Shown one piece after another: positions 1-64,000 of a stretch of 64,000 nucleotides of DNA. The notes below the pieces were generated by a model, which was given only the letters and a program-made list of their open reading frames with translations, had not been told where the DNA came from and did not search any database. The position numbers and the translations under genes are program-made. Within the stretch, counting starts at the first letter, position 1; each line of letters begins with the position of its first letter. Location: assembly GCA_041688355.1 (NCBI GenBank), contig JBDNIL010000161.1, positions 2,220 through 66,219 on the forward strand. Reading direction: 5' to 3'. The DNA comes from Verrucomicrobiales bacterium (GTDB lineage: Bacteria; Verrucomicrobiota; Verrucomicrobiia; Verrucomicrobiales; DEV007).

Positions 1-1
1 C

Positions 2-1129
2 CGGCGGATTGTAGCAGCAGACTACGACAGTCATGGCGAAGCCGTTTTGCTGGAAGTGGGCGATACCGGCACCGATCTGGGTGGAGTCTTTCCAGATCAT
101 CTGAGTGTAGTGGCCGACCCCGCGGTTAAAAATCGCAGTGGTCATGACCCGGGAACCTTTGGGGATCTTTGCTTTTTCGGCATACCAGCCGTCGCAAGCG
201 CTCACGACCGTGAACCCCGAGACACCGCCGCTACTGCCGCCCTGGGCGAGATTTTCTCCGTAGGGGTTCTGCCCCTGCGGGAGGTGCGAAAAATTCTTCG
301 TCCGGGCGATCGTGTCGGCGCGTCCCTGGGCAAATTGCGCGATCTTGGGGGACCAGGTCACGGGGCCGGTCCCGACCTCCTTCCGTTTCTGGTTGTGATA
401 GTTCACGAGCTGCTGCGCCTGCGCCGCATCGAGCTTTGATCCCGTGTTCCCGGCGAGGTTGGCGGTGGGGACGGCGGTCCCGCCCTTGTTTACCGGACCG
501 GCACCGCCACCGCTTTGGGAGATAGCGAACGCCTGCCGTGGCGCGGCGGTGACCTGATAGCGGCCGAACTCCTTATTGTTCGTGTTGAGGAAGATCCACA
601 CCTGACCGGCAACGGACTGCATCGACATGACTTTGCCCGGAGCGATCGTTCCGAAGGTCTGGACGACGTTTCCCGGATCGAGCCGGTTCACCGTGATGAC
701 CTTCGAAGTGGTATTAGTGAAAGTCACGGTGACGAGACCGGCAGGGGCGACCGGGTTCCCTCCACCTCCACCTCCACCTCCGCCCCGGGCAATGGGGTAG
801 CGCTGGCTGGCCTTGTTGGTGGCGGTGTAGAGTCCGATCTGGCGGGCTCCGAGGAGGATAGCAAAATTTTCGCCTGGGACTGCGGTGACGTTGACCGAGG
901 CTCCGGCAGCCAGGCCCGTGTCGGGATTCGGGCCGACCGGTTTTCCTCTCGGGTTCACCCGCCGGATGACCACTTTTTCGGGCGTCTGGTTGGCAAAGGT
1001 GACCACCACCCCGCCGCTCTGCGCACGGGTGATCTCCACGGATCCCGCGAAGAGCAGTGCCGCCAGAATCACCATCCGCAAAGACCGGCAAATAGTGGGA
1101 AAAAGATGTGTCCCGGAGGAATGCTTCAT
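2..1129 (-). CDS. Secreted CAP/SCP/PR-1 domain protein with two N-terminal beta-rich repeats (partial; C-terminus lies beyond the window start)
   Basis: Absent from the ORF track because there is no stop inside the window. My hand translation of the minus strand from ATG 1129..1127 is stop-free down to position 2 (376 codons). It begins MKHSSGTHLFPTICRSLRMVILAALLFAGSVEITRAQS (signal-like). The C-terminal half carries CAP-family motifs: YHNQKR, GENLAQG, GHYTQMIWKDST, VVCCYNPP. Confidence 0.8.
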   Translation of the reverse strand, partial: MKHSSGTHLFPTICRSLRMVILAALLFAGSVEITRAQSGGVVVTFANQTPEKVVIRRVNPRGKPVGPNPDTGLAAGASVNVTAVPGENFAILLGARQIGLYTATNKASQRYPIARGGGGGGGGGNPVAPAGLVTVTFTNTTSKVITVNRLDPGNVVQTFGTIAPGKVMSMQSVAGQVWIFLNTNNKEFGRYQVTAAPRQAFAISQSGGGAGPVNKGGTAVPTANLAGNTGSKLDAAQAQQLVNYHNQKRKEVGTGPVTWSPKIAQFAQGRADTIARTKNFSHLPQGQNPYGENLAQGGSSGGVSGFTVVSACDGWYAEKAKIPKGSRVMTTAIFNRGVGHYTQMIWKDSTQIGAGIAHFQQNGFAMTVVVCCYNPP

Positions 1130-1522
1130 AATGAGCCGGTGGTTAAATACCAATTCATCTACCCGTCAGAAGGGCGGTGCAAGGGCGGAGTGGGGGAGCG
1201 ACGCTACGGACACTACGAAAGCAGCCTAATCGAGCCGCCTTCAGTGTCTTTTAGTTTTGAGGCAACAGGGTTTTTGCCCCGTCACCGCCAGAGGTGGCAT
1301 GACCCTGATACGGGATGACGGCGAAGCTTTCAGCTTCGTTTCAAAAACATCGCTCGCTTTTTCAGAAAAAGACTGTTTCTTTTCTCAGTCGGTTCAAAGC
1401 TTGGCAAAATCAAGGTCTGAAGTGTTGCCAGGTGAGTCTTTTGAATTCGGTGGTGATCTGAAACCCGCTAATTGGGAGCAGTCTATGGAGACGGCGCCAA
1501 GCACAGAACCGCCGTATTGATT

Positions 1523-1945
1523 ATGAAAATGTATGTTGGCAATCTGTCGTTCGACACGACTAAGCAGGACCTTGAGACCCTCTTCTCCGAGCACGGAACC
1601 GTTACGGACGTGCATCTCCCCACTGATCGTGAGAGCGGACGCCCCCGTGGGTTCGCCTTCGTGACGATGGATTCCAAAGGCGCCATGGACGCTGCGATCA
1701 AGACTCTCGACGGCCAGAGCGTTGACGGACGCAACATCAAGGTCAACGAAGCCCAGCCTCGTGAAGAGCGCAGCGGCGGCGGTGGCGGTGGTGGTTACGG
1801 CGGCGGCGGCGGTGGTGGTGGCCGCAGCGGCGGTGGTGGTGGTTACGGCGGCGGCGGCGGCGGGGGTGGTGGCGGCGGCGGCGGTGGCCGCGGCGGTGAT
1901 CGTGACCGTGGCGGTGATCGCGGCGGACGTGATCGGCGCTACTAG
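1523..1945 (+). CDS. Glycine-rich RNA-binding protein (single RRM plus GGY/RGG tail)
   Basis: RNP2 motif MYVGNL and RNP1 motif RGFAFVTM are present. The C-terminal tail is [27 protein letters not shown]...[19 protein letters not shown] moved the start to ATG 1523 (MKMYVGNL) inside track ORF 1472..1945. Confidence 0.9.
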
Positions 1946-1970
1946 TCTATCCCAACCGGATAATTTTTCG

Positions 1971-2004
1971 AAAAGCGGCGCTCCTGACGGGGTGCCGCTT
2001 TTTT
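1971..2004. terminator. Rho-independent terminator between convergent genes
   Basis: An 11-bp stem (1974-1984 pairs with 1989-1999, including two G-U pairs) has tetraloop tgac. It is followed by TTTTTT on the plus strand and preceded by AAAA, which gives a T-tract on the minus strand. Confidence 0.75.
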
Positions 2005-2009
2005 CGTGC

Positions 2010-3050
2010 TCAGGATCCCAGGATCTCTGCGATCAGGACAGTCTCGCGGCGGCGGATCGACTCCTGCGCGGCGAGAGAGACGGCCACCGCGAGCCGGGCG
2101 GCGGGTCCGTCATTCAGGGGAGTCCGGTCGTGTCGGATACACTCGACGAAATGCTCGAGTTCGGGTTTGATCCCCCGGTCCACGCGACCGGAGCTATCGA
2201 CGAAGTTCGCCTCATCTCCCTCGTCGGCGATCTGCATGACCTCGCGGTCGGGCACATCAAAGCGATGATGAACGAGCTCGAGGGCCTGATTCTTCGTGTC
2301 GATGCGGCCTTTGTCCCCGCAGGCGCCGATCTCGCATTCACCGCCGAAGGGAGCAAAGAGGCAGAGCTCGAGCGAGGCGCGACGACCGCCTTCGTATTCG
2401 ATGAGGATCTGGGCATTGTCGAGGATCTCGCGATCCGTCAGCACATTGGTGCCACCGTGGGCGGAGACCCGAACCGGCGGGCAGTCCATCATCCAATTGA
2501 AAAGATCGAGGTGATGCACATTTTTTTCGAGGATAGTTCCGCCGGTGAGAGCCTCACTGGAGCGCCATCCCGGCCTCATCGGACCGCGGAATTCGCGACA
2601 CCACATCAGCTGCAGATCACCGATGGCCCCGAGATCTATCATCTCTTTCATGTGCCGATAGAGACGTTGAAAGCGCATCTCGTGTCCGATCTGGAGGATC
2701 TTCCCGGCGGCACCGGCGGCCTCGATGATCCCATCGCACTGGGCAATGGTCAGACCGAGCGGCTTTTCACAGAGGACATGCTTGCCCGCACGCAGGGCGG
2801 CGGTCGCGGCCGCGTGGTGTTGGTCGTTCGTCAGGGCGACGATGACGGCGTCGATTTCCTCGAGAGCGACGACCTCGCGCCAGTCGGAGAAGGTTTTCAG
2901 ATCGTGACCGACGAGCTCGCGCGACGCATCGAGACTCGCGGGACTGCGACTACTGACCGCGCTGACTTTAACGCCGTCCAGTGTGAGAAGGTTCCGCAGA
3001 TGTGCTTCGCGGCCAAACCAGCCGGCTCCGAGTAGTCCGATTTTTAGCAT
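2010..3050 (-). CDS. Gfo/Idh/MocA family NAD(P)-dependent oxidoreductase
   Basis: N-terminal Rossmann motif MLKIGLLGAGWFGREAH; CEKPL motif (HVLCEKPLGLT); 346 aa. Confidence 0.85.
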   Translation of the reverse strand: MLKIGLLGAGWFGREAHLRNLLTLDGVKVSAVSSRSPASLDASRELVGHDLKTFSDWREVVALEEIDAVIVALTNDQHHAAATAALRAGKHVLCEKPLGLTIAQCDGIIEAAGAAGKILQIGHEMRFQRLYRHMKEMIDLGAIGDLQLMWCREFRGPMRPGWRSSEALTGGTILEKNVHHLDLFNWMMDCPPVRVSAHGGTNVLTDREILDNAQILIEYEGGRRASLELCLFAPFGGECEIGACGDKGRIDTKNQALELVHHRFDVPDREVMQIADEGDEANFVDSSGRVDRGIKPELEHFVECIRHDRTPLNDGPAARLAVAVSLAAQESIRRRETVLIAEILGS

Positions 3051-3352
3051 GGGATGGATTCGTGCGATGGGAAAAAGGCAAGTAGGCAGCCCGCTCCCCG
3101 GATCCGATCACTCCAGGAATCTGAAGTGAAGTAATCCGCGACGATGATTACGCCGATTAGAGCCAAAGGAAAAATACTCTCAAAATTCGAGTAACCAGTC
3201 ACCGGGGAGATGTGCAGCGCCCCTTTCATCTCATCAGGCTTCTCCGCCAGACTGAGGCGGCGCCGCTTTTCAAAACGACAAAGCGGCATAACTGCAGCCA
3301 GCACCACCAGCGGGATGCAAAACACCATTGGCACTACGAGGAAGGTGTTCAT
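3044..3352 (-). CDS. Small hypothetical membrane protein
   Basis: 102-aa ORF with two hydrophobic segments. It overlaps both neighbours in operon fashion (ATGA at 3349-3352). No recognisable family. GC looks locally lower than the surroundings. Confidence 0.4.
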   Translation of the reverse strand: MNTFLVVPMVFCIPLVVLAAVMPLCRFEKRRRLSLAEKPDEMKGALHISPVTGYSNFESIFPLALIGVIIVADYFTSDSWSDRIRGAGCLLAFFPSHESIPC

Positions 3353-3810
3353 GCATCAATGGAGTTGCCCGCCTCGCTTTCGCCCTCCGCCTCACCGTTC
3401 GCCTTAAACGGCGGAGCCTCTTCTTCCTTCGCTTTTGCCGGAACCGGCTTACTTCGGACAAACAGGCATCGAAACCCTGCCACGAGCACATAACCCAGAC
3501 AAATCGCGGCCATCGCGACGATGAGATTCATCGGGTGGCTCTGCCAATCGAGAGTCTCCTTGAGATAAGAAGGGGTAAGGCGACCAAGTCCGGAGAAACC
3601 GCCCGCGACGGCGGCGAGGAAGGCGAGTTGCAGTCCGGTCCGGCGCAGCGGGAGCGCGAGGATGACCCCGATGAGCATCAGCAGCCCGAACCCGCCGGGG
3701 ATCGCAGAGACGAGAGTTCGCGGCCCCTCGCCCTCGACGCCCCATCCATAATAGCCCACCGCACCGAGGGCGATGAGGAGGAGAGAACAAATCAGGGTGA
3801 AAATTCTCAT
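3349..3810 (-). CDS. Hypothetical polytopic membrane protein
   Basis: 153 aa with about four hydrophobic helices (LICSLLLIALGAVGYYGW, GGFGLLMLIGVILALPL, LAFLAAVAGGFSGL, LIVAMAAICLGYVLVAGF). It overlaps the upstream PBP gene by 4 nt. Confidence 0.6.
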   Translation of the reverse strand: MRIFTLICSLLLIALGAVGYYGWGVEGEGPRTLVSAIPGGFGLLMLIGVILALPLRRTGLQLAFLAAVAGGFSGLGRLTPSYLKETLDWQSHPMNLIVAMAAICLGYVLVAGFRCLFVRSKPVPAKAKEEEAPPFKANGEAEGESEAGNSIDA

Positions 3811-5798
3811 GGCTTTTCCGAAGCGGCGACGGGGACTGCGGGGCTGGTGGAAGTCCGCTCTGCCACTATCGCGGCAGCAAGTGGCTTCGCGAACTCACTG
3901 CCAAAGGCGAGCGGGAAGAGCGGGGTGAAACTGTCGCGCCCGACCCAGGTGCCCCAGGTGTACTCGTCGTCGAATCCGAAATACCAGGCATCGGTGAAGG
4001 CGGGCGTCGTCCCCGATTTGCCCGATTGCGTCACGCCCCCGCTCGTTGCGGTGAGACAAGCGGAGACGGCACTGGCCGTGGCCCCGCTCATGGCCGGATC
4101 GGGCTTGAGCTCGAGCGGAGGAGAGATAAGTTTGCCCGAGGCATCGCGGACCTCGCGTATCATCCCGGGCAGAGGGGCACGGGTCCCGCCATTGGGGAAA
4201 ACGGTGTAGCCGAGAGTGATCTCGGTGAGATTCACCTCGCTCTTGCCGAGGAGACTGCCGGGCGCGTCCTCGAACGGGGATTGGATTCCCGCTGCCGCGA
4301 CCAGCTCGCGCACGGGACCGAGGCCCACTTGCAGGCCGAGTCGGGCCGTGGGCGAATTTTTCGAGAGGCGCAGGGCTTTCGCCGCCGTGATGCGCCCCTC
4401 CCACCGGTTCCCGGGGTTCTCGGCGCTCCATTCCCCGAGGATGCCGCCGACGCTGCCGATGCCCATCTCGCGATTGTCGAATGGCGCGTCAAAGACGGGG
4501 GTATCGGGCGTGAAGGCCCCCGTTTCAAAAGCGGCGGCGTAGACGAAGGGGAAAAGGGCCGACCCCGGAGGTCTCGTCATCTCGACGGCGCGGTCGTATT
4601 CGCTCTTGTGAAAATCGCGGCTCCCTACCGATACAACAATTCGCCCGGTGCGGTTCTCCATCATGACGAAGGCGGCCTCGAGATCATCGCCCGGAGTGCC
4701 TGCAGTGGCGGCCCTTTTTACGACTTCTTCGAGATGACGATCAATCGACCTCGCGGCATTTTGCTGCATCTCCAGATCGATCGAGGTCTCGACGACGAGC
4801 CCGTCGAGCGATTTGATCGGGACGGGACGTGTCGCGAGAGAGGCACGCAGCTCCCGCTCGACCCTCGCTAGGAGGTAGTTCACCTGGCCCCGGTTGATGA
4901 GGTGCTCGCGCGATTTGGCGACGATGCTCTCGGTCTCGAGGAGACTGGCGAGCTGGGAGTCGGTCAGCTTGCCGATCTGATGCATGCGGCGCAGGGTCTG
5001 GTTGCGATTCTCAAGAGCGAGGGCCTCACTCACCAGCGGCGAATAGCGGCTCGGCGAGGGGATGAGCCCGCAGAGCAGGGCGGACTCATCGACGGTGAGC
5101 TCTTGAGCCGTCTTCCCGAAAAACCCCCGGGCCGCAGAGCCGAGACCGTAGAATCCGCTCCCGAAGTAGATCCGATTCAGGTAATGCACGAGGATCTCGT
5201 CTTTGGTGTAGTGCTCTTCGATGCGCACGGCGGCGGCGACCTCGGAGAGCTTGCGGTCAGCGTCCTTGCCTGCAAGCTTGTAGACATCGCGGGCGAGCTG
5301 CTGGGTGAGAGTGCTCGCGCCCTCGCGGATCGAGTCGGCCCGGTAGTTCACCCATGCCGCCCGCACTGACCCGACCGGATCAAACCCCGGGTGCAGGAAA
5401 AAGCGCTGATCCTCCGCCGCGATGAGCGCATCGACGAAGTGCGGCGGAATGTCCTCACGGGTGATGAGGAGCCGGCTCATCGTGCCGGCCCGCCCGATCT
5501 CACGTCCATGCACATCGCGGACGAGGGCACCGACCTCGAGGCGATCTACCGCAGTGAGATCGATGTCGGCGCTGGCCTCGAAGTAGTGCCACCCCACCCC
5601 GCCGCCGAAGGCGACGAGCGCGATGAGGAGATAGAAAGGAGTCAGGAAGATGACTTTCAGAAAGCCGACGAGGAGACGACGCCAGAGCGGACGATTCCTC
5701 GAAGCTGTCCCCTCGTCAATGATCGACGGTGGATCGGCGGGGTCGACAATTGCTTCCGCGCTTTTGGAAAGATCCGGTCCTGTCGGGGTCTCATTCAT
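3807..5798 (-). CDS. Class A penicillin-binding protein (GT51 glycosyltransferase plus transpeptidase-like domain with degenerate SxxK)
   Basis: GT51 motifs AAEDQRFFLHPGFD and GASTLTQQLAR. The transpeptidase fold has SKN and KSG (GKSGTT..DAWYFG), but the SxxK box reads PGSALFPFVY (S-A-L-F). I chose the ATG at 5798 (MNETPTG), one nt after the upstream gene's TAA, in preference to the GTG at 5819. Confidence 0.9.
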   Translation of the reverse strand: MNETPTGPDLSKSAEAIVDPADPPSIIDEGTASRNRPLWRRLLVGFLKVIFLTPFYLLIALVAFGGGVGWHYFEASADIDLTAVDRLEVGALVRDVHGREIGRAGTMSRLLITREDIPPHFVDALIAAEDQRFFLHPGFDPVGSVRAAWVNYRADSIREGASTLTQQLARDVYKLAGKDADRKLSEVAAAVRIEEHYTKDEILVHYLNRIYFGSGFYGLGSAARGFFGKTAQELTVDESALLCGLIPSPSRYSPLVSEALALENRNQTLRRMHQIGKLTDSQLASLLETESIVAKSREHLINRGQVNYLLARVERELRASLATRPVPIKSLDGLVVETSIDLEMQQNAARSIDRHLEEVVKRAATAGTPGDDLEAAFVMMENRTGRIVVSVGSRDFHKSEYDRAVEMTRPPGSALFPFVYAAAFETGAFTPDTPVFDAPFDNREMGIGSVGGILGEWSAENPGNRWEGRITAAKALRLSKNSPTARLGLQVGLGPVRELVAAAGIQSPFEDAPGSLLGKSEVNLTEITLGYTVFPNGGTRAPLPGMIREVRDASGKLISPPLELKPDPAMSGATASAVSACLTATSGGVTQSGKSGTTPAFTDAWYFGFDDEYTWGTWVGRDSFTPLFPLAFGSEFAKPLAAAIVAERTSTSPAVPVAASEKP

Positions 5799-5799
5799 C

Positions 5800-7968
5800 T
5801 TAGAACTCGCGGCGCCCACCGCCGAAAAGAAAACGCAGCAGTCCCCCGCGGCGGTGCGGTACGGTCTCGAGAGGGATCTCCTCTACCGGCGGGACAACCG
5901 CAGCAGCGATAATCGCGGGCCGCTCCCTCGAAGGGCCCTCGGGCAGGGTGACCGCGTAGGTCGCGGGATCGGCGTAGACTTTGCGCAGCACCCCTGACGC
6001 GATCGGCGCGGCGCTGCGCCCGCCACTGAGAGTCTCGCGTCCCCTCCCCTGCGTCACGACGGCGAAGGCGATCCTGGGATTTTCCGCATCGACCCAGCCG
6101 GTGAACCAGGCGAGCGACCGCATCTGTCCGTCCACCGACCACTGCGAGGTGCCGGTCTTTCCATACACGACAGGATTCCGCATCGCGGCGCTACCCCCGG
6201 TGCCGCTGGAGTAGTTCACCACGCCCCACATCCCATCGCGCACCAGTTCGATGTCCTCGGCCCGGAGACGGAGCGGTGAAGCCTTCCGCGGCTGATTGCG
6301 CATGATGAGCGTCCCCACCTGCGGATCGACCGTCTCGCGGATCAGTCGCGGCTGCGGGACATACTCCCCATTCGCCAGGGCCGCCATGGCAAAGGCCATC
6401 TGCACCGGTGAGGCGAGGACTTGGCCCTGACCGATCGCAAAATTGGCAAGACTGCGCGGATCGCCGTAGGACTCGGGCTTCGGGATATTGCCCGGCGAGA
6501 CCGAGGGCAGTGGCAACTGCGGTGCGATTCCAAGCCCGAAGCGGGCGCAGACGTCCGCGATCGGACCGGCCCCGGTATTCAGCGCCGCCTGGTAGAACCA
6601 CGTGTTGCACGAGGTCACCAGAGCATAACGCACGTCCATGGGCCCGAAGGAGCTGGCGCTCCAGTTTTTGAAAAAACGCCCGTCGATGGTGAGCCCGGGA
6701 GGACCCGGAAAAAGGGTCTCGGTACCGATGATTTGGCCCGCCTCCATCCCGGCGAGCGCGACGAAGGGCTTAAAGGTGGAGCCCGGTGGATACGTTCCCG
6801 TGACCGCGCGATCAAAGAGCGGGGCATCTTTTCCCACCGAGAGCGCCGCGAACTTCTCCGCAGAGATCCCGCCTTCGAAGAGATTAGGATCAAAGGTCGG
6901 GTGCGAGACCATCGCGAGGATGTCCCCCGTGTCCGCATCGACCGCGACGAAGGCACCCGGTCGACCGCTGCGCTCGAGTTGCTCCTGCGCGAGGCGCTGC
7001 ATCCCTAGATTTATCGAAAGGACGAGAGTATTCCCCGCCTTTGCTTCACTCACGACATCCTGGTGCTTCAGATGGCCTGCAGGATCGTAGAGCCGCAGCA
7101 CCTCCCCGTCAGTCCCGCGGATCTGCTCGTCGAGGGTCGTCTCCATCCCCGCCCGTCCCTCGGTGGGGGGAAAGGCATATTCAATCCGCCCTACCGGTCC
7201 ATGCTGGTCAGGCAGGGACACGCCAATGTAACCGACGAGGTGAGCGGTCAGTTGCCCCTCGGGATACTCCCGCACGTAGACGGATTCGAGGGTGGCGCCA
7301 CCGGGCAGGGGCTCGCCCAGCATCGCGAGCGCTTCGGCGGAGAGGGGCGACGAAATAGCGAGGGCGATCCAGGGACGGTGCTCGAAGTGTTTCCGCACCT
7401 CGGCCTCGGTGATGCTGAGGAGAGGGACTTTTTCGTCGAACTTTGCCCTCAACCCACTGAGCAAGGTCACGGCGGCATCGGCCGAGTCAGCCGCCTGCGC
7501 GAGAGAAAGGACGAGACGCTTCCCGACCCGGTTCTGCGCGAGGGTGACACCATCGGCAGAAACGATACGACTGCGAGGAGCCGGAATCTTGAAATTTTTG
7601 ACCGTCCAGTCCGGCAGCGCCATCATCGGCGTGGCACCGTAGTCCAGCGACTCGATCCTGATTTCGGTTTCCGGGGGCACGGAGGAAGACGGGGGCGGTT
7701 CCTTTTCTGCCTCTTCGGCCCGCAAGAGGCCCGACATCGAGGCGATGACGAGGACCACCAGTGCGGCCCCCGCATTCCGGCAGACTGGATGCGACACCCG
7801 TGACGGGCCACTCTGTTGTTTGGTGATCAATGAAAAGCACGGGGTTTTTATCCAAATCAAGCCACCTCGGCAGCCGTCCCCGGGGGAGGAGTGTAAAATT
7901 CCCCCGATATGCATCGTATAACCGCTTGAGGTTGAGATCAAGGGTGAGGATGAGGATGAGGCCGGCAA
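5800..7968 (-). CDS. Class B penicillin-binding protein (PBP2/FtsI-family transpeptidase)
   Basis: Intact SxxK (GSTFKPFVALAG) and KTG (YGKTGTSQW). An N-terminal TM segment (AGAALVVLVIASMSGLL) is present. The true start is uncertain; in-frame GTG/TTG codons near 7790-7830 are possible. Confidence 0.85.
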   Translation of the reverse strand: MPASSSSSPLISTSSGYTMHIGGILHSSPGDGCRGGLIWIKTPCFSLITKQQSGPSRVSHPVCRNAGAALVVLVIASMSGLLRAEEAEKEPPPSSSVPPETEIRIESLDYGATPMMALPDWTVKNFKIPAPRSRIVSADGVTLAQNRVGKRLVLSLAQAADSADAAVTLLSGLRAKFDEKVPLLSITEAEVRKHFEHRPWIALAISSPLSAEALAMLGEPLPGGATLESVYVREYPEGQLTAHLVGYIGVSLPDQHGPVGRIEYAFPPTEGRAGMETTLDEQIRGTDGEVLRLYDPAGHLKHQDVVSEAKAGNTLVLSINLGMQRLAQEQLERSGRPGAFVAVDADTGDILAMVSHPTFDPNLFEGGISAEKFAALSVGKDAPLFDRAVTGTYPPGSTFKPFVALAGMEAGQIIGTETLFPGPPGLTIDGRFFKNWSASSFGPMDVRYALVTSCNTWFYQAALNTGAGPIADVCARFGLGIAPQLPLPSVSPGNIPKPESYGDPRSLANFAIGQGQVLASPVQMAFAMAALANGEYVPQPRLIRETVDPQVGTLIMRNQPRKASPLRLRAEDIELVRDGMWGVVNYSSGTGGSAAMRNPVVYGKTGTSQWSVDGQMRSLAWFTGWVDAENPRIAFAVVTQGRGRETLSGGRSAAPIASGVLRKVYADPATYAVTLPEGPSRERPAIIAAAVVPPVEEIPLETVPHRRGGLLRFLFGGGRREF

Positions 7969-7969
7969 C

Positions 7970-8911
7970 CTACCGTGCCCAGAGATTGAGCAACACCACC
8001 CCGCTTACCGCGACGAGGGCTCCGAAGATCGAAAGGCGACTGGGGTGATCGCCCTCGGTGATCATCGCGAGAGGCATCATGACGATGGGAGTCAGGGCGA
8101 CCACAGCGAGGACGATCCCGCTCTCGAGGCTCTGCAGGGCGAGTTGGAAAAAACTCACCCCGATGACCGGACCAAAGATCGCCGCCCCGAAGAGCCAGGG
8201 AGCAATGCTACGGTTCAGGGGCGATCGCCAGGCTTCGCGGCCCTTCTTCGAGCCGAGCAAGCGGATCAGCAGCACCGCCACCGCTGAAAAGAGCAGCCCG
8301 GCGAGGACTCGCTGGAAGGCGGCGGTGATCCCCGACCCATGCACGCCCAGATCGAGCGCGACTGCCTCGGCCTTGCGGCTGATGACGGCCCCTGTCCCCT
8401 GCCCGAATCCGGCGACGATCGCGGCGACGATGCCGACCCAATAACGTCCCCGCAGACCCACCATTTGCCGGGATCGTGCTCCCGGCCGTATCGCCATGGC
8501 CACCCCGGTGAGAATGAGGAGAGCGCAGAGGATGACCCGCCCACCCAGACCATTTCCCAGCCAGAGCCACTCCATCACCATCGCAAAAAGCGGAGCGAGG
8601 CAGAGATTCAGCAGAATCGTGAGGCGCGAGCCGATCCGCTCGTAGGCAGTGAAGAGAGCCACGTCACCAATCCCGAAGCCGATCACTCCGCTGAGGAAAA
8701 ACCATTGAAAAGACGGCCAGCGGATCGCGTCGGGCGTGAGCACGAGGACGAGTAATCCGAGGATAATAGCCGCGATGAGCAGCCGCATCAGATTCCCCCA
8801 CGCCCCGCCCAGACGCATCGCGACCCGTTGTCCGGTAACGGCGGAGAAGGCAAAAAAGAGGGTCGTGCAGATCGCGGCAATCATAAAAAGGGCCGACGGG
8901 CGACCGCTCAT
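7970..8911 (-). CDS. EamA/DMT-superfamily transporter
   Basis: 313 aa and about 10 TM helices with the duplicated EamA-type pattern (GDVALFTAYERIGSRLTILLNLCLAPLF...). Confidence 0.8.
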   Translation of the reverse strand: MSGRPSALFMIAAICTTLFFAFSAVTGQRVAMRLGGAWGNLMRLLIAAIILGLLVLVLTPDAIRWPSFQWFFLSGVIGFGIGDVALFTAYERIGSRLTILLNLCLAPLFAMVMEWLWLGNGLGGRVILCALLILTGVAMAIRPGARSRQMVGLRGRYWVGIVAAIVAGFGQGTGAVISRKAEAVALDLGVHGSGITAAFQRVLAGLLFSAVAVLLIRLLGSKKGREAWRSPLNRSIAPWLFGAAIFGPVIGVSFFQLALQSLESGIVLAVVALTPIVMMPLAMITEGDHPSRLSIFGALVAVSGVVLLNLWAR

Positions 8912-8961
8912 TCAAAAGTTGCAAAGGCAACGGCATCCGGACAGGTTTGTAAAGTCCCGCC

Positions 8962-9813
8962 ATGCACAGCGAACCCGCCGTTTTATCCCCCTTTCTGATC
9001 CACAATGGCGTCCTTCGCAAGGCCGGGGAGGAAGTCCTCTCCATCCGCGACGGCGCCCCCGCACGCGGCCAGGGTGCCTTCGAGACGATCGCTGCCTATT
9101 CCGGGCAACCGTTTCTCGCCCCTGCCCACTTCGCGAGGCTGCGTCGCGCAGCGGAGAGGCTCGATCTCAACTGTCCGTCTGACGCCGATCTCGTCGCAGC
9201 GATGAAGACCCTGCTCACGGCAAACCAGCTCTCCGCGCTCGTCAAAGCCCGAATCCGAATCACCCTTACCTCTCCCGTCGCGGGCGGCCTCTCGTGGTTC
9301 GTGGAGGCAGGCGCGGCCCCCCCGCATCGGGAGCGGGCCCGGGTCGTCACGATTCCCTTCGCCCGCAATGAACGCAGCGCTCTCGCCGGCCTGAAAACGA
9401 TCAACTACGGAGAAAACGTTGTCGCGATGCGACACGCCCGCGAGGCCGGGGCGGACGAAGCCCTCTTCGGGAACACCCGCGACGAACTTTGCGAAGGCAC
9501 TTGGTCCAATGTCTTTCTCTACCTGAATGGCACGTGGCTGACTCCGCCGCTGACGTCGGGCTGCCTTCCCGGGGTCACTCGTGCCGTCGTGCTCGATCTG
9601 GGTGACGCCCTCGGACTGGAGATGCGTGAAGTCGCGACCCCCCTCGCCGAACTCCCCGGGGTGGAGTCGGCCTTCCTCACCTCCAGCCTGCGGGAGATAC
9701 AGACGATCTCGGCCATAGACGGCCGCGAACTGGTCGAGGCACCCTCATTGTCGCGCCTGCGCGAGGCGTTTGCGGCCTTCGTGTCCCGGGAGACCGCACG
9801 CCTCACTACGTGA
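8962..9813 (+). CDS. Class IV aminotransferase-fold enzyme, aminodeoxychorismate lyase-like
   Basis: 283 aa with GAFETIAAYSGQPFLAPAHFARLRRAAERL and the later CLPGVTR motif, both typical of PabC/IlvE fold type IV. Confidence 0.75.
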   Translation: MHSEPAVLSPFLIHNGVLRKAGEEVLSIRDGAPARGQGAFETIAAYSGQPFLAPAHFARLRRAAERLDLNCPSDADLVAAMKTLLTANQLSALVKARIRITLTSPVAGGLSWFVEAGAAPPHRERARVVTIPFARNERSALAGLKTINYGENVVAMRHAREAGADEALFGNTRDELCEGTWSNVFLYLNGTWLTPPLTSGCLPGVTRAVVLDLGDALGLEMREVATPLAELPGVESAFLTSSLREIQTISAIDGRELVEAPSLSRLREAFAAFVSRETARLTT

Positions 9814-9878
9814 ACCCGCAGCCGACCGACACGTCATTTCTGATTGCGATGCGACGCGAAACTCGCCATCCTCCGACT

Positions 9879-10874
9879 ATGCGAGTTCCCCTTCTCACCC
9901 TGGCTCTGATGCCGATCCCCTTTTCCCTCCTGAGTTTGCAGGCGGCTCCGGTCAAATTTGAATCCGAGGTGCTCCCCTTTCTCGAGAAGAAATGCGTCGA
10001 GTGTCATCGCGCGCGCCACGAAGACAAAAACGGAAAGATAGTCAAACCCAAAGCCGGCCTGCGCATGGACGGTGCCTGGGCCATCACCGCCGGCAGCGAG
10101 GACGGGGCCGTGCTCAAAGCGGGTGATGCGGCGAAGAGCGAACTTTATCTGCGGGTCACCCTTCCCCGGGATGACGACGACTTCATGCCGCCTCAGGGCA
10201 AAGCCGATCCGCTCACTGCGACGGAGCTCGATCTTTTCAAACGCTGGATAAATGAAGGGGCCGACTTCAGTGGATGGGTGGGCAGTAGCGAGGGCAAGCC
10301 CGAGGAGAAGCCTACGATGAAAACGGAGGAAACCGCTGCCTCACCCGCCGCCATGACCGTCTCCGAAACCCAGAAGACCTATACCCGACTTGCCGAAGGA
10401 CTCACTCTTCCCGATGAGAAAATCATCGAGTCTGTCACTACAGCCGGCGGCCGGGTCCTGCCACTCGCCCAGACGAGTCCCCTGCTCTCGGTCGATTTCC
10501 GTCTCGCCGGTGCCGAAGCGAAAGACGAAGCAATCCTCTCCGCGAGAGCCGTGGCGGCAAACATCGCCCATCTCGATCTCTCACGCAGCTCCGCCACCGA
10601 CGCCGCCCTCGCCCTCGTCGCGGAAACGCCGCGACTTGTCCGGCTCGATCTCAGCAATACCGCCATCGGCGACGAGGGGCTTACGCAACTCAAAGACCTC
10701 AAAGAGCTGCGCTACCTCAATCTTCATGGCACTGCCGTGACCGATGCCGGACTCGATCATCTCACCGCGCTCAAATCACTCGACGCCGTCTACCTCTGGC
10801 AATCCGCAGTCACCGAAGCAGGAGCGAAAAAGCTCCGGAGCGCCCTCCCCGATGCCCGCATCATCAGCAAATAG
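9879..10874 (+). CDS. Secreted PSCyt1 (planctomycete cytochrome c-like) plus leucine-rich-repeat protein
   Basis: Signal peptide MRVPLLTLALMPIPFSLLSLQA. CxxCH in LPFLEKKCVECHRA...AGLRMD. C-terminal LRRs (LDLSNTAIGDEGLTQLKDLKELRYLNLHGTAVTDAGLDHL). Start moved to ATG 9879. Confidence 0.8.
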   Translation: MRVPLLTLALMPIPFSLLSLQAAPVKFESEVLPFLEKKCVECHRARHEDKNGKIVKPKAGLRMDGAWAITAGSEDGAVLKAGDAAKSELYLRVTLPRDDDDFMPPQGKADPLTATELDLFKRWINEGADFSGWVGSSEGKPEEKPTMKTEETAASPAAMTVSETQKTYTRLAEGLTLPDEKIIESVTTAGGRVLPLAQTSPLLSVDFRLAGAEAKDEAILSARAVAANIAHLDLSRSSATDAALALVAETPRLVRLDLSNTAIGDEGLTQLKDLKELRYLNLHGTAVTDAGLDHLTALKSLDAVYLWQSAVTEAGAKKLRSALPDARIISK

Positions 10875-11751
10875 TCCGCTTCTCTCCCTGCTCGTGCTGG
10901 CCCTGCTGTGCAGTCCCGGCGCGCAGGTGGGGATCACCAGCGACGAATTCACCGACGACGCCAGGATCAAGGCAGACTTCGAGTCGCGACTGGGCGCCCT
11001 CTTCGAAGCCGGCGGAATCCAGACCGGTTCGGAAACCCTGAAGCAGCTCCATCGGGAAAACGCGGGACCGATCCCCCTGCCTGCAATGCCGGCGGCAGCG
11101 CCCGTGCCATCACAAACGGCGATCTACGACCGTGCCCGTGACGCCACACTCGTCCTCGGGCACCTCTACCTCTGCGGGAAATGCGATAAATATCACGCCA
11201 ATCTGGCAGGGGGCGTCCTCATCAGCCCCGACGGACTTGCCCTGACGAACTACCACGTCCTCGACACCCGCGAAGGCATCGTCTTCGGAGCGATGACGAG
11301 CAAGGGGCAGGTCTTCGCGATTGATGAAGTCCTCGCCTCTTCCAAAAAAGACGACATTGCCCTCATCCGCCTGCGCGATGCGGCGAATCTGACCCACGTC
11401 CCGATCCGGGAGGCAGTCGCCACCGGAGACGAACTCTTTGTCATCTCGCACCCCGACGGATTCTTTCACAGCTTCACGAAAGGCTACCTCTCAAGAAAAT
11501 ACCTGACAACCGCTGACAAGGTAGCTCGGCTCCAGATCACGGCGGATTTTGCAAAAGGATCCAGCGGGGCCGGCATCTTCAACACCGCCGGTGAACTCGT
11601 CGGACTGGCCACCGCCACCAACTCCATCTACTACGACAAAGGGAAAGAGTCCCCCGGCCATCTGCAAATGGTGATCAAGTCCGGAGTGCCGATCTCGTCG
11701 ATCCGGAGGTGGCTCGAGAGCCAGCCGGAGCCCCAGGGCAAGCTGCCCTGA
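10852..11751 (+). CDS. Trypsin-like (S1/S1C-type) serine protease, secreted
   Basis: Catalytic triad context: LTNYHVL (His), DDIALIRL (Asp), GSSGAGIF (Ser). Signal-like N-terminus MPASSANSPLLSLLVLALLCSPGA. Start moved to ATG 10852, a 23-nt overlap with the upstream gene. Confidence 0.8.
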   Translation: MPASSANSPLLSLLVLALLCSPGAQVGITSDEFTDDARIKADFESRLGALFEAGGIQTGSETLKQLHRENAGPIPLPAMPAAAPVPSQTAIYDRARDATLVLGHLYLCGKCDKYHANLAGGVLISPDGLALTNYHVLDTREGIVFGAMTSKGQVFAIDEVLASSKKDDIALIRLRDAANLTHVPIREAVATGDELFVISHPDGFFHSFTKGYLSRKYLTTADKVARLQITADFAKGSSGAGIFNTAGELVGLATATNSIYYDKGKESPGHLQMVIKSGVPISSIRRWLESQPEPQGKLP

Positions 11752-11781
11752 AGCCACCGTCCGACCTGTCCGAACCGTCCT

Positions 11782-12414
11782 TCACCAGCGGCGCGTAGCA
11801 CCGCGAACGAGACCGACCATGACTCCCTGGACGCGCAACTCCTGCGCTGGGATCAGGTCCGGATAGGCAGCATTTTCAGCCTTGAGATAGGGGCGACGAC
11901 CGTTCACGATGTATCTCTTCAAGGTCGTCTCACCATCAATGAGGGCGGCAACGATGTCCTGATCGCGAGGTTCGCGATACTCCAGCACGACGTGATCGCC
12001 ATCCATGATGTGGGCGTCGATCATCGACTCGCCCCGCACTTTGAGGGCGTAGGCCTTGGCACGCTCGGTAAGTCCCATGGACTTTACATCGACAGACAGA
12101 GTGCCATCGGCGACGGGGTTGGTATCGTCGCTGTAGCCGGCCGGGATGGCCCCATAGACCGGGATATCGACGATGGGTTCGCGGTCCGCCGCATCGGCGA
12201 AGACGAGGCATCGAGCGCGGCGGCGCTCGTCATCCCCCTCCCGACGAGTGATCGCACCTTTGCGCTCGAGAGCGCGAAGGTGGCTCACCGCAGCGGTCTG
12301 GCTGGCGAATCCGAAATGCTCCTGGATCTCACGCGTGGAGGGCATGATTCCGAAACGGCGATGCTCTGACTGTAAATAGTCGAGGACTTCTTGTTGGCGG
12401 GCTGTTAACTTCAT
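11782..12414 (-). CDS. lexA: LexA repressor
   Basis: MKLTARQQEVLDYLQSEHRRFGIMPSTREIQEHFGFASQTAAVSHLRALERKGAI (winged HTH). S24 peptidase core VRGESMIDAHIMDGD...LKRY. The track ORF (to 13041) is over-extended; ATG at 12414 gives 210 aa. Confidence 0.95.
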   Translation of the reverse strand: MKLTARQQEVLDYLQSEHRRFGIMPSTREIQEHFGFASQTAAVSHLRALERKGAITRREGDDERRRARCLVFADAADREPIVDIPVYGAIPAGYSDDTNPVADGTLSVDVKSMGLTERAKAYALKVRGESMIDAHIMDGDHVVLEYREPRDQDIVAALIDGETTLKRYIVNGRRPYLKAENAAYPDLIPAQELRVQGVMVGLVRGATRRW

Positions 12415-12423
12415 TATGAACAG

Positions 12424-12437
12424 TGTTCCAGAGAACA
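12424..12437. promoter_or_regulatory. Putative LexA operator (SOS box) TGTTC-N4-GAACA
   Basis: Perfect palindrome tgttc caga gaaca lies 10 nt upstream of the lexA ATG. Extra half-sites flank it: gaaca at 12418-12422 and ttgtt at 12442-12446. It matches the Verrucomicrobia LexA motif as I recall it from the literature. Confidence 0.65.
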
Positions 12438-12492
12438 TTGATTGTTTTTTGCCGTGCGCAAGTGAAATTCGGAATTTAATTAACCTTTCTAC

Positions 12493-13305
12493 ATGAAGCG
12501 ATTTTTCTATGGTTCCACGGGTTTTCTCACCGTCCTGGCGATGGGGTCTCCCCTCCTCTTTCCCGCTTCTCCGAAGCTCGCGGCGCAGGAAGTCCCAGAG
12601 ACCGCAACGGTGGCACCGCTGCCAATGAAAGGCTTCCGCTTCACCAGTCGGGAGATGCCAGGCAAGGTTCCGGCCGCGCCCACCGCCGCGCCGGCCGACG
12701 GCACGATGCAGGTGGGCAGAGTCACTGACATTGAGACCCTGCCGCCGGCCCTGGCGGAGATGGCTCGCGAGGGGGCTCTCGCCGTGGCCGATGGTAACTG
12801 GGAAGAGGCCCGCACGATTTATCTCAGGATGGTCAAAGAGGCTCCTGACAATGCCCTCGCTTATGCCAATCTCGGGGTCGCAGAGCATCAGCTCGACAAT
12901 CTCATCGCCGCCGCCGGGAATCTCGGCAAGTCGCTCGAGCTCAACCCGCACATCGCCCGCATCTGGCAAACGCTCGGACTCATTCACTATGAAAAAGGCG
13001 AGCTGGCTCTGGCGATTTCCCACCTCATGAGAGCGATCCACGAAGCACCCGAAGAGGCCGAGTCACGATTACTCCTAGCCGCCGTATTGCGGGACTACGG
13101 CTGGACCGATGCCGCAGTGACGGAGTTGCAGCGGGCAGTCGAGATCGATCCGAAGCTCGCCTCGGCCCATTACAATCTCGCGGTGACGTATCTGGAGATG
13201 AAACCGCCCCGGATCGAACTGGCCCGCCGGCATTATTACGCCGCTATCGACCTCGGGACACCCGCCGCACCGGAGATTGAGACAATCTTGAAAAAGTCGG
13301 AATAA
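12493..13305 (+). CDS. Secreted tetratricopeptide-repeat (TPR) protein
   Basis: Signal-like N-terminus followed by several TPR units (EARTIYLRMVKEAPDNALAYANLGVAEHQL, ARIWQTLGLIHYEKGELALAISHLMRAIHEAPEE, ASAHYNLAVTYLEM). Confidence 0.8.
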   Translation: MKRFFYGSTGFLTVLAMGSPLLFPASPKLAAQEVPETATVAPLPMKGFRFTSREMPGKVPAAPTAAPADGTMQVGRVTDIETLPPALAEMAREGALAVADGNWEEARTIYLRMVKEAPDNALAYANLGVAEHQLDNLIAAAGNLGKSLELNPHIARIWQTLGLIHYEKGELALAISHLMRAIHEAPEEAESRLLLAAVLRDYGWTDAAVTELQRAVEIDPKLASAHYNLAVTYLEMKPPRIELARRHYYAAIDLGTPAAPEIETILKKSE

Positions 13306-13351
13306 GCTTCTAGGTGAAATTAGGCGATTATGCCTTACCTTTGCCCCGTTC

Positions 13352-14359
13352 ATGACCTCAGCACGCCGTTTTTGCTCTTATTCGAACCCGTTTACGTCTT
13401 TCGCAGGTGTGGCCCTGCTGGGTGTAGTGTTCTCTCTTACGGGCTGTCGCTCGACCGAGCAAGCCTCTTCGGTCACGGCACCGCCGCAGTCTCCGACCGG
13501 TGCCTTCAATTACCCTGATCCGAACGGAGCCCAGGCCTCGCCCGGCCAGCAGTCGCTCCACATCCCGGTGCAGCCGGGCCAGGCACCCTCCCTCCCCGAA
13601 CTCGCCCGCTCAGCACCCCCCGCGTCGGGTCAGCCCAATATCACGGCGAAAGCGGCCATCCTCGTCGATGGATTCGGTCGCGTCCTTTTCGAGAAAAACG
13701 CCGATGCGCACCTCCCCACGGCAAGCACTCAGAAATTGCTCCTCGGCATCCTCGTGGCGGAATCGGGCAATCTCGAAAAATCCATCACCGTGGTGGAGTC
13801 GGATACCTGGGCCGAACCCACCGTCCTGGGTCTGAAGCCCGGTGAAGTCTATACCAAGCACGAGCTCTTCAAAGCAGTCCTGATCCGCAGTTGCAACGAC
13901 ATCGCCCGTGCTCTCGCCCGCGATCACTCGGGGAGCGAGGCCGCCTTCGCAGCGAGCATGAACCAGCGAGCCCGCCAGCTCGGGATGAACAATTCCTACT
14001 TCACAAACTCGAACGGACTCCCCTCGCCTCCCGGCCAATACTCGACCGCCCGTGATCTCTCGAAGCTGGGCATGGCAGCCCTGCGCAACCCCTACGTGCG
14101 CGATGCCGTCGGGACGAAGGCCTATACTTTCCGCCTCGCCAGCGGCTCGACCAGGAGTCTCTATAACACCAATCAGGTGCTGAAAAATTTTCCCTACTGC
14201 ACCGGCCTGAAGACCGGCTTCACCAATGCGGCGGGCCGCTGTCTCGTCTCGTCGGCCACGGCGAACGGCAGGACCGTCGTTGCCGTCGTCCTCGGCAGCA
14301 CGTCGCCGACGGTGTCGGTCGAGTCGGAGGCTCTGCTTCGTTACGGACTGGGGTTGTAG
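13352..14359 (+). CDS. D-alanyl-D-alanine carboxypeptidase (S11, PBP5/6-like) lipoprotein
   Basis: Lipobox SLTGC. SxxK = ASTQK, SxN = SCND, KTG = LKTGFT. 335 aa. Confidence 0.85.
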   Translation: MTSARRFCSYSNPFTSFAGVALLGVVFSLTGCRSTEQASSVTAPPQSPTGAFNYPDPNGAQASPGQQSLHIPVQPGQAPSLPELARSAPPASGQPNITAKAAILVDGFGRVLFEKNADAHLPTASTQKLLLGILVAESGNLEKSITVVESDTWAEPTVLGLKPGEVYTKHELFKAVLIRSCNDIARALARDHSGSEAAFAASMNQRARQLGMNNSYFTNSNGLPSPPGQYSTARDLSKLGMAALRNPYVRDAVGTKAYTFRLASGSTRSLYNTNQVLKNFPYCTGLKTGFTNAAGRCLVSSATANGRTVVAVVLGSTSPTVSVESEALLRYGLGL

Positions 14360-14440
14360 TGTGGGAGGCGCCCCTTCCGTCATCCCGGATCACAGCGATA
14401 GCGCGATGCATACGGGGGCATCACTGATCCGTCTCGAGAC

Positions 14441-16729
14441 TTACTCCAACGCTTCGATTTCTTCGTCATCCCCGAGCGGGCCGCGCTCTCCCGGAGGCAG
14501 CTCCCCGTTCCAGACCGGAGACCGACCCGGTCTGAAGACGACGATCCAATCGACCCATTGCGTGGTATTCACTGACGGCGCCGGTCCGGCTCCACTGCTC
14601 CAGAAAGTCGCCCAGTCCGCTGCCGCCGCCTTCCCGTCTCCCCTGCCCTGACGGGCTGCTTCCGCCGGGCGAACTGCGACCTCGACGGCGCGGTCGTGCC
14701 CCACCGCGATGAGCGAGTCCTCGTCGGTAAATCGGAAATTGCCGCGCAGGTGATCGGCGTCTTCGTCTCGGGCGCTGAGAAAAACATCGATGCACTGCCA
14801 GAGATTTTTTCGTGATCGCAGTGTGGTCTGCACCTGCGCCCCGTCCCGTCCCAACCGGATCGGATTCGTCGCGAGGATGAGGGATCGGGCGACTTCCGCC
14901 TCGATGATTCCGGAGTCATCGCCGCCGCCCCCGTCGCTAGAGACGATCTGAAAAAGATTGCCCCCGGCAAATTTCATTCCTTCCAAATGCACCGACTTCC
15001 GGCTGCCCCGGTTTCCCACGAGGATGATCCCCTTCCCCGCACGATCGGTGATGAGATTTCCCTCCCGCACCTCGAGTCGGCTGTCGCCCCTAAGTAAAAA
15101 GAGCGCGCCTCCTCCAGCGGCGGCACGGGAAGCCCCGCCCGACTGGCGCAGCGTGCAGCGCTCCAGCGTCACTACCGCATCGCTCAACTCGACGAAGCCC
15201 TCATGACTTTGATTTCCCGAAGCGCTAAAGCGCAGCTCGAGATCACGGAGATGCAGTTCTCCGTCGATCACTTCGATCACTTCCTCCCTTCCCCGGGCAC
15301 GCGCCGGGACACTCCCTCGCCCTCCGACTCCGATGAGAGTGACGCGGCGTCCTTCGATCCGCAGCGCACTGCCGGAAAATAGTGAGCCGGGCTCCGAGAG
15401 ACGCATCACGACATCTCCCTCACAGGCGGCGAGCGCCTCAGCGACAGAGGCGAAGGTGCCCGGGCGACCGTCCACCGAGACGTCTTTTGCCGTGATCGTC
15501 CGCAGGAGGTGGTTCAGTAATCGATGACCCGAAGCGAGATCTCCCAGCAGGGCGAAAATAATAATCCCTGACATTCCCGCCAGCGCCCGTCTCTGCCGTC
15601 GAGTTCGCCGAGCCGCTTGCTCTCTCCGGACAGCGGCACCCTGCTCTGCAGCGAGACCACTCTCGAGGCGCGTCAGCACCTCCACCGCCGAGGCGGGGCG
15701 GGCGGCGGGATCGCAGGCCAGAAGATCGCCAATGAGCCCCGCGAGCCACCCCGGCATGGCCTTCGGGGCATTTTTGCAAAAGTCAGCGATCTCCTCTCCG
15801 CGCCGGGGCAGACGACTGGCCCACATCTCGGCAAAGACGGCACCAAGGCTGTAGAGATCGGCCGCCACCGTGCCGGACCCGCCTTTTTCGATCTCCGGCG
15901 CCACATAGCCCGGGGTCCCTACGAGACTGCCCTCGCCGAAGCCGTGATGCGCGGCCCGTGCCAGGCCGAAGTCCGCAAGCCAGACACCCGCGCCGCCCCC
16001 TCCCTCTAGGAGAATGTTCGCCGGCTTCACATCACGATGCACGATCCCGGCGGCATGGGCGGCAGAGAGCGCGCGGGTCGCCTTCGTCGCGATGTCGGAA
16101 AAGACATCCGGGGGCAGCCCCCCTTTTTCCCGGATCAGATCCGCAAGACGCCCGCCCTCGACGAACGGCATCACATAGTAGGAGCCCTCGCCGGGATCGC
16201 GTGCGACATCGTAAATGGGGAGCACATTTTCGTGTTTCAGCGCTGCGGCGGCACGCGCCTCGTCGAGGAAAAGACGGGCGATCTCGTCGCTACCGCCATA
16301 CTCGGGACGCAGCACCTTGACCGCGACCTCGCGCTCGAGCGAGGCGTCCATCGCGCGAAAGACCGCCCCCATCGAGCCGACCCCGATGAGCTCGCGCAAC
16401 TCCAGATTTCCGAGACGTCCCGTCACCTGATCTCCGTCGACGGATTCAATAAAGGCAAAGTCCTCAAGCCGCAGCGGCCCCCTCGCGCGAAATGAGCTGG
16501 CGAGGACCGCCCGCAGAGTCGGGAGGAAGGTCTCCTGCTCTTCCTTCCAATCCACGAGGGAGCTCATGAGGACGGAGTCAGCACTCCCGCCCATCGCCTC
16601 ATCCACGACTACGCGACAGCGATCGCATTGAGAGAGATGGGCCTCCCACTCCGCCTCGGGCACGGGAGGATCGCCGCCTTTGGCCCACGCGACGAGCGGC
16701 GCAGGATCGGGACAGGGCTTCGTGCTCAT
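14441..16729 (-). CDS. Membrane Ser/Thr protein kinase with an N-terminal zinc-finger anti-sigma-like motif and a large extracytoplasmic domain
   Basis: Hanks kinase motifs GVGSMGAVF, AVKVL, HRDVKPANILL, DFGLAR, GTPGYVAPE. N-terminus has H-x3-C-x2-C (HLSQCDRC). TM segment GMSGIIIFALLGDLA. I set the start at ATG 16729, which overlaps the sigma-factor stop as ATGA; the upstream part of the track ORF overlaps the sigma gene. Confidence 0.85.
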   Translation of the reverse strand: MSTKPCPDPAPLVAWAKGGDPPVPEAEWEAHLSQCDRCRVVVDEAMGGSADSVLMSSLVDWKEEQETFLPTLRAVLASSFRARGPLRLEDFAFIESVDGDQVTGRLGNLELRELIGVGSMGAVFRAMDASLEREVAVKVLRPEYGGSDEIARLFLDEARAAAALKHENVLPIYDVARDPGEGSYYVMPFVEGGRLADLIREKGGLPPDVFSDIATKATRALSAAHAAGIVHRDVKPANILLEGGGGAGVWLADFGLARAAHHGFGEGSLVGTPGYVAPEIEKGGSGTVAADLYSLGAVFAEMWASRLPRRGEEIADFCKNAPKAMPGWLAGLIGDLLACDPAARPASAVEVLTRLESGLAAEQGAAVRREQAARRTRRQRRALAGMSGIIIFALLGDLASGHRLLNHLLRTITAKDVSVDGRPGTFASVAEALAACEGDVVMRLSEPGSLFSGSALRIEGRRVTLIGVGGRGSVPARARGREEVIEVIDGELHLRDLELRFSASGNQSHEGFVELSDAVVTLERCTLRQSGGASRAAAGGGALFLLRGDSRLEVREGNLITDRAGKGIILVGNRGSRKSVHLEGMKFAGGNLFQIVSSDGGGGDDSGIIEAEVARSLILATNPIRLGRDGAQVQTTLRSRKNLWQCIDVFLSARDEDADHLRGNFRFTDEDSLIAVGHDRAVEVAVRPAEAARQGRGDGKAAAADWATFWSSGAGPAPSVNTTQWVDWIVVFRPGRSPVWNGELPPGERGPLGDDEEIEALE

Positions 16730-17496
16730 GCCAGTGCTTCGTGAGCCTCCCACTCCGCTTCGCGCTCGCCGACGGCCTGCTTCACCCTGGCGAGGAGACG
16801 AGAGCGCCGCACGTAGAGGGTGCCGATGGCGATCCCGAGATCGGCGGCGACGGCTTCGGCAGATTCCTCGAGGACGGCGGTACGCCAAAAGGCGGCCCAT
16901 ATCTGCGGATCGACCTCTGCCTCGATCCGGGCGGCGGCTCGGGCAAAGAGCTGGCGGTGATACTCGAGCTCCCACTCCTGACGCAGTTTTTCCTCCGCCT
17001 CGTGAGCGAGAGAATCCTCGGCGACACGCATCATCGACGAACCGCCGGTCAGTCCGGGGCGACAGCTCAGGGCGCGGTTTCGATTCATCAGGACATGCCG
17101 GGCGACCTGGAAAAGCCACGATCGGAAAGTGCCCGCAGCAGGGTCGTATTCGAATCGCTCCATCGACCGCGAGACTTGCAGCAGAACGTCCTGCGCGAAG
17201 TCATCAGCCTCGTCCCTGGGGATTCCTCGCCGCAGACCGAATCCGTAAAGGAGCGGCCCATAGAGGCGCACGAAGCTCTCCCAGGCCGGACGATTCTCCG
17301 GATCCTTGAGCTGAATCAATAGCGATACACTGGTGTCGGGAATAGCCACGGGCGATCTCGGGTTGGCGACACCGCAGCGTAGCAGAGCCACCCGACACTT
17401 CAACCACGCCGACAAAAACGTCACAGGGTAGCCTGCCCGACGATCCCCTGTCGGGTGCGTCGTGAGAAAGCGGGGGGCTGGCAGAGCGATATTCAA
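16726..17496 (-). CDS. ECF-type RNA polymerase sigma factor
   Basis: Region 2 (DTSVSLLIQLKDPENRPAWESFVRLYGPLLYGFGLRRGIPRDEADDFAQDVLLQV, FRSWLFQVARH) and region 4 (VAADLGIAIGTLYVRRSRLLARVK). The start is uncertain: TTG at 17496 or GTG at 17349. Confidence 0.8.
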   Translation of the reverse strand: MNIALPAPRFLTTHPTGDRRAGYPVTFLSAWLKCRVALLRCGVANPRSPVAIPDTSVSLLIQLKDPENRPAWESFVRLYGPLLYGFGLRRGIPRDEADDFAQDVLLQVSRSMERFEYDPAAGTFRSWLFQVARHVLMNRNRALSCRPGLTGGSSMMRVAEDSLAHEAEEKLRQEWELEYHRQLFARAAARIEAEVDPQIWAAFWRTAVLEESAEAVAADLGIAIGTLYVRRSRLLARVKQAVGEREAEWEAHEALA

Positions 17497-17619
17497 GTGG
17501 TTGCAGATCGAACTTACCCGCCGCGGAGGATTCCTTACCCGGCTTCGCCGATTTTTCTGACGCCAATGCGCCTTTCAGAAAAACTGACAAAGCCGGGCCG
17601 ATCTGGTGAACTCCTCCAC

Positions 17620-19917
17620 ATGACTCCTCCCCGGAACTTTCTCCCCGCGATCCTCCTCTCCGCTGCGGTCGTCTCCCTCCCGGCAGAGGAGGCCCCGAAA
17701 TGGCCCGTCCTCACCCCGGCAACCGTCTCCGCTCCGCTCCCCGGCACGACCCTGCTAACCGATCCCGGCGACCTCAGTCTCGCCCTCCACCACGCCAACG
17801 ACCGCTTCCTCGACGCGGAGATCGAGCGGGCAAAGGCGGACCGGGGGAAGTTCTGGAATCGCGATTTTTCCTCGCCCGAGGCGTATGCGAAATCCGTCGC
17901 GCCGAATCGGGAGGGGCTGGTGAAAATGCTCGGGCTGGATCGGGAGACGCGACCGGCCCCGGAGGGAGGGAATCGCTTTCTCTATGTCTCGACCGACCCG
18001 CTAACAAAGGCCGACACTCCCTCAGCCGTGACCTGGCAGGCCTTTGGGGACGTGCATGGTGACGGGGTCGTCTTTCTTCCCGCAGGCGGGATCAAGGCCG
18101 ATGTCGTTCTGCTCCCGGACGCCGAAAATCAGGACTCCGTTTTCCCCGCCGCCGCCTCCCTCGCCCGCAGCGGCTGCCGGGTTCTCGTCGTGGGCCTCGT
18201 GGATCGTGGAGAAAACGAACACCAGCTCAGCCGACGGGAATGGGTGCAGCGATCCGCCTTTCTGTTAGGACGCACGATGACGGGCTACGAGGTGCTGAAG
18301 ATCCAGTCCGCGATCGACTGTCTCGTCTCGAGTCGAGAGGGATTCCGCCCTATCGGAATCATCGGCCACGGGGAAGGCGGTCGCCTCGCTCTCTTCGCCG
18401 CTGCCATCGATCCACGCATCGACACCGTTGCGGTAAGCGGTGCCTTCGGACCGCGCGAGCAACTCTGGAAGGAACCGGCTGACCGCAATGTCTTCGGGCT
18501 GCTCCGCGAATTCGGCGATGCCGAGTTGGCCAGTCTCACCACTCCGCGATCGCTCCTCATCGAGTGCGGGGCGTACCCGAAATACGGATACCGCGCGAGC
18601 GGGGATCTGGAACTCGATTTCGAAAACCGCGGCAAGCTCCCGGGCAAACCGGGCATGCTCCCGACTCCCTCCACCGAGGATGTCATCGCGGAGCTCAATC
18701 GACTCTCGACCCTCGCGCCCAACTCCAGGACAGAATTGGTGATCAGTCCCGAGGCACTGTCCAGTGAAACGATCTCACTTTTTCTCACAAATCTCGGCCT
18801 CACCGCGGCAGATCCGATCCCGACGCAGAGCGACGTTGTCTTCCCCTCTTCCCCCGACCGCACCAACGAACTCGTCCGCCACAATCAACTCGCCCTCATC
18901 GACGCGGCGGCGGATCGGACCCGCTACTTCGCCGACCTCGAGACGGATACGCTCGAGAATTTCGAAAAAACGATCGAACCCTACCGCGAAAAATTTCGCA
19001 CCGGGGTCATCGGCGATTTCGAGCGTCCCCTGCTGCCTCCCAACGCCCGCACCCGACCCTATCAGGTCGGTGACAAGACCGTGTCATACGAGGTCGTCCT
19101 TGATGTCACGGAGAGCGGCGGCGAGACCGTCTTCGCCTACGGAATCCTGACACTGCCAAAAGACATCGACCTGACCTCGGGCGAAAAGCGCCCCGTCGTC
19201 GTCTGCCAGCACGGGCTCGAGGGCACCCCGCAGGATGTTATCGGCGAGGCCAAATACGACGCCTACAAGGCCTACGCGACGCGGCTCGCCGAGCGTGGGT
19301 TCATCACCTTCGCCCCGCAGAACAGCTACAAGTATTTCGACCTCTTCCGCATGCAGCAGTTCAAGGCGCAGAGCATCGGCAAGACCCTCTTTTCGATCAT
19401 CGTGCCGCAGCACCGGCAGATCACCGACTGGCTCGCGGAGCAGCCCTGGGTCGACGGGGAAAAGATCGCCTTTTACGGGCTCAGCTACGGCGGCAAATCG
19501 GCGATGCGCATCCCCCCGCTCGTGGATCGCTACTGCCTCTCGATCTGCTCGGCGGACTTCAACGAGTGGGTCTGGAAAAACGCCGCGACGGATACCGCCT
19601 CATTGCGCTACAGCTACGCGAACAAAGGCGAATACGAGATCTTCGAATGGAATCTCGGCGGGACTTTCAACTACGCCGAGATGGCCGCGCTGATCTGCCC
19701 GCGCCCCTTCATGGTGGAGCGCGGGCACTTCGACGGGGTCGGACCCGACGAGCAAGTCGCCTTCGAATTCGCGAAAGTGCGGAATCTCTACGCCGCCCGC
19801 CTCGGACTGGCGGACCGCTGCGAGATCGAGTGGTTCGCCGGCCCGCACTCCATCCACGCGGTCGGGACCTACGACTTCCTCCACCGCCATCTCGGCTGGC
19901 CGGTGCCGGAGAAATAA
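17620..19917 (+). CDS. Secreted tandem alpha/beta-hydrolase-fold protein (C-terminal dienelactone-hydrolase/peptidase S9-like module)
   Basis: Signal peptide MTPPRNFLPAILLSAAVVSLPA. The C-terminal module has the nucleophile elbow GLSYG (19477-19491). The N-terminal module has GHGEG (18364-18378) where GxSxG is expected. Confidence 0.7.
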   Translation: MTPPRNFLPAILLSAAVVSLPAEEAPKWPVLTPATVSAPLPGTTLLTDPGDLSLALHHANDRFLDAEIERAKADRGKFWNRDFSSPEAYAKSVAPNREGLVKMLGLDRETRPAPEGGNRFLYVSTDPLTKADTPSAVTWQAFGDVHGDGVVFLPAGGIKADVVLLPDAENQDSVFPAAASLARSGCRVLVVGLVDRGENEHQLSRREWVQRSAFLLGRTMTGYEVLKIQSAIDCLVSSREGFRPIGIIGHGEGGRLALFAAAIDPRIDTVAVSGAFGPREQLWKEPADRNVFGLLREFGDAELASLTTPRSLLIECGAYPKYGYRASGDLELDFENRGKLPGKPGMLPTPSTEDVIAELNRLSTLAPNSRTELVISPEALSSETISLFLTNLGLTAADPIPTQSDVVFPSSPDRTNELVRHNQLALIDAAADRTRYFADLETDTLENFEKTIEPYREKFRTGVIGDFERPLLPPNARTRPYQVGDKTVSYEVVLDVTESGGETVFAYGILTLPKDIDLTSGEKRPVVVCQHGLEGTPQDVIGEAKYDAYKAYATRLAERGFITFAPQNSYKYFDLFRMQQFKAQSIGKTLFSIIVPQHRQITDWLAEQPWVDGEKIAFYGLSYGGKSAMRIPPLVDRYCLSICSADFNEWVWKNAATDTASLRYSYANKGEYEIFEWNLGGTFNYAEMAALICPRPFMVERGHFDGVGPDEQVAFEFAKVRNLYAARLGLADRCEIEWFAGPHSIHAVGTYDFLHRHLGWPVPEK

Positions 19918-19998
19918 AGACGGCCCTCAGGGAAGCCGGACGTGACGGGAAAAGGGGTTGATTTTCCCCTCTGGAGATACTAAGTATTCCGAGATATT

Positions 19999-20829
19999 AT
20001 GGAAAATCTTCCTGTTTGGGTTTCGGTTGTACTTTTGGGTCTTATTGAGGGCATAACCGAGTTCCTGCCCATCTCCTCGACGGGACATCTCCTCATCCCG
20101 CAGAATCTCGGCTGGCTGCCCCGTCAGTCCGATCTCTTTTCCATCGTCATCCAGAGCGGAGCCGTCCTCGCGGTCGTCGCGGTCTTTGCCGAGCGCATCA
20201 AGCACCTCGCCTCGACCCTGCGGGAACGGGAGACGCGGGACTATCTCGCAAAACTGGCTCTCGCCTTTTTTGTCACCGCCGTCGGTGGACTCATCATCAA
20301 GAAGCTGGACGTCGAACTCCCCGAAACCATCGCTCCGGTGGCCTGGGCGACTTTCATCGGGGCCTTTGTCATCTTCGGCGTCGAGTTCTGGCGCAAGGGC
20401 CACCCCGGCGAACCGTCAGTGAGCTGGACCATGGCGATTGCCGTCGGCCTCGCCCAGATCCTCGCGGCGGTCTTTCCGGGGACGTCCCGCTCCGGAGCCA
20501 GCATCCTCATCGCGATGGCGCTCGGTGCAGCGCGACCGGCAGCGACAGAGTTCTCCTTTCTCCTCGGGGTGCCCACGCTGATGGCGGCAGGGGCCTTCCA
20601 GATCTTCTCCTCGGTTCAGGAAGGCCACGGCGGCAGCGAAGACTGGGCCATGGTCGCCCTCGGGACGGTCGTCTCGGCGATCTCGGCGTTCATCGTGGTG
20701 AAATGGCTCATCCATTTCGTGCAGAGCCACACCTTCAACGGCTTCGCCTGGTATCGGCTCGTCATGGGGGCTGCGCTCCTCATCTATGTGGCGATGCAGA
20801 CCAATGCCGAGGCCGGGGTGACGGACTAA
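19999..20829 (+). CDS. uppP: Undecaprenyl-diphosphate phosphatase
   Basis: Hallmark N-terminus LLGLIEGITEFLPISSTGHLLI, plus SRSGASI and multiple TM helices. 276 aa. Confidence 0.95.
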   Translation: MENLPVWVSVVLLGLIEGITEFLPISSTGHLLIPQNLGWLPRQSDLFSIVIQSGAVLAVVAVFAERIKHLASTLRERETRDYLAKLALAFFVTAVGGLIIKKLDVELPETIAPVAWATFIGAFVIFGVEFWRKGHPGEPSVSWTMAIAVGLAQILAAVFPGTSRSGASILIAMALGAARPAATEFSFLLGVPTLMAAGAFQIFSSVQEGHGGSEDWAMVALGTVVSAISAFIVVKWLIHFVQSHTFNGFAWYRLVMGAALLIYVAMQTNAEAGVTD

Positions 20830-20851
20830 CATACATCCGGAAGGCTACCCT

Positions 20852-21811
20852 TTGAAAAAGTTCTACCATCTCCACGCCGGCAAACTTCTCGAAACAGAGG
20901 AGGTAGGCGATTCCGTCTGGATCGATCTTTATTCCCCCTCGCGGGAGGAGGAGGTCGAACTCGAAAAACTACTCGGTATCGAGCTCCCCACTCGCGAGGA
21001 CATGGAGGAGATCGAGATCTCGAGCCGACTCTACGAAGAGGACGGCGCCGTCTTCATGACCGTGCAGTTGCCCTCGGCGACGGAGGACGACGCCACCCAG
21101 ATGGGCCCGGTGACCTTCGTCCTCGTCGCGGGTAAACTCATCACGATCCGCTACCACGATCCCCGCACTTTCAACACCTTTCCCGCGCGGGCCGCCCGCA
21201 CCGGCATCACCGGCATCACCGGGGAGATGGTCTTCCTCGCGCTCCTCGAGGCGCTCGTCGATCGTCTCGCCGACATCATCGAGCGTGCCGGGCACAATGT
21301 CACGCCGATCTCGCGCAGCATCTTCCAGGCGGTCGATCCGCGGATCGCGCGAACCCGGAACTACAAGTCTTTCCTCGAGACGATCGGCCGTGCCGGGGAT
21401 CTCATCTCGGACATTCGCGACAGCCTCATGACCCTCGATCGGGCGGTCGGCTTCTACGCCCAGCACATCGTGCGCCGCGAGGGCACCGAAGAACAGCGTG
21501 GCCGCATCAAGACGATCACGCGAGATCTTCACTCGATCGGAGACCACGCGAGCTTTCTCGCGAGTAAGATCACCCTGCTCCTCGACGCCACTCTCGGCAT
21601 GATCAGCATCGAGCAAAATGCGATCATTAAGATCTTCTCCGTCGCTGCGGTCGTCTTCCTGCCCCCCACCCTCGTCGCCTCGATCTACGGGATGAATTAC
21701 AAATTCATGCCCGAGCTGGAATGGCATTTTGGTTATCCTTTCGCGATTGGCCTGATGATCCTCTCGGCCCTGCTTCCCTATTGGTTTTTCAAACGCAAGG
21801 GCTGGTTGTGA
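20852..21811 (+). CDS. corA: CorA-family magnesium/cobalt transporter
   Basis: YGMNY (GMN signature) precedes the last TM helix. The C-terminal FFKRKGWL is typical of CorA. 319 aa. Confidence 0.9.
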   Translation: MKKFYHLHAGKLLETEEVGDSVWIDLYSPSREEEVELEKLLGIELPTREDMEEIEISSRLYEEDGAVFMTVQLPSATEDDATQMGPVTFVLVAGKLITIRYHDPRTFNTFPARAARTGITGITGEMVFLALLEALVDRLADIIERAGHNVTPISRSIFQAVDPRIARTRNYKSFLETIGRAGDLISDIRDSLMTLDRAVGFYAQHIVRREGTEEQRGRIKTITRDLHSIGDHASFLASKITLLLDATLGMISIEQNAIIKIFSVAAVVFLPPTLVASIYGMNYKFMPELEWHFGYPFAIGLMILSALLPYWFFKRKGWL

Positions 21812-21916
21812 GCGGAGAGGGCGTCGTTGATCGCCCGATCGTGAGCACCATCGCGAGTGTCCTCGGCTACTACTACGGGGTGAAGTGGAATCGCGAGTAT
21901 TTCTGTTAGTCGCGGC

Positions 21917-23026
21917 TCAACAGTGCTTCTCGAGGATGGCCCGCATCTTCCCTTCGCGGGCCTCGATGCTCTCGCACAGCGCGAACTGAACCCGAGCCCG
22001 ATTGAGATTCTGTCCCTCGTGACCGACCTTGAAATAGACGTCCCCGGCAAGGTAATCGGCAAAGAAACGCAGCCCCAACTCGAACGCGATGAGCCGGATC
22101 GAGTCGTAAAGATAGTGCTTGTCGGCATCAGTGAGGAAGCCCTTCGCTTCGGTGAGATAACCCCGCACGAGCGCTTCGAAGAGATCGAGATCGAGGAAGA
22201 CTTCACTGAGATCGCTCGTCTCCTCCCCCGCCGGATTGCAGCCGCTGCGCACCGCGTCGCCGATGTCGTAGTGGATCAAACCCGGCTTCACCGTGTCGAG
22301 ATCGACGATGGCGGTCCCCTTTCCGGTGAAGTTGTCTATCATCACGTTCGTGATCTTCGGGTCCCCGTGGATCGGACGCAGATGGATCTCGCCCCGCTCG
22401 CGGGCCGACTCGAGGACCCCGACAAAATCGCGCCGCTTTTCAACAAACTGGTGGAGACGCCGTGCCTCCGAGACCGCTGCGAGACGGGCCTTTGCCTCGG
22501 CATTCTCGAGGGTCCGGTCGTAGCCCTCGAGATAGAGCGGCGCGATGTGAAAACCCGGCAGCGTGTCCGCGAGCCCATCGATGGGGAAGTCCGAGATGAT
22601 GCGCTGGAAGTGCCCGAGAACCCGCCCCGCCTCGGCCGCGTGCTCGGGGATGGTGAGCTTCTCGTAGTTCGTCGTGCTCGCGATCATGGAGAGGGCGCGC
22701 CAGTAGCCGCCCTTCGCATCGACGACGAAGTCGGTCCCGTCCTTCGCCGGGATCACCCGCGGCAACTGCCAGATGCGGTCGGCATGGTCGGCCTCTTCCT
22801 CGATGCGGCGATGGGCGTGATCGGTGACGGCCTTCATGTTCGCCATGACCGCCGCCGGATCCTTGAAAACTGCCTGATTGATACGCTGCAGGATGTATTG
22901 CTCCTCCGAGAACGTCGTCCGCAGGATCACACGGTAGGTGTCATTGACATTGCCCGAGCCGATCGGCTGGAGCGCGACAAGGCGGCCGGGGACATCAAAC
23001 TGCGTGGCAATGGTCTCTGCGATCAT
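21917..23026 (-). CDS. APH-fold sugar anomeric kinase, N-acetylhexosamine 1-kinase (NahK)-like
   Basis: By my recollection of Bifidobacterium NahK, these blocks align: YILQRINQAVFKDP, HGDPKITNVMID...AIVDLDTVKPGLIHYDIGDAVR, LGLRFFADYLAGDVYF. Confidence 0.75.
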   Translation of the reverse strand: MIAETIATQFDVPGRLVALQPIGSGNVNDTYRVILRTTFSEEQYILQRINQAVFKDPAAVMANMKAVTDHAHRRIEEEADHADRIWQLPRVIPAKDGTDFVVDAKGGYWRALSMIASTTNYEKLTIPEHAAEAGRVLGHFQRIISDFPIDGLADTLPGFHIAPLYLEGYDRTLENAEAKARLAAVSEARRLHQFVEKRRDFVGVLESARERGEIHLRPIHGDPKITNVMIDNFTGKGTAIVDLDTVKPGLIHYDIGDAVRSGCNPAGEETSDLSEVFLDLDLFEALVRGYLTEAKGFLTDADKHYLYDSIRLIAFELGLRFFADYLAGDVYFKVGHEGQNLNRARVQFALCESIEAREGKMRAILEKHC

Positions 23027-23106
23027 AGAAATGGGGGGAGCGGGAATAGCGACGCTGTTTGGGGGGGGAAGTCAACTTTTATCCCGCAGGGCGCAACGGG
23101 CGCGCG

Positions 23107-24886
23107 GTGACTCATAATTTAAAAACACCGAAGGAGGAATTTGAAAGAAGGCGTTTGAGGCGGAAAAAGTTACGCTGTCATCGCCAATTGCAAGGAGATC
23201 ACTTTTTCATCCCTTCCGCATTCTTGTCACCCTTGGGCCGGGGAAGGAGAGGGTTCAGCGAGCGACTCACAGTGGTCTTGTGACAAGCGGCGGGACAAAC
23301 GTCTCCGCACCGTGGTGGCGCGTTTTCTGGATTCGCCCGCCCGCAGCATTCAGGCTGCCTACGCAGGATGGGCCGAATCAATGGCTGCCTATCGGCTCTT
23401 TAACAACAAAGCGGTGACCCTTGAGCGCGTCCTTCGTCCTCATCAGAGCGCCACCGTGGAACGGGTTCGCGCCCACCGCAGTGTTGCCCTCATTCAGGAT
23501 ACCACAGAGCTGGATTTCACCCCCGGGAAACATCTTCAGGGAAGCGGGCTGTTCGGGGCAAGTGACAATCCGCGTCGCGGATGGTTTCTCCACTCTCAAT
23601 TCGCAGTAAGTGAGGATCGTCTCCCTCTGGGCGTTTACAGCACCAATCTCTATGCCCGTGCTGATCTCCCGCCGGGCCAATCCAGACCGGACAACCATTG
23701 CCTGCCCATTGAGGAAAAAGAGAGCAACCGCTGGCTCCTCGGCTATCGCCAAGCTTGCGAACTCGGGGTCGCGGTCGGCGAAGGAGTGGAAATATTTTCC
23801 GTCAGTGATCGCGAGGGCGACATCTACGAAATCTTCGAGCATCGCGAGCTTTTGCTCTCGACCGCAGTCGAGGGCAGTCCCGCGCCAGCTCACTGGATCG
23901 TCTGCGCAGCCAAGGATAGAGTCCTCGTCGACGAGGATGGTGAGATCGGTGAGAATCCGGCCCGACTCTTTGAGAGGGCCGCACAGGGATCGCTTCCGGG
24001 CATCGTTGAATTCAACATCACCGGCAAGACAAAGAGCCGCAAAATCAGTCGGATGAAAACGGAAACGACGACGGTGAGAAGTCGGCGTCAGGTGCGTCAG
24101 GAGATTAGAATATCCAAGGTGACGCCGCGCATCCCGCGAAGAATAGGCGGGAAAAAACTTGTCCCGGTCTGCTACTGGGTCATCAGCGTGGTGGAACTCG
24201 ATCCGCCCGAGGGAGAAAAGCCCATTTCCCGGGTCCTCCTGACGAGTTTTGAAGTCGGCGATCTGGAGGCAGCCCGTCGTATCCTGCGACTGTATCTGGC
24301 GAGATGGGATATCGAAGTCTTTCACCGGGTCTTGAAAACCGGATGCCGCGTTGAAGAAATCCAGCTCAAAACCGAAGAAGCGCTTCGCCCGTGTCTCGCA
24401 CTTTATTTGATTGTTGCCTGGCGAATCCTTTATCTGACGCACCTGGGCCGTGAATGTCCCGACCTGCCCTGTTCGGTGGTCTTTGAAGAGGCTGAATGGA
24501 AATCGGTCGCCGCCATTGCGGTGAAGCGGAAGATGAAAGTGGCCATGGAACTCGGAGGCAAAGAACCCGATCTGTCACGGATGATTTATCTTGTGGCTAT
24601 CTTCGGCGACTATCCTGGTTGCAACAAAGATGGACCGCCAGGTCCGCAGTCGATGTGGCAGGGACTAACCCGGGTGCGTGATTTTGCAATCGCTTGGAAA
24701 GCGTTCGGCAAGTAACCCCGGACGGGGCGTCTGGCCGCGTCAAGAACCTACGACTGAGAGTCAAAAGGCCGTCGAAGACCTATCCGCAGCAGCTCGGGAG
24801 GTCGCAAAGTCACTCGACCACACGGAAAAATCGTAACCCTCCAATGCGTAGCTTCACTCCAGCCGCAAAATTTGTATAAGGCTCAG
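23107..24886 (+). mobile_element. IS4-family (IS50/Tn5-like) insertion sequence; boundaries tentative, possibly decaying
   Basis: The reverse complement of 24868-24886 is CTGAGCCTTATACAAATTT, close to the Tn5 outside end CTGACTCTTATACACAAGT as I remember it. A weaker left-end candidate gTGACTCATAA lies at 23107. No target-site duplication was found. Confidence 0.35.
23312..24715 (+). CDS. IS4/Tn5-like DDE transposase (N-terminus lacks a canonical start codon)
   Basis: DDE residues in IQDTTELDF and SDREGDIYE. Y-x2-R-x3-E-x6-K signature in YLARWDIEVFHRVLK. The frame stays open upstream to 23159 and still encodes transposase-like N-terminal sequence (WAGEGEG...CDKRRDKRLRT), but there is no ATG/GTG/TTG before the GTG at 23312. 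Confidence 0.8.
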   Translation: MVARFLDSPARSIQAAYAGWAESMAAYRLFNNKAVTLERVLRPHQSATVERVRAHRSVALIQDTTELDFTPGKHLQGSGLFGASDNPRRGWFLHSQFAVSEDRLPLGVYSTNLYARADLPPGQSRPDNHCLPIEEKESNRWLLGYRQACELGVAVGEGVEIFSVSDREGDIYEIFEHRELLLSTAVEGSPAPAHWIVCAAKDRVLVDEDGEIGENPARLFERAAQGSLPGIVEFNITGKTKSRKISRMKTETTTVRSRRQVRQEIRISKVTPRIPRRIGGKKLVPVCYWVISVVELDPPEGEKPISRVLLTSFEVGDLEAARRILRLYLARWDIEVFHRVLKTGCRVEEIQLKTEEALRPCLALYLIVAWRILYLTHLGRECPDLPCSVVFEEAEWKSVAAIAVKRKMKVAMELGGKEPDLSRMIYLVAIFGDYPGCNKDGPPGPQSMWQGLTRVRDFAIAWKAFGK

Positions 24887-24924
24887 GTCACAGACCCCGG
24901 CTACAGGCCTCAGAGCGACGATCC

Positions 24925-26169
24925 TCAGCTCCCCCATCCCTCCGCTGCCGACTCGCCGGCGATGTGCCCAGTGGTCCAGGCGGATTGGAAATTGAAGCCT
25001 CCGGTGACGCCGTCGACGTCGATGACCTCGCCGGCAAAATAGAGTCCGGGGGTGCGGCGGCTTTCCATCGTTTTGAAGTCGATCTCTTTCAGGGCGACTC
25101 CGCCGGCGGTGACAAACTCGTCTTTGTTGAGGCTCTGCCCCTGGACGCGGAATCGACTGGCGGTGACCTCGGCGGCGAGGCGCTGGCGGGACTCGCGGGT
25201 GAGATTGGACCAGGTCAGCTCGGCGGGGATACCCGAGTCTTCGGCGAGACGGTGCCAGAGCCGCGACGGCATCGTGATCCCCGGCAGGCAGTTGCGGACG
25301 CGGCGCTTCGGTGCACTGTCCCGAGCCTCGACGAGCATTGCCTCGAGCTTGTCCCCGGATAGCGCACCACACCAGTTGATGACCACTTCGAACTGGTAGT
25401 CCTTTTCCGCCAGTTCACGGGCCCCCCGGGCGGAGAGTTTGAGGATGGCGGGGCCACTGAGCCCCCAGTGAGTAATGAGGCATGGTCCCTCGGTTCGGAG
25501 TTTCGTCCCCGGGATACTTGCCACGACCTCCTCGACGGCGATGCCGGAAAGCCCTTCGAGACGGCGGTCGGGAATTTTGAAAGTAAAGAGAGAGGCTGCC
25601 GCCGGGACGATCTCGTGGCCAAGGGTTCCGGCGAGGCGGACTCCGGCATTGTTCCGCGTGCCGCCGGTGGCGAGGAGGACGGAGCGACTGGAAAGCGTCG
25701 AGCCATCCTTGAGATCCACGAGCCAGCGTTCTCCGGAGCGGCAGAGCCGGTCGGCCTCGCTGTGATAGCGCACTTCTATGCCATGCTCGCGCGTTGCGGA
25801 CATGAGACAGTCGATCACGGTCTGCGAGTCATCGGTGACGGGGAAGATACGTCCATCACTCTCGGTCTTGAGGGTGACCCCTCGCTTTTGGAACCAGTCG
25901 ACCGTGTCCTGCGCTCCGAAGCGATGAAAGGGCCCGATGAGATTGCGCTCGCCCCTCGGGTAATGAGTCGTGAGCCGCTTCGCATCAAAGCAGGCGTGGG
26001 TCACATTGCAGCGACCACCGCCGGAGATCTTCACTTTCCCCAGAACCGTCGAAGTTTTTTCGAGGATGCAGACACGAGCCCCGGGTGCCTCTTCCGCAAA
26101 GGCTATCGCCCCGAAAAAGCCGGCCGCACCGCCGCCGATGGCGACAAAGTCATATTCAGATGGGGACAT
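24925..26169 (-). CDS. HI0933/BaiN-like NAD(P)/FAD-dependent oxidoreductase
   Basis: DFVAIGGGAAGFFGAI dinucleotide fold and the family-typical ISGGGRCNVTH. 414 aa. Confidence 0.85.
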   Translation of the reverse strand: MSPSEYDFVAIGGGAAGFFGAIAFAEEAPGARVCILEKTSTVLGKVKISGGGRCNVTHACFDAKRLTTHYPRGERNLIGPFHRFGAQDTVDWFQKRGVTLKTESDGRIFPVTDDSQTVIDCLMSATREHGIEVRYHSEADRLCRSGERWLVDLKDGSTLSSRSVLLATGGTRNNAGVRLAGTLGHEIVPAAASLFTFKIPDRRLEGLSGIAVEEVVASIPGTKLRTEGPCLITHWGLSGPAILKLSARGARELAEKDYQFEVVINWCGALSGDKLEAMLVEARDSAPKRRVRNCLPGITMPSRLWHRLAEDSGIPAELTWSNLTRESRQRLAAEVTASRFRVQGQSLNKDEFVTAGGVALKEIDFKTMESRRTPGLYFAGEVIDVDGVTGGFNFQSAWTTGHIAGESAAEGWGS

Positions 26170-26284
26170 CGGATCAGGGAAACATTCAGAGGAAACCGAT
26201 CCGCAGCAAAGCCGCCTCTCCCCTGCTTGTAAAGGTCGGGAAATTTTCCTTTTTTGGCGAGCCTGCTTTGCTTAGGGTTGCGCA

Positions 26285-26791
26285 ATGCTTCGCGACTATC
26301 ACCGCAGTCTCATCCGCTGGCTCTTCGGGATCGGCCTGCTGGGCATCTCGTATCATCTCGCCACGGCGGGCTATGAGGCGGGAGCATTTTCCCGCATCCT
26401 CGGCGGGGCCGCCCTCTTCGTGGTGGGAATCATGTTCCTCTGGAAGACGATCTTCTACCTCGCGACCCGCCCGCTCACGAGCATGGTCGATTCGCTCTTT
26501 TTTCCCGGCGGCAGATTGGCCAAACCGCTCCTGAATCTCAAGCTCCCGGCCTACTACGTCAACGAAGGCCGCTACGCCGAGGCGCTCGTGGAGTATCGGA
26601 AGGTCCTCAAGCACTACCCCGACGAGGTCGAGGCCTACGAAAAAACGATCTGGCTACTCCACGACGTCTTTGAAGATCCTAACGGTGCCAAAAAACTCAT
26701 CCGCAGGGCGAAAAAGCGCCGACTCACTCTCGACGAACGCGTCGTCCGAAGTGTTTCCGAATCTAGTGGCTTCACCCAGCTCGAACAATAA
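26285..26791 (+). CDS. Hypothetical membrane protein with a TPR-like C-terminal segment
   Basis: Two N-terminal TM helices, then YYVNEGRYAEALVEYRKVLKHYPDEVEAYEK. No family recognised. Confidence 0.55.
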   Translation: MLRDYHRSLIRWLFGIGLLGISYHLATAGYEAGAFSRILGGAALFVVGIMFLWKTIFYLATRPLTSMVDSLFFPGGRLAKPLLNLKLPAYYVNEGRYAEALVEYRKVLKHYPDEVEAYEKTIWLLHDVFEDPNGAKKLIRRAKKRRLTLDERVVRSVSESSGFTQLEQ

Positions 26792-26811
26792 CCCCCAATC
26801 CCCAATCCCCT

Positions 26812-26853
26812 CCCCAAAAACAAAAAACGCCGCAGTCGTGAAACCGCGGCGCC
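26812..26853 (-). terminator. Likely intrinsic terminator of the glutamine synthetase gene
   Basis: A 6-bp GC stem (26828-26833 pairs with 26846-26851) is followed, on the minus strand, by TTTTTTGTTTTT. Confidence 0.5.
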
Positions 26854-26894
26854 TTTGTTGGTGGGAAACGTGTGACGTTGCTAGATCGATAGGA

Positions 26895-27914
26895 TCAGGG
26901 AGTCGGAACGGTCGCGATCGTCTTGGAGACGCGCGAGACGACCTGATACGGATCGGCCTCTGAGTTCGGACGGCGATCTTCGAGGTACCCCTTGTATCCG
27001 TTGTTCACGAAAGAGTGAGGAACGCGGACAGAAGCACCGCGGTCGGCCACGCCGTAGCTGAACTTGTCGATCGACTGGGTCTCGTGGAGACCGGTGAGAC
27101 GGAGGTGGTTGTCAGGGCCGTAGGCCGCGATGTGCTCTTCGCAGAGACCGGCGAAGGCTGCCATGAGCGCTTCGAAGTATTCTTTGCCGCCGGTTTCGCG
27201 CAGGTAATCCGTCGAGAAGTTGCAGTGCATACCGGACCCGTTCCAGTCACCCTGGAATGGCTTGCAGTGAAGCTCAACATCGACTCCGTACTTTTCGCAA
27301 ACACGGGCGAGGAAGTAGCGAGCCACCCAGATTTCGTCAGCAGCCTTCTGTGCGCCTTTGCCGAAGACCTGGAATTCCCACTGGCCTTTGGCCACTTCAG
27401 CATTGATGCCTTCGTGGTTGATGCCGGCATCAAGACAGACGTCGAGGTGCTCTTCCACGATGGCGCGGGCGAGATCCCCCACGGCCGAGGAGCTGACACC
27501 ACAGTAGTATTCACCCTGCGGGTCGGGATAGCCCGAGTCAGGCCAGCCGAGCGGGCGACCTTCCTGGAAAAGGAAATATTCCTGCTCGAGACCGATCCAG
27601 AGACCGGGGTCTTCAGCGATGGTTGCGCGACCGTTTGACGGGTGGGGGGTGACCCCGTCGGGCAACATGACTTCGCACAACACGACGAAACCATTGCTAC
27701 GGGTGGAGTCGGGATAGAGCCCAACGGGCTTAAGCATACAGTCCGAGCTCTTGCCTTCGGCCTGACGAGTCGAACTCCCGTCGAATCCCCAGAGCGGGCA
27801 ATCGGCGAGGGTGAACGAATCAGGGTTTCCATCCGCAATTTTCGTCTTGCCGCGGAGGTTCGGCACGGGCTCGTAACCGTCGAGCCAGATGTATTCCAAT
27901 TTCAGTTTAGCCAT
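26895..27914 (-). CDS. glnII: Glutamine synthetase type II
   Basis: 339 aa. MAKLKLEYIWLDGYEPVPNLRGKTKI is the typical GSII N-terminus. The catalytic-domain blocks GLEQEYFLF, GINAEVAKGQWEFQ, NGSGMHCNFS are present. Confidence 0.9.
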   Translation of the reverse strand: MAKLKLEYIWLDGYEPVPNLRGKTKIADGNPDSFTLADCPLWGFDGSSTRQAEGKSSDCMLKPVGLYPDSTRSNGFVVLCEVMLPDGVTPHPSNGRATIAEDPGLWIGLEQEYFLFQEGRPLGWPDSGYPDPQGEYYCGVSSSAVGDLARAIVEEHLDVCLDAGINHEGINAEVAKGQWEFQVFGKGAQKAADEIWVARYFLARVCEKYGVDVELHCKPFQGDWNGSGMHCNFSTDYLRETGGKEYFEALMAAFAGLCEEHIAAYGPDNHLRLTGLHETQSIDKFSYGVADRGASVRVPHSFVNNGYKGYLEDRRPNSEADPYQVVSRVSKTIATVPTP

Positions 27915-28018
27915 TTTAACTTGTTGTCGTTTTGTATTTTACATTCGAAGCCCTGCAACTGCCTGAGCAACCTGCGCCTACGGCACGAACTTCGGGTTGA
28001 GAAACCACGGGGTAGGGA

Positions 28019-28034
28019 AGCAAGCTCCGTGCCA
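28019..28034 (-). promoter_or_regulatory. Sigma-54 (-24/-12) promoter upstream of glnII
   Basis: The minus strand reads TGGCACGGAGCTTGCT, an exact fit to TGGCAC-N5-TTGCW. It is oriented toward glnII, about 105 nt upstream of its ATG. Confidence 0.6.
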
Positions 28035-28096
28035 TTTGTCAACGCGGCCGCGAAAATAATATTCGAAATCGGAGCCGCTCCCAGAGGATAAGCAAC

Positions 28097-29113
28097 TTAC
28101 TGCCGGCACCCCTCGAGGAGGACACTGAGGAAGGTGGAGATCCCCATGAGGGCCACCTTGTGCTCGCTCTCGTCGAGGACAGCGAGACACTCGCGCCCTT
28201 TTTCCACGAGCGCCTGGCCCGTGTCGAGGGACGCTTCGATCGAGCCCGCGTAGTCGGCAATGTTGGCGAGAACAGAGATGTCGATGGGCTCTTTCTGGAT
28301 AAGGAGACGATTCAGCTTCTCGCGCTGACGCTCGTTCGCGCCGGCGAGTAGGTTGAGGATGGGCAAAGTGAGCTTGCCCTTGTTGAGGTCAGTACGGAGA
28401 GTCTTGCCATATTCTTTTTCCTCCCCGATGAGGTCAATGCAATCGTCGTAGACCTGGTAGGCGGTGCCGATGTGCAGCCCGAAATCCCGGAGAGACTCGC
28501 ACACGCTCTCGCTCTGCCCGTTGATGCGCGCTCCCAGCTCCATCGCAGCGGCGAAAAGAGCGGCGGTCTTTTTACGAATGATTTCAAAGTAGTCCTGGCG
28601 CGTCAGTTGCAGATCGAAGCGACGTTGAGTCTGGATGATCTCCCCGCTGCAGACTTCGTTCGCCGAGATCGCGACCTTTCTCCCGATGATGGGGTCTTCG
28701 AACTCGGTCGAGAGCATGAGCGCGTGGGAAAAAAGACAATCGCCGAGGAGGACGCTGAGGGCATTGCCCCACTTCGCATTGGCCGTGGGGGCCTGCCGCC
28801 GGATCTCTGCTCCGTCGATGATGTCGTCGTGTACGAGCGTGGCGACGTGGATCAGTTCGAGGATGACGGCGAGCTTGTGGTGATCGTCCTCGATCCCACC
28901 GGTCGCGCCGCCGGCGAGAAAGGCGAGAGCCGGTCGGATTCGCTTCCCCGAAGTATTCAGGATGTAGGCTACATACGGCTCCACCGCAGGGTCGAAGGCC
29001 TCGGCCTGGTCCCGGATGCGGGACTCCACGCGATCCAGCTCGGGGCGGAGGAAGGCGAAGGGCGAAAGCTCGCTCCCGTTCGCTGTATCCAGAAGAGGTG
29101 GGTTCGATGTCAT
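28097..29113 (-). CDS. Long-chain polyprenyl diphosphate synthase (IspB-like)
   Basis: First DDxxD in LVHDDIIDG. Second Asp-rich motif in YQVYDDCIDL. 338 aa. Confidence 0.85.
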   Translation of the reverse strand: MTSNPPLLDTANGSELSPFAFLRPELDRVESRIRDQAEAFDPAVEPYVAYILNTSGKRIRPALAFLAGGATGGIEDDHHKLAVILELIHVATLVHDDIIDGAEIRRQAPTANAKWGNALSVLLGDCLFSHALMLSTEFEDPIIGRKVAISANEVCSGEIIQTQRRFDLQLTRQDYFEIIRKKTAALFAAAMELGARINGQSESVCESLRDFGLHIGTAYQVYDDCIDLIGEEKEYGKTLRTDLNKGKLTLPILNLLAGANERQREKLNRLLIQKEPIDISVLANIADYAGSIEASLDTGQALVEKGRECLAVLDESEHKVALMGISTFLSVLLEGCRQ

Positions 29114-29349
29114 GTCGTAGAGTTTCGGCAGAGAGGAAGGCGGTTTCGGAAGACCATGCTAAGCAGAGATTACGACCGCAGCGACTCGTCGGCGTCATTT
29201 TTGCCCTTATTGTGGCGGGATTCCAGTCATTTTCTGACTCAACAAAAAAGGACCATCGTCTCTGAAATCGAGAAAAAAGACTCTCCCTCCCATTTCCGTG
29301 ATAAAATACGGACGCTTTGCATTTACAATAAATACCAAAGCAATCTGGA

Positions 29350-30324
29350 ATGCCATCGCCTCCTCCTCACGATCCCTTCTCCCCTCCCCCTCTGCCCCCG
29401 ACAGAGGTGGTCTCGATTAAAAAGAGGGCGCGACTCAGCACCGGAGTCCGGATGGTGCTTGGAAGCTCCCTCGTTGCCCTGGTCTCACTCGGGTCCTGGG
29501 TCGGATTGCAGATCTCCGTTCAGGAGCCCCCGGACCGGACTTTCACCCTGCCGGCGATTCCCCCCGACCCAGCGCCTCCCGCAGAGCTCGTCGCGTCTCC
29601 GCCAGAGGCCGATCCTGCGGTGGGCGAATCTTCGCCCCCGAAAGAGGACCTGAGACGCGAGCTGGCCGAATCGGAGAATCCCGATGCCTCCCTTTTTCTC
29701 CGTGTCGCCGCCGCCATCTCAAGTCAAGGAGGGCAGGCCGAGGCCACCGGAATCCTCCGCGGCGGTCTCGCCCGACACCCGCAAGACGAGAATCTCCTCA
29801 TCGCCCTGGCAGATCAGCTTTTTGCCACCGGCACCCCGGCCGAGGCCTGGGAGATGGTCGCCCGCACCGGCCGCCTTAACGACTCGCGCTTCGCCTCGCG
29901 ACTCCTGCAGTTCAGTCTCGACGCCGGACGCGCTGACGAGACGCTCGTCATTCTCGACGCGGCGGGTGATGCGCTTCCGAACTGGTCGGACGAGGACTGG
30001 CTCATGCTCGTCCGCATCCACGAAGAGACAGGGCAAATCGACCGGGCCGTCGAAATCGCAGACCGCAGGATCAGTGACCGCAGCGAACTTTTCCGGCTGC
30101 GGTCGCGACAGGCCGGACAGGCAGGGCAGCTCGACGAGGCCATCTTCAATCAGGAGCAATACCTCGCCCATCTCGCGGAACCGTCGGCCGGAGAATGGCT
30201 GAGTTTGTCCAAAATGTACGGGACCGCCGGCCGGACCGAAGAAGCCGCCCGAGCGCTGCTTCAGGCAGATAGAACGGGCACTGCTCCAGCCCCCTCCACG
30301 CCTCCGGGGATCTCATCGCCGTGA
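29350..30324 (+). CDS. Membrane-anchored proline-rich/TPR-like hypothetical protein
   Basis: Pro-rich N-terminus, one TM segment (MVLGSSLVALVSLGSWVGLQI), and a helical-repeat C-terminal region. Confidence 0.55.
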   Translation: MPSPPPHDPFSPPPLPPTEVVSIKKRARLSTGVRMVLGSSLVALVSLGSWVGLQISVQEPPDRTFTLPAIPPDPAPPAELVASPPEADPAVGESSPPKEDLRRELAESENPDASLFLRVAAAISSQGGQAEATGILRGGLARHPQDENLLIALADQLFATGTPAEAWEMVARTGRLNDSRFASRLLQFSLDAGRADETLVILDAAGDALPNWSDEDWLMLVRIHEETGQIDRAVEIADRRISDRSELFRLRSRQAGQAGQLDEAIFNQEQYLAHLAEPSAGEWLSLSKMYGTAGRTEEAARALLQADRTGTAPAPSTPPGISSP

Positions 30325-30409
30325 CGACTCCAGATGGCGCGATCACGCCACACAATCAAGTCGGGAAATACTCATTGCACGGGCCATCTCCCACGCATAG
30401 ATTTGCGTT

Positions 30410-30649
30410 GTGAACACATACTATTTAGCTTTCGGTCTGGGAATGCAGGAGATGATCGTCATCTTCCTGATCGTCCTCCTCCTGTTCGGTGCGAAAAAGA
30501 TCCCCGAGCTGGCACGAGGCGTGGGCAAGGGCATGGGCGAGTTCAAAAAAGCCAAGCACGAGTTCGAGCGCGAGATCAAGATGGGTGAGGACGAAGGCAA
30601 GCGTGAGTGGGATAAACCCGCCAACGACGACACTCATCCGAAAGACTGA
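30410..30649 (+). CDS. tatA: Twin-arginine translocase subunit TatA/E
   Basis: [34 protein letters not shown] is the canonical TatA TM segment plus amphipathic helix. The alternative start ATG 30443 is equally plausible. Confidence 0.9.
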
Positions 30650-30672
30650 TCTTTTTCGAGGAAAATTCCCCG

Positions 30673-31620
30673 ATGACTTCAAGGAAGACCACTTTGCCCT
30701 ACAGAGTGGTCTTTTTTTGTAGTCTACTCTCTTCCCTGCTACCCCGGGGGGCTCACGCGGAAAAAAACGCGCCGACCGCCGACCCTGTAACCGTTGTCTT
30801 CTACAATCTGCGGAACTATCTCTCGATGGAGCGCCGCATCAAGGGCGAGGTCGTCGCAGATGCCCCCAAGCCCGAGAGCGAGATCGAGGCCGTCATCGAG
30901 GGACTCGTCGCGATCAGGCCAGACATCCTCGGTGTCTGTGAGATCGGCGACGAGACCCATATTGCCGACCTGCAGACGCGCCTCAAGGCAGCCGGGATCG
31001 ATCTGCCCCACACCGAGATGGTAAGAGACTCGGCAGGCTGGAACCGCAATCTCGCCCTCTTCTCCCGCTACCCTATCGTCGGGCGCTACTCCCGCGATAA
31101 CTACGCCTATCAACTCGCCGGGACCCGACACTACTTTCAACGCGGCATCCTCGACGTAAAGCTGGCGATCCATCCGCAGTACCACCTCCGCTACATCGGC
31201 CTGCACCTGAAATCGAAGCGCGACGTGCCCGAGGGCGACGAATCGCTCATGCGCCTGAACGAGGCCCGCCTCGCCCGCGAGCACATCGACCGCATCCTCA
31301 AAGAAGAACCGGGGACCAATCTCCTCGTCATGGGGGACCTCAACGACATCCGCATCGAACCACCGATCAAGACTCTGCAGGGCGGATTCGGGAGTGGCGG
31401 ATACCTCAAGGCTCTCGGACTGTCAGACGAAGAGGGCTTCACCTGGACGCACTACTGGTCCTTTGCCGATGTCTATTCCCGCTTCGACTACGCTCTCTAC
31501 GGCGAAGGCCTCGCCGGCGAGTTCAATCGCGACCTCTGCCGCATTCATCACTGGAAAAACTGGGAAAAGGCGAGCGATCACCGGCCGCTCGTGATCTCCC
31601 TGATTCCCATCGACAAGTGA
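30673..31620 (+). CDS. Endonuclease/exonuclease/phosphatase (EEP) family protein, secreted
   Basis: Signal peptide present. Family blocks VVFYNLRNYL, DILGVCEIGD and the C-terminal SDHRPLV. Confidence 0.8.
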   Translation: MTSRKTTLPYRVVFFCSLLSSLLPRGAHAEKNAPTADPVTVVFYNLRNYLSMERRIKGEVVADAPKPESEIEAVIEGLVAIRPDILGVCEIGDETHIADLQTRLKAAGIDLPHTEMVRDSAGWNRNLALFSRYPIVGRYSRDNYAYQLAGTRHYFQRGILDVKLAIHPQYHLRYIGLHLKSKRDVPEGDESLMRLNEARLAREHIDRILKEEPGTNLLVMGDLNDIRIEPPIKTLQGGFGSGGYLKALGLSDEEGFTWTHYWSFADVYSRFDYALYGEGLAGEFNRDLCRIHHWKNWEKASDHRPLVISLIPIDK

Positions 31621-31642
31621 GCGACAGGGAGCAGCGGTGCCC

Positions 31643-33781
31643 TCAGCGAAAGAATCGTCCCGCGAGATAATCCATGAGCTTCTTCAACTCTTCGGCCGAG
31701 AGGACACGCTCGAAGAGGATGAGTTCGAAGAGGATGTTTCCCGAAGGCGAATCATAGGAATCACCAAAGCCTCGTTTTCCGATCGCCACGATTCCGAGAG
31801 GCGCACCGCTCACCTCGATGGGACCCTTTGCCTCTGTCGGCGCGGGAGAGCCCGCCGGGCGGATCGAGAGTGACTGCTCTTTTGCCGCAGGATCCCATCG
31901 GTAGCCGATGATGCCGAGGGATCCACTCTCCCAGAGCAGCCCGAGACGGTTTTCGGGGCCGTCTTTCACGGCGCGATTGATCGCAGTCACTTTCCCGTCG
32001 TAGCCAGTCGCGAGTTGGACATATCGACCGTCCCAGACCGGGGCCTGAAGCCGGAAGACGCGGTCATCGCCCGCTTCGAGCCGCACCACCGCGATGAGAG
32101 TAAATCCCCGCGACAGCGACGCCTCGCTCTTCGTCGCCGTGAGCGCGGTGCGGTTCGTCGTCGTGAGCCCGCGATAGACTCCGCGCAGGACAGGATACTC
32201 ATCCGGCCCGACACGCACCAGTAGGGGGAGATGAGTCCCGTTCGGATCGCCGCCGTCGCGGAAGAGGGACCGCTCCTTCGCATCGCTCGCCAGGTTCAGC
32301 CAGGCAGCCACCGGTGCGCCCGGATCAGCCGACGTGCGGTAGTCTCGCCCGAAAGTTCCTTTGCTACCCGAGAACCAGTCAAAGAGCCCCTCTCTGACCG
32401 GCAACGCGGGCGGATCGGGTAGCCCATCTGCCCGGGTGAGTGGTGCCGGCGGTGGCAGAGGATCGAGCTTGGGGGCTGCTTCAGCGGCGGCAGCGGCGCT
32501 CGTGTCAGCCACTGCGGTCCCGTCGTCTCCCCGATCCGTGTTCAGGTAAAAGACGAGCCCCAGAGCTGCGATCGCCGCGATGACCCCGGCGACGAGCCAC
32601 TTCCCGCTTCCCGCGAGGAGGTCGGTCTCCGCTTTCTTCACCGGCCGCGAGGGTCCGGTGTGGCGACCGTGTAGCGGACCAGTGCCGGCAGCGAGAGCTT
32701 GTCGCGAGCTTTTGGTCGAGGGCAGCGGCGCGCCCGAACCGGCAGCACCGCCCACCGGACTGGTGCCGCGACGCCCGGCGGGGATCGGGCCGCTCGCTGT
32801 CCGGATGACCCGTGTCACCGGCCCGCTCGGCGGACGCACCGGTCCGCTCCCGGGAGGACCGACAGGCCCGGTCGTGGGCGGGCCTACCGGTATCATGGCC
32901 GCAAAGGGGATGTCATCGTCAAAGTCGTCGACCTTTGCCGGAGGGACAAAAGGGATCCCTTTGAGCGCCTGATGGAATTCCTTGAGCGCTTCGCGCGCAC
33001 TATCCGGACGATCAGAGGGCTGTCGGGAGACCAGGCGCATGATCCATTCCGCCACGAGCGGCGGGATATCGGTCCTGACGTCACCGATGGGCTTGCAGCG
33101 ATGCCGGATGTGATTCATCGATGTCTCGGCCGGATTGCCCCCGGTAAAGGGCGACTCCTGCGCGAGCATGTAGTAAAAAACGCAGCCGAGGGAGTACAGG
33201 TCGGTGCGCTGATCGAGCGGCCGCAACTCCAGTTGCTCGGGCGCAATGAAGTCGATCGAACCGAGAAAAGACCCGCGTTGATCCAGGGTCTGGACCGAAG
33301 GCTGCTGGCTGAACTTGGCGAGCCCGAAGTCCAACAGCTTCACGAGAAAGCGCCCCGACGCCGTCACCGTGAGCATGATGTTACCCGGCTTGATATCCCG
33401 GTGGAGCAGGTTCAGGTCGCCGGCGGCGACGAGCGGCTCGAGGCATTGCTCCGCCACATAGCTGAAGTCCTCCCGAGAGAGAGCGCCCGACTTCATGATG
33501 GAGTGGAGATCTTCGCCCTCGACCAGTTCCATCACGACAAAGGGCCCCTCGGCATCCTCTTCAATTGCGAAGACCGTAACCACGTTGGGGTGCTGGAAGC
33601 GGGCCAGTGCCGCCGCCTCACGGGCGAGCGATTCGCTGGATGCTTCGTTCAGATTGGTTTCCTCAACGGGGAGGAGCCGCTTAATCGCGACATCGCGCCC
33701 CATGACGGTGTCATAAGCGCGGTAGACAGCGCTCATGCCTCCCCTGCCCACTCTCCCGCGAACCTGATACCGTTCTGACAT
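31643..33781 (-). CDS. Ser/Thr protein kinase with a TM segment and a C-terminal LamG/concanavalin-like domain
   Basis: GRGGMSAVY, AIKRL, HRDIKPGNIML, DFGLAKF. TM segment WLVAGVIAAIAALGLVFYL. The C-terminal ...ILFELILFERVLSAEELKKLMDYL is typical of LamG_3-type ends. Confidence 0.85.
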   Translation of the reverse strand: MSERYQVRGRVGRGGMSAVYRAYDTVMGRDVAIKRLLPVEETNLNEASSESLAREAAALARFQHPNVVTVFAIEEDAEGPFVVMELVEGEDLHSIMKSGALSREDFSYVAEQCLEPLVAAGDLNLLHRDIKPGNIMLTVTASGRFLVKLLDFGLAKFSQQPSVQTLDQRGSFLGSIDFIAPEQLELRPLDQRTDLYSLGCVFYYMLAQESPFTGGNPAETSMNHIRHRCKPIGDVRTDIPPLVAEWIMRLVSRQPSDRPDSAREALKEFHQALKGIPFVPPAKVDDFDDDIPFAAMIPVGPPTTGPVGPPGSGPVRPPSGPVTRVIRTASGPIPAGRRGTSPVGGAAGSGAPLPSTKSSRQALAAGTGPLHGRHTGPSRPVKKAETDLLAGSGKWLVAGVIAAIAALGLVFYLNTDRGDDGTAVADTSAAAAAEAAPKLDPLPPPAPLTRADGLPDPPALPVREGLFDWFSGSKGTFGRDYRTSADPGAPVAAWLNLASDAKERSLFRDGGDPNGTHLPLLVRVGPDEYPVLRGVYRGLTTTNRTALTATKSEASLSRGFTLIAVVRLEAGDDRVFRLQAPVWDGRYVQLATGYDGKVTAINRAVKDGPENRLGLLWESGSLGIIGYRWDPAAKEQSLSIRPAGSPAPTEAKGPIEVSGAPLGIVAIGKRGFGDSYDSPSGNILFELILFERVLSAEELKKLMDYLAGRFFR

Positions 33782-33943
33782 GATTGTAGCGGACTCACTC
33801 GCGGTTACCCACCGCAGCGCCCTTTTTATCTCGACACTTTACCGGTTGATTGTCCAACATTTCTTGAGCATATCCAAGTAAAACGAACGCAGTAGTGCAT
33901 CAAACATCACCTTCCTTTCTGTCTCCCCTTTCCCTTTTCCCTT

Positions 33944-34855
33944 ATGGAAGCCTCTCCCCCTCTTCTCGCAGCCATCGAAGCCGGCGGCACCAAGTATGTC
34001 TGCTCGGTCGCCTTTGACCCTCGCGAGCCGCTCCTCGAGACCCGTTTCCCCACTGGTGACCCTGCGGAGACGCTCGCCCGTGCAGCGGACTTTTTCCGGG
34101 AAGCGGCCGCGATCCACGGTCCCATCGCGGCGATGGGCATCGGTACCTTCGGACCGGCGGAGATCGATCCGGCGGCGGCGGATTTCGGCCGCATTCTCAC
34201 GACACCGAAACAGGGCTGGACCGGATACGGAGTCGTCGCGGCGATCCGCGAGAGCCTCGGCAGCGGCTTCCCTATCACCTTCGAGACCGACGTCAATGCC
34301 GCCGTCCTCGCCGAAGCCGTCTACGGAGCGGCCCGGGGGAAACGCCACGTCGCCTACATCACTATCGGAACGGGCATCGGGGGCGGTTTTCTCACCGACG
34401 GCAGACTGCTCCACGGTCGCATGCACCCCGAGATCGGGCATCTCATCGTGCCTGACCTCGATGTCGCCTATGGCAAAGCGAGCAATGTCTGTCCCTTCCA
34501 CGAATCCTGCCTCGAGGGACGGGCGAGCGGCCCGGCGATCGAAGCTCGCTGGGGAATACCCGGCCACGAACTGCCCGACGACCACCCCGCCTGGGAACTC
34601 GAGGCGAAGTATCTCGCCGTCGGCTGCATCAACCTCACGGCGGCGTGGTCACCCGATATCATCATCCTCGGTGGCGGCGTATCGCAAAAGTCGGGTCTGA
34701 TCGAGCGGGTCCGCCACGAGTTCATCAGACTCGCGGGGGACTACTGGTCGCTGCCCGATCCGGCGGAGTACCTGCGCCTGCCCGAGCTCGACCAGCAGGC
34801 CGGGATCGTGGGAGCACTGCTGCTCGCCCGACAGCTGCTCACGCCAGTTGGCTGA
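33944..34855 (+). CDS. ROK-family sugar kinase (fructokinase/Mak-like)
   Basis: AAIEAGGTKYV N-terminal ATP motif, ITIGTGIGGG, and the Cys/His zinc motif region CPFHESCLEGRASGPA. Confidence 0.8.
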   Translation: MEASPPLLAAIEAGGTKYVCSVAFDPREPLLETRFPTGDPAETLARAADFFREAAAIHGPIAAMGIGTFGPAEIDPAAADFGRILTTPKQGWTGYGVVAAIRESLGSGFPITFETDVNAAVLAEAVYGAARGKRHVAYITIGTGIGGGFLTDGRLLHGRMHPEIGHLIVPDLDVAYGKASNVCPFHESCLEGRASGPAIEARWGIPGHELPDDHPAWELEAKYLAVGCINLTAAWSPDIIILGGGVSQKSGLIERVRHEFIRLAGDYWSLPDPAEYLRLPELDQQAGIVGALLLARQLLTPVG

Positions 34856-36197
34856 GACGACCGGTCGAGTCGCCGAAGCGCTCTTCCTTCACCCCGGCGC
34901 GATCAAGCAGACTGAGGAGCACATTGCTCATCGGCGTGGGTTCGGCGAGCACGGTGTGGTGACCGGTCTTGATCGTGCCACCGCCCTGACCGGCGACGAT
35001 CATCGGTAGATTGGTATGGCTGTGCCTATTCGGATCCGCGAGGCCGCAGCCCCAGACGATCATAGAATTATGCAGGAGCGATTTGCCATCGACATCCTTC
35101 TTCGCTTTCAACTGCTCGAGGAAGTAAGCGAACTGCTGCGAATAGAAAAGGTCCACCTTCGCGAGCTTATCGAGGACCTCGGGGGCATTCTGGTGATGCG
35201 AGATGGAGTGGTGCCCGTCGGGCACGCCGATCTCTTTGAAGCTGCGATTGCTGCCGTCGTGGGCAAGGAGGAAGGTCGCTACCCGGGTCGAGTCGGTCTC
35301 GAAGGCGAGCACGAGCATGTCCATCATCAGACGCACGTGTTCCTCGTAGCTCGCAGGAACACCGTCCGGCACCTCGATGCCCGGATCCTCGGGCAGACCG
35401 AATTTTTCGGCCTTCTCGATCCGGCGCTCGATCTCGCGAACGCCGGTCATGTACTCGTCGAGCTTCAACTGGTCATTGCGCCCGAGCTGCTTGTTGAGCA
35501 TCTTCGCGTCCTCCATCACGAAGTCGAGGATGGAGCGCTGGCGCTGGTTGCGCAGCTCGAAGCCTTGTTTACGATCCCCTTTCGAGCCCGCTCCGAAGAG
35601 ACGCTCGAAGACATGGCGCGGATTTGACTCGGGCGTCATCGGGGTCGTATCGGACCGCCACGAGAGATTGAACTGGTAAGCGCAGGAGTAACCCGAGTCG
35701 CACACGCCCGCCTTGCGCACCCCGTCACAGGAGAGCTCGAGCGAGGAAAAGCGGGTCTTGTCGCCGACATGATTTGCGATGACCTGGTCGGCCGAGATCC
35801 CGAGCTTGATGTCGGCCCCGGCCGTTTTGCGGGGACGCGCTCCTGTGAGAAAGGTCGCGTTGGCCCGGGCGTGGTCACCCCCTCCATCGCTGCCGGCCGT
35901 ACCGTTCTTGTGCTCGAGGTTGCCGATGATGTGGAGATCGTCGCGGAACTTCGCATAGGGCTCGTGAGTGGCGCCGAGAGTGAATTCCCCGCCTGTCCCG
36001 GTGACGGCCCACTGGTCCATGTTCATCCCGTTCGGCTTGTAGAGGAACGCGGTGCGCAGCGGAGCACCCGAGGCGGTCGTCGCGGCGCTGCCTTCGGCGG
36101 CGGCGAGTTGGCGGGGCAGGAAGGTCTCCAGGGCCGGGAGAGCAACCCCGGCTCCGAGGCCTTTGAGGAAAATGCGGCGATTTACGGTGGGATTCAT
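34839..36197 (-). CDS. Tat-signal DUF1552-like protein (PVC-typical)
   Basis: Twin-arginine signal NRRIFLKGLGAGVALPALETF. The blocks SADQVIA, NPRHVFERLFG, SILDFV...LDEYMTGVREIERRI, GHHSISHH match my recollection of DUF1552; the family name is from memory. Start moved to ATG 36197. Confidence 0.65.
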   Translation of the reverse strand: MNPTVNRRIFLKGLGAGVALPALETFLPRQLAAAEGSAATTASGAPLRTAFLYKPNGMNMDQWAVTGTGGEFTLGATHEPYAKFRDDLHIIGNLEHKNGTAGSDGGGDHARANATFLTGARPRKTAGADIKLGISADQVIANHVGDKTRFSSLELSCDGVRKAGVCDSGYSCAYQFNLSWRSDTTPMTPESNPRHVFERLFGAGSKGDRKQGFELRNQRQRSILDFVMEDAKMLNKQLGRNDQLKLDEYMTGVREIERRIEKAEKFGLPEDPGIEVPDGVPASYEEHVRLMMDMLVLAFETDSTRVATFLLAHDGSNRSFKEIGVPDGHHSISHHQNAPEVLDKLAKVDLFYSQQFAYFLEQLKAKKDVDGKSLLHNSMIVWGCGLADPNRHSHTNLPMIVAGQGGGTIKTGHHTVLAEPTPMSNVLLSLLDRAGVKEERFGDSTGRLSQLA

Positions 36198-36301
36198 GGC
36201 GAAAAGGGTTGGTGCGGACAGCCTGCTACTATTGACAGGATACGTTCGCGCCGCGTTCAAACAATTAACGTATTCAAGGACGACCGAAAGTGTCATTCGG
36301 G

Positions 36302-37123
36302 CTATTCGACTGACTTCGCCGGCGCCCTGCCGAGCGCCCGCACAAACGCGACGAGTTCCCAGATCTCCTTTTCACTGAGAAGGCCGGCGTAGCCTATCAT
36401 CGGAGTCCCGTTCATCCCCGTCGCGATGGTGCGGTAAAGATCGCGCGGCGAATCGCCCGACTTGTGATGCGGGGAGGCAAGATTCGCGGGGAAAATGGGC
36501 TCATTCCATGCATCCATGAGACTGCCGGCTCCCTGCCCGTCGCCCCTGCCTTCCGCCCCATGGCAGATCACGCAGAGCTGGGCGAATCGCGTCTTTCCGT
36601 TCGCCGCGTGAATGGCGGCTTGCTTCTCGAGCGCGAACCATTCCGGCACCGGCGGGATCGTGAGTGGCACCGCGACGAGCGTGGGATCGTTCCAAGTCCG
36701 CGAGAGATTCTGCAAGTAGACGATCAGGGCACCGACCTCTTCGTCGGAGATCCGGGTGAAAACTGGCATCGCCGTTCCGGAGATCCCACTGCGGATCGTG
36801 CGGCGCAGATCGTCTTTCACCGGGAGCATTCCGAACGGGGTCGTGCGGAATTTAAACAAGCCCGTCCGGAAGTTGCGCGGTTTCGTCTCGAGCTCTGCCG
36901 CCCACGGACCGTTCCCGCGCCCGGTCGTGCCATGGCAATCGGCGCAGTGCTTTTGGAAGAGGTAGCGCCCCTTCATATAAAGAGGGAGTTCACGCCGTTT
37001 TTCCCCGCTCATCTCTGCTGCCGGAGCGGCATCCTGCGAGAGTAGCCATTCTCCCGTCGAAGCGACGAAGGCCGTGCACATGAATCCCGCTAAAAGAGAT
37101 AGATGCTTGATGGAAAGAGACAT
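36302..37123 (-). CDS. Di-heme c-type cytochrome, membrane-anchored or secreted
   Basis: Two CxxCH sites (CADCH, CVICH), each followed by a Met-containing distal segment. N-terminal hydrophobic anchor. Confidence 0.85.
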   Translation of the reverse strand: MSLSIKHLSLLAGFMCTAFVASTGEWLLSQDAAPAAEMSGEKRRELPLYMKGRYLFQKHCADCHGTTGRGNGPWAAELETKPRNFRTGLFKFRTTPFGMLPVKDDLRRTIRSGISGTAMPVFTRISDEEVGALIVYLQNLSRTWNDPTLVAVPLTIPPVPEWFALEKQAAIHAANGKTRFAQLCVICHGAEGRGDGQGAGSLMDAWNEPIFPANLASPHHKSGDSPRDLYRTIATGMNGTPMIGYAGLLSEKEIWELVAFVRALGRAPAKSVE

Positions 37124-37183
37124 ACGGAGCTTCCGGGGAGATCAATACGGTCCGGCGACAATATCATTGCCGCCACGCATTTT

Positions 37184-40100
37184 CTATTCAAAGCCCCGCA
37201 TTGCTCCCTTTCCGCCGCCCTCGAACCACTCCGGCTCGGGCCAGGCGTAGGGACGGAAGAGTTCGGCCGTGCCGCTAGGTTCGTCGTAGTAGAGCGCCCG
37301 GTTCAGCCCGAGATCCGACGCCTTGCCCGTATCGATGAGACTGGCCGAGTCGGCCGCGCTCATTTGAAAGAGAACCTTTTTCTCAAACTCCCCGGCCGCC
37401 TTCCTTCCGAGATTACGCGCCACGTTGTTGTAGGAATCGAGGGAAACAATGACGTGATAGCCCCAGCCCGGTCCTTCACAGATCAGCTCGTGGAGGGAAT
37501 CCGACGGTTTCGCCTCGGACGCCGCCTCGAGGGAAAAGCTGTAGTCGTCTTCGTAGCGCAGCTTTTTGTAGCGATGCAGATTCGGGATGAATAGCAGCGT
37601 GCTCCGCCCCGGACCGGGAGTCTCTCCCTCGGCGACCGCTTTCATCTCCGCCGCGAGATCGTTCAGGACCGCGCCCATCCCGTGCACGCCGGAACACTCG
37701 ACTCCGCCCACCGCGGCGATGGCCCGGCGGTAGTGCGAAGCCGCGTCATCCTCCGCGCAGCGGCTGTCGAGCAGGACGAGGCGCACGGCCTCGCCGAACT
37801 GCCCCCGCAGCAGCCGCAGCCCGATCACGACGAAGGCATCCACGACGTCCTCACGCTGACCGACGATGAGTAGATTGCTCCCGCTCTGGCGGGGAAAGCT
37901 CACCTCGGTCGGTCCTTTGATGGCATTGGGAGCGCCGAGGAAAAAGCGCGGTGGTTCGGAGCGCGAGGCGACCGGTGCGCCCCCGAGGACACGATTGACG
38001 TAGGCATCGTCCGCCACACTGGCCGGGGCATTGCCCTCGAAGACGACCCGCCCGCGATCCGTCATCGACTGGCTCCGCGCCAGCGCGGCAACCCCGGCGA
38101 GCAGATCATCGCGCTCCGCTTCATTCATCCAGACGACTTGAAATGGCGAGTTCGCCTCAATCGCCCCGGCGCGATCATTGTAGATCCCCTCGCCCGGGCG
38201 GGTCAGAAGACGCGGCGCGGGATTCGAATCATCCATGATCAGATAAGCGTCCGCCTCGTTGCAGGCCAGCGCGATCCGCACCGTCATCTGCCCCAGCGTC
38301 GCACGAGCGAGAGTGAAGGCACCCCCGAGCGTCTGCGATCCTAACACGGCATGAATCCCGAAGGCCCGGCCCTGGCGCACGATACGGTCCAGCAACACCG
38401 CTGCCTGTTGCGAGATCTGGTCGTCTTCGGTGAAAAATTCCTGAAACTCGTCGATCAGCAGCAGGGTGCGCGGCATCGACGGGGCTCCCGGACGACTGCG
38501 ATAGCCCGCGAGATCCTGGACGCCCGCAGCGCGGAAAAGCTCGCCGCGATTTTTCAATTCCTCGTCGAGCCGCATCAGGACACTGAGCCCGAACTCCCGA
38601 TCGCTCTCGATCGCGATGACGCGGGCGTGCGGCAGATGATGATCCGCGTAGCACTTGAACTCGACGCCCTTTTTGAAATCGATCAGGTAAAACTCCACCT
38701 CGTCCGGATCGCACCAGAGCGCGAGATTCGTGATGATGATGTGGAAGAGCGTCGATTTACCCGAACCTGTTTTCCCCGCGATGAGCGCGTGCTGGCAGGT
38801 TCCCTTGCCGAGAGAAAGGTATTGCAGCTTCGTCGCGCCACTGCGACCGATCGGGACTCGCAGTTCGCCGGCAGTGTCGACGCTCCAGCGCTCGTCTTCC
38901 TTCGGCGCGATGTGGGAGAATGGCACCTCGATGCGGTTCGAGTCGCGGTTCGCCGCTCCGAGACGATGCACCCAGCGCACAAATACCTCGGCCGGTGGTG
39001 GCGCGAGGAGAGACAGCGCGGTGCCCTTGACCGGATTCTCCCGGACGGAAAAACCCTCCTCTCCCGACCGCAGGCAGAAGCAGGCGTGGCGGAGATCCTC
39101 CATCGCAAAACCCTGCGGCAGCTCGGCACGTTCGTCGCGGTGAATGAAGAGAAAAACGCCGCACCTCGCCCCCGACGCAGCGATGCTCAGGAGCCGTCGC
39201 GCCGCCAGCTCGGTGAAACCTTTCGGGAAATCCGCCACGACAAGGAAGTGGTAGCGCTCCGCGATCGTCCCTGCCGCCTCGTTGTATTGCGTGATCGTCT
39301 CATAGTCATTCCGCAGATACATCTGGATCACTTTTTCCATGTGATCGCAGAGTTCCCCGAGACGACGCTCGATCTGCTCGGGCTGGGTGCGGATACGGGT
39401 GTTGATGAGAATCTCCTCGTAGTCCGCCAGATGCATCAGCCCGGCAAAACTCTCCCCGAGACCGACCGGATCGACAAGGGAAAACGAGAGTCGACCCGCC
39501 GGCGATCCCGCGAGCCAGGCGAGGACGAGGTAGTTCAGATGGGCGATCGCCTCGTCGCGGCCTTTCTGCTTTGTCTCGATCAAGAGCGAGGCCGCGTGCG
39601 GGATTTTAAGCCTGAGCGGGAGATGAAAATCGATCTCGCCCGGCAGGGCAAGTTGCTGTGACTTCGGACGCACCGTCGCTTCCTCTCCGCCTTTCCACGA
39701 GAGCGATCCGAACCGGCGGGTCGACGCCACCGTCGTGGGAGCGGTCCATTGATCCGGCGACTCGCCGGTCAGCCCGGGGTCGGTCAGCTCGCTCGCCGAC
39801 TCGGCCCTGAGTCGCTCCACTGCCGGGACGATTTCCGCAGACCACTGCCGGACCAACGCTTTGAACTGCTCGCCGAGATCACTCTGCGCCACACCCGCAT
39901 CTCCGCCTCCTGCCGCTGCGGCAAGGCGTTTGTCACGAGCCGCCTCGAGGACCCCGATCCGATCCGCGAGTCGCTGATTGCACTGATCGACCCGGGCCGA
40001 CTGCAGTTCCCCGAGCCGCTTCTTCAGAAGCTCGGCACGTTTCTCGACCTCTTCCGGACTCGCGTAGCGAGAGGGCCCGCGCCCCCCGCCCGGCCCCTTT

Positions 40101-41065
40101 TTCAGCCCGTGCTTGAACTCCGCTTTGACCCGCGCGTAATCGACCTCGATCTCGTCGACCGCGACGCGATAAGAAATCTCGACCTCCTCGCGGTGACGCA
40201 GACGCATCCCCTTCGCCTCGGCGAGTGACTCGAGATTGTCTTCGAGATAGCGCCCCGCCGCCTTCCGCGCCACTGACCAGAGGATCACTATCATTACAAG
40301 AATGCCAACACCTGCCGCAATGCTCACCGCCCACGACACCTGCATCCCGAAAGACGGCATTACCAGCGGAGCCGTCCCCGCCGCCCCGAGGACGAGAAAG
40401 AGCTGCAAGATGAGCGGGAACCCGCTGAACCACGCCACCAATGGCGAGCGGCCCAGCTCTCGGGTGGCCTGTGAGAGGGTTTCGTGACGGGCATTGGGGT
40501 CCACCTCGGTGATGCTGACACGGACCGGCGTCTCCACCTCCTTTAGTGCGAAAAGGAGCCGCCGCGACAAACTCGCAAAACCCCGCAGCGCCGCCGCCGC
40601 CGCCTTTTCCAGCTTCACGTGCTTTGTGTGGATCTTCTTCGAGATCGCCTCACCCTCTTCGTAAGCGCTCGTCACCTCCGCGAGCCGTTGCTCACGCGCC
40701 CTCCCCGCGTTCATGAAATCCCGCTGTAGCTCGCCGCGGTGCTGGCCCTCGGTCGCCTGGATCCCCGCGATGACCGCCTGACGCACCCCGATCTGCGCCT
40801 TTTCAAGGCGGGCCCGGCGGGTACGACCGACTCTCGAGATAGCGTCACAGGACTGGACGGCCGCCTCGCGGAGACGGGCCACGGCGGCGCGATGTTCGCG
40901 CTCGATCTCGGCACGCTCTTCCGCGATCGTCTGGCGCAGGCTCGAGTCCCGCAACTGACCGGCGCGGTCGAGTCCCTTTTCGCGCTCAGCAAAAGATCGC
41001 ACCCCGCCCGAGAGTTGCCCGAGGAGCGCCACTGTTTCCGGAGCAGAGAGATTTTCAGATTTCAC
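37184..41065 (-). CDS. Membrane FtsK/SpoIIIE-family ATPase, EssC/EccC-like (three P-loop modules, only the central one canonical)
   Basis: Walker A AGKTGSGKST (38750-38776). Walker B LLLIDEFQEF (38435-38464). FYLIDFKKGVEF block. Two TM helices at about aa 209-265. Coiled-coil N-terminus. Flanking degenerate modules at about aa 480-650 and 1040-1260. GTG start at 41065 overlaps the upstream gene by 11 nt. Confidence 0.85.
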   Translation of the reverse strand: MKSENLSAPETVALLGQLSGGVRSFAEREKGLDRAGQLRDSSLRQTIAEERAEIEREHRAAVARLREAAVQSCDAISRVGRTRRARLEKAQIGVRQAVIAGIQATEGQHRGELQRDFMNAGRAREQRLAEVTSAYEEGEAISKKIHTKHVKLEKAAAAALRGFASLSRRLLFALKEVETPVRVSITEVDPNARHETLSQATRELGRSPLVAWFSGFPLILQLFLVLGAAGTAPLVMPSFGMQVSWAVSIAAGVGILVMIVILWSVARKAAGRYLEDNLESLAEAKGMRLRHREEVEISYRVAVDEIEVDYARVKAEFKHGLKKGPGGGRGPSRYASPEEVEKRAELLKKRLGELQSARVDQCNQRLADRIGVLEAARDKRLAAAAGGGDAGVAQSDLGEQFKALVRQWSAEIVPAVERLRAESASELTDPGLTGESPDQWTAPTTVASTRRFGSLSWKGGEEATVRPKSQQLALPGEIDFHLPLRLKIPHAASLLIETKQKGRDEAIAHLNYLVLAWLAGSPAGRLSFSLVDPVGLGESFAGLMHLADYEEILINTRIRTQPEQIERRLGELCDHMEKVIQMYLRNDYETITQYNEAAGTIAERYHFLVVADFPKGFTELAARRLLSIAASGARCGVFLFIHRDERAELPQGFAMEDLRHACFCLRSGEEGFSVRENPVKGTALSLLAPPPAEVFVRWVHRLGAANRDSNRIEVPFSHIAPKEDERWSVDTAGELRVPIGRSGATKLQYLSLGKGTCQHALIAGKTGSGKSTLFHIIITNLALWCDPDEVEFYLIDFKKGVEFKCYADHHLPHARVIAIESDREFGLSVLMRLDEELKNRGELFRAAGVQDLAGYRSRPGAPSMPRTLLLIDEFQEFFTEDDQISQQAAVLLDRIVRQGRAFGIHAVLGSQTLGGAFTLARATLGQMTVRIALACNEADAYLIMDDSNPAPRLLTRPGEGIYNDRAGAIEANSPFQVVWMNEAERDDLLAGVAALARSQSMTDRGRVVFEGNAPASVADDAYVNRVLGGAPVASRSEPPRFFLGAPNAIKGPTEVSFPRQSGSNLLIVGQREDVVDAFVVIGLRLLRGQFGEAVRLVLLDSRCAEDDAASHYRRAIAAVGGVECSGVHGMGAVLNDLAAEMKAVAEGETPGPGRSTLLFIPNLHRYKKLRYEDDYSFSLEAASEAKPSDSLHELICEGPGWGYHVIVSLDSYNNVARNLGRKAAGEFEKKVLFQMSAADSASLIDTGKASDLGLNRALYYDEPSGTAELFRPYAWPEPEWFEGGGKGAMRGFE

Positions 41066-41270
41066 AGTCGTCCTTCAGTTTCTTCAACACCTTGTCGAGA
41101 TCATCGATCGCCGTCGCGGCGTGATTCACCGCAGCGAACATGGGCTGCATGTAGATGCTGTCAAATTCCCTTCCCTTCTGATCGCGCCACGAGTCCTGCG
41201 TCTCCTGCCAGATCCGGAGGAGGTCTCTCGAGAGCCCCACGAGGCGTCCTTTGCTGTGATTCAGACTCAT
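41055..41270 (-). CDS. Small WXG100-like helical protein (W-R-D variant)
   Basis: 71 aa. TQDSWRDQKGREFDSIYMQPM aligns with the turn region of the 90-aa paralogue two genes upstream in the operon (W, +8 Phe, +12 aromatic). Confidence 0.6.
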   Translation of the reverse strand: MSLNHSKGRLVGLSRDLLRIWQETQDSWRDQKGREFDSIYMQPMFAAVNHAATAIDDLDKVLKKLKDDCEI

Positions 41271-41278
41271 GAAAAAGT

Positions 41279-41749
41279 TTACGCGTCGTCCGAGTAGGCT
41301 CTCAACTGGCGTACCGACTCGGTCAGAAAAGTCACCGCCCTCGCCATCTCGATGTCGATCTGCTGGCGCAGCTTCTCGGCCTTACGCGCCTCGGTCTCGA
41401 CGACGGAGTCAAAGTTTCGCAACCAGCCTTTCACCGCGCGGATCTTCCCCTCGAGTTCATGGATCTCGCGGCGCTTTTTGTTGATCTGCATCTGCATGCC
41501 CGTCTTTTTCTGGGCGAGATCGGAGAGGCGGGCCGTGAACATCTCCTGCTCGAGCTGCTCCATTTCGCGCTGCCGTCGTTTCATCTCGTGGGTCAGCTTC
41601 ATCGCCTGCTCAGTCTGGAGCCAGATGCGGGTGCGCTTCACTTCCTCGCTCACTTCGTCGAGGGCGAAGCCGGCCCGCTCCAGAAAGAGGACGAGGCTGG
41701 ACCGAAAACGCTCCAGCGCCTCAATGTTGGTGACATTTGCCTCGGACAC
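41279..41749 (-). CDS. Coiled-coil protein of unknown function within the T7SS-like operon
   Basis: 156 aa of heptad-rich sequence (EMKRRQREMEQLEQEMFTARLSDLAQKKTGMQMQINKKRREIHELEGKIRAVK). Gaps of 7-nt and 8-nt to its neighbours. Confidence 0.65.
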   Translation of the reverse strand: MSEANVTNIEALERFRSSLVLFLERAGFALDEVSEEVKRTRIWLQTEQAMKLTHEMKRRQREMEQLEQEMFTARLSDLAQKKTGMQMQINKKRREIHELEGKIRAVKGWLRNFDSVVETEARKAEKLRQQIDIEMARAVTFLTESVRQLRAYSDDA

Positions 41750-41756
41750 GGGAGGA

Positions 41757-42029
41757 TTAGCGCTGGTTCAAGTAGTCCTCAATGCGCTGGGCCTTGCGCA
41801 TGAGAAAGGGTGACTGCTGGCTCGAGCTCTCCATGAAGCGCCGCAGCACTTTCATCGTTTCCTGGAAATCCTGGGCAAATTTCGCGTGCTCGGCATCCTG
41901 CCACGTATCGCTCAGCCCCGCGAATCGGGCCTGCAGGGAGGAAAGCGAATTCTGCAGATCACCGTTAAAGCGCTTCAACTCCTCGGCAAACCGCCGCAAC
42001 TCGTTCGGGTCCACAATCGCCTTTGACAT
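41757..42029 (-). CDS. WXG100 (ESAT-6/EsxA)-like protein (W-Q-D variant)
   Basis: 90 aa. IVDPNELRRFAEELKRFNGDLQNSLSSLQARFAGLSDTWQDAEHAKFAQDFQETM follows the EsxA pattern (..I.v.PeElr ... W-x-G ... F..F) except for Asp in place of Gly. Confidence 0.7.
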   Translation of the reverse strand: MSKAIVDPNELRRFAEELKRFNGDLQNSLSSLQARFAGLSDTWQDAEHAKFAQDFQETMKVLRRFMESSSQQSPFLMRKAQRIEDYLNQR

Positions 42030-42154
42030 GAGCTGAGGGTATCAGGGCGCGCCGCGGATCACAAGGCGAATGTGAGGGAGGGTCGAGCCAACGACCACAA
42101 AATACGTGCAGCCTTTTCTGTCGAAACACCCGCCGCCCGACCGTTAGTAAAAGT

Positions 42155-42748
42155 ATGAACCCCCACGAATCTCCCTCGACCCGACTCATTCACTCTCTCA
42201 ATCGCCGGCTCGACGAACTCATCGTGCAGCTCAGTCTTGGCAAATCCGAAGCGGCCGAGCAGGTCGAAGCCACGAAAAAGAGTCTCCACGAAAAACTCGG
42301 CAAAGTGCGGTCAGCGATCATCCCCGGCGGCAGCAGCGAGGCCTTTGTCGCGAAGCTCGATCACCTCCGCGTCCAGCTCGCCCTCGGCAAAATGGAGACC
42401 CGCGATGCCTGCGCGGCCCAGCGGGAAAAAATCCATCACGCCCTCGACGACGCCCGCACCGGATTCCACCACTTCGAGGACCGCGTCCGCGAAGACCTCG
42501 ATGATTCCGCCTCCACCCTCGAACTCAAGCTCAACGCCCTCGCCCTCGATCTCGGCATCGGCGCTATTGTGGCCGAAGACGAGCTGAAAACGCGGAAGGA
42601 AGAACTCGCCGCCCGGGCCTCCCGCCTCGCCGGCAAACTAAAAGCCTCCGCCTCCGCCGTCGGTGAAGAAGCCGAGAACGTCGCCCGCGAGGCGCGCCTC
42701 GCTTATGAGGATATTCGCGACAATCTGAAGCACTTATTTCATTCTTAG
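42155..42748 (+). CDS. Helical-repeat hypothetical protein, divergent from the T7SS-like operon
   Basis: 197 aa with three internal repeats: LDELIVQLSLGKSEAAEQVE, LDHLRVQLALGKMETRDACA, LELKLNALALDLGIGAIVAE. Confidence 0.6.
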   Translation: MNPHESPSTRLIHSLNRRLDELIVQLSLGKSEAAEQVEATKKSLHEKLGKVRSAIIPGGSSEAFVAKLDHLRVQLALGKMETRDACAAQREKIHHALDDARTGFHHFEDRVREDLDDSASTLELKLNALALDLGIGAIVAEDELKTRKEELAARASRLAGKLKASASAVGEEAENVAREARLAYEDIRDNLKHLFHS

Positions 42749-42831
42749 CGAAGAGGGTCGGAGCAGGATGGTAGAGGCTAATGCAGAATGATTCTTCCTC
42801 CGCCCCCGGGAGGCAGGCAGGTGCTTCACCC

Positions 42832-42909
42832 GGTAGGGACGCACCGCCGGGACGTCCGCAGTGGTGCCTTTGCAGCGGTCGGCGGACGGTTCATCGAACC
42901 GTCCCTACC
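42832..42909. repeat. REP-like imperfect palindrome
   Basis: ggtagggacg (42832-42841) pairs with cgtccctacc (42900-42909). Additional inner complementarity involves cgtccgc. Confidence 0.5.
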
Positions 42910-42993
42910 TTGCCCCGCGTCCCCCGCGTTCACGCCAGATCTTGAAGTGGAGCAGGTCTTTACCTTCGAGCGGGAATCCTACACGATGCCCGC

Positions 42994-43284
42994 ATGATCG
43001 AACACACCGTCACCTTCCGCCTCAGGCACGGCCCCGGATCGCCCGAAGAGTCCGCCTTTCTCACCGAGGCCGCCGAACTCGCCGCCATCCCCGAAGTCGT
43101 GGAGTTCACGATTCGTCGCCAGACGAGCCCAAAACTCGATCACGCCTTCGGCATCTCCATCTGGTTCGCGAGCCGCGCCGACTACGAAGCCTACAACGCC
43201 CATCCCGACCACCTAGCCTTTCTCGAAAAACGCTGGTTTCCAGAGGTGGTGGCGTTTCAAGAGGCGGACTTTGAATCCCTCTGA
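42994..43284 (+). CDS. Dabb (stress-responsive A/B-barrel) domain protein
   Basis: 96 aa. MIEHTVTFRL...FGISIWFASRADYEAYNAHPDHLAF is typical of Dabb. Confidence 0.8.
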   Translation: MIEHTVTFRLRHGPGSPEESAFLTEAAELAAIPEVVEFTIRRQTSPKLDHAFGISIWFASRADYEAYNAHPDHLAFLEKRWFPEVVAFQEADFESL

Positions 43285-43293
43285 GACTCACCC

Positions 43294-46200
43294 ATGAATC
43301 GACTTCTCCTCCTCATCCTGTGCTTTGCCCTCATCGCCTCAACCTCGACCCGGGCAGAAACCCCGCTCGAAGCCGGAGCCGCCACCGTCGACATCTCGCC
43401 GCAGAAACTCCCCGCGATCCGCAACGGAGGTTTTCTCCAAGCCATCGCCGACCGGGTCGATGATCCGCTCCACGCGCGGGCTCTCGTGCTGCGATCGGGG
43501 GACACTACCGTCGCGATTTGTGTCGTCGATTCCTGCATGCTGCCCACCGATGTCTGCGACGCGATCAAAGCGACGGTCACTGCGGCGATAGGGCTGCGGG
43601 CGGATCATATCCTCATCTCCTCGACGCACACCCACTCCGCCCCGGGGGCAATGGCGCTGTGTCTCGGGACACGCAAAGACGAGGCCTACACCGCGCAGAT
43701 GATCCCGCAGGTCGCCGAGGCGATCACCAAAGCCCATGCCGCCCTCACTCCCGCGAAGGCGGGTTGGGTGCAGGTCGATGCCCATGCCTTCACGAACTGC
43801 CGCCGCTGGATCCGGCGGCCTGACAAAATGCTAACCGATCCCTTCGGTGAGGTCAGTGTCCGCGCGATGATGCATCCCGGTTATGAAAGCCCCGACGTCG
43901 TGGGCCCCTCCGGTCCGACCGATCCGCAGCTCTCGCTCCTCAGCCTCGTCCGCGCCAACGATGAAAAACCCATCGCAATGATGGCCAACTATTCGATGCA
44001 CTACTTCGGAGCCGCCGCCGGATTTTCCGCCGACTACTTCGGCGAGCTCGCCGGCATGATCGAGAATGCCCTCGGCAATGACGCCGTCGGTCTCGTCTCT
44101 CAGGGCACGAGCGGCGACCTCCACTACATGGACTACAGCCGGGCAAAAGACGCCGATCTCACCCGCACCAAATACGCCGCCGGGCTCGCCGAAATCGCGC
44201 TGAAAGCACGAGCTGACATCACCCACCGCGCCGATCTCCCACTCGCCATGGCCGAAACAAAACTTCCCCTCGGGCGACGCCTTCCCTCCGCCGAACGTCT
44301 CGCCTGGGCCACGCCTCTCAATGCAACCCGGGCCGGAGCCATCCCCAAAAGCAAGGAGGAGGTCTATGCTGAGCAGGCCGAGTGGATCCATGCGAATCCG
44401 CAGACCGAACTCATCCTCCAAGCCCTGCGCCTTGGCGATCTCGCCATCACCGCCCTGCCGAACGAGGTCTACGGCATCACCGGCTTGAAGCTTAAAGCTC
44501 AGAGCCCCCTGCCCGCCACTTTCAACATCGAACTCGCCAACGGAGCCGAGGGCTATATTCCGCCGCCCGAGCAGCACCACCTCGGCGGCTACACGACCTG
44601 GCCCGCCCGCACCGCAGGTCTCGAGGAAAGCGCCGAGCCGCGAATCGTGGAAAATATTATCGTTTTGTTAGAGAAGGTCAGCGGGAAGTCCCGTCGTCCC
44701 CTCCACGACGGGGACGGCCCCTATCGCCGCGCCATCCTCGCCGATGAACCGATCGCCTACTGGCCGCTCAACGACCTCTCCGGTCCGCAGCCCCGCGAAG
44801 CGACCGGCAGGACATCGGCCACCTGGGAAGACGGTGTTGCCTACGGTCTGCCCGGAGTGCAGGGCAGCGGCGGTGCGATCTCGGCGGAACCGGAAAAGGC
44901 CAATCCTTTCACCGACGCCGGCATCAACCGCTCCGCTCACGTCGCCGGAGCGCGTCTCCGGACCACCCTACCGGACTTCTCCCGCACCTACAGCGCGGAA
45001 CTCTGGTTCTGGAACGGTCTCCCCGACGACGCCCGCCCCGTCACTGGTTACCTTTTTTCCCGGGGCAAAGACGGCGACAAAAGCGCCCTCGGCGATCATC
45101 TCGGGATCGGCGGTAATCATCCCGACGTGCCGGCGGGTCGTCTCTTTTTCTTCACCGGCAACGAGGTCGGTCGCGTCGTCCCGGGGGAAACGCGCCTGAG
45201 TTTCCGTGACTGGCATCATGTCGTGCTCGTCCGAGAAGAGGACAAAGTGACGGTCTACCTCGACGGGAAGAAAGAGATCGTGGCGGAGGCACCCTGGACG
45301 ATTCCCGCGAGCGATGGCGAGATCTTCCTCGGCGGCCGCAGCGACGGTTTATTCGGGCTCGAAGGCAAGCTGGATGAGGTAGCACTTTATCCCGTTGCCC
45401 TGACCGGAGAACAGGTCGCCGCGCATTTTGCGGCGGCGGAGCGCGTCGCGACAGAACCCAAACCCGACTCTGAAGCCCGCGCGCCAGAGTTCAGTCTTCA
45501 GGCTCTCCATCTTCCCGACGGATTCGAAGCCCGCATCGTCGCGGCGGAACCGCTCGTGCTCGATCCGGTTGCTTTTGACTGGGACACAAAGGGCCGTCTC
45601 TGGGTCGTGGAGATGGCCGACTACCCGCTCGGACTCGACAACGCCGGCGCCCGCGGCGGCCGCCTTCGCGTACTTGATGATCGCGATCGCGACGGCACCT
45701 ACGATCACAGCACCCTCTTCGCCGATGGCCTGAATTTTCCCAATGGTCTCATCACCTGGCGAACTGGGGTCATCATCACGGCCGCGCCCGACATCCTTTA
45801 CCTTGAAGACACCGACGGTGACGGCAAAGCCGACAAGACCGAGGTCCTCTACTCCGGCCTCAGCGAAGGCAACGAACAACTCCGCGCCAACGGCCTGCGC
45901 TGGGGGCTCGACAACTGGATCCATGTCGCCGCCGGCGGTCACCACGGCAAGCACGGGGCGGACACGAAGCTGCGCTCGACCCGGACCGGCACCGAGACCC
46001 TCGTCGGGAGTCGCGACTTCCGCATTCGTCCCGATACCGGGGAGATCGAAGCGCAGAGCGGACCGACCCAGTTCGGGCGCAACCGCGACAATTGGGGGCA
46101 CTGGTTCGGCACACAGAACTCACATCCGCTCTGGCACTACGTGTTGCCCGATCAATATCTGAAACGCAACCCGCACTTCGCCGCGCCCGAGGGCCGCGTC

Positions 46201-48324
46201 CAGCTTCCCGGAGGCTCGAACCCGCCCGTCTATCCGGCGAGTCCGCCCGAGAAACGCTACCACAGCTTCCAGCAGGCGGGCCGCTACACCTCCGCCTGCG
46301 GCGGCATGATCTACCGGGACAGCCACCTCTTTCCCGAAGCGGAGACGATGGCCTTCATCGCCGAGCCCTTTCACAATCTCGTGCAGCAGCTCGCCCTCTC
46401 CCCCGACGGCGTGACCTTTTCCGCGAAGCGTGTCGGACAGAAAAGCGACGACGAAAAATCGCCCGACTTCTTCGCCAGCGAAGACCGCTGGTGTCGTCCC
46501 GTCATGCTCCGCACCGGTCCCGACGGCGCGCTCTGGATCGCAGACATGTATCGATACATGATCGAGCATCCCCACTGGCTCCCGCAGGAGGGAAAAGACG
46601 AACTGCTCCCCCACTATCGGCTCGGCGACGACATGGGCCGGATCTATCGCGTCACCCGCACCGGTTCCGCACCGCGTCCCGTTCCCGACCTCGCTTCACT
46701 CGATACTGCCGGACTCGTCGCGCAACTCCGCTCGCCAAATGGCTGGATCCGTGACAAGGCGCAGCAAATGTTGCTCTGGCAGGGTGAGAGCCCCGAACTC
46801 GTTGCCGCCCTGAAAACATCCGCCCTCGATGCACCCACTCCGCTCGGCCGCCTCCATGCGCTCTGCACCCTAGAAGGGTTGGGCAAACTCGGCGAGGCCA
46901 ACGACGCGCTCATCGCCGCCCTGCGCCATCCTCATCCCGGCTTGCGGGAGAATGCGCTGCGTCTCGCTGAATCAAGCAGGGCGCCGGCCGTTTTCGAAAC
47001 CGTTCTCAGCCTCGCCTCGGATCCCGATCCAAAGGTGCAGCTCCAGCTCGCCTTTAGCCTTGGTCAATCGACCGAGCCGGCCGCGGGAGAGGTCCTCGCG
47101 AAACTCCTTAATCAAAACAACGGCGATCCATTTCTCGCTGCCGCCGTGCTCAGCTCCGCGCTTCCGCATCTCGGTCAACTCGCGGAATCAGCGGCCCCGG
47201 CCTCGCGTTCCAACCTTCTTCCGATGGTCCTGGCAGCGGGTGATCGCGAGGGACTCGCCCGGCTCCTCGCCCCGGCATTCGAGTTCAACAACGAAGGACC
47301 GGAGACGACCGCCCCGCTTCGCTGGAGCTGGTTCGGCGAATTCCTCGACGATGCCCTCGCCCGCCAGATCAGCCTCGATGCGTTGCAAACGACTGCACCC
47401 AACGACCCACTTTCCCAACTCCTTGCTCAGTCCGGTCGACTCTTCACCGAAGCGACCGCCCGACTCAAAGACGACGCCGCGCCGCTCCCTGATCGCCTCG
47501 CCGCAGCGGCTCTCCTCGCCCGCCATGCTCCCAACCGCGTGGCCTCACTCGCCTTTCTGCGCGAGCAGCTCCAGGCCGGACTACACGAGGAAAGTTGGCC
47601 CAACATTCTCTCGACCACCGCCGCGACCGGCGCCCCGGGACTCCCGGATCAACTTCTGAGCGTGTGGCCCCAACTCTCGCCCATGCAGCGCGCGCTCGCC
47701 CTCGACGCCCTTCTGTCCCGCCCCGCCTGGACCACCGGCCTCCTCGACGCCTTTTCCGCCGGGAAATTGCGCCCCGCCGAGATTGATGCGACCCGCCGCA
47801 TGCGGCTCCTCAATCATCCTGACAAAGCTACCAAAGAGAAATCGGCCGCCCTCTTCAACATCGCCGCTTCAAGCGGACGCACCGAGGTTCGCGCTCGCTA
47901 CCAACCCGCGCTCACCCTTGATGGTGATCCCGAAAAGGGCCGTCTCGTCTATCAGAAAACCTGCGCCGCCTGCCACCAGCACGGCACCGAGGGACTCGCG
48001 GTCGGTCCTCGCCTCGAGACTGTCGCCGATCATCCGGCGGAGAAGATCCTCACCAATATCATCGATCCCAATCTCGACATCCAGCCCGGCTACCACGCCT
48101 ACAGCGCCATCCTGAAAGGGGGAGGACAGCTCTTCGGGCTCCTCGCCGGAGAGTCCGCCGCCAGCCTCACCTTCAAAACACTCGATGCCAAAACGCACGC
48201 GGTGCGACGGGATGAAATCGCGAGCCTCCAGAGCACGGGAATCTCGCTCATGCCCGAGGGCCTCGAAGCCGCCATCACGATAGAAGAGATGGCTGATCTC
48301 ATCGCGTTTCTGCGGGCTAAATAG
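43294..48324 (+). CDS. Giant secreted fusion protein: ceramidase-like N-domain, LamG, membrane-bound-dehydrogenase beta-propeller, HEAT repeats, C-terminal PVC-type heme-binding CxxCH domain
   Basis: Signal peptide. Neutral-ceramidase-like N-terminus (AGAATVDISP...LHARALVL...VVDSCMLP, STHTHSAP). LamG ending LDEVALYPVALTGEQV. DWDTKGRLWVVEMADYP propeller. HEAT-like repeats. CAACHQHG heme site near the C-terminus. 1676 aa. Confidence 0.8.
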   Translation: MNRLLLLILCFALIASTSTRAETPLEAGAATVDISPQKLPAIRNGGFLQAIADRVDDPLHARALVLRSGDTTVAICVVDSCMLPTDVCDAIKATVTAAIGLRADHILISSTHTHSAPGAMALCLGTRKDEAYTAQMIPQVAEAITKAHAALTPAKAGWVQVDAHAFTNCRRWIRRPDKMLTDPFGEVSVRAMMHPGYESPDVVGPSGPTDPQLSLLSLVRANDEKPIAMMANYSMHYFGAAAGFSADYFGELAGMIENALGNDAVGLVSQGTSGDLHYMDYSRAKDADLTRTKYAAGLAEIALKARADITHRADLPLAMAETKLPLGRRLPSAERLAWATPLNATRAGAIPKSKEEVYAEQAEWIHANPQTELILQALRLGDLAITALPNEVYGITGLKLKAQSPLPATFNIELANGAEGYIPPPEQHHLGGYTTWPARTAGLEESAEPRIVENIIVLLEKVSGKSRRPLHDGDGPYRRAILADEPIAYWPLNDLSGPQPREATGRTSATWEDGVAYGLPGVQGSGGAISAEPEKANPFTDAGINRSAHVAGARLRTTLPDFSRTYSAELWFWNGLPDDARPVTGYLFSRGKDGDKSALGDHLGIGGNHPDVPAGRLFFFTGNEVGRVVPGETRLSFRDWHHVVLVREEDKVTVYLDGKKEIVAEAPWTIPASDGEIFLGGRSDGLFGLEGKLDEVALYPVALTGEQVAAHFAAAERVATEPKPDSEARAPEFSLQALHLPDGFEARIVAAEPLVLDPVAFDWDTKGRLWVVEMADYPLGLDNAGARGGRLRVLDDRDRDGTYDHSTLFADGLNFPNGLITWRTGVIITAAPDILYLEDTDGDGKADKTEVLYSGLSEGNEQLRANGLRWGLDNWIHVAAGGHHGKHGADTKLRSTRTGTETLVGSRDFRIRPDTGEIEAQSGPTQFGRNRDNWGHWFGTQNSHPLWHYVLPDQYLKRNPHFAAPEGRVQLPGGSNPPVYPASPPEKRYHSFQQAGRYTSACGGMIYRDSHLFPEAETMAFIAEPFHNLVQQLALSPDGVTFSAKRVGQKSDDEKSPDFFASEDRWCRPVMLRTGPDGALWIADMYRYMIEHPHWLPQEGKDELLPHYRLGDDMGRIYRVTRTGSAPRPVPDLASLDTAGLVAQLRSPNGWIRDKAQQMLLWQGESPELVAALKTSALDAPTPLGRLHALCTLEGLGKLGEANDALIAALRHPHPGLRENALRLAESSRAPAVFETVLSLASDPDPKVQLQLAFSLGQSTEPAAGEVLAKLLNQNNGDPFLAAAVLSSALPHLGQLAESAAPASRSNLLPMVLAAGDREGLARLLAPAFEFNNEGPETTAPLRWSWFGEFLDDALARQISLDALQTTAPNDPLSQLLAQSGRLFTEATARLKDDAAPLPDRLAAAALLARHAPNRVASLAFLREQLQAGLHEESWPNILSTTAATGAPGLPDQLLSVWPQLSPMQRALALDALLSRPAWTTGLLDAFSAGKLRPAEIDATRRMRLLNHPDKATKEKSAALFNIAASSGRTEVRARYQPALTLDGDPEKGRLVYQKTCAACHQHGTEGLAVGPRLETVADHPAEKILTNIIDPNLDIQPGYHAYSAILKGGGQLFGLLAGESAASLTFKTLDAKTHAVRRDEIASLQSTGISLMPEGLEAAITIEEMADLIAFLRAK

Positions 48325-48644
48325 GCAGATACCGCCATGGAGAGCGGCGAGATCCGGTCCGAATTAAATATAGATACTCGAACAATATTTTTTGAAACTG
48401 CCGGTTGACGTTTTGGTAAATTAGCGCTAACGGTCATTTCGCCGAAGATCTCGGCATCTCCCCCATGTTCACCACCAGCCATTGCTTCCAACCTGCAACA
48501 AATGCTCCGCGTTGTTGTCCGGTATCACTGATGGGATCGAGCCTGCAAAGCGCGCCCTCCTACAGCCATACGGAGAACGGCGCAGCCGATAAAGAAAGGG
48601 CTCCGGGGACTACGTAACGACATCCTTTACAAGGACTTATGTGG

Positions 48645-48680
48645 AACCCGCTCTCCGAAAGGAGGCGGGTTTTTTGTTTT
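48645..48680 (+). terminator. Strong orphan rho-independent terminator
   Basis: The stem cccgc(t)ctcc with GAAA loop and ggaggcggg is followed by TTTTTTGTTTT. It lies 320 nt beyond the nearest upstream stop codon. Confidence 0.75.
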
Positions 48681-49368
48681 CCGAAATCACATCCTCAGCC
48701 CATTCCGACCTCATACCAACCCGCCAATGATTCTTCATCCATGACAGAAAAGAGAAAGCGCTAGCCGCTTCCCTCCATCAGGCACGTCTCTCCGGAGTCG
48801 CGCTCCCTTGAAACCGGATTCGCCATCCCGGACGAGTCCCCGGACAAGTCTACAGACTCTTCCGACGGATCAACGCGCCCCTCTACCTAGTAAATATCAT
48901 TCCATTTCTTTATATACCATATCGCAGGCCGGGAAGTCCCGTGCCGGGGTTCATATTCCCGGGGGCCCGGAGCATTACCGGGGCCTGCCACCATTTTCCC
49001 GAACATTCAGATATTGATCGTGTTGTAACAGTAGCATTTCACCCTGTGAAGGTGACGGTGCGGGTGTGAGTCCCGTCGATCAGTTCCTCTTTTATGACTC
49101 CGTGGCCGAGTAGTTGGTGCCTGCTGAAAAAGCCTGAAACGAAAAACGGCGAGTCATTCTGCTGACTGGTCAGGCGCGACGATGAAGCGGGGCGGGCGCC
49201 GGGGCAGACGGCTGCAGCCCGTCCTACGCAGGTGCGGATCCAGTGGGAGTCTTTTTCCTTTTCAAAAACCGAACGAACCCCGCCGGAAAGGGTCGAAACC
49301 GGGACTCCCGGAATCTTTCAGAATCGTTTCTTTTAACAGCACGGATAAAGCGCCACACTTCGCACGCG

Positions 49369-49947
49369 ATGAGCATCCTGAATCAGAACATCGTCCTCGT
49401 CCTCAACCGGAACTGGCAGGCCATCAATATCAAGACTCCGGCCGACATCTTCTGCCAGATGGCCACCGACGTCGCCACCGCGCTCGACATCAAGGGGAGC
49501 GACTGGATGGTCCCGACGAAGTGGGAAGACTGGATGAAGTTGCCCATTCGCGAGGGAGACCTCAGCATCGGGACCGCCCACGGACCGATCCGTGTCCCCA
49601 CGGTGGTGGTGCTCGCGCGCTTTTCCCGGGTGCCCATGAAGCGGCCGAAGTTCAATGCCCGCAACCTCTGGGCCCGCGACGGCGGACGCTGCCAGTACAC
49701 CGGTCGCGAACTTCGCCCCGGCGAGGGCAACATCGACCACGTCATCCCCCGCTCGCGCGGCGGCACGACGAGCTGGGAGAACTGCGTCCTCTCGGCTCGC
49801 GAAGTGAACAACCGCAAGGCCAACCGCACGCCCGAAGAGGCCGGTCTCGTCCTCAAGAAGCTGCCCTCGGCTCCGCCCGAGCTGCCCGTAACGATGTTGC
49901 TGAAGAACTTACACGAGATTCCCGATTGGGAGCCGTTCCTGAAGTGA
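49369..49947 (+). CDS. Stand-alone HNH endonuclease
   Basis: GGRCQYTGREL...IDHVIPRSRGGTTSWENCVLSAREVNNRKANRT (HNH with Cys/His framework). Start moved to ATG 49369 (MSILNQN). Confidence 0.85.
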   Translation: MSILNQNIVLVLNRNWQAINIKTPADIFCQMATDVATALDIKGSDWMVPTKWEDWMKLPIREGDLSIGTAHGPIRVPTVVVLARFSRVPMKRPKFNARNLWARDGGRCQYTGRELRPGEGNIDHVIPRSRGGTTSWENCVLSAREVNNRKANRTPEEAGLVLKKLPSAPPELPVTMLLKNLHEIPDWEPFLK

Positions 49948-50045
49948 GATGGCCAGCGACTCCCGCGCCTGCCAGCCAACCGTATGACGTGGGAATCGCT
50001 TCACGCCACTTGCCTCTTTCGCCGGGAAAGGCTAACAATCGCAGC

Positions 50046-52724
50046 ATGTTCAGACTCTCCCCCGTCGCGCTTCTCACGCTCCTGACCAGCCTCTGCGCCA
50101 CCACCGCGCTGCAGGCCGAGATTCAAGCTGGGCTGCATCTGCATCGCAGCTGGGAAGTCTGCGCCTGCAAGAGCCACCTCGGCAAAGGATTCCCCTTCGA
50201 TCCCGACGCCGCTCACGCGGGCAACGGCCGCCAGTATGCCCCCGATCGCGAGATCGATGTGAAACACCTCCTCCTCGATCTCACCCCCGATTTTAAAAAG
50301 CGCGATCTCGCCGGAGTCGCCACGCTCACCTTTTCTCCCATCGCCAAACCTCTGCGCACCTTGCGGCTCGACGCCGTCGATCTCAGCATCAGCAAAGTCG
50401 AGTCATCCGCCCCGATCGAGGCCTGGGACGCGGGTAAAAAGGCGCTCACGATCACCTTCGCAGAAGCCGTTCCCGTCGATGCCGAGACCACCGTCACGGT
50501 GACTTACTCCGCCCATCCGGAGGATGGCTGGTACTACCGCACCGCCGCGATGGGCTACCCGCAGGGCGACGATCATTTCTGGACTCAGGGCGAGCCGCAA
50601 AAGCATCGCCACTGGTTCCCCGGCTACGACTACCCGAACGAGCGCTTCACCAGCGAAGTGATCTGCCGCGTCCCAAAGGGAATGACCGTGCTCTCGAACG
50701 GACGCCTCATCAAAGAGTGGCAAGAGGGCGACCTGACCCTCTTTCATTGGAGCCAGGAGCAGGAGCATGTGAACTACCTCATCTCTGTCGTCGGCGGGTA
50801 TTTCAACAAACTGGAGTCAAAGCACGGCGAGCTGCCCCTCGCTTTTCTCACCCCGCCGTCCGAGTTCGCCGTGGCGGAAAATTCCTTCCGTGACACCGCC
50901 GCGATCCTCGCTTTTTTCGAGAAAGAAACCGGAGTGAAATATCCCTGGGCGAAGTACTACAGCGTCTGCGTGACCGACTTCATCGCCGGCGGCATGGAGA
51001 ACACCAGCGTCACGACGCTGACGACGAATACCCTCTTTTCCGCAGATTCCGAGAACCTGCGCAGCTCGCATCAGCTCGACGCGCACGAGGTCGCCCACCA
51101 GTGGTTCGGCGATCTCCTCACCTGCAAAGACTGGTCCCACCTCTGGCTCAACGAGGGCTTCGCGACCTACTACACCCACCTCTACGACGGCGAAAAATCG
51201 GGCCGCGACGAGATGCTCTATCAGCTCTACACCGACGGGCGCCAGGTCGTCGACAACCCTGACGAAAAGCCCATCGTCTGGCGCGGCTACACCGATCCCT
51301 TCGAGCAGTTCGACTACCGTGCCTATCCCAAAGGCGGCTGGGTCCTCCACATGCTCCGCAGCCAGGTCGGACCCGATCTCTTCCGCAAAACGATCAAGGC
51401 CTACCTCGAACGCCATCGCAACACCAGCGTCGTGACGCAGGATCTCCTCGCCGTCTTCGAAGAGACGACCGGCCGGTCGTGGGACGAGTTTTTTGACCAG
51501 TGGGTCTTCCACGGCGGCGAGCCGCTCCTCAAGGCCGCATACGCCTGGGATCAGGAGCGGGGCCAGGCGAAGCTCACGATCCAGCAGACGCAAAAAACGA
51601 GTGAGAAGGTCCTGCTCTTCGACTTCCCCCTGCCCGTGCGCTTCATCGATGAAAAAGGTGCCGTCTCTGAGTTCACCGTTCGCATCCACGAGGCGAGCGA
51701 GGACTTCTATTTTTCCCTCCCCGCGAAACCCTCGATCGTGCGCCTCGATCCCGATCTCACCGTGCTCACCTCGATCGATCTCGAGCTGCCCAACGCGATG
51801 CTCTACACCCAACTCGAACGGGCCGATGATATGATGGGTCGTCTCCTCGCCGCGAAAGCCCTCGGCGGCAAAAAGGACGCGGAGAGCCTCAAGCAACTTC
51901 AGGCAGCCCTCACCGCCGATCCCTTTTACGGTGTCCGCATCGAAGCCGCTCGTGCCCTCGCGAAGACCCGCACTCCGGAGGCCCTCGCCGTGATCCTCGC
52001 CGCAACGACGCCTGATGACGCTCGCGTGCGGCAGGAAATCGTCGCCGCGATCGGAAAATTTTACAGCCCCGATGCCTTTACCGCTCTCAGCAGCATCGTC
52101 GTCTCGGAGAAAAATCCCGACATCGTCGTGACCGCCCTCGGTGCCCTCTCCGCCTATTTGCAGCAGGAAACAGCGCCCGTCCTCCTCACCGCCCTCGACC
52201 GGGAGAGCTACCGGCATCGCATCGCCGCCGCCGCCATCACCGGGCTGCGCACCCGGGGGGATGAAAGTGTCGTCGCTCCCCTGCTCGCCCATCTCCAGAA
52301 AAACGAGGCCCTTTTCACCACCGGTGACTTCGGTCGCGCCCTCGACAGCCTCGCCTACCTCGCCCGCACCCAGGCGGACGAAACCCGCGCCGGGACCCGG
52401 GCATTTATCTCCAGCTACCTCGATCAGCCCAAAGAAAATCTGCGCCGCGCCGCCATCAGCGCCCTCGGCACCCTCGAGGACCGTCGCTCCCTCGGGGCCC
52501 TGCGAACCTTTGCCGGGGCCGACGACCCCGAACGGCCCGAGGCCAAGGCCGCCACCGAAGCGATCCGCAAGATCACCGCCGGACTTCCCCAGGCCGACGA
52601 AGTAAAAGATCTCCGCCGCGAACTCCTCGACCTGCAAAAAGAACTGAAGACCGTCCGCGACGGCCTCGAAACCGTGAAAAAGCAGACCGCTCCCGTGCCG
52701 CCGACGGAGAAACCGAAGGAGTGA
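50046..52724 (+). CDS. M1-family aminopeptidase (aminopeptidase N-like) with C-terminal HEAT repeats
   Basis: Signal peptide MFRLSPVALLTLLTSLCATTALQA. GGMEN exopeptidase motif. HEVAHQWFGDLLTCKDWSHLWLNEGFATY (HExxH-x18-E). The first 288 codons of the track ORF (49182..) overlap the HNH gene and are rejected. Confidence 0.9.
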   Translation: MFRLSPVALLTLLTSLCATTALQAEIQAGLHLHRSWEVCACKSHLGKGFPFDPDAAHAGNGRQYAPDREIDVKHLLLDLTPDFKKRDLAGVATLTFSPIAKPLRTLRLDAVDLSISKVESSAPIEAWDAGKKALTITFAEAVPVDAETTVTVTYSAHPEDGWYYRTAAMGYPQGDDHFWTQGEPQKHRHWFPGYDYPNERFTSEVICRVPKGMTVLSNGRLIKEWQEGDLTLFHWSQEQEHVNYLISVVGGYFNKLESKHGELPLAFLTPPSEFAVAENSFRDTAAILAFFEKETGVKYPWAKYYSVCVTDFIAGGMENTSVTTLTTNTLFSADSENLRSSHQLDAHEVAHQWFGDLLTCKDWSHLWLNEGFATYYTHLYDGEKSGRDEMLYQLYTDGRQVVDNPDEKPIVWRGYTDPFEQFDYRAYPKGGWVLHMLRSQVGPDLFRKTIKAYLERHRNTSVVTQDLLAVFEETTGRSWDEFFDQWVFHGGEPLLKAAYAWDQERGQAKLTIQQTQKTSEKVLLFDFPLPVRFIDEKGAVSEFTVRIHEASEDFYFSLPAKPSIVRLDPDLTVLTSIDLELPNAMLYTQLERADDMMGRLLAAKALGGKKDAESLKQLQAALTADPFYGVRIEAARALAKTRTPEALAVILAATTPDDARVRQEIVAAIGKFYSPDAFTALSSIVVSEKNPDIVVTALGALSAYLQQETAPVLLTALDRESYRHRIAAAAITGLRTRGDESVVAPLLAHLQKNEALFTTGDFGRALDSLAYLARTQADETRAGTRAFISSYLDQPKENLRRAAISALGTLEDRRSLGALRTFAGADDPERPEAKAATEAIRKITAGLPQADEVKDLRRELLDLQKELKTVRDGLETVKKQTAPVPPTEKPKE

Positions 52725-52830
52725 GAACGGCTGGCCCCGGGAGAGGCGCAGGGTTGCTATCTCGACCCGCTTTCAGTTTGCGGAAAGAGGAGACTCAGCT
52801 ATGTAGGGAGCTGTCAGTCAGTGCAACGCC

Positions 52831-54438
52831 ATGCTCACCATCCGGAACCTTAAGAAATCCTACGGGGGAAGCTCTCTTTTCGAAGAAGCCGACCTGCAGA
52901 TCAACTACGACACCCGCGCCGCCCTCGTGGGACCGAACGGCGCTGGCAAATCGACCATTTTCCGCATCATCCTCGGCCAGGAGGAAGCCGACCAGGGCAC
53001 GGTCGACCTCGACGAATGGTCCCTCGTCGGATACCTCCCGCAGGAGAGCGAGGATGTCGGCGACTTCAGTGTTCTCGATATCGCCACCGGCCGCGCCGGA
53101 ACGATCGAGGAGTTGGAGAAAGAACTGAAGGCCATGGAAGAGACGGGCACGGTCGACTCGCGCGCCTACTACGAAGCCCAAACCAAATTCGACGCCCTCA
53201 ACGACCCCACCGTCGAGGCGAAGGCAAAAAAGATGCTGCGCGGTCTCGGCTATCCGGCGGAGAACTTCGACCGGCCCGCGAAGGAAATGAGCGGTGGCTG
53301 GATCATGCGTGCCCACCTCGCCCGGCTCCTCGTGATCGAGCCGAGCCTGCTCATGCTCGATGAGCCGACGAACCACCTCGACCTGATGTCGCTGCTCTGG
53401 TTCCAGGATTACTTGAAGACCTACAGCGGAGCCATCCTCATGATCTCGCACGACCGCGAGTTCATGAATGCCATCGTCAACGAAGTCCACGACATTTCCG
53501 AGCGCCGTCTCCTTCATTACACCGGCAACTACTCCGATTTCGAAAAGCAGCGCTACGAAGCCTACGAGCGGCAGAACAACGCCTACAAAAATCAGCAAAA
53601 GCAGATCGGCGAGCTCCAGGCCTTTGCGAACAAGTTCCGGTCCGTCTCTTCGAAAGCCTCGCAGGCCCAATCGAAGCTCAAGGAGATCGAACGCATCGAA
53701 AAAGTCGAGAAGCCGCAGGCCCCGAAGAAACCCTTCCGCTTCCAGATCCCCGATCCTCCGCGGGGCGGACAAAAGGCCGTCACCCTCGAGGCCATTCATT
53801 TCGCCTACGGAACCCACAAAGTCTATGAAGGCATCGACCTCACGATCGAGCGCGGCGAACGCACCGTGCTCGTCGGACCAAACGGATCAGGTAAATCGAC
53901 GCTCCTCAAACTCCTCGGGGGCGAACTGACGCCCCAGCAGGGCAAGGTCCTCCAGGGACACAACGCGAAGATCGGCTACTTTTCGCAGCATCGCTCCGCG
54001 ACCCTGAACCCGAACAACTCCGTCCTCACCGAAGTCCTCGAAGCCGCCCCCACCCTGCGGGAAGACGAAGCCCGCGGCATCCTCGGATCCTTCATGTTCC
54101 GCAAAGAGGAGGTCTACAAAATGACCCGCGTTCTCAGCGGAGGAGAAAAGAGCCGCCTCAACCTCATCAAGTTCCTCGTCGATCCGCCTAACATTCTCCT
54201 AATGGATGAGCCCACGACCCACCTTGACATCCTCACGGTAGAATCGCTCATCCTCGCGCTGGAGAACTACGCCGGGACGCTCGTCTTCATCTCGCACGAC
54301 GTTCACTTCATCAAAAAGCTGGCCAAAGACGTCATTCACGTGGCGAATGGCGCGGCAAAACGTTTCAACGGAGACTGGGATTATTTCATCGAAAAATCCG
54401 GCGCCGGGAATGAGCGCGCCGCGCTGACGGCGGAGTGA
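52831..54438 (+). CDS. ABC-F family ATPase (two ABC domains, no TM domain)
   Basis: Walker A GPNGAGKST and GPNGSGKST. Signatures MSGGW and LSGGEKSRL. Lys/Gln-rich inter-domain linker. 535 aa. Confidence 0.9.
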   Translation: MLTIRNLKKSYGGSSLFEEADLQINYDTRAALVGPNGAGKSTIFRIILGQEEADQGTVDLDEWSLVGYLPQESEDVGDFSVLDIATGRAGTIEELEKELKAMEETGTVDSRAYYEAQTKFDALNDPTVEAKAKKMLRGLGYPAENFDRPAKEMSGGWIMRAHLARLLVIEPSLLMLDEPTNHLDLMSLLWFQDYLKTYSGAILMISHDREFMNAIVNEVHDISERRLLHYTGNYSDFEKQRYEAYERQNNAYKNQQKQIGELQAFANKFRSVSSKASQAQSKLKEIERIEKVEKPQAPKKPFRFQIPDPPRGGQKAVTLEAIHFAYGTHKVYEGIDLTIERGERTVLVGPNGSGKSTLLKLLGGELTPQQGKVLQGHNAKIGYFSQHRSATLNPNNSVLTEVLEAAPTLREDEARGILGSFMFRKEEVYKMTRVLSGGEKSRLNLIKFLVDPPNILLMDEPTTHLDILTVESLILALENYAGTLVFISHDVHFIKKLAKDVIHVANGAAKRFNGDWDYFIEKSGAGNERAALTAE

Positions 54439-54935
54439 ATGGGGACATGGGTCATGAGGCCAAGGAGGAGCGACATTCCTGTCGCTCACGTCGGTCAGAA
54501 CTTGTGAGCCCCGCCTCACTCACCCGGGCTCATCTCCGAAAGCGGCACCAAATGAGAACACCGGATGCGAATAGTAAGCCAAAGCAAAAGGTGGCATAAA
54601 GAACGAAAAACTTCCGTTCCGCATCCGGGTGTACCGTTATCAATTGGCAAAACAGGACCCCGAGAAATGACACCAACAGGAGAAATTTCATCGGGAAAAT
54701 CCTATTGGTCCACCTCGGACTTCGTCAAGCGCGCATTCGACAAACCGCCCGAAGCGCTCCTGTAGCCGTGTCGGGCCGCGGCGCGGGTTGGTTGCGCAAG
54801 GCAGCTTGAACGCCCAAAAGGTCGCTCGGGCCGAGCTCCCCTACCTTCAAAATCGATAGCCCCGTCAGGGTCGCGCCCCAAAAACCGCGTCTGCGTCCTT
54901 GTTGTCAAGCCCACCCTGCTTCTACTCTCCTCCCC

Positions 54936-56306
54936 ATGAGACTTCTCCTATTCCTCTCCCTCGCTCTCCTCCCTCTCTCCCTAACACTCGCCGCCGAGCC
55001 ACCGCTGGCCACTACCCAGTTCCCCGAACTCGCGGCGATGCCGGATCGCACGGCGGACTTTCGCAAACAGATCGCGGAGAACGGCGGCACTCTCCTCCTC
55101 GAGTCGGGCGTGCACCGCATCACCGGGACGCTCGAGTTCGCCCTCGCGGGAAAAGGCACGGCGGTGATCCGTCCCCTTGGTGGCCCGGTCACGCTCATCA
55201 TGGACGGGGCCGGGCCGGCCATTCGCATCGTCGGTTCACACGAGGGCACCGCTTCACCGGCCTCTTTCCAGCCGGCGACCTGGAACGAGCGCATGCCTAT
55301 CGTCGAGGGTATCGAGATTGTCGGGAATCACCCCGAAGCCGACGGAGTGGAACTGATCCGCACCTTTGAGGCGATCATCTCGAAAGTCGCGGTGCGCTGG
55401 TGCCGCCACGGCATCCACCTCGTCGAACGCAATCGCAATGTGACCATCTCGGACGTGAACCTCTACGAAAACAGCGGCATCGGTCTCTATCTCGACGACG
55501 TGAACCTCCACCAGATCAACGTGGGCAACTCGCATATCAGCTACAACCGCGGCGGCGGGGTCGTCGTGCGCGACGGCAATGTCCGCAATCTCCAGATCAC
55601 CGGCTGCGACATCGAGTCGAACATGCCCGGCGACGATACCCCCACGACGACGGCGAACATTCTCCTCGATCTCTCAGGCTCGGCCGGGGACAAGACCCGC
55701 TCCATCGCCGAAGTCGCGATCACCGGGTGCACGATCCAACACAGTTCGAACTACTCGGGCAAGGACTACGACGCCCTCGCACCCGGCGGGGCCAACATCC
55801 GCTTTCTCGGGAAAGAGATCGCCCCGATCGACTCGGTCACGATCTCGGGAAATGTCCTCAGTGACACCGAGCTCAACATCGACCTGCACACCTGCTTCGA
55901 CATCACCCTGACGGGGAACACCTTCTTCGCCCCCAATCCCGACAACCTCCACATCACCAACTGCCAGCGCGTCATTGTGAACGGCAACACCTTCAACCCC
56001 CGTGAATTCGAGCGTCCGGGGCGGATCGTTTTTGACGCCTGTCAGGATTGCATTCTCTCGAACAACACCTTCCGCGCCCTCATGGCCGGGGACGGTGCCG
56101 TCGTCGTGAAAAACTCCACCCGCATGAGCCTGACCGACAATATTCTCACCGAGTCCGCCGGCGGAGTCCGCATCGAGGGATCGAGCCACGTCATCGTGAA
56201 GGACTGGATCGTTTCCCTCACCGGCGCGCCCGCGGGAAAAGCCTGGATCTCCAGCGATACCGCCTCGAGCGGAATCGTCGAGACGGGGAATGTGGTGGCG
56301 GAGTGA
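54936..56306 (+). CDS. Secreted right-handed parallel beta-helix repeat protein
   Basis: Signal peptide MRLLLFLSLALLPLSLTLA. Repeated PbH1-like turns (NVTISDVNLYENSGIGLYLDD, VNVGNSHISYNRGGGVVV, ITGCDIESN, ITGCTIQHS, ISGNVLS, LTGNTFF, VNGNTFN). Confidence 0.8.
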   Translation: MRLLLFLSLALLPLSLTLAAEPPLATTQFPELAAMPDRTADFRKQIAENGGTLLLESGVHRITGTLEFALAGKGTAVIRPLGGPVTLIMDGAGPAIRIVGSHEGTASPASFQPATWNERMPIVEGIEIVGNHPEADGVELIRTFEAIISKVAVRWCRHGIHLVERNRNVTISDVNLYENSGIGLYLDDVNLHQINVGNSHISYNRGGGVVVRDGNVRNLQITGCDIESNMPGDDTPTTTANILLDLSGSAGDKTRSIAEVAITGCTIQHSSNYSGKDYDALAPGGANIRFLGKEIAPIDSVTISGNVLSDTELNIDLHTCFDITLTGNTFFAPNPDNLHITNCQRVIVNGNTFNPREFERPGRIVFDACQDCILSNNTFRALMAGDGAVVVKNSTRMSLTDNILTESAGGVRIEGSSHVIVKDWIVSLTGAPAGKAWISSDTASSGIVETGNVVAE

Positions 56307-56344
56307 TGAGCGGAGGCGCTTCGAAACGCTGAAGTGACGGCTTT

Positions 56345-56518
56345 AGAGGCTGTCGGAAAACTCGCGCGCATCTTTCAGCGCCCGGCAGTTTCGTCCTGTA
56401 GCTGGCCTCTGTGAGGCCGGAACGTCGTATCGTGGACGCACAACCGGCCTCACAGAGGCCAGCTACAGGAGATCCGGCTGAAATTCAGGGGTAACGAGTG
56501 AGTTTTACGACAGCCTCT
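56345..56518. repeat. 174-bp nested palindrome (MITE/REP-like)
   Basis: Perfect 27-bp arms at 56394-56420 and 56444-56470 enclose a 23-nt loop. They sit inside outer 19-bp arms at 56345-56363 and 56500-56518 (18/19 complementary). The element lies between convergent genes. Confidence 0.8.
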
Positions 56519-56601
56519 TTAGCCGTTCGCTAGTCTTCCCCTCCCGATTCTTCGCCCTCAAGGGCTGATGCCCTCACTCCAACCTGGAATAACTCCGTCC
56601 C

Positions 56602-57156
56602 TCAGTTCAACCCCTGCGGCGGGCCTTCGCTCACCGGACCGGCGTTCCCGTCTCGCGGGAGAAAGGCGAGGCTCAGCCGCCAATCGGCCTTCGTCGTTGT
56701 ATCGATGATGAGCTGGCAGAGCGAGTGCAGGATCTGCTCGTTCAGCACCATCTCGATCCCCTGCCCTTTTTCCGGATGCATGCAGAGCATCGCGGCCCCG
56801 TCGGGCGCCGGTTTGATCCCGACGCTGAAGAGGAGAGCGGGCGTCTCACCGAGGGGGAGGTAGGTGCTCTCCTGATACTGCGTTTTGAAATCGGCCTGGG
56901 AGACGAACTCCTGATGTTTGATCTCCTTTTTCGCCGCCTCCACGAGCGGATCGACGAGGACGGGCGCGGGCATCTCGGGCAGTGGCACGGCGGGATCCTG
57001 CTTTGCGAGGAGCTGATTGAGCGAATGCCAGAGGATCGTGACATAACGCCGCGTCATCCAGAAGCGGAACTCTTGTCGCGCCTTCGTATTGAGGCGGAAG
57101 AGAAGCCTATCCTCCGTCGAGACGTAGGAAAGCTGCATCTGGTGCATTTGACTCAT
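56602..57156 (-). CDS. Hypothetical protein
   Basis: 184-aa ORF with coding-like composition (MSQMHQMQLSYVSTEDRLLFRLNTKARQEFRFWMTRRY...). No family recognised. Confidence 0.55.
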   Translation of the reverse strand: MSQMHQMQLSYVSTEDRLLFRLNTKARQEFRFWMTRRYVTILWHSLNQLLAKQDPAVPLPEMPAPVLVDPLVEAAKKEIKHQEFVSQADFKTQYQESTYLPLGETPALLFSVGIKPAPDGAAMLCMHPEKGQGIEMVLNEQILHSLCQLIIDTTTKADWRLSLAFLPRDGNAGPVSEGPPQGLN

Positions 57157-57186
57157 GCCGCCAAATTCGTCCTTCCTGTGACGACG

Positions 57187-58071
57187 TCAAGCCTGCTCAT
57201 ACAGCTTGAAGAGCCCCGAATGATCGAGGTCCCCGTGCCCGAGACCGTGGACAAAATGCTCCCAGAGCGCCCGCGAGTTTTCCAGGGTCGAGGACTGCAA
57301 GCCAACCCGCTCGGCCAGCTCGCTCATCAGCCGCACGTCCTTGAGCTGCAGCTCGCTGCGCCCGCCCGGGGCGAAGTCGCGCCGCACCATGCGGTCGCCG
57401 TGGAGTTCGAGGATGCGGCTCTCGGCAAATCCACCCCGCAACGCCTCACGCACGAGCCCCGCATCGACGCCCGCGAGCTCGGCCATGCGCAGGGCCTGCG
57501 CGACCGCGTCGATGGTCTGGGCGACGATGAGCTGATTGGCCAGCTTCGTCACCTGCCCGGCACCCTGCCCTCCCATGTGCGTGATCTTGCCGCCGACAAC
57601 CTGCAGGACCGGGAGCACTTTTTGAAAGACCACCTCCTCCCCGCCGGCCATGATCGTGAGGTTTCCCGCTTTTGCCCCGACCTCGCCGCCCGAGACCGGG
57701 GCATCGATCCAGCTAGCCCCGTGCGTCGCGACGAGGGCGGCAAACGCGAGCGTCTCGTCGTAGCCGGTCGTGCCGAAGTCGATCACCGTCGCCCCCGCCG
57801 CGAGTCCCGGGACGAGGCGATCGACGATGTCCGCGACGACCGTCGTGTGCGTGAGATTCAGGCAAATGATCCCGTCGCCGGCAGCCTCCGCCACCGCTGC
57901 AGGGTCCGCCGCGACCGCTATGCCCCGCTCTGCGGCGCGCCGGGTCGGAGGCTCGCTGCGATTCCACACCGTCAGGTCCGCGCCCGCCTCGTGCAGATGC
58001 CCCGCCATGGGCCAGCCCATGTTGCCGAGTCCGATGAATCCGATCTTGTAAGCCTCGAGAGTTTCGCTCAT
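57187..58071 (-). CDS. 3-hydroxyisobutyrate dehydrogenase-family NAD(P) oxidoreductase (tartronate semialdehyde reductase / L-threonate dehydrogenase-like)
   Basis: IGFIGLGNMGWPMAGHL Rossmann motif. Family blocks DAPVSGG and GQVTKLANQ. 294 aa. Confidence 0.85.
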   Translation of the reverse strand: MSETLEAYKIGFIGLGNMGWPMAGHLHEAGADLTVWNRSEPPTRRAAERGIAVAADPAAVAEAAGDGIICLNLTHTTVVADIVDRLVPGLAAGATVIDFGTTGYDETLAFAALVATHGASWIDAPVSGGEVGAKAGNLTIMAGGEEVVFQKVLPVLQVVGGKITHMGGQGAGQVTKLANQLIVAQTIDAVAQALRMAELAGVDAGLVREALRGGFAESRILELHGDRMVRRDFAPGGRSELQLKDVRLMSELAERVGLQSSTLENSRALWEHFVHGLGHGDLDHSGLFKLYEQA

Positions 58072-58113
58072 GTTCGCACGCTAACCCTTTTCAAATCAGG
58101 AACAAGAACACGA

Positions 58114-59121
58114 ATGAAAGTTGTCATCACCGGCGGAGGCGGATTTCTCGGCAGCCAGCTCGCCCTCAAACTGATCGAGCGCCGCTCCCTCATCGGTCCC
58201 TCGGGCGAACCCGAGCCCATCGAGGCGATCACGCTCTTTGACGCCCATTTTTCCCCGCAGATCGAAGCAATGGGAACCAAAGAGGGTGCCGCCATCGACC
58301 TGACCCTCTTGAGCGGTGACATGGGCGACCGTGATGCTGTCTTCAGCGCGATCGATCAGGATGATATCGCCGTTTTTCACCTCGCCTCCATGGTCAGCGG
58401 CGAGTGCGAGCAGCGCTTCGACGACGCCATGCAGGCCAATCTCGACGGCGGACGTTACCTCCTCGAGGCGCTGCGCCAGCGCGCGGGTCGGCCCCGCCTC
58501 GTCTTCGCGAGCAGCGTCGCGGCCTTCGGCGGAGATGTCATGCCCGACTGCGTGAGCGACTCGACGAAACGCACCCCGCAGACGACCTACGGCATGACGA
58601 AGGTCATCGGCGAACTCATGATCAATGACTACTCGCGCAAAGGCTTCCTCGACGGCCGCTCGGCGCGTCTCCCCACGATCATCATCCGGCCCGGCAAACC
58701 GAACGCGGCCGCCTCGAGCTGGGCCAGCGGCATGTTCCGCGAGCCGCTCAACGGCGAGACCTGCTACCTGCCCGTGCACCGCGACCAGCTCCACCCCGTC
58801 CTCGGCTACCGCGATGTCATCGACTCTTTCATCGCCCTGCACGAGGCCGATCCGGCTCTGATCGCAGACGACCGTGCCTTCGGATTACCCAGCCACCGCA
58901 TCAGTGTCGCCGAGGCGCTCACCGTGATGGAGCAGGTCGCGGCCGAGTTCGGGATATTGCCGGGGCTGGTCATTGACGAACCCAATCCCGTCGTTCAGGC
59001 CATCGTCGATAGCTGGCCCACCGCGACCGACGGCACCCGCGCGATCAAGCTCGGCGTGCCCGTGCCCAAGCCGCTCAAGGACGTCGTGCGCGATTTTGTG
59101 AGGGATTTTGTGGTGACGTGA
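58114..59121 (+). CDS. NAD-dependent epimerase/dehydratase (SDR-extended) family protein, D-erythronate dehydrogenase-like
   Basis: MKVVITGGGGFLGSQLA glycine-rich motif and YGMTK (YxxxK). The 463 codons upstream in track ORF 56725..59121 are antisense to two real genes and are rejected. Confidence 0.8.
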   Translation: MKVVITGGGGFLGSQLALKLIERRSLIGPSGEPEPIEAITLFDAHFSPQIEAMGTKEGAAIDLTLLSGDMGDRDAVFSAIDQDDIAVFHLASMVSGECEQRFDDAMQANLDGGRYLLEALRQRAGRPRLVFASSVAAFGGDVMPDCVSDSTKRTPQTTYGMTKVIGELMINDYSRKGFLDGRSARLPTIIIRPGKPNAAASSWASGMFREPLNGETCYLPVHRDQLHPVLGYRDVIDSFIALHEADPALIADDRAFGLPSHRISVAEALTVMEQVAAEFGILPGLVIDEPNPVVQAIVDSWPTATDGTRAIKLGVPVPKPLKDVVRDFVRDFVVT

Positions 59122-59359
59122 GGGATCAGTAAAAGTCACCGAAGACCGGCGGAGTTTTCCGCATGATCGTGCGGAGACTATGCCCTTCGCAGCGGAGTTC
59201 GGCATCGAGACGGTCATTGTCCGCCTCCGTCGATTGGAGAAGACGCTCGACCCGGGGGCGGTAGCGTGAAAGAAACCACCAAATTTTCCGCATTACCGCA
59301 GACCATCCTTCGTCGAGAAGGGAGAGCGGGATTCACCCGCGCCCCGAACACCACTCAAC

Positions 59360-59680
59360 TTGCTCATGAAAAACTTGCTCAACAATTCCGCCCGCCGCAG
59401 CCTCCTCATCCTTGTGTCCCTCTCCGCCTTTGCCTTCGCGTTCGCCCCTCTCGACTCCGATGCCTTTGACGACGGATTGGTGAAAAGGGTGAAAGTCAAA
59501 GACAACAAGGTGAAGGTCAAGACCATCGACGGCAAAGCGAAGATCAAAAACAAAGCCAACGGCACCCAGAAGATCAAAGTGAAGGGACCGAACGGCGACA
59601 TCGCCGCCGACATCGCCCGCTTTCGATTGAGTAACGCCGATTGCGAAGAACTTGGTGGGCCCGAAGCGTTCTTCAAGTGA
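59360..59680 (+). CDS. Small secreted lysine-rich hypothetical protein
   Basis: Signal peptide MKNLLNNSARRSLLILVSLSAFAFAFAP, followed by the VKVKDNKVKVKTIDGKAKIKNKANGTQKIKVKG repeat-like stretch. Confidence 0.5.
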   Translation: MLMKNLLNNSARRSLLILVSLSAFAFAFAPLDSDAFDDGLVKRVKVKDNKVKVKTIDGKAKIKNKANGTQKIKVKGPNGDIAADIARFRLSNADCEELGGPEAFFK

Positions 59681-59781
59681 GAGGGGAAAGGGGCACAAGG
59701 GGAACTCGATACTCCGAACGGGAGGTGGACCGGATTCCCGTCGTGATTCCGATTTTCGACCGCCACAGCCGTAGCGGAACT

Positions 59782-59985
59782 CGTGAGAGTTTCGTCCCCC
59801 GTCGCCGGGCCACCTTCGCTGCGCTCTCGCTCGATCGCGCAGAGCGTTGCGGAGAACGTGAGAGTTTCGTCCCCGCTCGGCCCGTCGACCCGCAAGTTTC
59901 CAGGCGCTTCCAACGTAGAACGGGTCTCCCGGCCCGTTCCCCGTTTCACGACCGACGCCCAAACGGGCCTGGAGACCCGTTCTAC
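59782..59985. repeat. REP-like repeat cluster (18-bp direct repeat x2 plus 24-bp-arm hairpin)
   Basis: cgtgagagtttcgtcccc occurs at 59782-59799 and 59857-59874. Inverted arms 59915-59938 and 59962-59985 are 23/24 complementary and enclose a 23-nt loop. Confidence 0.75.
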
Positions 59986-60135
59986 CTCTCCCCGGCCCCG
60001 CAATTTTCCCGCAGGGGCAGCCACGCGCCGCGAACGCGTAATTGTCCGGCTTTTCCAGAAAGCCTAGACTGTCGGGCTAAGTAGAATCCGGCGTAGGTCT
60101 CTCCTCTCGCCTGAACCCTCCCCTGTCCTTTGCCC

Positions 60136-63100
60136 ATGCGAACTGCCATTCGTCTTTTCCCGCTTCTCGCACTCCCCTTCGCCGCGACGCTATCCGTGAC
60201 CGCAGCGGAGCGCAAAGGCGACGCCATGCCCGAGAAGGTGAGCTACTACGAGCACATCCGTCCGATGTTCCAGGCGAAGTGCCAGGGCTGCCACCAGCCG
60301 GCCAAGTCGAAGTCTGACTACACCATGACCGAGGTCGCCGGTCTCATCGCCGGCGGCGAAAACGGCGCGGCGATCGTCCCCGGCAAGCCGACCGAAAGCT
60401 ATCTGCTCGAACTCGTCGTCACCAAAGCAGGCGAAAAACGCCCCGAGATGCCGCCGAAGGACGAGCCACTCACGGACTACGAAGTCTCTCTCGTGAAAAA
60501 ATGGGTCGAGCAGGGCGCCACTGACGACACCCCGGAAAACGCGAAGCAGCGCTACACGCAGGCAAACCCGCCCCGATACTCCGTTCTCTCGAATCTCACC
60601 TCGCTCGATTACTCGCCCGACGGCACGCTCATCGCGATGGCCGGTTTCCACGAAGTGCTCATCCACAAGGCCGACGGGTCCGGACTGGTGCAGCGCCTCG
60701 TGGGTCTCTCCGAGCGTATCGAATCGGCCCGCTTTTCCCCCGATGGCAAGCGCCTCGCCATCGCCGGCGGTCTCCCCGGTCGCATGGGCGAGATCCAAGT
60801 CTGGGATCTGGTGAAAAAGGAACTCATCCTTTCCAAGATCGTCGGTTTCGATACCGCCTATGGCGCGAGGTGGTCGCCCGACGGCACCCGCATCGCCTTC
60901 GGCCTGCCCGACAACACGGTGCGCGCGATCAAGGCGGAAAACGGCGAGCAAGTCCTCTTCATGGGCAGCCACAACGACTGGGTCCTCGACACCGATTGGT
61001 CCGTCACCGGCGATCATCTCGTCTCCCTCGGCCGCGACATGTCGGCCAAGCTGACCGAGACCAAGACCGAGCGATTCATCGACAACATCACCTCGATCAC
61101 CCCCGGTGCCCTCGCCGGTGGACTCAGTGCGATCGAGCGCCACCCGAAGCAGGATCATTTCCTCGTCGGCGGTTCCGACGGCGTGCCGCAGATCTACCGC
61201 ATGAAGCGTGAGACCGTCCGCAAGATCGGGGACAACGCGAACCTCATCCGCAAGTATCCCGCGATGAAAGGCCGTATCTGGGATGTCGCTTTCGCGCCCG
61301 ACGGGAAAACCTTTGCCGCCGTCTCCAGTCTCAACGGCGAGGGACAAGTCCACCTTTTCCGCTCCGAGTATGATGCCACGATCACGCCCGAGCTGAAGGC
61401 CCTTTTTGAAACCGTGCGCCGCAGTCCCGAGGAGGAAAAGACCGACGCGAAAATCGAGGAATTCCAGACCCGCGGGGCCGAGCTCATCAAGGGCATCGAT
61501 CTGAAAACGGCGATGTATTCCGTGGCCTTTTCACCCGACGGAAAGACGATCGCCACCGGCGGAGCCGACGGTCTCGTGCGCCTGCTCGACGCGACGACCC
61601 TCGCCGAGAAAAAGACCTTTGCCCCCGTCGCCCTCGACGCGTCCCTCACCGAGGTGAAACCCGATCCGGCACTCATTGACCGGAAGAAGGCCAAACACCA
61701 GGAGGGCACCGCCCTGCTTCCCGAGGGCCGCACCGTGACCGCCCTCGCCATCTCCCCCGCCGACGTCACCCTCGACTCGCCCGAGCTCTACCGCCAGATG
61801 CTCGTCACCGGCACGCTCGACGACGGCACCAGCGCCGACCTCACCGGCCTTGTGAAATGGAGTTTCAGCGCTCCCGTCGCGACGATCACCGAGCGCGGGA
61901 TCCTGCGTCCGGCGGCAGCGGGCGAGGCCGTTCTCACCGCCGCGATGGGCGACAAGACGACGACCGTCCCGGTGAAGTTCGCCCCCAGCGGCGCCGAGGT
62001 GAAACTCGACTTCGTGCAGGATGTGAATCCCGTCATCACCCGCCTCGGCTGCAACATGGGCACCTGCCACGGGGCGAAGGACGGCAAAGGCGGCTTCAAG
62101 CTCAGCCTGCGCGGCTACGATCCGATTTATGACGTGCGCGGCTTCAGCGACGACCACACCGCGCGCCGTATCAACTCGGCCTCGCCCGACGATTCGCTGA
62201 TGCTCCTGAAAGCGACCGGAGCGGTCCCCCACGAGGCCGGCATGGTGACCGATCACGACTCGCGCTACTACCACATCATCCGCCAGTGGATCGCCGGCGG
62301 CGCCAAGCTCGATCTCACAAAATCCCGCGTCGCCTCCATCGAACTTTTCCCGAAAAATCCCGTCGTGCAGAATGTCGGCGGTCGCCAGCAGTTCCGCGTC
62401 ATGGCGCGCTACACCGACGGGAAAACGCGCGACGTCACCCTCGAGTCTTTCATCGATTCCGGCAACGCCGACGTCGCCGGCCACGATGATTTCGGGCTCA
62501 TTAGCACCGCCCGCCGCGGCGAGGCTCCCATCCTCGCCCGCTACGAAGGCGCCTACGCCGCGACTACCCTCACCGTCATGGGCGATCGGGAGGGCTTCAC
62601 CTGGAAAGAACCCGAGACCTGGGGCGAGATCGACAAGCTCGTCTCCGCCAAATGGAATCGCATGAAGATCGCCCCGAGTGAACTCTGCACCGACGAAGAG
62701 TTTGTCCGCCGCGTCCACCTCGACCTCGCCGGCCTGCCGCCGACTGCCGGGAAAGTGAAAGCCTTCGTCGCTGACAAACGCCCCGCCCGGGAGAAGCGCG
62801 ATGCCCTCGTCGACGAGCTGCTGAAGTCCTCCGAATACACCGACCACTGGACGAACAAGTGGAGCGACATGCTGCAGGTAAACTCCAAGTTCCTCGGTAG
62901 CGACGGGGCGCGCCTCTTCCGCGACTGGATCCGCAATGAGATTGCCTCGAACACGCCTTACGACAAGTTCGCCTACAAGATCCTCACCGCGACCGGTTCG
63001 AACAAAGAGAACCCAGCCGCCTCCTACTACAAGATCCTGCGCGAGCCCGCCGAGATCATGGAAAACACGACGCACCTCTTCCTCGCGACGCGTTTCAACT

Positions 63101-64000
63101 GCAACAAATGCCACGATCACCCCTTCGAGAAGTGGACGCAGGATCAATACTACGAGACGGCCGCCTTCTTTTCCCAGACGACTCTCGCGCGTGATGGCAA
63201 AAACGCCCCGACCCAGAACATCGGCGGTTCCGCCGTCGAGGGCGCCAAACCCCTCTACGAACTCGTCGCCGACAAGGCCGAAGGCGAGTTGAAACACGAT
63301 CGCACCGGCGCCCTCCAGCCGCCCGCCTTCCCCTACGAGACACCGCTCGCGAAAGTGGCCTTTACCACAGCGGAAAAGCCGACCCGCCGCGAGCAGATCG
63401 GGGCCTGGATCACCAGTCCCGAGAATCCCTACTTCGCCGCGAGCTACGCGAACCGCGTCTGGGGTTATCTGCTCGGCACCGGCATCATCGAGCCGCTCGA
63501 CGACATCCGCGCGGGCAATCCCCCGAGCAATCCGCAGCTCCTCGATCACCTCGCCGCCAGCTTTGTGAAATCGGGCTTCGACATCCGCGCCCTCACCGCC
63601 GAGATCTGCAAGTCGCGCACCTATCAGCTCTCGATCCAGCCCAATGAATGGAACGAGACCGACGACATCAATTTCTCCCACGCCGAGGCGCGTCGTCTCC
63701 CCGCCGAAGTGCTCTACGACGCCGTCTACTTCGTGACCGGTGCCATCCCCGACATCCCGGGCGCCGGCAAAGGGGTGCGGGCGAGCCAGCTCCCGGATGC
63801 CAAACTCGATCTCAAGAGCGGCTTCCTCGCCAACCTCGGACGCCCCGCCCGCGAGAGCGCCTGCGAGTGCGAGCGATCCGACGAGCTCCAGATGAGCGCG
63901 GTCATGGCGTTTTTGTCAGGGCCCGCCATCGCCGACGCCCTCAGCGCCCCCGAGAGCGAGTTGACCAGCCTCGTCGCGGCCCAGCCCGACGACCGCAAGC
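60136..64000 (+). CDS. PSCyt1 - WD40 - Ig-like - DUF1549 (PSCyt2) - DUF1553 (PSD1) giant protein (partial; continues past the window end)
   Basis: Absent from the ORF track because there is no stop in the window. Hand translation from ATG 60136: MRTAIRLFPLLALPFAATLSVTA (signal), FQAKCQGCHQP, WD40-like units (FSPDGKRLAIAGG, WSPDGTRIAF, FAPDGKTFAAVS, FSPDGKTIATGGADG), NPVITRLGCNMGTCHG, FVRRVHLDLAGLPPT...WTNKWSDMLQV (DUF1549), FNCNKCHDHPFEKWTQDQYY...NRVWGYLLGTGIIEPLDDIR (DUF1553). Confidence 0.9.
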   Translation, partial: MRTAIRLFPLLALPFAATLSVTAAERKGDAMPEKVSYYEHIRPMFQAKCQGCHQPAKSKSDYTMTEVAGLIAGGENGAAIVPGKPTESYLLELVVTKAGEKRPEMPPKDEPLTDYEVSLVKKWVEQGATDDTPENAKQRYTQANPPRYSVLSNLTSLDYSPDGTLIAMAGFHEVLIHKADGSGLVQRLVGLSERIESARFSPDGKRLAIAGGLPGRMGEIQVWDLVKKELILSKIVGFDTAYGARWSPDGTRIAFGLPDNTVRAIKAENGEQVLFMGSHNDWVLDTDWSVTGDHLVSLGRDMSAKLTETKTERFIDNITSITPGALAGGLSAIERHPKQDHFLVGGSDGVPQIYRMKRETVRKIGDNANLIRKYPAMKGRIWDVAFAPDGKTFAAVSSLNGEGQVHLFRSEYDATITPELKALFETVRRSPEEEKTDAKIEEFQTRGAELIKGIDLKTAMYSVAFSPDGKTIATGGADGLVRLLDATTLAEKKTFAPVALDASLTEVKPDPALIDRKKAKHQEGTALLPEGRTVTALAISPADVTLDSPELYRQMLVTGTLDDGTSADLTGLVKWSFSAPVATITERGILRPAAAGEAVLTAAMGDKTTTVPVKFAPSGAEVKLDFVQDVNPVITRLGCNMGTCHGAKDGKGGFKLSLRGYDPIYDVRGFSDDHTARRINSASPDDSLMLLKATGAVPHEAGMVTDHDSRYYHIIRQWIAGGAKLDLTKSRVASIELFPKNPVVQNVGGRQQFRVMARYTDGKTRDVTLESFIDSGNADVAGHDDFGLISTARRGEAPILARYEGAYAATTLTVMGDREGFTWKEPETWGEIDKLVSAKWNRMKIAPSELCTDEEFVRRVHLDLAGLPPTAGKVKAFVADKRPAREKRDALVDELLKSSEYTDHWTNKWSDMLQVNSKFLGSDGARLFRDWIRNEIASNTPYDKFAYKILTATGSNKENPAASYYKILREPAEIMENTTHLFLATRFNCNKCHDHPFEKWTQDQYYETAAFFSQTTLARDGKNAPTQNIGGSAVEGAKPLYELVADKAEGELKHDRTGALQPPAFPYETPLAKVAFTTAEKPTRREQIGAWITSPENPYFAASYANRVWGYLLGTGIIEPLDDIRAGNPPSNPQLLDHLAASFVKSGFDIRALTAEICKSRTYQLSIQPNEWNETDDINFSHAEARRLPAEVLYDAVYFVTGAIPDIPGAGKGVRASQLPDAKLDLKSGFLANLGRPARESACECERSDELQMSAVMAFLSGPAIADALSAPESELTSLVAAQPDDRK

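What the first reader, a model, noticed from the sequence alone, without database searches (positions are those of the whole stretch)
37184..42029. Compact ESX/type VII secretion-like module in a PVC-type (outer-membrane-bearing) genome
Seen in sequence:
- Four minus-strand genes are packed as one operon, with gaps of 7 and 8 nt followed by an 11-nt overlap.
- They encode a 90-aa WXG100-like protein, a 156-aa coiled-coil protein, a 71-aa WXG100-like paralogue, and a 1293-aa two-TM FtsK/SpoIIIE ATPase with three P-loop modules.

Established knowledge: a WXG100 substrate next to an EssC/EccC-type multi-domain FtsK/SpoIIIE ATPase is the minimal defining signature of type VII secretion in Actinobacteria and Firmicutes.

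Inference:
- This is a highly reduced or divergent T7SS-like export or assembly system.
- No EssA/EssB/EsaA/YukD and no EccB/D/E/MycP equivalents are visible within about 10 kb on either side.
- The host context (PSCyt/DUF1549/DUF1553, PVC heme-binding protein, Verrucomicrobia-type SOS box) points to a diderm.
- The membrane channel, the outer-membrane step and the biological role are therefore all open questions.
Basis: partly seen in the sequence, partly recalled or inferred. Interest (0 to 1): 0.85.

Follow-up and report, generated by a model that had tools for sequence, protein, structure and literature searches.

The report
Minimal T7SS-like cassette in Verrucomicrobia
A four-gene operon pairing an ESAT-6-like (WXG100) protein with an EccC/EssC-like membrane ATPase is real and is conserved across hundreds of Verrucomicrobiota species, but such pairings in Gram-negative phyla were already reported from genome surveys and none, this one included, has been tested experimentally.

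Summary
The four minus-strand genes exist exactly as described, with gaps of 7 and 8 nt and an 11-nt overlap. The 90-aa protein is a true WXG100 protein (Pfam above threshold); its closest solved relative is H. pylori HP0062. The 1293-aa protein is EccC/EssC-like, not FtsK-like. It has an N-terminal coiled coil, a TM hairpin, a stalk and three tandem ATPase-fold modules.

Two details are wrong:
- Only the central module has Walker A/B motifs; the other two are degenerate.
- The 71-aa protein is predicted as one long helix, so "WXG100 paralogue" is unsupported.

The cassette occurs in at least 591 species genomes, almost all Verrucomicrobiota. All four genes are in order in 71 of 76 loci with enough upstream sequence. 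Flanks are not conserved, and no other T7SS component is linked. A Chloroflexota-labelled relative has a WXG100–peptidase fusion next to the ATPase, and a natural WXG100–156-aa fusion exists. Both favour an export role.

The kind is already known from genome analysis (Sutcliffe 2011; Anantharaman 2012; Bell 2024 describe the same ATPase architecture without TM helices). It is a new, membrane-anchored, phylum-wide member of that untested kind. Interest is moderate.

The parts
41757..42029 (-). 90-aa WXG100-family protein. The turn motif is W43-Q-D45. The C-terminus '...KAQRIEDYLNQR' is nearly invariant across the family.
   Evidence: Pfam PF06013 scores 36 bits against a cutoff of 27.3. The best PDB hit is H. 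pylori HP0062, full length, E 5e-7 as a single sequence and 2.6e-9 as a profile; Bacillus EsxB follows. There are 1244 clusters at 90% identity, nearly all of the listed ones exactly 90 aa. Median identity across 71 loci is 62%.
41279..41749 (-). 156-aa helical or coiled-coil protein of no known family. It is a probable partner of the WXG100 protein.
   Evidence: Only sub-threshold hits to coiled-coil families were found. It is present in 74 of 84 loci. A natural fusion of WXG100 with this protein exists: P0266, with BLASTP E 4e-8 and family HMM E 2e-30.
41055..41270 (-). 71-aa protein predicted as a single long helix, with a nearly invariant C-terminal R-x-D-C-E motif. Its stop overlaps the ATPase start by 11 nt.
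   Evidence: AF2 gives pLDDT 93.4 and a helix spanning residues 3-70. Foldseek finds no match. It is present in 76 of 84 loci. WXG100 similarity is only marginal.
37184..41065 (-). 1293-aa EccC/EssC-like membrane ATPase (whole gene, including the stop codon).
   Evidence: PF01580 E 4.5e-31. Best NCBIfam hits are EccCa, EccCb and EssC, far above FtsK. PDB sequence hits are EccC and YukB, far above FtsK. About 21 full-length homologues have 60-90% identity.
40451..41065 (-). ATPase residues 1-205: cytoplasmic N-terminal helical or coiled-coil region, poorly conserved.
   Evidence: No Pfam family matches. Median identity is 19.5%. In the Chloroflexota locus L085 this part plus a TM segment is encoded by separate genes.
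40256..40450 (-). ATPase residues 206-270: hydrophobic hairpin of two TM helices with a loop of about 10 residues.
   Evidence: Hydropathy is and the translation. A comparable hydrophobic stretch is present in nearly all of the 78 family members.
39656..40255 (-). ATPase residues 271-470: cytoplasmic helical stalk, poorly conserved.
   Evidence: Median identity is 16.6%. No family hit.
38894..39655 (-). ATPase residues 471-724: first ATPase-fold module, with a degenerate P-loop ('LLIETKQKGRDEA') and Walker B ('FLVVADFP').
   Evidence: The AF2 model shows an alpha/beta module. The collinear Foldseek alignment to EccC D1-D3 spans 828 columns. hhalign gives only weak matches at the P-loop and Walker B strands.
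38066..38893 (-). ATPase residues 725-1000: the only catalytically competent module. Walker A GKTGSGKS lies at nt 38753-38776 and Walker B LLLIDE at nt 38447-38464.
   Evidence: Motifs are. Median identity is 74%. By sequence it matches EccC D1 best.
37187..38065 (-). ATPase residues 1001-1293: degenerate C-terminal ATPase-fold module and candidate substrate receptor.
   Evidence: hhalign against the central module gives probability 94.6% and E 7e-8. 'LLIVGQRED' falls on the Walker A position and 'LLFIPNLHRY' on Walker B.

Best explanation
This is a self-contained, four-gene, T7SS-like protein-export module of a Verrucomicrobiales bacterium.

Proposed mechanism:
1. The 1293-aa protein is an EccC/EssC-type translocation ATPase. 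It is anchored in the cytoplasmic membrane by a two-helix hairpin.
2. Like other FtsK-superfamily ATPases, it most likely assembles into a hexamer. Its 12 TM helices may then form the only membrane conduit, or they may recruit an unlinked one.
3. Only the central ATPase module hydrolyses ATP.
4. The degenerate C-terminal module probably serves as the substrate receptor, as EccC D3 does for the EsxB tail.
5. The substrate is most likely a helical bundle built from a dimer of the 90-aa WXG100 protein together with the 156-aa and 71-aa helical proteins. The near-invariant C-terminal tails of the WXG100 and 71-aa proteins are candidate recognition signals.
6. The complex would be moved across the inner membrane into the periplasm. 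No dedicated outer-membrane step is encoded.

What is shown: gene order, homology, domain architecture, motif degeneracy, cassette conservation, and the absence of linked accessory genes.

What is inferred: hexamer formation, which proteins are substrates, the direction and destination of transport, and the biological role.
For: - WXG100 membership is above the Pfam threshold, and there is a full-length match to the HP0062 hairpin dimer (the HP0062 structure is described in PMC3397514).
- The ATPase groups with EccC/EssC by sequence and by fold (E 1.5e-28 over 828 columns to EccC D1-D3). It has a TM hairpin that is conserved in nearly all family members.
- The central module has intact Walker A/B motifs and 74% median identity. 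The C-terminal module is a degenerate homologue.
- The four genes are tightly packed or overlapping, which suggests translational coupling. All four are kept in order in 71 of 84 loci; the scan returned at least 591 confirmed matches among species-representative genomes, and flanks are unrelated.
- A Rosetta-stone fusion of WXG100 with the 156-aa protein links these two physically.
- In a Chloroflexota-labelled relative (WXG100 56% and ATPase 46% identical to the window), a WXG100 domain fused to a C39-like peptidase sits directly downstream of the ATPase. Another relative has WXG100 fused to a domain of about 130 aa, followed by a small ORF. These are the classic layout of T7SS cargo.
- The C-termini of the WXG100 and 71-aa proteins are nearly invariant.
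Against: - No secretion data exist for any member of this family. A 2023 review states that Gram-negative WXG100/FtsK pairs are not confirmed as secretion systems.
- No membrane-channel partner and no outer-membrane component is linked.
- The periplasmic loop of the ATPase is only about 10 residues.
- The WXG100 protein is unusually conserved for a secreted T7SS substrate: 62% median identity, higher than the ATPase overall. This would also fit a structural or regulatory role inside the cell.
- The canonical signals are absent. The turn is W-Q-D, and the C-terminal Y86-x-x-x ends in Arg, not Asp or Glu.
- No cargo-like WXG fusion was found in the window or next to the 80 Verrucomicrobiota-type loci.
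- Closely similar TM-less ATPases occur inside CoCoNuT/TerY-P conflict systems. Their authors propose a mechanism different from membrane translocation.
Confidence: 0.55

Rival explanations
1. The module is a membrane-associated intracellular machine rather than an exporter. The WXG100, 156-aa and 71-aa helical proteins would form a conserved cytoplasmic or inner-membrane-face assembly with a structural, envelope-stress or regulatory role. The ATPase would assemble, remodel or disassemble it, and nothing would cross the membrane.
For: - The WXG100 protein is more conserved (62%) than the ATPase as a whole (46%), and far more than typical secreted WXG100 proteins (about 15% identity among WXG100 proteins is quoted in PMC6471051).
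- No channel or outer-membrane partner is linked.
- The periplasmic loop is tiny.
- The ATPase carries long coiled coils on both sides of the TM hairpin.
- No cargo gene sits next to the Verrucomicrobiota cassettes.
- The cassette is phylum-wide and compositionally native, which suggests housekeeping.
Against: - Relatives carry WXG100 domains fused to enzyme-like C-terminal domains next to the ATPase. This is hard to explain without export.
- In every experimentally studied case, EccC/EssC-type ATPases paired with WXG100 proteins are exporters (established knowledge of T7SSa and T7SSb; PMC10765036).
- EsxA in T7SSb is itself a conserved core component that is also secreted (abstract of PMC13355648, listed).
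Confidence: 0.2
2. The module is a biological-conflict (defence or antagonism) cassette related to the WXG100/EssC-like extensions of TerY-P and Type III-A CoCoNuT systems. Here it stands alone and would act in phage defence or interbacterial competition rather than in normal physiology.
For: - Bell et al. 2024 describe the same unusual architecture inside CoCoNuT operons: three ATPase domains with only the central one active, an N-terminal coiled coil of about 200 residues, two small WXG100 proteins of which one lacks WxG, and a coiled-coil protein. They cite Anantharaman 2012 for stand-alone mobile versions.
- H. pylori has WxG/FtsK pairs, both alone (HP0062/HP0066) and with TerY-P.
- Relatives have WXG fusions to a peptidase-like domain and to a domain carrying a D..E.K-like motif.
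Against: - PADLOC gives only generic FtsK/HerA-domain hits.
- The neighbours are metabolic or PVC-typical genes, not defence islands. There is no VWA, PP2C or McrBC. A Ser/Thr kinase lies 3.4 kb away but is not conserved with the cassette.
- The 156-aa protein lacks any nuclease domain.
- The cassette is present in at least 591 species with strong sequence conservation, native GC content and local synteny in close relatives. This is unlike the patchy distribution of defence genes.
Confidence: 0.15
3. The large protein is an FtsK/SpoIIIE/TraB-type DNA translocase for chromosome segregation or conjugation, and the small genes are unrelated passengers.
For: - The catalytic module belongs to the FtsK/SpoIIIE family (PF01580).
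- FtsK motor domains and the TcpA coupling protein are significant fold matches for one module.
Against: - FtsK scores far lower than EccC/EssC: 29 vs 104 bits and 40 vs 102 bits.
- No FtsK alpha or gamma domain, and no 4-TM FtsK N-terminal domain, is detected.
- The tandem three-module architecture is that of EccC/EssC.
- The small genes are co-conserved and translationally coupled with the ATPase.
- No relaxase or other conjugation gene lies nearby.
Confidence: 0.03

Closest known systems
WXG100 / EssC-like ATPase operon described by Anantharaman, Iyer & Aravind 2012 and Bell et al. [quoted passage not shown]
   Same: As described in PMC11090510, these operons have:
- an EssC homologue with three ATPase domains of which only the central one is predicted active;
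- a long coiled coil (200 residues or more) at the ATPase N-terminus;
- two small WXG100-type proteins, one lacking the WxG motif;
- an additional coiled-coil protein.
The window's cassette has all of these features.
   Different: - The window's ATPase has a conserved TM hairpin after the coiled coil. The CoCoNuT-associated ones are described as lacking TM helices.
- The 156-aa coiled-coil protein has no D-ExK nuclease domain.
- There is no VWA/TerY-P/McrBC context.
- The 71-aa protein is predicted as one helix, not a WXG-like hairpin.
- Direct sequence homology to those published loci was not tested here.
Helicobacter pylori HP0062 (WXG100-like, PDB 3FX7/2GTS) with the FtsK/SpoIIIE protein HP0066
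   Same: - HP0062 is the best solved-structure match of the 90-aa protein, over its full length and with the same W-[RQ]-D turn.
- It is a hairpin that forms an antiparallel homodimeric four-helix bundle.
- It comes from a Gram-negative organism and clusters with an FtsK/SpoIIIE gene. The pair is called a minimal T7SS set in PMC4978471.
   Different: - The H. pylori cluster also holds a DnaK homologue and an HNH nuclease.
- I could not compare HP0066 with the window's ATPase, nor check whether equivalents of the 156-aa and 71-aa proteins exist there.
- The function of HP0062 is also unknown.
T7SSb (Bacillota: EssC/YukB + EsxA/YukE)
   Same: - A WXG100 protein plus a membrane-bound ATPase with a two-TM hairpin and tandem FtsK-like modules.
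- EssC D2-D3 and YukB are strong fold and sequence matches.
- Small helical partner proteins accompany substrates.
- Relatives carry N-terminal WXG-type domains on enzyme cargo.
   Different: - There are no FHA domains at the ATPase N-terminus. No EssA, EssB, EsaA or EsaB/YukD was detected.
- Only one catalytic module is present. Bell et al. 2024 describe EssC as having Walker motifs in both D1 and D2.
- The score is far below the NCBIfam EssC cutoff (77 vs 778 bits).
- The host is a diderm.
T7SSa / ESX (Actinomycetota: EccC + EsxA/EsxB)
   Same: - The best overall sequence and fold match of the ATPase is T. curvata EccC, then EccC5.
- The C-terminal module is non-catalytic, like the substrate-binding D3.
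   Different: - No EccB, EccD, EccE or MycP was detected.
- There is no YxxxD/E signal and the turn is W-x-D.
- Scores are far below the EccCa and EccCb cutoffs (104 vs 509 and 87.5 vs 347 bits).
- There is an extra N-terminal coiled coil before the TM hairpin.
FtsK/SpoIIIE DNA translocases
   Same: The catalytic RecA-like module has the same fold and the same Walker A/B motifs, and keeps the conserved Arg of the 'RIAL' strand, which I take to be the arginine finger (inspection of the sequence).
   Different: - No alpha or gamma domain and no 4-TM N-terminal domain was detected.
- The modules are tandem and partly degenerate.
- Scores are much weaker than to EccC/EssC.

Membership tests
Type VII secretion system in the broad sense (WXG100 + EccC/EssC-type ATPase) | A WXG100-family protein is encoded in the cluster | tested here: met
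   PF06013 scores 36.0 bits against a gathering score of 27.3. HP0062 and EsxB are the top PDB hits. TIGR03930 is below its cutoff (30.9 vs 44.85 bits).
Type VII secretion system in the broad sense (WXG100 + EccC/EssC-type ATPase) | A membrane-bound FtsK/SpoIIIE ATPase with several tandem ATPase modules | tested here: met
   There is a TM hairpin and three ATPase-fold modules collinear with EccC D1-D3. Only one module has Walker motifs. The NCBIfam EccC/EssC equivalog cutoffs are not reached.
Type VII secretion system in the broad sense (WXG100 + EccC/EssC-type ATPase) | ATPase-dependent export of the WXG100 protein | not testable with these tools
   This needs fractionation or secretome analysis of wild type against a K770 mutant. 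A 2023 review says it is unconfirmed for all Gram-negative pairs.
Type VII secretion system in the broad sense (WXG100 + EccC/EssC-type ATPase) | Canonical W-x-G turn and a C-terminal YxxxD/E-type signal on a substrate | tested here: not met
   The turn is W43-Q-D45. The C-terminus is Y86-L-N-Q-R90. HP0062 shares the W-R-D variant.
T7SSa (ESX) | EccB, EccD, EccE and MycP encoded with EccC | tested here: not met
   None is found among the Pfam-annotated larger neighbours within about 10 kb; small neighbouring ORFs were not scanned. No flanking family is shared by more than 4 of 84 loci.
T7SSb (Ess/Yuk) | EssA, EssB/YukC, EsaA/YueB and EsaB/YukD encoded nearby; FHA domains at the EssC N-terminus | tested here: not met
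   The ATPase shows no FHA or YukD hit. The neighbours are unrelated. There is no conserved flank.
T7SSc-j (Garrett, Higginson & Palmer 2024) | TsxC ATPase + TsxA WXG100, usually a ubiquitin-like TsxB; found in Bacillota or Actinomycetota | tested here: not met
   No ubiquitin-like gene is present, and the host is Verrucomicrobiota. The paper does not mention these phyla. Individual subtype components were not compared.
Stand-alone / CoCoNuT-associated WXG100-EssC-like operon (Anantharaman 2012; Bell 2024) | An EssC-like ATPase with three ATPase domains of which only the central one is active, and a long N-terminal coiled coil | tested here: met
   establish the modules. The N-terminal 205 residues are helical, poorly conserved and match no family.
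Stand-alone / CoCoNuT-associated WXG100-EssC-like operon (Anantharaman 2012; Bell 2024) | Two WXG100-fold small proteins (one without WxG) plus a coiled-coil protein | tested here: inconclusive
   The 90-aa protein is WXG100. The 156-aa protein is coiled-coil-like but has no nuclease domain. The 71-aa protein is predicted as one helix with only marginal similarity to WXG100.
Stand-alone / CoCoNuT-associated WXG100-EssC-like operon (Anantharaman 2012; Bell 2024) | Direct sequence homology to the published loci | not tested
FtsK/SpoIIIE DNA translocase | 4-TM N-terminal domain, alpha-beta motor, and gamma (KOPS-binding) winged helix | tested here: not met
   No FtsK_alpha, Ftsk_gamma or FtsK_4TM hit was found. 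The NCBIfam FtsK score is 28.7 bits against a cutoff of 1566. The C-terminus is a degenerate ATPase module.

The most novel reading that the evidence does not exclude
The cassette may be a vertically inherited, phylum-wide housekeeping translocon of Verrucomicrobiota, also present in some other PVC and Chloroflexota lineages. On this reading it is the minimal form of type VII secretion. A hexamer of a single ATPase with one catalytic ring would form the inner-membrane channel through its own 12 TM helices, with no EssB/EccD-type partners. It would deliver a highly conserved complex of the WXG100, 156-aa and 71-aa helical proteins into the periplasm of a classical diderm, for an envelope function rather than for antagonism.
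Probability: 0.2. Interest if true: 0.8.

Novelty: new member of a known kind. Interest (0 to 1): 0.5.

Why it matters
If the module really exports proteins, it would be the simplest T7SS-like machine known: one membrane protein and three small soluble ones. It would also work in bacteria with a conventional outer membrane. That bears on two open questions in the T7SS field: what forms the membrane channel, and what the WXG100 protein does for the machine.

Reviews describe Gram-negative occurrences as a 'limited number' of sequences. Conservation in at least 591 Verrucomicrobiota species is much broader than that. It also offers cultured hosts for experiments; Spartobacteria bacterium LR76 appears to be an isolate, while the Prosthecobacter entries are labelled MAGs. 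The cargo-bearing Chloroflexota relative gives a natural comparison system.

If the module does not export, then a WXG100 protein with an intracellular role, conserved across a phylum, would itself be instructive.

Tried and rejected
- **Heterodimer or complex modelling.** Heterodimerisation therefore remains untested.
- **71-aa protein as a WXG100 paralogue.**
  - hhalign of the 90-aa family against the 71-aa family gave probability 5.6%, although it did align the shared W-x-D...F motif.
  - The AF2 model is a single helix.
  - Foldseek gave no hit.
  - The PDB profile search gave only designed helical proteins.
  - The claim is rejected as unsupported.
- **156-aa protein.**
  - hhalign against both small families found nothing.
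  - The DUF2203 hit does not hold across the family: 2 of 16 members.
  - The PDB profile search found nothing meaningful.
- **ATPase N-terminal region and stalk against the small proteins.** Nothing significant.
- **A conserved extra component, such as a channel or outer-membrane protein.** Clustering all flank ORFs within 6 kb across the 84 loci found no family in more than 4 loci.
- **Defence-system membership.** PADLOC gave only generic ATPase-domain hits.
- **Promoter and terminator scan.** It was uninformative: 3 promoter-like sites against 0.8 expected, none upstream of the first gene, and terminator-like sites at background level.
- **Additional WXG-like genes in the window.** None found.
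- **Primary literature.** Sutcliffe 2011 and Anantharaman 2012 could not be read. Their content is cited only through papers that quote them.

Full report
**1. The observation**

The ORF list confirms four minus-strand ORFs:
- 41757-42029 (90 aa);
- 41279-41749 (156 aa);
- 41055-41270 (71 aa);
- 37184-41065 (1293 aa).

They are separated by 7 nt and 8 nt, and the last pair overlaps by 11 nt. GC content across the cassette (0.62-0.63) matches the rest of the window.

**2. The 90-aa protein**

- It passes the Pfam WXG100 gathering threshold (36.0 vs 27.3 bits).
- Its best solved relative is Helicobacter pylori HP0062 (3FX7/2GTS). The match is full length, with E 5e-7 as a single sequence and 2.6e-9 as a family profile. 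Bacillus EsxB entries follow.
- HP0062 is a helix-turn-helix hairpin that forms an antiparallel homodimeric four-helix bundle. It has W-R-D in place of W-x-G (PMC3397514). The window protein has W-Q-D.

**3. The ATPase**

- Pfam finds FtsK_SpoIIIE (E 4.5e-31).
- NCBIfam ranks EccCa (104 bits), EccCb (87.5) and EssC (77) far above FtsK (28.7). All are well below the equivalog cutoffs.
- PDB sequence hits rank T. curvata EccC (102 bits), EccC5 (93) and YukB (76) above FtsK (40) and TcpA (31).
- There is a single canonical Walker A (GKTGSGKS, residues 764-771, K770) and a single Walker B (LLLIDE, residues 868-873).
- There is one hydrophobic hairpin at about residues 207-270, with a loop of about 10 residues. 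It follows about 205 cytoplasmic helical residues.
- The hairpin is present in nearly all of the 78 family members examined.

I modelled residues 455-1293 with AF2, using 20 sequences. The model has mean pLDDT 71.7 and pTM 0.52, and shows three successive alpha/beta modules.

Foldseek against the PDB gives these top hits:
- the three-ATPase cytoplasmic domain of T. curvata EccC (E 1.5e-28, 828 aligned columns);
- EccC D2-D3 and EssC D2-D3;
- FtsK motors, which match only one module (about E 1e-12).

Profile-profile comparison shows that the C-terminal module (1001-1293) is homologous to the central one (probability 94.6%, E 7e-8). 'LLIVGQRED' lies on the Walker A position and 'LLFIPNLHRY' on Walker B. 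The N-terminal module (471-724) shows only weak matches at the same strands.

One catalytic module is flanked by two degenerate ones.

**4. The 71-aa and 156-aa proteins**

*The 71-aa protein*
- Its only family-level signals are TIGR03930 at E 0.048 and an hhalign probability of 5.6% against the 90-aa family. That alignment does place W-R-D...F on W-Q-D...F.
- Only 2 of 30 family members hit PF06013 weakly.
- AF2 with 30 sequences gives pLDDT 93.4 and one continuous helix over residues 3-70.
- Foldseek finds nothing.
- I therefore treat 'WXG100 paralogue' as unsupported. A hairpin that forms only within a complex cannot be excluded.

*The 156-aa protein*
- It has only sub-threshold coiled-coil-type hits and no consistent family.

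**5. Distribution and conservation**

- The ATPase has about 21 full-length homologues at 60-90% identity and one at 48%.
- The cassette recurs with different flanks in four metagenomic loci.
The best 80 are almost all labelled Verrucomicrobiota, including Verrucomicrobiales, Limisphaerales/Pedosphaera, Chthoniobacterales, Akkermansiaceae, Prosthecobacter, Luteolibacter and Spartobacteria LR76.
- Across the 84 loci, all four genes are present in order in 71. Eight of the 13 exceptions are contig-end truncations, and two are ATPase copies with no small genes upstream.
- Median spacings are +4, -4 and -8 nt.
- No flanking gene family within 6 kb occurs in more than 4 loci.

Median identity to the window proteins across 71 loci:

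| Component | Median identity |
|---|---|
| 90-aa WXG100 | 62% |
| ATPase, whole protein | 46% |
| ATPase central module | 74% |
| ATPase N-terminal module | 51% |
| ATPase C-terminal module | 43% |
| ATPase coiled coils and TM hairpin | 17-23% |
| 71-aa protein | 40% |
| 156-aa protein | 36% |

The extreme C-termini of the WXG100 protein ('...KAQRIEEYLxQR') and of the 71-aa protein ('...RxDCE') are nearly invariant.

**6. Relatives that inform function**

A profile search of 1.84 billion representative proteins with the WXG100 family found 1225 hits at E below 1e-3. Most are about 90 aa or are fragments. Three longer ones matter.

*P0266 (262 aa)*
- It is a natural fusion of the WXG100 protein with the 156-aa protein (BLASTP E 4e-8; family HMM E 2e-30).
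- In its contig it is followed by a homologue of the 71-aa protein and the start of the ATPase.

*P0335 (359 aa)*
- It comes from a MAG that NCBI labels Chloroflexota.
- It consists of WXG100, a hydrophobic segment and a C39-like peptidase domain (22.3 bits against a cutoff of 24).
- It lies immediately downstream of a split version of the same cassette: WXG100 (90 aa), a 194-aa homologue, a 70-aa homologue, two genes each encoding a coiled coil plus a TM segment, and a TM-less 976-aa ATPase.
- That ATPase is 46% identical to the window's, and the WXG100 protein is 56% identical.

*P0291 (227 aa)*
- It consists of WXG100 plus a domain of about 130 aa containing 'EIDIETSNAIVEVTTQRSGK', which resembles a D..E.K motif. 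I did not test this.
- A small ORF follows it.

These layouts are the usual signature of T7SS cargo, and so they support export for the wider family. No such cargo gene was seen in the window or next to the Verrucomicrobiota loci.

**7. Context**

The larger neighbours within about 10 kb are:
- DUF1552 and a dihaem cytochrome c;
- a 1676-aa DUF7133 protein;
- a Ser/Thr kinase;
- an M1 peptidase and an ABC-F protein;
- a polyprenyl synthetase, glutamine synthetase and TPR proteins.

None is a T7SS accessory family. Small neighbouring ORFs were not scanned individually. PADLOC gives only generic FtsK/HerA-domain hits.

**8. Comparison with the literature**

- WXG100 proteins in Cyanobacteria, Lentisphaerae, Proteobacteria and Verrucomicrobia were reported by Sutcliffe 2011, as cited in PMC6471051.
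- A 2023 review notes a 'limited number' of Gram-negative WXG100 sequences alongside an FtsK/SpoIIIE protein, 'not yet confirmed functionally as secretion systems' (PMC10765036).
- NCBI already names the Verrucomicrobiota proteins 'WXG100 family type VII secretion target'.
- Bell et al. 2024 (PMC11090510) describe, inside Type III-A CoCoNuT/TerY-P operons:
  - an EssC homologue with three ATPase domains, only the central one active;
  - an N-terminal coiled coil of more than 200 residues and no TM helices;
  - two WXG100 proteins, one without WxG;
  - a coiled-coil-nuclease fusion.

  They cite Anantharaman 2012 for stand-alone versions.
- The T7SSa-j classification covers only Bacillota and Actinomycetota (PMC11217815).
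- I found no paper on T7SS in Verrucomicrobiota specifically.

**9. Verdict**

*Best explanation.* This is a self-contained T7SS-like exporter (confidence 0.55). A hexameric, single-catalytic-ring, EccC-like ATPase would move a helical complex built around the WXG100 dimer across the inner membrane. The degenerate C-terminal module would act as the receptor.

*Rivals.*
- An intracellular, membrane-associated assembly or remodelling machine (0.2). This is favoured by the unusually high conservation of the WXG100 protein and by the lack of any channel or outer-membrane partner.
- A conflict or defence cassette related to the CoCoNuT/TerY-P extensions (0.15).
- A DNA translocase (0.03).

*Novelty.* It is a new member of a kind that has been described from genome analysis but never tested experimentally. 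The added facts are:
- phylum-wide conservation;
- a fixed four-gene composition;
- a TM-anchored ATPase;
- the fused and cargo-bearing relatives.

*Interest.* Moderate (0.5).

Noticed in passing
L085:1877-11874 (NCBI GCA_040752025.1, labelled Chloroflexota): This is a split variant of the same cassette. The N-terminal coiled coil plus TM part of the ATPase is encoded by two separate paralogous genes, one of which carries an extracytoplasmic FGE-sulfatase domain. The ATPase itself (976 aa) has no TM segment. Downstream lie a WXG100-C39-like peptidase fusion and a 792-aa pentapeptide-repeat membrane protein.
   Followed up: partly
L045:8004-11756 and L048:7968-11912: These ATPase homologues (about 43-44% identity) have no WXG100, 156-aa or 71-aa gene upstream. 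Unrelated genes sit there instead: a 519-aa enzyme and a response regulator. They may be orphan or paralogous copies, or the small genes may lie elsewhere in those genomes.
   Followed up: partly
window 31643-33781 (-): A 712-aa Ser/Thr protein kinase lies 3.4 kb downstream of the ATPase. Kinases are frequent in the newer T7SS subtypes and in TerY-P systems. This one is not co-conserved with the cassette in other loci.
   Followed up: partly
window 34839-37123 (-); L001:13203-15494; L005 downstream of the ATPase: A dihaem cytochrome c plus DUF1552 (HXXSHH) gene pair follows the ATPase in the window and in L001, and a DUF1552 gene follows it in L005 (ATPases 64% and 82% identical). It is absent in more distant loci. 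This local synteny argues for vertical inheritance within Verrucomicrobiales.
   Followed up: partly
window 43294-48324 (+): A 1676-aa protein combines a ceramidase-like N-terminal region, a Laminin_G_3 domain, DUF7133, HEAT repeats and a C-terminal cytochrome c domain. It is a typical PVC 'giant' haem-binding protein and is unrelated to the cassette.
   Followed up: no
window 42155-42748 (+): A 197-aa all-helical-looking protein with no Pfam family is transcribed divergently from the WXG100 gene. It is not conserved next to the cassette elsewhere.
   Followed up: no
P0280 (143 aa, from the profile search): A WXG100 domain of this family is fused to a sigma-70 region-4-like helix-turn-helix. 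It may be a real fusion, or an assembly or frameshift artefact.
   Followed up: no
L012, L043, L062, L026, L040, L055, L060 (record titles): Contigs carrying the Verrucomicrobiota-type cassette sit in MAGs labelled Klebsiella, Bifidobacterium, Bifidobacteriaceae, Acidobacteria-type candidate genera or Bacteroidetes. Mis-binning or mislabelling is more likely than true occurrence in those taxa.
   Followed up: no
156-aa family: Most homologues of the 156-aa protein are longer (median 178 aa). They carry a variable Pro/Ala/Glu-rich, probably disordered C-terminal tail that the window's copy lacks.
   Followed up: no
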